Virus record (IMG/VR): IMGVR_UViG_3300023109_000019
Source: an uncultured virus (IMG/VR IMGVR_UViG_3300023109_000019)
Taxonomy: Duplodnaviria > Heunggongvirae > Uroviricota > Caudoviricetes
Direction: 5' to 3' (one strand)
Length of the DNA: 20,000 nt
Shown: piece by piece, positions 1-20,000 of the stretch
Numbering within the stretch: the first letter of the stretch is position 1
Layout of the letters: every line of letters begins with the position of its first letter
The notes under the pieces: generated by a model
Told to the model about the DNA's origin: nothing
The model's database searches: none
Seen by the model: only the letters and a program-made list of their open reading frames with translations
Made by a program: the position numbers and the translations under genes

Positions 1-82
1 TACGCAGAATGACACGGTCCTCTCTACGAAGATAAATTGTTCGGAATGATTCCGGTGCTAAAATAATATCATTTACTGCCAT
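1..82 (-). CDS. Partial ORF (runs off the window), MAVNDIILAPESFRTIYLRREDRVILR...; possibly the C-terminal part of a split gp53 baseplate wedge protein
   Basis: ATG at 82-80 preceded by SD-like AGGGA; frame is open to the window edge; lies immediately downstream of, and in frame with, the short gp53 ORF. Confidence 0.6.
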   Translation of the reverse strand, partial: MAVNDIILAPESFRTIYLRREDRVILR

Positions 83-91
83 GTGCTATCC

Positions 92-472
92 CTAAACCTT
101 TTTGATATAATATAATATGTTTTCATCAATACTTTCATTCTTAGTCCAATCAATAACATCTTCACCAATTTTACCAGACTCTGCGGTATATTTATCTACC
201 AAGTAATCATTAAATGTTTGAGCATCCATTGGCCATTCATAATAAGGATCTATGATATTGTTTGCCATATACACTAACCAAATATAATCAACTGAACCGT
301 AATAATCTAAAGCAACATCTTCTGCTCGTTCGCCATCTTTAACGGTATATGAATAATATAAGTATGGGTTATTAGAAACGGCCCTCATAAAAGAAGCACG
401 CCGAGAAATGTCTCTTACCTTTCTTCCTTCATATCTGATTACTGGGAAGTCTTGAAAATACTTATAAGACAC
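92..472 (-). CDS. gp53: Baseplate wedge subunit gp53-like (LysM-like N-terminal region), short form
   Basis: YF..FP.I.Y N-terminus and YTVKDGERAEDVALDYYGSVDYIWLVYMANNIIDPYYEWP motif typical of T4-like gp53; GTG start; follows gp48. Confidence 0.85.
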   Translation of the reverse strand: MSYKYFQDFPVIRYEGRKVRDISRRASFMRAVSNNPYLYYSYTVKDGERAEDVALDYYGSVDYIWLVYMANNIIDPYYEWPMDAQTFNDYLVDKYTAESGKIGEDVIDWTKNESIDENILYYIKKV

Positions 473-473
473 T

Positions 474-1535
474 TTATCCTCCTGCGTTATTTGCTGATGG
501 GGTTGGGGTTACTGTATTGTTTGCGGTTGCTTCTACCACCTTCGGTATTTGAACATCTAATGCAGGAAGCCCAGCCATACCATAATCTTCTGCGGTTTGT
601 ATCTCGAGTTCCATAAACGTCATTGAAATATTAATACCCATAGGTACACCACCTTGAGCAATTGTTGGTGAACTTCCGTTGTCTGCATAGTTAATATCTA
701 TACCTTTACACATACAAGCTTTAAATCTCGGATAGTGCGATTCGTCAACTCCTAAAAGATTAATCATTACAACTGAAGGATACTTTAAATACGCTCTTGC
801 TAATCCACCACTAGTTACATCACGCAATCCTTCAGCGCCTTCTCCTGACGGTGCGAGAGGTTGTACTTGTGGTAATATTTTGCTTTTAACTTTATTTACA
901 ATATTTTTAATATCATCAGCTTCTTGTTTGTTGGCTGGATATACTGACCATGAGAAAGAAAAGTTTCTTAAATCAACTCCGCTGAAATGTAAAGTAGTAA
1001 GTGGATTTTGTACTGAACCTAAAGCTGCACCAATTGATTTTTCTCCAAGTCCTAATCCACCAAGAACACTTGTTCCTAATGTACCAATTAATCTTTTAAA
1101 CATTCCACTTGATTCACCATCCATGGCATCGCCGCTCAGGAGTCCTTGAGTTCCACTAGCAATTGCGTTGCCTAGTTTCTTTGCTGCAGCAACAGGGTCG
1201 TCTGCCGCGGCCACTGCTTGTCCTGTAAGGAACTCTTCAATGAATCCACGTTCAAAAGAATTGATCTGAACTCCTGTGGAATCTGTTAGTGTATTTGGAA
1301 ACGGTAATTCTAATGTAAAGGTACCATTTTCTTTAGCTCTTCTTTGTGCCGCGGTTCCCCATTTCGTTCCACCCCCACCTGTTAAGTTACCAACGGGTGG
1401 TTTAGAAATAAACTCGGAATAATTATAGTCTTTGAATATAAACTGGATTCCGTGTGGGAACTGTCCACTTGGCCATTGAAGTCGGTCTATACCGCCTCTA
1501 TCTCCCATTCTAGTTTTAAAGTCAGGTCTTGCCAT
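474..1535 (-). CDS. gp48: Baseplate tail-tube cap gp48-like
   Basis: LPFPNTLTD, NP..TLHFSGVDLRNFSFSW...P....EA..I..I and YLKYPSV motifs of the gp48 family; adjacent to gp53; late promoter upstream. Confidence 0.8.
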   Translation of the reverse strand: MARPDFKTRMGDRGGIDRLQWPSGQFPHGIQFIFKDYNYSEFISKPPVGNLTGGGGTKWGTAAQRRAKENGTFTLELPFPNTLTDSTGVQINSFERGFIEEFLTGQAVAAADDPVAAAKKLGNAIASGTQGLLSGDAMDGESSGMFKRLIGTLGTSVLGGLGLGEKSIGAALGSVQNPLTTLHFSGVDLRNFSFSWSVYPANKQEADDIKNIVNKVKSKILPQVQPLAPSGEGAEGLRDVTSGGLARAYLKYPSVVMINLLGVDESHYPRFKACMCKGIDINYADNGSSPTIAQGGVPMGINISMTFMELEIQTAEDYGMAGLPALDVQIPKVVEATANNTVTPTPSANNAGG

Positions 1536-1566
1536 GAATTTTCCTCAATTCGTTCCGACGAATCGT

Positions 1567-1574
1567 AATAAATA
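1567..1574 (+). promoter_or_regulatory. T4-type late promoter variant (AATAAATA) for the gp4-gp2-gp54-gp26 operon
   Basis: 7/8 match to TATAAATA in the intergenic gap, about 46 nt upstream of the gp4 ATG. Confidence 0.6.
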
Positions 1575-1592
1575 TGTATATAGTTAATTTAT

Positions 1593-1600
1593 TATTTATA
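1593..1600 (-). promoter_or_regulatory. T4-type late promoter (TATAAATA) for gp48-gp53
   Basis: Exact TATAAATA on the minus strand in the intergenic gap upstream of the gp48 start (1535). Confidence 0.8.
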
Positions 1601-1620
1601 ACAGTAATCGGAAGTATATC

Positions 1621-2082
1621 ATGGCATATAAGGGTAGATTTAGACCAAAAGATCCCAATAAGTATAAAGGTGACCCTACAAAAATTATTTATAGGTCTTT
1701 GTGGGAGTTTAAAGTATTTAAATGGATGGATTCTCACCCAGATGTAATATGGTGGCAATCAGAAGAAGTAATTGTTCCATATAGGTCTCCGATAGACGGT
1801 AGAGTACATAGATACTTTCCTGATGTAATAGTACACAAGAGAGATAACTTAGGTAATCCTCAAACTATTATGATTGAAATCAAACCAAGCGCTCAATGTA
1901 GACCGCCTGATATAAAGAATAAGAATAAAACAAAGACAGGCAGAGTTTCAAGAAGGTATTTAAATGAAGTTAAAACATGGGGAGTTAACGAAGCAAAATG
2001 GAAAGCAGCAAAGAACTTTTGCGCTGACCGAGGATGGCATTTTACAATTATGACAGAACATCATATTCCAGGAGCACGATAA
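1621..2082 (+). CDS. gp4: Head completion protein gp4 (TnsA-like PD-(D/E)xK nuclease fold)
   Basis: MAYKGRFRPKDPNKYKGDPTKIIYRSLWE...RYFPD...IEIKP...NEAKWKAA is the characteristic gp4 signature. Confidence 0.95.
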   Translation: MAYKGRFRPKDPNKYKGDPTKIIYRSLWEFKVFKWMDSHPDVIWWQSEEVIVPYRSPIDGRVHRYFPDVIVHKRDNLGNPQTIMIEIKPSAQCRPPDIKNKNKTKTGRVSRRYLNEVKTWGVNEAKWKAAKNFCADRGWHFTIMTEHHIPGAR

Positions 2083-2697
2083 GTGGCAACTTTATTTTCA
2101 GATATATTAGCAAAGGGTATACGACAAGGGCAAATGCCTGCTCGTTCTCAGGCTGCACGAGAATGGTATCGTAACCAAGCTACACTTAAAGCAGGTAAAG
2201 AAATAACTGCTGAAGCTATATTAAGTACCAAAGATAAAGGAAGAGCAAAAGGAGAGTTACGTGGTGATCAAGTATATGGTTCAATGTACTTTTTTGAATA
2301 CGATCCTAAACATAAAGCAACATTACCATATTACGACAGGTTCCCACTCATATTTCCCATAAATAAGGTAAAGGGTGGTATACTTGGAATGAATATGCAT
2401 TACTTGCCACCGAAGATGAGAGCACAGTTAATGGATGCATTATATACAGTAGCTTCAGATAAGTCGTACGATGAGAATACCGTATTAAATATAAACTATA
2501 AATTGTTACAGAGTGCTTCAAATTTTCGGTTCTTTAAGCCTACAGTTAAAATGTATTTGGCTAAACAAGTTAGGTCAAAGTTTATAAAGATTGCCGCGTC
2601 CGAATGGGACACTGCATTATTTTTACCAGTACAATCATTTCAGAAACAAAGTCAGGGTACTGTGTGGGCGGATTCAAGAAGGATTGCTAGGAGTTAA
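2083..2697 (+). CDS. gp2: DNA end protector protein gp2
   Basis: MYFFEYDPKHKATLPYYDRFPLIFP, GMNMHYLPP and EWDTALFLPV.SF motifs; GTG start directly after the gp4 stop. Confidence 0.93.
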   Translation: MATLFSDILAKGIRQGQMPARSQAAREWYRNQATLKAGKEITAEAILSTKDKGRAKGELRGDQVYGSMYFFEYDPKHKATLPYYDRFPLIFPINKVKGGILGMNMHYLPPKMRAQLMDALYTVASDKSYDENTVLNINYKLLQSASNFRFFKPTVKMYLAKQVRSKFIKIAASEWDTALFLPVQSFQKQSQGTVWADSRRIARS

Positions 2698-2699
2698 GA

Positions 2700-3500
2700 A
2701 TGGCATTTAATATTAGTAGATTTAAGTCAACGTTTGAAGGTCTTGGTGGCCCGGCCAAGGCGAATCTTTTTGAAGTCATGATGACTAATCCTAAATGGAT
2801 GAATACCGCAACGGAAGCAGATAAAGGTAAATTTGACGCAAGAACGTTTACGATGTTTTGTAGTGCAATTACTTTTCCTGGTGTTGCTATTAATACAACA
2901 AACTACGATTACGTTGGTCAGCTATCAAAAATTATTCCGAGCGCAATTACTACACCTGGTCCAATTACAGCAACATTCATTTGCGATTCAGATCATCATA
3001 CATTAAGATTCTTTCATTATTGGATTCGGCACGTTTTAAATTATAGTTCTGCAGGTGGTATTCATAGTGAATGGAAAGAAAAGCTTCCACACGAAGTTGG
3101 ATTTAGAGATGATTATGTTTGTGATTTAGAAATCAAACATTTTTCTACAGACAGTAACCCAAGGTCTTATTACTCTGCGGTATTACAAAAAGCATATCCA
3201 ATTAATGTGGGTGGAGTTGAAATGGCTTGGGATGGAACAGATACGTTCTTAACAATACAAGTACAATTTGCGTTTGACGATTACGAATACTCTGCAGATA
3301 AAGCAGGACATACAGGATCACGTTCAACAAGAGGCGCAGGTTTACTTGATCTTCTTGGAGATGTAGCAGGGTTTGCTGATACTGTAAGAGGAACATTAAA
3401 ATCAGGCAAACCAAGAAACATTCAAGACGCAGTTAACAAATTACAAAGAATAGGAAATTCGTTAGATAACATAACTGACAATCTTCCAACTAAAGGATAA
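2700..3500 (+). CDS. gp54: Baseplate tail-tube initiator gp54-like (gp19 tail-tube fold)
   Basis: GGPAKANLFEV, FCSAITFPG and AYPINVGGVEMAWD...LTIQVQFAF motifs of the gp19/gp54 family; lies next to hub genes. Confidence 0.7.
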   Translation: MAFNISRFKSTFEGLGGPAKANLFEVMMTNPKWMNTATEADKGKFDARTFTMFCSAITFPGVAINTTNYDYVGQLSKIIPSAITTPGPITATFICDSDHHTLRFFHYWIRHVLNYSSAGGIHSEWKEKLPHEVGFRDDYVCDLEIKHFSTDSNPRSYYSAVLQKAYPINVGGVEMAWDGTDTFLTIQVQFAFDDYEYSADKAGHTGSRSTRGAGLLDLLGDVAGFADTVRGTLKSGKPRNIQDAVNKLQRIGNSLDNITDNLPTKG

Positions 3501-3517
3501 CAAATAGGAAATATATT

Positions 3518-4219
3518 ATGGCATTACCAAAAATTGATTTACCGTTAAACAAAATAACTTTACCCAGCGATGATAGTGAAGTTTTATATAGACCGTTTAC
3601 AGTAAAAGAAGAAAAGATATTATTAGTAGCAGCGGAATCAAAAGATCCGATGGTAGAAATGGTGGCAATCAAACAAGTAGTAAATAACTGTTTAATTGAT
3701 AAACCAATTGAAGAAATATCAATGTTAGATTTAGAATACATATTTTTAAAGCTAAGAGCAAGCGCAGTAAATAATACAGCTGCATTTACAATAACAGATC
3801 CTGATACTAATGAATCAATACCTCTTGAGATGGATCTCGAAAACATGGAAATATTAAGAGATCCGAATCATAGTAAAGAAGTTAGAATTAATGATGATTT
3901 AGTTTTATTTTTAAAGTATCCAAACATTGATGATTTTACAAAGATAATTGATATGGAAGCAACCGATCCGTTAGTTAATTATGTTATTATGGTTTCTTGT
4001 TTAGATACATTGGCAACAGAAGATGAAGTACATAACTTTGCTGATTATACTCCAGAAGATATTGCTGATTTTATGGATAACTTGACTGGTGATATAATTA
4101 AGAAGATATCCAACTTCTTTGATACAATGCCAAAGCTTAGACAAGAACTTAAATATACAAATAGTAATGAAGATGAAAAAGTATTTGTAATTGAGGGGAT
4201 GCGTAGTTTTTTTATATAG
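3518..4219 (+). CDS. gp26: Baseplate hub assembly protein gp26-like
   Basis: MALPKIDLP...LPS...YRPFTVKEEKILL...DLEYIFLKLRA...FFDTMPKL...IEGMRSFF, typical of T4-like gp26. Confidence 0.9.
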   Translation: MALPKIDLPLNKITLPSDDSEVLYRPFTVKEEKILLVAAESKDPMVEMVAIKQVVNNCLIDKPIEEISMLDLEYIFLKLRASAVNNTAAFTITDPDTNESIPLEMDLENMEILRDPNHSKEVRINDDLVLFLKYPNIDDFTKIIDMEATDPLVNYVIMVSCLDTLATEDEVHNFADYTPEDIADFMDNLTGDIIKKISNFFDTMPKLRQELKYTNSNEDEKVFVIEGMRSFFI

Positions 4220-4243
4220 GCCTTAGCCATATGAGTCTAGGGC
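4193..4243 (+). promoter_or_regulatory. Putative programmed -1 ribosomal frameshift cassette
   Basis: SD-like GAGGGG at 4193-4198; in-frame T_TTT_TTT heptamer at 4207-4213; 6-nt spacer; stem GCCTTAG/CTAGGGC (4220-4226/4237-4243); the -1 frame is continuous with ORF 4231-4398. Confidence 0.7.
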
Positions 4244-4398
4244 ATTATTATCAATCTATTTTTGGTTTGGCACAACATCATAAGTGGAGTGTTAGTGATA
4301 TTGAAGGTCTAATGCCGTATGAAAGAGATTTATATTTTTCAATGTTATTAGAGTTCATGGAAAGACAAAAAGAAGCGCGTGAGAACGCTAAAAGGTAA
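4231..4398 (+). CDS. gp51: Short gp51-like baseplate hub assembly protein (55 aa; absent from the ORF track); probably also made as a frameshift extension of gp26
   Basis: Manual translation MSLGHYYQSIFGLAQHHKWSVSDIEGLMPYERDLYFSMLLEFMERQKEARENAKR; QHHKWS..IE.LMP.ER..Y motif of the short gp51-like proteins; fills the gap between gp26 and the tape-measure gene. Confidence 0.85.
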   Translation: MSLGHYYQSIFGLAQHHKWSVSDIEGLMPYERDLYFSMLLEFMERQKEARENAKR

Positions 4399-4406
4399 TA
4401 AATTAA

Positions 4407-6335
4407 ATGGCAGAAATAAGTAGAGATACACAAGCAATTTTAGATCGTCTCAAACGAGAGGGATCCCTTACGCGTAATGGCGGTGACGGAAAGAACTCTT
4501 TAAAGACGGTTAAAATAAACCTCGAGAAATTTGGTGTACTCTTTCAAGGTATACAAAACGAGCTTGCTAATTTAAATAAAACGTTTGGCCAAATGCTAAA
4601 CGCAAATCCTAATACGTTCACTGGGCCATTACCTCAAGGCGCACAAGCAGTAGCCCAAACAACATTAGAACCAATTCCAGTTCAATTTGATGCAGAACAA
4701 TTACGAGCATTAGGTCTTGACGAAGAAACGATTGAGTTACAAAAGGAAGCTGCTAAATTAAACATAGCAAATAATTTAGAAGATGAAAAGTTAAGACAAG
4801 TAACTGAGGCAAAAAGAAAAGAAGAAGAGGAAGATAAAAAGAAAAAAGAGCGAGCCGCTGAAGCAAAAAATTACCTTAAAGAAAATACTATTACAGGGCA
4901 GGTACTTACAAATCCATTAAGCTTCTTTACTAAACTATTAAAAGGTGCTGCAATTGCGTTTGTTGGATTTAACGTCGTTAGAGGTATAGTAGATCAATGG
5001 ACAGACGGTAAATTTACTAAGTTTATCGAAGAAATAGATTATGAAGCAATCGGAGATGGTATAAAATCATTTTCCAGCTTCCTTGGAGATACTCCATGGG
5101 CTACATTTACCAAAGCGCTGATTGCATGGACGGCAATTGATTTTGGTATACCGCTTGCTCTTAATGTAACTGGTGAAGCCATACGAACAAGCATGTTGGC
5201 CAAGATGCTAAATAAAGGCGTAATGACTGGAGTTGAGGGTTCTAAAGGATTCTTGTCTACTGTTACTAGCTTAAGAGGAGTAGCCCTCACCGCGGTTGGT
5301 ATCGGTGTTGCTATGATTGGCAGTAAGATTGCTGATGCTATAAGAGCAGAAGTTTCAGGCATGACACCAGATCAAATTGCCAATGAAAAGTTAACCTTAG
5401 ACGCAGGCGATGCTGTTGATGTAGGCTCTATGGCCTTGGCCGGTGCGACAATAGGCTTTATGTTTGGTCCTAAAGGCGCGATGGTTGGAGCAATATTAGG
5501 ATTTGCGTTTGGTGTAGGTAAAAAGGCATATGACTATATTAAGGCCTCTTCAGAAGAAAAGATTAGCTTTGATGAAATGGGCGAAGACTTGGCAAGGACT
5601 AATGCAAAAACTGCGCAAATAATGTTACAAGAACATGCAGATGGTACAAGAGAGTTAGATGCTGAACAAATAGAAGCTTTACAAGAACAAGCCAAAGGAC
5701 CATCTCAAGAATTGTTAAACGCGACCAATAATGAGATTGGAAATCAGCGTGCCAAGTTGAACAAACAGATAGATTTTATTAACATGGAAAAAGGCGATCA
5801 GGTGATAATGGGTTTTGATGCTAGCCCAGACGGAGGGCTTGTTCCACGGTATGGCAAAAAGATTACTGACGCCAGTAAAATTGCTGAGCGGGAAGCCGAT
5901 ATCGCAGCTAGATTAAAAGAAAAACAAGATGAGTTAGATCGTGTTAACTTGTTAGTAGCAGAAAGAATTGAAAAGGGTTTTGGCACTCAAGAACAAATGA
6001 CCAAGCAAGTAACTAAAGGATTCGTCGAAGCGCTGAAGTTTGGAATATTTGGTACTAGTTCTGATATGCTTGAGTATAGAGAAGAACAAGCTGAAAATCA
6101 GCGCCTTTCTTTAATAGATTTTTTCACAAGATCAACCGAAGATGATTATTTAAACGACAAGCAAGTAACAGGAATGATGAAATTAGTTGAAGATGGAGCA
6201 ATGACTAAAGGACAAATGATTACTATTATTAAAAACGGAGATGTTAATCAGTATGTAGATGCTTCAGATAAATCAAGTACAGTTAACAAAAGAACTCTAT
6301 TCACAGGCGGCGATACGGCGCTGATGCCTAATTAA
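4407..6335 (+). CDS. Tail tape-measure / baseplate hub protein (gp29-like), 642 aa
   Basis: Long, apparently helical, Ala/Gly-rich protein with coiled-coil stretches and hydrophobic GxxxG segments (GAMVGAILGFAFGVG); follows gp26/gp51; size similar to T4 gp29. Confidence 0.65.
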   Translation: MAEISRDTQAILDRLKREGSLTRNGGDGKNSLKTVKINLEKFGVLFQGIQNELANLNKTFGQMLNANPNTFTGPLPQGAQAVAQTTLEPIPVQFDAEQLRALGLDEETIELQKEAAKLNIANNLEDEKLRQVTEAKRKEEEEDKKKKERAAEAKNYLKENTITGQVLTNPLSFFTKLLKGAAIAFVGFNVVRGIVDQWTDGKFTKFIEEIDYEAIGDGIKSFSSFLGDTPWATFTKALIAWTAIDFGIPLALNVTGEAIRTSMLAKMLNKGVMTGVEGSKGFLSTVTSLRGVALTAVGIGVAMIGSKIADAIRAEVSGMTPDQIANEKLTLDAGDAVDVGSMALAGATIGFMFGPKGAMVGAILGFAFGVGKKAYDYIKASSEEKISFDEMGEDLARTNAKTAQIMLQEHADGTRELDAEQIEALQEQAKGPSQELLNATNNEIGNQRAKLNKQIDFINMEKGDQVIMGFDASPDGGLVPRYGKKITDASKIAEREADIAARLKEKQDELDRVNLLVAERIEKGFGTQEQMTKQVTKGFVEALKFGIFGTSSDMLEYREEQAENQRLSLIDFFTRSTEDDYLNDKQVTGMMKLVEDGAMTKGQMITIIKNGDVNQYVDASDKSSTVNKRTLFTGGDTALMPN

Positions 6336-6357
6336 AAAAGGGACCCCGAAGGATCCC
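6334..6357 (-). terminator. Rho-independent terminator with C(UUCG)G tetraloop at the convergence of plus- and minus-strand genes
   Basis: Minus strand reads GGGATCC-TTCG-GGGTCCC-TTTTTT. Confidence 0.88.
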
Positions 6358-6407
6358 ATAAAACGGCCAGGAATGGATGTCACCAAACGTGGATTGTTTT
6401 TAATTGT

Positions 6408-6917
6408 TTAGCCTTTCAAATAAGCAAGTACTTTCTCAGGCGTTGTTTCACTGTATGGATCTGTTCCACAGTCGTCTTCCATTCCGTCTTCGGTAAACAT
6501 TCTCTCAACAGTACTATCGTCTACGACCATAGCATATCTCCAAGATCTTTTACCAAAACCAAGATTGTCTTTTGCGACTAACATATCCATTCCTGCTGTA
6601 AATTCGCAAGAACCATCAGGAATCAATTTAACATTCTTAACTCTCAAATCTTCAGCCCATGCATTCATTACAAATGTATCATTACATGCAATACAGTATA
6701 CTTCATCAATTCCTGCCTCAACCATTTGGTCATACAATACATCAAATCCTGGGACTTGATTATTAGAACACGTTGGTGTAAAGGCTCCGGGTAGTGAAAA
6801 TACTACAACTCTTTTTCCTTTAAAGTAATCGTCAGTTGTAGGGTAGGTCCAATCGAACTCACCGCTTTCTACGTTTCTGCTTCTTACTTTAAACGTTACG
6901 TTAGGGACTTGTTTCAT
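6408..6917 (-). CDS. Peroxiredoxin (Prx5/Redoxin family)
   Basis: VVVFSLPGAFTPTCS active site; NDTFVMNAW, DGSCEFT and LGFGKRSWRYAMVV motifs. Confidence 0.95.
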   Translation of the reverse strand: MKQVPNVTFKVRSRNVESGEFDWTYPTTDDYFKGKRVVVFSLPGAFTPTCSNNQVPGFDVLYDQMVEAGIDEVYCIACNDTFVMNAWAEDLRVKNVKLIPDGSCEFTAGMDMLVAKDNLGFGKRSWRYAMVVDDSTVERMFTEDGMEDDCGTDPYSETTPEKVLAYLKG

Positions 6918-6933
6918 AATTTAATTTCCTATC

Positions 6934-6959
6934 AATAAAAGGGTGGCTTGATGCCACCC
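6934..6959 (-). terminator. Rho-independent terminator after hsp20
   Basis: Minus strand reads GGGTGGC-ATCAA-GCCACCC-TTTTATT, 13 nt after the hsp20 stop. Confidence 0.75.
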
Positions 6960-6972
6960 AGATTAAAATTGA

Positions 6973-7425
6973 TTAACTTTTTAAGAACTCTTTCTCATTG
7001 TTAATCTTAATTTTACGTGCCTTCTTTGCCTCAGGAATTATTCGTTCCAATGAAACAGTTAAAAGACCGTTTACGAAGCTGGCATCAATAACTTCAATAT
7101 CGTCAGCAAGAGTAAAACTTCTTGTGAACTTTTTGAAGGAAATACCACGGTGAACGTAATCGCCACCGCCATTAAAATAATCACCTGCTTCATCCCATGT
7201 GGAACGAACAGTTAATACATCTTCTTTTACTTCGATTTCTACATCGTTAATATCAAGACCTGCTAAAGCAAGATCAATAAAGAACTTTTCGCCTTTCGTG
7301 GTTCGGATATTATAAGGCGGGAAGCCTTGTGATCGATGTTCTTGGGGGAACTCTACCAATCTGTCAAAGACTCTATCAAAGCCTACGGCAAAAGGGTGAA
7401 GTTGATTTATATTTAATCCAGTCAT
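6973..7425 (-). CDS. hsp20: Small heat-shock protein (Hsp20/IbpA-like)
   Basis: VGFDRVFD, FPPYNI, LALAG, YVHRGISFKKFTRSFTLAD and NGLLTVSLERIIPE alpha-crystallin-domain motifs; SD AGGAG. Confidence 0.95.
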   Translation of the reverse strand: MTGLNINQLHPFAVGFDRVFDRLVEFPQEHRSQGFPPYNIRTTKGEKFFIDLALAGLDINDVEIEVKEDVLTVRSTWDEAGDYFNGGGDYVHRGISFKKFTRSFTLADDIEVIDASFVNGLLTVSLERIIPEAKKARKIKINNEKEFLKS

Positions 7426-7510
7426 GTTTATCTCCTATTAAGCAAGATTAATTATTACTATGATGGTTGTTACCCATCGCTTATTGTAAAACCCTTACGG
7501 CGTCTTACAA
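7426..7510 (-). ncRNA. Structured hsp20 5' leader with a ROSE-like RNA thermometer hairpin
   Basis: Three hairpins on the minus strand (7484-7510, 7462-7478, 7430-7448); the last is AUCUUGCU-UAAU-AGGAGAU, pairing UUGCU against the SD with a bulged G. Confidence 0.7.
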
Positions 7511-7513
7511 ATT

Positions 7514-7521
7514 TATTTATA
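7514..7521 (-). promoter_or_regulatory. T4-type late promoter (TATAAATA) for hsp20
   Basis: Exact TATAAATA immediately upstream of the structured leader. Confidence 0.8.
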
Positions 7522-7550
7522 ACGAAGAGAAGACATCCTTGTCTAAAAAG

Positions 7551-7736
7551 TTACTCCTTTTCTTCTGTCTCAGTTGCTGCTTTAACTGCACCGCTAGCTG
7601 CATCAAGAGTATATGTTGTTACATCAGATACGTCTTTGATTACACCGCTGATAATACCAGTTGTTCCATCGACAACATTGCCGACTGAACTACAGCCCAT
7701 TACAAAAAAGGTCAATACGAATAGTATATACTTCAT
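7551..7736 (-). CDS. Small lipoprotein (61 aa)
   Basis: MKYILFVLTFFVMG|C signal peptide with lipobox; amphipathic tail; SD AAGGAG. Confidence 0.75.
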   Translation of the reverse strand: MKYILFVLTFFVMGCSSVGNVVDGTTGIISGVIKDVSDVTTYTLDAASGAVKAATETEEKE

Positions 7737-7835
7737 TGCCTTCTCTCCTTATTACTAAGTACTTCCGAGGGTGGTTTCCTACCCACTAATGGCAGGGCGT
7801 ACCACTTGATACGCCGAACATCTTCCTTGAGATAA

Positions 7836-7911
<76 letters not shown>

Positions 7912-7917
7912 TTTATG

Positions 7918-8412
7918 TTATCTACCAGTTGAACCAATACCACCTTTACGATCCGTCTTGGTTCCAGGCTTCTTCTTTACTTCTTTAATGTCTTGTTGTG
8001 TAACGCTTGCTAATCTACATTGTGCTAATCTGTCGCCGTCGTGAACATGCGCCACGGTATCTGACACATTGTGTACAATAATATGCGTTTCGTCGACATA
8101 ATCAGAATCAATTATACCGACACTGTTAACTAATGTCAATCCCATCTTTGTTGCTACACTTGAACGAATATACATTTCCATTACGTGATTTACCGGAATG
8201 TCAAATATAAGTCCTGTGGGAATAAGTACTCTTGTACCTGGTGTAATGGCCAAGCCATTCTTTTTCACTATTACATCTACTTCCTTATTGAAAGGAGTAT
8301 AAGACCTAACACGTTCACCTACAGTTAAACATGCCTTAATATCAAAGCATGCAGAACCAATGGTTGCGTATTCCGGGAGTGTTGCGTTATCACGTGTTTT
8401 GTAAACATTCAT
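7918..8412 (-). CDS. dut: Trimeric dUTPase
   Basis: All five motifs present: GSACFDI, RSS, GIIDSDY, DRLAQ, RKGGIGSTG. Confidence 0.95.
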   Translation of the reverse strand: MNVYKTRDNATLPEYATIGSACFDIKACLTVGERVRSYTPFNKEVDVIVKKNGLAITPGTRVLIPTGLIFDIPVNHVMEMYIRSSVATKMGLTLVNSVGIIDSDYVDETHIIVHNVSDTVAHVHDGDRLAQCRLASVTQQDIKEVKKKPGTKTDRKGGIGSTGR

Positions 8413-8434
8413 AATATATGTTCCTATTTGTTAT

Positions 8435-8463
8435 ATTATATAACAGTTATGTGGAAATGTCAA
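8435..8463 (-). promoter_or_regulatory. Sigma70-type early promoter for dut-tRNA-lipoprotein
   Basis: TTGACA(8463-8458)-N17-TATAAT(8440-8435), perfect consensus. Confidence 0.9.
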
Positions 8464-8466
8464 TAG

Positions 8467-8868
8467 TTATTTTTTACCAATATTATACTTGACTGTCAGA
8501 TCCCAATCACTCTTTTCTTTAAATGAAATGATTTTAATTTGATTTAGAGAAGCAACCGGATCTTTCGTTTTTGAAGGATCGACGATCTTAACAAGTTCCC
8601 ATTCTTCCAATAAGTTCACAATCGTATTACGACGTGATATATCTTCTTCTGTTAACGTGTTATGCTTTCCGTCTAAAATAAACAATTCTTTAAAATGTAG
8701 TATTGAGTACCTACCCTGTTTGTGTAGGATATGACAAGACTGATATAACTTTTTTTCCTTGCGGCTTGAGATGCCAATTCGAGTCAATGTTTCTTTTACC
8801 TTAAGGAAAGAATCCTGCGTGGGCAATTCAACTTCGACACCGACTCCTTTGAAAATATCTGTGTCCAT
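8467..8868 (-). CDS. regA: Translational repressor RegA
   Basis: DSFLKVKETLTRIGISSRKEKKLYQSCHILHKQGRYSILHFKELFILDG signature; follows gp62. Confidence 0.97.
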   Translation of the reverse strand: MDTDIFKGVGVEVELPTQDSFLKVKETLTRIGISSRKEKKLYQSCHILHKQGRYSILHFKELFILDGKHNTLTEEDISRRNTIVNLLEEWELVKIVDPSKTKDPVASLNQIKIISFKEKSDWDLTVKYNIGKK

Positions 8869-8928
8869 GATTTATATTCACCTGTTAATTATTATAGTTA
8901 GTGGCAATGGTATTATACCATATCAGAT

Positions 8929-8936
8929 TATTTATA
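8929..8936 (-). promoter_or_regulatory. T4-type late promoter (TATAAATA) upstream of regA
   Basis: Exact motif in the gp62-regA intergenic gap, sense orientation. Confidence 0.65.
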
Positions 8937-8947
8937 ATAATCATAAC

Positions 8948-9343
8948 TTAGCCACCTTCATTAACTTTATCATGGATAGTTTGGAGCTGTTCTTTATTCA
9001 ATACTTTAAGATATTGTTTGGCAACAGTTCGGTTACATTGATATACTTGTTGGATAACATCTAGGTTATTGTTCTTATCGGCCTTAGGCCATTTAGAGAA
9101 CCTCTTACGCTTGCGAAGTACAGAACGATAATAATCAAACTGTGCTCCATCAAACAAACCATGACGCATGTTCATTTCGTTTGCATGTAAGATAGTGTCC
9201 TCAAAATTTGTAAAGCCACGGTTCACTACATAAGGCGTATACATCTTTTCAGTGTGTTCAGGTATATCGCTATTGCGAATTAAATCTTCCTTAGAAAAGC
9301 TTGCAGCGTTCATAAAATCAAAGGGTGTTAGATCTTTCATCAA
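8948..9343 (-). CDS. gp62: Clamp loader small subunit gp62 (start at 9343 or 9340)
   Basis: YTPYVVNRGF...DTILHANEMN...QFDYY...RKRKRFSKW; gp45-gp44-gp62-regA synteny. Confidence 0.92.
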   Translation of the reverse strand: MMKDLTPFDFMNAASFSKEDLIRNSDIPEHTEKMYTPYVVNRGFTNFEDTILHANEMNMRHGLFDGAQFDYYRSVLRKRKRFSKWPKADKNNNLDVIQQVYQCNRTVAKQYLKVLNKEQLQTIHDKVNEGG

Positions 9344-9503
9344 TCAGCTCCTCGTATTCTTTTACCATAACGTCGAAGCGAGAACCGCACTTATCACAAA
9401 GAGTAAGTTTAGTTTTGCCTTCTTCAGTATTCATTTCAACTGTAAATGATTTCTTTTTGGATGTCTTGGTACCACAGTTAAAACATTCAAGTTTTCCAAT
9501 CAT
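9318..9503 (-). CDS. Small zinc-ribbon-like hypothetical protein (CxxC...CxxC)
   Basis: CFNC and CDKC; start overlaps the gp44 stop (TAATG); fills the gap between gp44 and gp62. Confidence 0.7.
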   Translation of the reverse strand: MIGKLECFNCGTKTSKKKSFTVEMNTEEGKTKLTLCDKCGSRFDVMVKEYEELIDERSNTL

Positions 9504-10456
9504 TACGTGTACTCACATTCAATCATAACTTCAGTTAAGAACGCAACCATATTAATTTCCTGGTCAGCAACCAATCCTGACTTATACATATAATCAGCAA
9601 GAGTAACAATAAAGCCTGCTTGTGATTGTAGTGTTACCTTATCAGAACACATATCATAGATACGACGAAACATTTCATTCATATCTTGATCTGAGTTCTT
9701 GGCAACCCATTTGCGCATTTCAGTAAATTGCTTTGCTTTGAGTAAACGAAATACATCATCAATAGATTCTTGTTTTAAATTAACAAAGATACCTTCATCA
9801 ATTTTACCAGAAGCTGCGTATGATTGTAGTTCAGTTAATACTCTACGGAAATCAGGGAAGTGTTTCTCAATTACTTTAGCAACAACTTTAGTATCGTATT
9901 CGACTTCTTCTTGGTCAAGTATTGCCTTAACTCTTTTGAAGAACTCCATAGCCATTTGTGGACGGTCAGCTGTATCAATAGTAAAGTCTACTTCTGATAA
10001 CCTTGAACGTAATGGACTGATAATACGATTCTTGAAATTACAAGTAAAGATAAAGCCACAGTTTGAACTATACTCTTCAATAAAGTTACGTAATGCCGGT
10101 TGGACATTAGCTGCGTTCAAATAATCTGCTTCATCGAAGATTACATACTTACGACCTGTACCTGTTAGAGATACTGCGGAAGCGAATGTTGAGATATCGT
10201 ATCGGAGGGTATCAATATTAACGTTAAGAGAACCATTCTTTACGATATAATCGCAACCGAGTTCTTCAAGCATGGCTTTGGCAATTGTAGTTTTACCTAC
10301 ACCTGGACCACCTGTTAATAATAGATTTGGAACACTGCCGTCTGATACGAACTTACGGAATGTTTCTTTTGTCTTGTTTGGTAGAATAGTATCATCAACG
10401 ATTTGTGGACGGTACTTCTCAACCCATAAGACTTCGTTTGATTTTGCATCAATCAT
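9503..10456 (-). CDS. gp44: Clamp loader large subunit gp44 (AAA+)
   Basis: LWVEKYRP, Walker A GGPGVGKTT, Walker B VIFDEAD, PLRSRL and FPDFRR motifs. Confidence 0.97.
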   Translation of the reverse strand: MIDAKSNEVLWVEKYRPQIVDDTILPNKTKETFRKFVSDGSVPNLLLTGGPGVGKTTIAKAMLEELGCDYIVKNGSLNVNIDTLRYDISTFASAVSLTGTGRKYVIFDEADYLNAANVQPALRNFIEEYSSNCGFIFTCNFKNRIISPLRSRLSEVDFTIDTADRPQMAMEFFKRVKAILDQEEVEYDTKVVAKVIEKHFPDFRRVLTELQSYAASGKIDEGIFVNLKQESIDDVFRLLKAKQFTEMRKWVAKNSDQDMNEMFRRIYDMCSDKVTLQSQAGFIVTLADYMYKSGLVADQEINMVAFLTEVMIECEYT

Positions 10457-10487
10457 AATTCACCATAAACATAATATAAAAAAATTT

Positions 10488-10522
10488 GAGAAAACGCGAG
10501 GGTGTTTCCACCCTCACTTCTC
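10488..10522 (-). terminator. Stem-loop with GAAA tetraloop upstream of gp44; possible terminator, attenuator or processing site
   Basis: GAGGGTG-GAAA-CACCCTC (10515-10498), extendable by GAGAA/TTCTC and followed by a U-rich run. Confidence 0.5.
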
Positions 10523-10539
10523 GAGAAATGAGTTATTGT

Positions 10540-10830
10540 TTAACCAACAACTTTATCAGCTAACTCGCCTTGGGCGGGCGCTGAAACATCAATGGCGGCA
10601 TCCTGTTCACCAATCGCTCGCGCGTCTGGTTGCTGAGGTCCTTTTTGACGTAGGAATGCTTCGAGTTTATTTCTTAGCGTTCCGACACCGGCAAGTTCTT
10701 GCCCTTGGAATCCACCACGTTGTGAGACTATGTCAATAATCTGCAACACAGTAGATAAATCTCCAAGATTGATTACCACTTCTTGTTCTTGACCTTCTTG
10801 GCCAAAATTACCTTGTACTGGTTCATTCAT
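10540..10830 (-). CDS. Hypothetical protein (96 aa) between gp45 and gp44
   Basis: SD AAGG; helical core DLSTVLQIIDIVSQRGGFQGQELAGVGTLRNKL; fills the operon gap. Confidence 0.8.
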   Translation of the reverse strand: MNEPVQGNFGQEGQEQEVVINLGDLSTVLQIIDIVSQRGGFQGQELAGVGTLRNKLEAFLRQKGPQQPDARAIGEQDAAIDVSAPAQGELADKVVG

Positions 10831-10835
10831 AATGT

Positions 10836-11498
10836 TTACCTTTTGTTATAAGTCGACTTTGAATCTATCGCTACGTAATACGTAACACCTTTTCCTTTAA
10901 ATTCTGAGATACCTTTTGAACAAAGAGTAACCTCATAATCTAATGGCATTAATTTCAAGTTATCAGTTTTAATGATAATTTGAAAATCATCAACAGCTTC
11001 ACCAATTTCGATACCAAAGTCATCTGCACCGTTGTTGGAACTGTCGATCGCTTTCAGATAACATTTGCCGCCTTCGCCTACAAATGCAATCTCTGAAAAT
11101 TGTAATACCCCTGCTGCCTTCAATACTGAAGACAAATCTCCGTCAGTGACCGATACCGTTACATCAGCAGAAGGAATAGTAATATCCTTTTCTGGTGGAG
11201 TATGGATCATCGAGAGATCAGCAAACACGTACTTAGTTCTGCGCTTACCTTCCGATATAATAAAGTATTTATCAAAAAACTCCACATCCGGATCATTGTA
11301 CAGAGATAAAATTGATAAAAATCTTGAAAGATCGTAAACACACGCATCAGAAGGAATTTCATCTGGTATGTCAGCGATCGCAATCAATGTTTTCTCTGGA
11401 GTTATAGTCTTAATAACATTACCACTGGCCAATAAGATTGACTTATTGATAGCAGTAAAACTTTTTAAGACCGTCAAGGTTTCGTTAGAAAATTTCAT
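10836..11498 (-). CDS. gp45: Sliding clamp gp45
   Basis: MKFSNETLTVLKSFTAINKSI, VYDLSRFLSILSL and NLKLMPLDYEV...YYVAID motifs; synteny. Confidence 0.95.
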   Translation of the reverse strand: MKFSNETLTVLKSFTAINKSILLASGNVIKTITPEKTLIAIADIPDEIPSDACVYDLSRFLSILSLYNDPDVEFFDKYFIISEGKRRTKYVFADLSMIHTPPEKDITIPSADVTVSVTDGDLSSVLKAAGVLQFSEIAFVGEGGKCYLKAIDSSNNGADDFGIEIGEAVDDFQIIIKTDNLKLMPLDYEVTLCSKGISEFKGKGVTYYVAIDSKSTYNKR

Positions 11499-11534
11499 TA
11501 TATAAATTTCTCCATTTAGTTAATATTGTTGTAT

Positions 11535-11563
11535 ATTATATACCAATTACTTGGCTTTGTCAA
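11535..11563 (-). promoter_or_regulatory. Sigma70-type early promoter for the gp45 operon
   Basis: TTGACA(11563-11558)-N17-TATAAT(11540-11535). Confidence 0.9.
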
Positions 11564-12416
11564 TAGGATTGTAAGATTTCTTATTAGATTTGTTATCAGC
11601 AGTTGCTGTAACACCTAATTGGCCTAGACTTCCCATATCACCTTTAAAGATATATGACCCAACATGGTTAAGTTTCATCCAAGGACACATCCATACTGAA
11701 AGGTCAGCTTTGCGAGCCATCTTACAGAAGAAGTAATCTTCAGACAAGTACCTTCTTGTTTCTGGGTCGATGACACAGTCGAAGAAAGCATGAATATCTC
11801 GAGTACCGTCAAATTGTTCTGTTCTAACGTGATCTGGTTTATATGCAAATTCAGGATAGGTGTCACGATATTTCTCTAACGCCTCTCTTGTAATTAACAT
11901 AAACCCAGTACCGCCTTCTGCAACTTCAACAGGTTCCGAGAGTTTAAATGATTTCGTTCCGCTAACCGGATTGAAAACAAAATCTGATGTAAATTTTTCT
12001 AAGTCAAATGGATTATCTTTACCGTTGCCTTGTTGAGCAGCGATAGAAACCTTTTCCCATGCAATTGTCTTTTTAGGATATGGTCCACAGACGATATCAT
12101 ATTTTTCTGGATCTGAAACTTGTAACGCAAGTAATGCTAACGCGTCTCTTGGATCAAATCCAATATCAGCATCAATAAACAATAAGTGCGTGCAGTCTGA
12201 TCTTAGGAACTCATCTACAATATAATTCCTTGCTCTTTGAATTAGACTCTCATTGAATAGAAAGTAGTACTTCAGTGGAATTTTATGAGTAGATGCTAAC
12301 ATGCTCAGATCATTAGTTGACTTGGTATATAAACCAGTACATTGACCACCATACATTGGTGTGCCAACGAACAACCGTTGTTTTTGTAAATCTTCTGTCT
12401 TAACTTCTAGCTTCAT
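11547..12416 (-). CDS. GT-A fold glycosyltransferase (GT2-like)
   Basis: VGTPMYGG, ESLIQRARN, HLLFIDADI (DxD), GTGFMLI and YLSEDYFFC motifs. Confidence 0.8.
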   Translation of the reverse strand: MKLEVKTEDLQKQRLFVGTPMYGGQCTGLYTKSTNDLSMLASTHKIPLKYYFLFNESLIQRARNYIVDEFLRSDCTHLLFIDADIGFDPRDALALLALQVSDPEKYDIVCGPYPKKTIAWEKVSIAAQQGNGKDNPFDLEKFTSDFVFNPVSGTKSFKLSEPVEVAEGGTGFMLITREALEKYRDTYPEFAYKPDHVRTEQFDGTRDIHAFFDCVIDPETRRYLSEDYFFCKMARKADLSVWMCPWMKLNHVGSYIFKGDMGSLGQLGVTATADNKSNKKSYNPIDKAK

Positions 12417-13051
12417 ACTGTAATTTGCTCCATATCATTTTCTGCTCTGGTGATTGACTGTAATCTTAATACATCAGCCAATATGTCCCATGCAGAATCG
12501 TGTGCTTTAAAAACAGAATCCCACTTTTCTTCGTTTGCACAAGGAGGGAATCCGTTCTTCTTTAAACCGAAATCAAACTTTGCATCAATGAATGTTCTTG
12601 TATCTCTAACTGTCCAATGCTTTAGTTTGTTTTGTAGATGACCGATTTTATTTTGAGACTTAAATAGTCTTTCTAATATTACTGGGTCGAATGAATTAGA
12701 TCTTGACCACCAATAATCAATCTTTGGTCCGTCAATTAAAAAGTCAGTAAACTGTTTCACAAAGTCTTCAACCGATAGGTCTGAACTTTTAGGAGCAATA
12801 TTCTTTCTTACTTCTGAATCTTGTTTTGACCAAAAGTCGAGAGTGCCTTTATCGACTACCCAACCATAGTTCTTTACTTGTTCTGCTACATCCAATTTAA
12901 ATTTCTTTGCCTTGAATACATCACTCAGATTGTAAGGATCATTTGATGTAAACTTGTCCCACTGAAATACCATTACAGATACATCAATGACTGCACAGTT
13001 ATGAACATCTTGTCCCATTGTCTCGAAGTCGATAATTAAATCGTTTCTCAT
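12413..13051 (-). CDS. dexA: 3'-5' exonuclease DexA-like (DEDDh)
   Basis: IIDFETMG, RKNIAP, SFDPVIL, RDTRT and AHDSAWD closely parallel T4 DexA. Confidence 0.88.
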   Translation of the reverse strand: MRNDLIIDFETMGQDVHNCAVIDVSVMVFQWDKFTSNDPYNLSDVFKAKKFKLDVAEQVKNYGWVVDKGTLDFWSKQDSEVRKNIAPKSSDLSVEDFVKQFTDFLIDGPKIDYWWSRSNSFDPVILERLFKSQNKIGHLQNKLKHWTVRDTRTFIDAKFDFGLKKNGFPPCANEEKWDSVFKAHDSAWDILADVLRLQSITRAENDMEQITV

Positions 13052-13076
13052 ATGTTTACCTTTAATTTAATATACT

Positions 13077-13105
13077 ATTATAACAAACTTTACTAGTCAT
13101 GTCAA
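13077..13105 (-). promoter_or_regulatory. Sigma70-type early promoter for dexA-GT2
   Basis: TTGACA(13105-13100)-N17-TATAAT(13082-13077). Confidence 0.9.
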
Positions 13106-13110
13106 TAGTT

Positions 13111-14337
13111 TTATCCAAAGAATTCAGATAAATTTGGAGTTGTATCTACGCCGTTAGGATCAAGCTCCATTAATTGTTTATGATTGTTCTGTCTCAAATA
13201 AGTAGTATCTGATAAATCTAACTTGCCTGTTAGAAACTTGCCAATCTCTGTATGTAAATCCCTTGATGTTGGTACAGGAACGTTTTGAGCAATATGATTC
13301 ATTTTCTTTAAACCATGTAACAACTCAAAGTCTTCAGGAAAGCCCATTAGGTGTAATGCTTCTCTAATCGTTAAGGATCGTTCTTCTGTTGGATGCATCG
13401 TGTCAACCATATTACGACCAATCACTGCATTCATATATTCACCAAAGACATGTACTGAACCATCCCATACACCTTTGCCATCAGCAAACTTCATAATTGC
13501 GTGGTCGGAATATTTAATACCTTTCTCATTGCCTGTCTTATGGAACCATTCGTTAGCTTCTTTCATCCAACCTTTCTTACAAACGTAATTCAGAGTTGTC
13601 TTAACATTCTCTTCAACCATCAACTCTCTAACTTCTCTGTTAGTCTTTGTCTTGATGAAATTGTAATACGGTTCGTCAGGTACATGTTTATTAATAATCA
13701 AATCCTGATGTAACGCATCAACTGGAATCTCTTGAAGGTATTCTTTAAAATCTTTTCTATCTTTATTATACCAGTTCATTACAGGAGCGGACTCTGACTT
13801 CCAACCAATCGCGAAAGTCCTGTCGCGTCCCTGTGGAACTCCGTGGAATCTCGTCGATGTTTTATATAGGGACAAAGAATAACCTCTCTCAGCGCAAATT
13901 TCGTACAGTCGATTCGCTACAGGACGTCCTTTATTTGTAAACAATGCAGGAGCATTCTCAACGATGACTACCTTTGCACCAAGTTTATCAATACCATCTT
14001 GAAAGACCATATACATAAATTCGTTCTTAGCACAACCTGCACCTTTACTCTCTCCGGTTGTTCCTGTATTCAATTGAGATAATGCAGCACAAGGTGGAGT
14101 ACCAGAAACAACATCAACCTGTTTGATTTGACCAGGCTCTGCTTCATCAAGTTTAATATAAGGAATATCACGTCCTTTTGTATTTTGTTGATAGTTTACA
14201 TAATGACTATCGTTATCCTCAAATCCACCATAAGAGTAGATTGCTTCAGGTGGTTTACCAAACGCCTTTTCTGCGCCTAGCATTTGTCCACCGATAAGTG
14301 GAATAAGTGGAGCCCATGTTATTTCTTTCTTGTTCAT
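13111..14337 (-). CDS. C5-cytosine DNA methyltransferase-fold protein with atypical SAM-binding motifs
   Basis: Motif IV GTPPC, VI VENA, VIII GVPQGRDRTF and IX RSLTIREALHLMGFPEDF are present; motif I reads IPLIGG and motif X reads AQNVPV. Confidence 0.85.
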   Translation of the reverse strand: MNKKEITWAPLIPLIGGQMLGAEKAFGKPPEAIYSYGGFEDNDSHYVNYQQNTKGRDIPYIKLDEAEPGQIKQVDVVSGTPPCAALSQLNTGTTGESKGAGCAKNEFMYMVFQDGIDKLGAKVVIVENAPALFTNKGRPVANRLYEICAERGYSLSLYKTSTRFHGVPQGRDRTFAIGWKSESAPVMNWYNKDRKDFKEYLQEIPVDALHQDLIINKHVPDEPYYNFIKTKTNREVRELMVEENVKTTLNYVCKKGWMKEANEWFHKTGNEKGIKYSDHAIMKFADGKGVWDGSVHVFGEYMNAVIGRNMVDTMHPTEERSLTIREALHLMGFPEDFELLHGLKKMNHIAQNVPVPTSRDLHTEIGKFLTGKLDLSDTTYLRQNNHKQLMELDPNGVDTTPNLSEFFG

Positions 14338-15575
14338 CCGAAAAAGTCCTCAAGTGTTGCAGCTACTTTCTTATCAAATTCCATTACATTGGGGGCAACA
14401 TAATCATTATCAATCGCTGTCATAATTTTATTGTTTAAGAATGTTCCATCGTAATATTCAGGTTTGCATAATAGTTTACGCAGTCCTGTAATTACCGATT
14501 CATATTCCTGTTCGTTATTTAATAACCTATCCATCCTTTCTTTAAATTCAGCAGGAGTCTTTGGTCTTAAAAATTCTGGTATTGGCAAATGCCCTTGTTC
14601 ATCATAAGATGGATGCAAGAACGGTATCACACCAGCATGTACCATTTCAATATACTTTGAAGTTACCCAACCTTTTGCGATTGGAATAATAAAAGTAAAT
14701 TTAACATTGTTCATTTTAGCCATTACATCATCAAGATGAATAGATCCTTTGAACCTTGCGTCTGTTTCGGTATTAGGATGTTCCCATTTACCGTAGATCT
14801 CAACATCGTCATGTTCATCTAATACCCAGTCCTTTAATAAATTATATCTTGAAGGCTTTGCTTCATTGAGAATAACCATGAAAGGAACATTACGATTTAA
14901 ATTGAACTGTTCAGTGTGTTGATAGTTAATACAGAAACAAGTTTCCATTCCTGCATATGTTGAAGGCATTGATCTGTCGTAACGATCTTGTTCTTCGTAA
15001 GATTTAATACTACTTACTTTATATTCGTAATCGTATTGACCTAAAGATATATTTGGTAGATTGAATATGTCTCTTGATTGATTCATGACATACCGAGGAT
15101 CGTTTACAATCTCAACATAATCAGGATTCTCTTCGTTAATCCAAATCGCAATTGGTGATGTATAATTCTTTGTCATATCAATCACAGAAGCTTTAAGCGT
15201 ACGATCTTTAACTTGTTCAATTTTACCTGGAATGGTAACAGTACCAACTTGACCAACCATTAAAACAGTATAGTCTAATTTCATTGACCTACTCTTAAAG
15301 TAATCAATTACGTGATTAAAGAATCTATCTTCGTCTTTGTTTTTAATACCTTTCCAAATATCAATTACATTATCAAAGGGAAACAACTCCAATGATTCAG
15401 ACTCATTTAGAGTACTGAAATCAGATCGTCCGATAATGTAAAATGTTTTGTCTGGGTTATTATTTGCGAGTGCAATAAGTACTGTAGACGGCTCGTTGTC
15501 TCCACCAATAGGAGAGAAGCGATTCCGCTTAAACTTGACCGATTTACCGATCTTTCCAAATCCAATGTTTTTCAT
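14334..15575 (-). CDS. GT-B fold glycosyltransferase, T4 beta-glucosyltransferase-like (putative DNA glycosyltransferase)
   Basis: VEIYGKW, VTSKYIEMVHAGVIPFLHPSYD...EFKERMDRL resemble the BGT C-terminal domain; IVNDPR resembles the BGT DPR motif; lies near gp42. Confidence 0.7.
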   Translation of the reverse strand: MKNIGFGKIGKSVKFKRNRFSPIGGDNEPSTVLIALANNNPDKTFYIIGRSDFSTLNESESLELFPFDNVIDIWKGIKNKDEDRFFNHVIDYFKSRSMKLDYTVLMVGQVGTVTIPGKIEQVKDRTLKASVIDMTKNYTSPIAIWINEENPDYVEIVNDPRYVMNQSRDIFNLPNISLGQYDYEYKVSSIKSYEEQDRYDRSMPSTYAGMETCFCINYQHTEQFNLNRNVPFMVILNEAKPSRYNLLKDWVLDEHDDVEIYGKWEHPNTETDARFKGSIHLDDVMAKMNNVKFTFIIPIAKGWVTSKYIEMVHAGVIPFLHPSYDEQGHLPIPEFLRPKTPAEFKERMDRLLNNEQEYESVITGLRKLLCKPEYYDGTFLNNKIMTAIDNDYVAPNVMEFDKKVAATLEDFFG

Positions 15576-15602
15576 AATATAAAGTTTGCCGTTCTGTTAA
15601 AT

Positions 15603-16037
15603 TTATTTATCCGAATTGACCACACGTTGTCTGAGCTCTGACGAACTGAAAGAATGCCTTCTACGATTATAATGAACAGGACATAAACCTTTTCCAGTAT
15701 GCTCAACATCTTTGTATTCTTCACCAACAATTCTAATATCAGGATTGATAGTTAAAATCATATCAACCAATTCTTGTTCAGTTGAGAAAGGTATTACCTC
15801 GTCTACATATTTACAAGAAGATAACTGTATGTATCTTTCAAATGGAGTCTGAACTGGTGCGTTCTTTGCATCAGGACGATCCACGGTTGGGTCAATCAAT
15901 AATCCAACAATTAAATAATCACACAACGTCTTTGCTTCTTGTAGCATTACAATATGACCTGCATGAAACAGATCAAACGTTGAACATGTAAATCCGACCT
16001 TACAATCTGCCGGTAATTTTTTCCTATCTAGAAACAT
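15603..16037 (-). CDS. Cytidylyltransferase, TagD/glycerol-3-phosphate cytidylyltransferase-like (HxGH family)
   Basis: TFDLFHAGH, DYLIVGL, KYVDEVIP and RRHSFSSSELR motifs. Confidence 0.9.
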   Translation of the reverse strand: MFLDRKKLPADCKVGFTCSTFDLFHAGHIVMLQEAKTLCDYLIVGLLIDPTVDRPDAKNAPVQTPFERYIQLSSCKYVDEVIPFSTEQELVDMILTINPDIRIVGEEYKDVEHTGKGLCPVHYNRRRHSFSSSELRQRVVNSDK

Positions 16038-16953
16038 TTTCTTCCCTCAAAATTTCTTTAACTCGTTTAGCATACACCGTATAGAGTGGTGTTTTATCAG
16101 TTGGTAGATAATGTATATATGCAGGGAAGGTTTTAAAATTTAACACTGCGTCGAGTTTTAGAACCGTAGTCCAAATACGTACGTCACTACCAAACCTACT
16201 TACCTCAAATCCATTCTCTGATAACCATCTATAATAAATTGCATATATGTTTTGTTCTATACACCAAAACTTTCCACCCATAGATCGGTTATTACCTGGA
16301 GTTCCATACTTTGGTATAACAGAACCACCATAACCTTTTTTGTTTTTATACTTGTGTACACCTTCCATAATAAGAACATACATATCTTTACAAGCTGCTC
16401 TTTTAAAGAACTCAAGATAATGATCGTTTCTTGTATGTACAACCTGACCAGAATTCATACTAAAATAAGGTTTGGTTCTCATTGTAGTAATATCAACCTT
16501 ATCCTTATAAATTGGATCAAGTACTACTTCTACAAACTTACCCATAATACCTAATGCAGATTCGTTATAGAATACATAAGGTTCAAAGAAATAGTGGTCA
16601 ACAGGCTTGAGTAATAACGTATCGTCATCAATCATCATTGCTCTGTTGATGTTTAATATTTCATGTACATAAGGAAAGACCAACCATTTGATTGCCACTC
16701 CATATACATCAAGTATTCGTAACAACCACTCTTCATCAAAGAAATGTTTTACTTTAGCAATCACATCAGTTGCATAGTGAATTGTTATCTTATCTGATAT
16801 ACTTTCTACGTTATATGTACAATTCCGATCATCTAAGATAACATGCAAATTCATATATGTATCTTCGTCGTATACATTATACATCTCAAGAAGGTTTTCA
16901 ATCCTTGAGATTTTATTGCTTACTATAAATATATTATTAGCCTGCATATTCAA
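16024..16953 (-). CDS. Putative GT-A fold nucleotide-diphospho-X transferase (GT8-like)
   Basis: AMMIDDDTLLLKP (DxD), MNSGQV, CIEQ and YIHY features seen in GT8-like enzymes; overlaps both neighbours. Confidence 0.6.
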   Translation of the reverse strand: MNMQANNIFIVSNKISRIENLLEMYNVYDEDTYMNLHVILDDRNCTYNVESISDKITIHYATDVIAKVKHFFDEEWLLRILDVYGVAIKWLVFPYVHEILNINRAMMIDDDTLLLKPVDHYFFEPYVFYNESALGIMGKFVEVVLDPIYKDKVDITTMRTKPYFSMNSGQVVHTRNDHYLEFFKRAACKDMYVLIMEGVHKYKNKKGYGGSVIPKYGTPGNNRSMGGKFWCIEQNIYAIYYRWLSENGFEVSRFGSDVRIWTTVLKLDAVLNFKTFPAYIHYLPTDKTPLYTVYAKRVKEILREENVSR

Positions 16954-17977
16954 CCATATCCATTACGTCGTCAACTAACTGAATGATAAAATCTTTGTCT
17001 CCATGGTACTTATATACACGAATAATTTCAGCAGCAACAAGCGTAAGTAAGTCATACTTGTCTATATACTTATTATAAGCCAACAGTGTATCAATAGCAA
17101 GATCTTGTTCTGAAGAACTGTAACGGTTAATCATTAAACTTGCGATAAACTTTGCTATGTCAAGTTCACGACAACCAAATACGTTAGGGATAGGATCAAT
17201 TAAGAACAATTTGTCTTCATTAAACAGCATGTTCTTAACACCAAAATCTCCATGACAATATCCGTATTCTAATTCAATTGTTGCTAATTTCTCAATCACA
17301 TCATTAAATGGTTCAAGGTCTGCCAATTGAACATGACTTACTATTCTTGCGATGTAATCATCAAAGGTTAGAAACTTAGTTTGTTTAATAGAATCAAAAG
17401 CATCAAGAGATTCTTGAATCATTGCCAATGCTTTATAAGGACTGTCTGTAAAATAGTTTGGATCGTTTTCAATATAATCCATTGTAAGTGTATTACCTAC
17501 AACTCTATGAATCGTTGGAGTGTTTACAATATCACCAGTATCTTTGAACCACTTTGCTGCCTCATGGGCATTTCTTGCTGTCTTATGTACTACCTTACCA
17601 TCAGTATAGATATCAGAACCTGAGAGACCACCTTCGAGTTCTCTTATATCTGTTTCTATAAAATCTTCAGGAGTAATACCTTTGTCGTCAACATAGTATG
17701 CTGCAAGTGGTTTATCAAAAGATAGAGCATGATATTTTACATGATGTTTGTTTAACCATTCTTCGATCTGAGGACCGTACTTTTCTGATGCTTCAACTCT
17801 ACTCCTACAGGAAATAGAACCACGAGCTGTAAAGATATCAATAATCCAACCAGCTTCGTATAGTTTATTACACTTTTCTATCAGACCAAGATTAGGCGTT
17901 GCGTTTGCCCAATCTCGATCTGATGTGTATGCGAGTGTATCGTCAAAGTCAAGTACTATGCGTTTATGTAGAGACAT
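16937..17977 (-). CDS. HAD-family phosphatase fused to an APH/choline-kinase-like kinase
   Basis: N-terminal DFDDT, FTARG and KP..YYVDDK (HAD motifs); C-terminal GGLSGS, HGDFGVKN and LIDP (kinase motifs). Confidence 0.85.
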   Translation of the reverse strand: MSLHKRIVLDFDDTLAYTSDRDWANATPNLGLIEKCNKLYEAGWIIDIFTARGSISCRSRVEASEKYGPQIEEWLNKHHVKYHALSFDKPLAAYYVDDKGITPEDFIETDIRELEGGLSGSDIYTDGKVVHKTARNAHEAAKWFKDTGDIVNTPTIHRVVGNTLTMDYIENDPNYFTDSPYKALAMIQESLDAFDSIKQTKFLTFDDYIARIVSHVQLADLEPFNDVIEKLATIELEYGYCHGDFGVKNMLFNEDKLFLIDPIPNVFGCRELDIAKFIASLMINRYSSSEQDLAIDTLLAYNKYIDKYDLLTLVAAEIIRVYKYHGDKDFIIQLVDDVMDMVEYAG

Positions 17978-17978
17978 A

Positions 17979-18182
17979 TTAATTACTTCTATTTAGCATA
18001 GATCTTGTTAAACCACCGAAGAGGTAGCAGAAGTAAATAAAGAATGGAGTTGCTAATGCAAGTCTGATTTGGTCAGATGTCATATTAACAAGTTCTAATA
18101 AAGAAATAGCTGCGTATACAGAAAATGCAATTCCTAGTATTACTGCCAATCCCATTCCAAGGTCTTTCAATTTTTCTTTCAT
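17979..18182 (-). CDS. Small two-TM membrane protein (67 aa; likely start 18182 rather than 18326)
   Basis: MKEKLKDLGMGLAVILGIAFSVYAAI...; SD AAAGGA; the start lies downstream of the 18210-18238 promoter. Confidence 0.75.
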   Translation of the reverse strand: MKEKLKDLGMGLAVILGIAFSVYAAISLLELVNMTSDQIRLALATPFFIYFCYLFGGLTRSMLNRSN

Positions 18183-18209
18183 AATATATCCTTTTAAAAT
18201 AATAATTCT

Positions 18210-18238
18210 ATTATAACAAATTATCAAGTGGTTGTCAA
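18210..18238 (-). promoter_or_regulatory. Sigma70-type early promoter for the kinase-GT-CTase-BGT-MTase operon
   Basis: TTGACA(18238-18233)-N17-TATAAT(18215-18210); the -35 box overlaps the dCMP deaminase TGA stop. Confidence 0.9.
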
Positions 18239-18681
18239 TAGTAAATGTTACTAATTTCAACATTAGCTTCTGAAAACATGTTTCTTGATTTTTCAAATGA
18301 CTCTGACCATTTCTCTGGTACATCACTTGTTGCCATTACAATTCTATTTATGCCAACCTGGATAATTCCCTTTGCACAATCAGAGCAAACTGGTAATCCC
18401 CAAACATATAGAGTTGCATCTTTTAACGAAATACCATTAAAGGTAGCATTATATATGCAATTCATTTCGGCATGTACGACCAAACTATATTTAAGCTCTC
18501 GATTTTCATAACGTTCTGGTGTATCGTCAATTCCTTTTGGGAATCCATTATAACCAGTTGCTAGGATACGACGGTCAGAGTTAACTGCCACCGCACCTAT
18601 TTGTTTTGAAGGATCTTTACTCCATGTAGAGATCTCTCGAGCAACGTTCATAAAACGTTTATCCCATTTAGGATCCTGCAT
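18235..18681 (-). CDS. cd: dCMP deaminase
   Basis: SKDPSKQIGA, TGYNGFP, HAEMN and PVCSDC zinc deaminase motifs. Confidence 0.93.
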   Translation of the reverse strand: MQDPKWDKRFMNVAREISTWSKDPSKQIGAVAVNSDRRILATGYNGFPKGIDDTPERYENRELKYSLVVHAEMNCIYNATFNGISLKDATLYVWGLPVCSDCAKGIIQVGINRIVMATSDVPEKWSESFEKSRNMFSEANVEISNIYY

Positions 18682-19336
18682 TCACTAATGCCTCAACTTG
18701 GTCGAAGTGTCTTTCGTAAACATGAAAGTTAGTAGCAGTCCAAATAAGATCACCGACTTCAACTTCAAGATCATAAGCAAGTTGTCCTTGAACAAACTTT
18801 GCCCAAGCATAATCATTGTTATAACCAAAGACTGCATCGTTAGATCTCATTACATAATGGGAAATAAGTTTGCCATCACGAATCATAAACGTATTACTAA
18901 AGGTACACATAAAGTCATTCATACCGTCGCGGTTGAAATCAGTATGCATACTTGGTCGATTATAAATCATTGAAGCACGTCGGCTGTTTGGATTATTTCT
19001 CAACTCTCGAAGTACATGTTTATACTGATGACCATTCTCTTCAGAGTAAATACACCAACCATAATTAGAATTGATCTTACCTTCGTCAGAAGATATGTCT
19101 TTCCAAATCTGTGGTGTATCACCAGGAATATCATCAACATATAATGATTCAGACATGTACCAATCTAGTTCACGTTCAATATACTTATATGCAGGTTTAC
19201 GAATTACGTAGTCTTCATCGGCAAGAAACGATTCACCAAAGACTTCGATAGTTTTTGCACCAGTACGATCAACAGTAAAATCTTCAAGAAGATACTTGTT
19301 CATAATGATGTTACGAATGTCTTGGACTTGTTTCAT
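18668..19336 (-). CDS. gp42: dCMP hydroxymethylase gp42 (thymidylate synthase superfamily)
   Basis: DRTGAKTIE, RELDWY, DIPGDTPQIW, INSNYGW, DFMCT (catalytic Cys), MRSND..FG..NDYAW (cytosine-specifying Asp) and HVY.RHF; collinear with T4 gp42. Confidence 0.92.
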   Translation of the reverse strand: MKQVQDIRNIIMNKYLLEDFTVDRTGAKTIEVFGESFLADEDYVIRKPAYKYIERELDWYMSESLYVDDIPGDTPQIWKDISSDEGKINSNYGWCIYSEENGHQYKHVLRELRNNPNSRRASMIYNRPSMHTDFNRDGMNDFMCTFSNTFMIRDGKLISHYVMRSNDAVFGYNNDYAWAKFVQGQLAYDLEVEVGDLIWTATNFHVYERHFDQVEALVNAGS

Positions 19337-19590
19337 TAGATAGATTCCATTAACGCTTCAATATCAGATACTTCTGCAATTAGATCAGAAACATTTTGAT
19401 TATGGAAAGCTCTTGCGGTTTTCCTTAGGATTGATTTTGGGATCTGAACTTCGTCAGCCAAAGCATTGATTGCTTCTTTCTGAAAATCACGTTCGCCTTC
19501 CATTCTTGTAAAAGAATTACTCATTTCTTCCATGCAACCACGGATTCGTTTTTTGTCTTCGTCACTTGACGGTAATATCACATTGCTCAT
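19336..19590 (-). CDS. dsbA: Phage dsDNA-binding protein (T4 DsbA/GapR-like)
   Basis: 84-aa helical protein EEMSNSFTRMEGERDFQKEAI...IPKSILRK.ARAFH.Q; TAATG coupling on both sides. Confidence 0.65.
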   Translation of the reverse strand: MSNVILPSSDEDKKRIRGCMEEMSNSFTRMEGERDFQKEAINALADEVQIPKSILRKTARAFHNQNVSDLIAEVSDIEALMESI

Positions 19591-19934
19591 TATTTAGTAC
19601 TCCTGTTAAATACATCTTTAGTTGAATCCTGACCTGTAATACCTTGACGACAGTAAGAGACAAAGAAACTTGAATAGTTAATTAAATCTTTTGCTGAATC
19701 TTCAAGGGACTCAAAGTTAGGATCGTAATCATCTGACTGCATTGCTTCCATTACTGATTTCATACGTAGCATTTTTGCATGCATAATATCATGAATGGTT
19801 GTAATTCCGTTAGGATAGTAGTCAGCTTGTTGAACAGTCGAGTTTGGATTTTGATAATCTCTCGACTTTTTCAATTGAAGGTCAACGCACTCTTGTAGTA
19901 CATCGACCGAAACTGGGTTGGTTGGTTTTGTCAT
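19590..19934 (-). CDS. Nucleotide modification-associated domain 1 (DUF1599/Nmad1)-like protein
   Basis: KKSRDY...K..R...ESLEDSAKDLINY pattern; lies next to gp42. Confidence 0.7.
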   Translation of the reverse strand: MTKPTNPVSVDVLQECVDLQLKKSRDYQNPNSTVQQADYYPNGITTIHDIMHAKMLRMKSVMEAMQSDDYDPNFESLEDSAKDLINYSSFFVSYCRQGITGQDSTKDVFNRSTK

Positions 19935-19957
19935 ATAGACTCCATAATAAAAAATAT

Positions 19958-19986
19958 ATTATATCAAAGATTCTTGATAATGTCAA
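19958..19986 (-). promoter_or_regulatory. Sigma70-type early promoter for Nmad1-dsbA-gp42-cd
   Basis: TTGACA(19986-19981)-N17-TATAAT(19963-19958). Confidence 0.9.
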
Positions 19987-20000
19987 TGGAAACTTCGTAT

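Follow-up and report, generated by a model that had tools for sequence, protein, structure and literature searches.

What can an enzyme of the cytosine C5-methyltransferase fold do in a phage whose free C5 positions should be scarce? The question is raised by a 20,000-nucleotide stretch of DNA from an uncultured virus of the Caudoviricetes (IMG/VR record IMGVR_UViG_3300023109_000019), hereafter the window, in which a gene for such an enzyme overlaps a putative DNA glycosyltransferase gene. An earlier note, made from the sequence alone, had proposed a repurposed base-flipping enzyme with an altered cofactor pocket instead of an ordinary orphan methylase. The analysis described here indicates that this enzyme of a marine T4-like phage probably carries out a step in the modification of phage DNA that has yet to be described, because its base-attacking residues are intact, its cofactor site appears to have been rebuilt, and the phage has the genes that would make 5-hydroxymethylcytosine (5hmC) and coat the DNA with sugar.

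The gene belongs to an island that makes hydroxymethyl-dCMP and an activated sugar, and which comprises the following features:

18668..19336, minus strand: dCMP hydroxymethylase of the T4 gp42 type, with the equivalents of Cys148 and Asp179 aligned
18235..18681, minus strand: dCMP deaminase
18210..18238, minus strand: sigma-70-type promoter (12/12), upstream of the operon of sugar-module, glycosyltransferase and methylase-like genes
16937..17977, minus strand: fusion of a HAD phosphatase and an APH/RIO-like kinase, 346 aa, for sugar phosphate handling
16024..16953, minus strand: 309-aa protein without family match, with a DDD motif, present in only some close relatives
15603..16037, minus strand: cytidylyltransferase-like nucleotidyltransferase (PF01467), 144 aa, for sugar activation
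14334..15575, minus strand: putative DNA glycosyltransferase (GT-B-like), 413 aa, ending in TLEDFFG
13111..14337, minus strand: methylase-like ORF, 408 aa, ATG start, of the PLIGG / ND / PC(A/S)xLS / ENAP / QNVP family
13077..13105, minus strand: sigma-70-type promoter (12/12), directly after the methylase-like stop codon

The hydroxymethylase matches T4 gp42 (PDB 1b49) with an E value of 3.2e-69 and keeps both the catalytic Cys and the cytosine-selecting Asp. No dCTPase was found in the window; a MazG-type PRA-PH ORF occurs in three of five relatives, and in G002 about 1.8 kb separate it from the hydroxymethylase gene downstream. Full replacement of cytosine in the phage genome, with free C5 positions being scarce, is plausible. 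For the 309-aa protein, a Pfam search gave nothing even at E<=5 and a single-sequence AF2 model had a pLDDT of 32.4; the Atlas lead was to GT8/nucleotide-sugar transferases only, so that a second glycosyltransferase, of the GT-A type, is the probable identity, taken as a lead only. Its candidate identity as a TET-like oxygenase was rejected on the same Pfam and Atlas results. The window also encodes a 164-aa protein of the dUTPase family.

As the last gene of an early operon, the methylase-like gene is coupled in translation to the glycosyltransferase gene. A perfect promoter directly after the methylase-like stop codon marks this end of the operon, and the ATGA overlap between the methylase-like start and the glycosyltransferase stop, reported in the earlier note, was found in the DNA. 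The description of this neighbour as BGT-like fared less well: its sequence basis is a sub-threshold Pfam match to Glyco_trans_1_2 (GT-B; E 0.0012, 19.3 bits against a cut-off of 25), and as a reading from sequence the label was rejected, comparison with PDB sequences having given no match at E<=1.

The 408-aa protein matches PF00145 with an E value of 6.2e-27 (95.3 bits against a cut-off of 22), its residues 15-366 aligning with profile positions 10-323 of 324. The AF2 model (mean pLDDT 95.3) displays the two-lobe C5-methyltransferase fold, and the top Foldseek matches were M.HaeIII, DIM2, M.HhaI and ZMET2, at E values of about 1e-14 to 1e-13, the best being 1dct (M.HaeIII; E 1.5e-14, TM 0.66 on the target). 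The ORF thus encodes a protein of the C5-cytosine-methyltransferase fold with intact cytosine-activating residues and altered motifs on the SAM side, as follows:

14287..14304, minus strand: motif I codons, residues 12-17 (IPLIGG), canonical Phe replaced by Ile and first Gly by Leu
14089..14094, minus strand: catalytic nucleophile Pro82-Cys83 within T80-P-P-C83, followed by Ala where the canonical residue is Gln
13948..13959, minus strand: motif VI ENAP, residues 127-130, Glu invariant, Val replaced by Ala
13819..13833, minus strand: motif VIII QGRDR, residues 169-173, both Arg invariant
13276..13287, minus strand: motif X QNVP, residues 351-354, Gly replaced by Gln, Asn kept

The motifs read earlier from the letters, that is, intact PPC, ENA and QxRxR together with the deviant IPLIGG and QNVP, are all present in the translation (T80-P-P-C83, E127-N-A-P130, Q169-G-R-D-R173; I12-G17, Q351-P354). 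The motif II region, in which no acid had been obvious, reads A32-I-Y-S-Y-G-G38, and the aligned column is without a conserved acid in three alignments. M.HaeIII and M.HhaI, both of PF00145, have the fold, the Pro-Cys nucleophile, the motif VI Glu, the motif VIII QxRxR and motif IX in common with the window protein. In contrast to these enzymes, motif I of the family is without its Phe and first Gly and motif II without a conserved Glu, and Ala or Ser stands for the Gln of PCQ, ENAP for ENV and QN for GN. The window protein further adds a C-terminal clamp-type tail, and its gene resides in an island for hydroxymethylcytosine and sugar, not in a restriction-modification system.

These features are not peculiar to the window. 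The family is almost exclusively viral; 294 clusters belong to it at E<=1e-30, and with the limit at E<=1e-3 the matches number 1655 representatives. Residues were counted in the query plus 136 cluster representatives (n=137), 14 of the 150 listed having been left out for lengths outside 330-480 aa. The catalytic residues are nearly invariant (C83 in 136, E127, R171 and R173 in all 137, Q169 in 134), and so are the altered ones: P13 in 121, L14 in 129, G16 in 131 and G17 in 130 at motif I; N42 in 125; A129 in 135 and P130 in 132 at motif VI; Q351 in 134, N352 in 131, V353 in 133 and P354 in 132 at motif X. The position of Gln82 of M.HhaI is occupied by Ala in 96 sequences, Ser in 35 and Gly in 5. 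Position 43 is Asp or Glu in 126 of the 137, and position 64, a partly conserved Asp of motif III, is Asp in 78 and Asp or Asn in 102. The near-invariance of both sets of residues was repeated in a 90-row alignment (A1), and the same motifs occur in 22 of 23 sequences compared across sampled lineages, cyanophage S-TIM5 among them; the 23rd (L128) is a fragment in which only PCSGLS, ENAP and the HGxPQxRxR motif are left. Because altered and catalytic residues are both near-invariant, the altered motifs are due neither to chance nor to decay and define a distinct branch of the C5-cytosine-methyltransferase fold. The intact core and altered pocket proposed in the earlier note for one protein, and the IPLIGG and QNVP positions for which it had suggested aligning homologues, thus extend to the whole conserved family. 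The target-recognition region, in contrast, is the most variable part of the protein, with 1 of 125 columns conserved at >=80%, and an argument from a conserved recognition domain was dropped for this reason. One locus (L116) carries tandem duplicates of the methylase-like gene.

Related loci were retrieved with a 12-row family alignment; a search for related loci with a distant member (P0145) gave no match, nor did megablast of window positions 9000-19000 against named phages. The nearest record (G001) is a 12.8-kb fragment from which the methylase-like gene is absent.

The altered motifs are those of the SAM side. Profile-profile comparison (hhalign) of the family with three canonical phage C5-methyltransferases, at a probability of 99.7%, aligned I12 with the canonical Phe and L14 with the first Gly of FxGxGG, and the canonical motif II Glu faced no conserved acid of the family. 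This acid is also missing at columns 37 and 41 of the 137-sequence alignment and in the alignment with HaeIII. The Asp/Glu at position 43, at least two residues downstream, is read as the second acid of the canonical ExD and not as the Glu itself. With HaeIII and HhaI, the alignable part of the family profile starts only at profile position 39-50. At motif IV, Gln has given way to Ala, Ser or Gly in 136 of 137 sequences; at motif X, 134 have Gln in place of the Gly and 131 retain the Asn. Judged from the sequence, the SAM-binding side of the pocket, where the methyl to be transferred also sits, is rebuilt in a conserved manner. An unusual or shifted SAM site is possible nonetheless, because the motif X Asn, the last two Gly of motif I, the Asp/Glu of position 43 and the Asp/Asn of position 64 remain.

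It is on these remaining residues that an alternative can be founded, namely an ordinary orphan C5-methyltransferase that depends on SAM, has a SAM site that diverged and still works, methylates unreplaced cytosines in a context set by the variable domain and serves as a second anti-restriction layer. The PF00145 score far over the cut-off, the conservation of the entire fold and the retention of the motif X Asn, the two motif I Gly and the acid at position 43 all agree with it, as does the variability of the recognition domain, which is a property of sequence-specific methylases; the tandem duplicates in L116 resemble two specificities. Such a methylase is nevertheless unlikely, given that the motif I Phe and first Gly, the Glu of motif II and the Gln of motif IV have all given way to other residues, which are themselves conserved. 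The Q82A change by itself lowers methyl transfer from AdoMet by M.HhaI about 16-fold, Gln82 and Asn304 of this enzyme being residues that crowd the transferred group (PMC3526304). The family naturally has a small residue at the position of Gln82, where one was put into the engineered M.HhaI Q82A/Y254S/N304A to create space at C5; the engineered variants, as described in that source, use SAM analogues with a normal adenosine pocket, whereas the family has its adenosine side changed and the equivalent of Asn304 kept. The coupling of thiols to 5hmC and the hydroxymethylation of cytosine at GCGC sites by C5-methyltransferases in vitro, chemistry that the earlier note had given as known, are indeed in print (PMC7176277), and similar reactions are possible for a cofactor-altered enzyme in a 5hmC genome.

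The company kept by the gene bears on the same alternative. A glycosyltransferase gene lies directly upstream in 9 of 14 inspected lineages; in 10 of the 14 it is no more than two genes away. Thymidylate synthase (TS) homologues were surveyed in 22 clusters (70% identity) built from 127 loci: one of the Asp type, specific for cytosine, lies at most 7 kb from the gene in 16 of the 22 clusters, and elsewhere in the record in a 17th; as a point against the reading preferred below, none was found in the fetched DNA of 6 of the 22. Among those six, the L142 record (26% complete) shows only an Asn-type ThyA, and two 2OG-oxygenase genes adjoin its methylase-like gene. In many unrelated phage lineages, the family is found together with cytosine-specific TS homologues and DNA glycosyltransferases, and this co-occurrence with enzymes that block C5 before replication is a further point against an ordinary methylase.

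Phage C5-methyltransferases are proven partners of DNA glycosyltransferases in the TET-coupled pathway, in which 5hmC is made after replication by methylation and TET oxidation (PMC8256090). The window resembles these systems in having a C5-methyltransferase-fold gene beside a DNA glycosyltransferase gene, which favors ordinary methylation; however, the active TET-coupled methyltransferases described there keep the signature motifs, and 5hmC in the window phage would come from a gp42-type enzyme instead. No TET/JBP dioxygenase was found in the window, and PF12851 matched in none of five large relatives, although 14 control genomes were equally silent. Parallels are also offered by T4, RB69 and DLP3, which likewise have (PMC13326640) a TS homologue whose N177 position is Asp, a dCMP deaminase, a HAD phosphatase, kinase and nucleotidyltransferase for a phage-made NDP-sugar, and DNA glycosyltransferases. 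Unlike the window, their pathway includes no C5-methyltransferase-fold gene (the word "methyltransferase" is absent from the text of PMC13326640); the methylase-like enzyme is thus accessory, since these phages glycosylate modified cytosine without one. Expressed in E. coli, a kit of HAD-APH, cytidylyltransferase and GT-B yielded heptosyl- and di-heptosyl-5hmC, as a 2023 preprint describes (10.1101/2023.12.21.572611). In domain content, the window agrees with the "contig 53" heptosyl-5hmC cluster of that preprint, both having the HAD-APH fusion, the cytidylyltransferase and the GT-B. Hsp20 and redoxin genes occur near the window locus, as in one published clade.

CmoX (PMC12783734; PDB 8yf3) is a phage cytosine C5-carboxymethyltransferase which uses carboxy-SAM and provides a handle for hypermodification. 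It shares with the window protein the C5-methyltransferase fold and a Pro-Pro-Cys motif IV, and 8yf3 was matched by Foldseek at rank 23 (E 1.6e-12), about as well as other C5-methyltransferases. As far as described for CmoX, the two depart from the canonical pocket in opposite ways: CmoX keeps the adenosine-holding Phe, Glu-Phe and Asp and has Arg for the motif X Asn, the reverse of the window family, and its partners are CmoA and an amide ligase, whereas those of the window family are TS homologues and glycosyltransferases. Membership in CmoX was rejected, as the window protein has TPPC and not SPPC and keeps Asn352 where CmoX has Arg; no CmoA (carboxy-SAM synthase) was found among the window ORFs annotated with Pfam and PHROGs. 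A literature search outside Iyer et al. (2013) found no published description of the PLIGG/ENAP/QNVP family, and a term search of the MetaGPA paper (PMC8670742) found no mention of a C5 DNA methylase.

The C-terminus of the protein suggests where it may work. The features concerned are:

13114..13134, minus strand: C-terminal tail NLSEFFG of the methylase-like protein, a putative sliding-clamp docking peptide
10836..11498, minus strand: gp45 sliding clamp, the proposed docking partner

Tails of the xLxEFFG type occur on 2 of the 42 window ORFs of at least 70 aa, those of the methylase-like gene and the glycosyltransferase only, and the PolB C-termini of relatives read TLEDFFG, TLESFFM and TLDDFFS (tails compared in the window and in G005, G006 and L012). 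The presence of a polymerase-type tail on both proteins suggests that both may be tethered to the clamp. Co-folding of three gp45 copies with residues 365-408 lends this weak support, with a score of 0.59 against 0.00 for the best of 3 controls, the runs sharing at least 39% of their contacts and the partner having a pLDDT of at least 37. Among solved complexes, 116 of 157 attained the mark for a pass, as did 2 of 215 mismatches, and passes at scores <=0.60 include only 18 of the 157 solved complexes, plus both passing mismatches. The structure of a phage clamp with a polymerase tail peptide is already solved, and the pass may therefore be a memory of that structure.

The clamp-type tail common to both proteins, the fixed place beside the glycosyltransferase gene and the translational coupling would also suit a non-catalytic or regulatory subunit, that is, a base-flipping DNA-binding protein that presents modified cytosine to the glycosyltransferase or shields sites from it. 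This is improbable: Cys83 in 136 of 137 sequences and Glu127, Arg171 and Arg173 each in 137 of 137 are more than binding would require, and glycosyltransferases of the T4 type flip their substrate base themselves.

The reading preferred here, with an about even chance of being correct, is that of a working enzyme, tethered to the clamp on fresh phage DNA, whose chemistry would be other than plain SAM-dependent methylation of C5. The machinery for flipping a cytosine and attacking its C6 is kept in the form of the Pro-Cys, the Glu of motif VI and both Arg of motif VIII, and the tail would let the enzyme ride the phage sliding clamp and work beside the glycosyltransferase on newly replicated DNA. 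The repurposing proposed in the earlier note is thus partly supported, by the altered SAM side, the kept catalytic residues, the gp42-type hydroxymethylase, the coupling to the glycosyltransferase gene and the company of Asp-type TS homologues; the persistence of some SAM-site residues leaves room for an unusual SAM site.

Three chemistries can be considered. The enzyme might put a one-carbon or hydroxymethyl-type group on rare unreplaced cytosines, making them glycosylatable, which is rather doubtful as a specific proposal. By analogy with C5-methyltransferases in vitro without SAM, it might instead act on 5hmC through a covalent C6 adduct, with the group on the exocyclic carbon being exchanged or removed, a proposal doubtful to the same degree. 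Transfer of a larger group, with a SAM-like or different cofactor as the donor, is appreciably less likely. If it hydroxymethylates stray cytosines or exchanges the exocyclic-carbon group of 5hmC while borne on the clamp behind the replication fork, the protein could be the first natural DNA enzyme to use the covalent C5-methyltransferase mechanism beyond alkyl transfer from SAM or carboxy-SAM, a claim made tentatively, its chances being somewhat short of even.

C5-methyltransferases deaminate cytosine when SAM is lacking, and a cofactor-less attack could make the protein a sensor or destroyer of unmodified cytosine only, through C-to-U deamination of stray phage cytosines followed by excision repair, or of host DNA. 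An ORF of the UDG superfamily does lie between the deaminase and alpha-glucosyltransferase genes in one locus (L139), but such a neighbor was present in just 1 of 12 loci scanned; moreover, the activity would be mutagenic and the phage-clamp tail speaks against host DNA as a target, so that this function is very improbable.

Cytosine-replacing phages are abundant in the sea, and the family consists of hundreds of sequence clusters. Non-methyl chemistry of this enzyme on cytosine or 5hmC, if true, would add an extra step to known routes of DNA hypermodification, either a new cytosine modification or a proofreading step, and would account for complete or mixed modification in such phages. It would also represent a natural counterpart of the "atypical" C5-methyltransferase reactions known only in vitro, and a natural starting point for labelling 5hmC or cytosine at defined sites, a task for which engineered methyltransferases are used today. 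Since members of the family occur in three phages in culture, the question is open to a direct test; these phages are Pseudoalteromonas phage vB_Psh_XG4, with 50% identity to the window protein, cyanophage S-TIM5, with 32%, and Bacillus phage G, whose gp301 is a more distant member.

The earlier note had described the 408-aa ORF at 13111-14337 (- strand) as a C5-cytosine-methyltransferase fold with intact catalytic motifs, altered cofactor motifs and an ATGA overlap with the neighbouring glycosyltransferase-like gene, and translation, alignment and the DNA itself bore out the ORF, its motifs and the overlap. This methylase-like protein matches PF00145 with 95.3 bits, and its AlphaFold2 model, built from a 90-row alignment, is of high confidence (mean pLDDT 95.3, pTM 0.93), with M.HaeIII, DIM2, M.HhaI and ZMET2 as best solved structural neighbours (E ~1e-14 to 1e-13). 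A scan through all 1.84 billion cluster representatives yielded 1655 matches at E<=1e-3 and 294 at E<=1e-30. Conservation was assessed on 137 aligned sequences, the query and 136 of the 150 representatives listed (14 were dropped for length). Among these listed representatives the catalytic residues are essentially invariant (C83 in 136/137; E127, R171 and R173 each in 137/137), and the non-canonical residues are conserved equally with them: motif I as P13-L14-(I/V)15-G16-G17, N42 and D43, Ala or Ser at the Gln position of PCQ (131/137, with Gly in 5 more), A129-P130 after the Glu-Asn of motif VI, and Q351-N-V-P354. The IPLIGG and QNVP variants, which were to be checked in homologues, are thus kept, and at the sequence level the motif changes define a family. 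A role as a non-catalytic partner appears improbable beside the near-invariant catalytic residues. A role as a cytosine sensor or deaminase is more improbable still. PMC8256090 also reports C5-MT homologue clades for which methylation went undetected.

The full signature occurs in 22 of the 23 sequences compared across lineages, including cyanophage S-TIM5, Pseudoalteromonas phage XG4 and the second copy of a tandem pair at locus L116; the 23rd, at L128, is a fragment covering only the middle motifs. Both members of the L116 pair (9962-11182 and 11182-12378) carry the full PLIGG/ENAP/QNVP signature, and the pair is flanked by three glycosyltransferase genes. At L169 1051-2793, on a MAG contig of 3455 bases, one stop-free 580-aa frame matches the window glycosyltransferase (E 3.8e-68) and, from about residue 49, the methylase-like protein (E 1e-134); a fusion, a frameshift or a misassembly may explain it.

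Alignment of the family profile to M.HaeIII and M.HhaI starts only at profile position 39-50, and by this comparison its motif I/II region no longer resembles theirs. Profile-profile comparison to three canonical phage C5-MTases (probability 99.7%) sets Ile and Leu opposite the Phe and first Gly of FxGxGG, and the motif II Glu faces no conserved acid. A motif scan of five canonical MTase ORFs caught by the genome scan recovered FxGxGG, PCQxFS and ENV as expected. In class I methyltransferases the residues lost here, Phe, first Gly and Glu, hold the adenine, methionine part and ribose of SAM, respectively. Our reading of the chemistry of these changes draws partly on the literature and partly on inference. 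In M.HhaI the transferred group is crowded by Gln82, Tyr254 and Asn304, and a Q82A change lowers AdoMet activity about 16-fold and raises activity with an extended analogue (PMC3526304); the family has the same small-residue substitution by nature, plus a Val-to-Ala change in motif VI. C5-MTases are also reported to couple thiols to 5hmC and to hydroxymethylate their target sites (PMC7176277). The chemical premise of the earlier note, that a C5-MTase fold can serve reactions other than methylation, therefore stands, on the Q82A effect, the lost SAM-holding residues and these known reactions. Against it count several residues that are kept: the motif X Asn, the two motif I Gly, an acid (Asp/Glu) at position 43 and, in part of the family, Asp64. 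The protein may thus have an unusual SAM site, and an ordinary, if odd, SAM methylase is a less probable reading that still carries appreciable weight.

The reading preferred here, a hypermodification enzyme with other chemistry, draws on the gene surroundings. The window belongs to the genome of a T4-like marine myovirus, and megablast of its DNA matched no named phage. A tight - strand gene row runs inward from its right edge and ends at gp45:

92-4219: baseplate, tail-tube and head-completion genes
8467-11498: regA, clamp loader gp62/gp44 and sliding clamp gp45
11547-12416, - strand: PHROG-1574 protein, 289 aa, before gp45 in the row
between the PHROG-1574 and methylase-like genes, - strand: DexA-like exonuclease
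13111-14337, - strand: methylase-like gene
14334-15575, - strand: glycosyltransferase-like protein, 413 aa
15603-16037, - strand: cytidylyltransferase-like protein
16024-16953, - strand: 309-aa protein with a DDD motif, no Pfam or PHROG match
16937-17977, - strand: HAD-phosphatase/APH-like-kinase fusion
18235-18681, - strand: dCMP deaminase
18668-19336, - strand: thymidylate-synthase (TS) homologue
after the DUF1599-like ORF in the row, - strand: DsbA-like ORF
19590-19934, - strand: DUF1599-like ORF, weak match

In the close relative L012, whose methylase-like protein is 92% identical, a DNA polymerase gene lies just upstream of the row, which places the island between gp43 and gp45. In nearly every relative the PHROG-1574 protein is found, with strong conservation, between gp45 and the exonuclease gene; it contains a DxD-like FIDADIGF stretch, and its glycosyltransferase matches are no better than faint (E 0.04). 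Neither Pfam nor PHROG gave a match for a 642-aa ORF that follows the baseplate-hub gene (4407-6335, +).

Against T4 dCMP hydroxymethylase the TS homologue scores E 3.2e-69, versus 1e-15 or weaker against thymidylate synthases, and it has equivalents of Cys148 and Asp179. The claim that this genome should lack free C5 positions is thus plausible, given a gp42-type hydroxymethylase with both key residues; full cytosine replacement is something we infer. No dCTPase was found in the window; 3/5 large relatives have a MazG-type ORF, which in G002 precedes the hydroxymethylase gene by about 1.8 kb; the corresponding place here would be just beyond the window. A 164-aa dUTPase / dCTP-deaminase-family protein (7918-8412, -), adjoining regA, may act as a dUTPase or contribute to dCTP removal. 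Some T4-like phage TS homologues make 5-hydroxy-dCMP instead (PMC13326640), a type that 9iqu/9iqc may represent; the window protein resembles T4 gp42 much more than it does these (E 1e-15), and either product blocks C5.

The 127 loci with a full-length family member form 22 clusters at 70% identity. A TS homologue with the cytosine-selecting Asp at the E. coli ThyA N177 position (Asp-type) lies within 7 kb in 16/22 clusters and elsewhere in the record in a 17th (L161 in G009); none was found in the DNA examined for the other five. In one of these, the L142 record (26% complete), an Asn-type ThyA was all that turned up, and a pair of 2OG-oxygenase genes adjoins the methylase-like gene. The annotated 'thymidylate synthase' of S-TIM5 (L082 / L158; NC_019516.2 140905-141741), three genes from family member F417_gp080, has Asp at the Asn177 position and is therefore probably a dCMP-modifying enzyme. 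Neighbours were surveyed in 14 lineages (Pfam on 138 proteins from 12 loci, with XG4, the window and S-TIM5). A glycosyltransferase gene stands directly upstream in 9/14, often overlapping, and within two genes in 10/14. It is the T4-type alpha-glucosyltransferase PF11440 in L139, L141 and L138, and of the window's type in L109 and L144; in L116, PF11440 is two genes upstream and a Glyco_trans_1_2 transferase directly upstream. L124 and S-TIM5 have no adjacent glycosyltransferase, and L106 has the TS homologue, nucleotidyltransferase and HAD protein, with no glycosyltransferase found in the stretch scanned. The polymerases of these lineages differ (family B, or Pol III alpha in L138), and the link is therefore functional and not due to shared ancestry alone. 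Atlas neighbours of the family are 94-100% viral, and a single-peptide-pattern scan of 185,579 species genomes found only 4 loci with the signature, all on MAG contigs, one with an Asp-type TS homologue 2 kb away.

The label 'BGT-like' for the 413-aa glycosyltransferase found no sequence support. In a preprint (10.1101/2023.12.21.572611), the HAD-APH fusion, cytidylyltransferase and GT-B-like transferase of 'contig 53', co-expressed in E. coli, gave heptosyl- and di-heptosyl-5hmC. The window has the same three-part kit, matched by domain content, and by analogy its product is therefore likely heptosylated 5hmC. Some close relatives have the 309-aa protein and others lack it; it may add a further sugar, on an Atlas lead to GT8 / nucleotide-sugar transferases.

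Overall, promoter-like sites do not exceed those in shuffles (33 vs 39.3). Four perfect TTGACA-17-TATAAT sigma-70-type sites (12/12), which look like T4-type early promoters, each precede a gene block on the - strand:

19958-19986, - strand: perfect promoter
18210-18238, - strand: perfect promoter, preceding the sugar genes
13077-13105, - strand: perfect promoter, directly after the methylase-like stop codon
11535-11563, - strand: perfect promoter

By this arrangement the methylase-like gene is the last of an early operon. Of the 42 window ORFs of at least 70 aa, only 2 have an xLxEFFG-type C-terminus: the methylase-like protein (NLSEFFG) and the glycosyltransferase (TLEDFFG). Relatives' family B polymerases end alike (TLEDFFG in G006, TLESFFM in G005, TLDDFFS in L012), with tails to match on both of their enzymes, and the two enzymes end in this kind of tail in the window, L012, L090 and L098; in more distant lineages the two enzymes have other tails in common (L135, ...KNLF and ...KSLF). 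T4-type polymerases dock on gp45 via their C-terminal tails. Co-folding three gp45 copies with methylase-like residues 365-408 scored 0.59 (best of 3 controls, 0.00), which is weak support: the mark is reached by 116/157 solved complexes and 2/215 mismatches, and at 0.60 or under by only 18 of the 157 and both passing mismatches. Runs share at least 39% of contacts, with partner pLDDT of at least 37. A similar clamp/polymerase-tail complex is already solved, and the pass may therefore reflect memory of that structure. Tethering to the clamp is thus consistent with, and not proved by, these results. We give about an even chance to a clamp-tethered, catalytically active enzyme that would act in cytosine hypermodification by a reaction other than plain methylation; the observations behind the earlier note hold, and its interpretation is supported in part only.

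Our literature search found no paper describing this family. Identity with CmoX was rejected: in CmoX the Phe, Glu-Phe and Asp that bind adenosine are retained and the motif X Asn is Arg (PMC12783734), whereas the family does the reverse. Active TET-coupled phage C5-MTs are described as keeping the signature motifs (PMC8256090), a description that the family does not fit. RB69 and DLP3, as PMC13326640 presents them, have a related sugar pathway without any methylase-like gene. HSP and redoxin genes adjoin one clade of the TET-coupled clusters (PMC8256090), and the window has peroxiredoxin (6408-6917, -) and Hsp20 (6973-7425, -) genes; those contigs may therefore derive from related marine phages.

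Among viral proteins, the closest structural match is gp301 of Bacillus phage G, a distant relative (E 6.7e-27, TM 0.74, whole length). It leads the next match by ten orders of magnitude and has PCSGLS and ENAP in common with the family but differs in motifs I, VIII and X. Upstream on the same strand (L168, JN638751.1 212000-228000; L167) lie HAD phosphatase gp310, glucose-1-phosphate thymidylyltransferase gp309 and 'alpha glucosyl transferase' gp306, with an Asp-type TS homologue about 13 kb away and a normal ThyA elsewhere in the genome. This cultured jumbo phage has the same module as the window, which, with the Asp-type TS homologue, suggests that its DNA contains a glycosylated modified cytosine.
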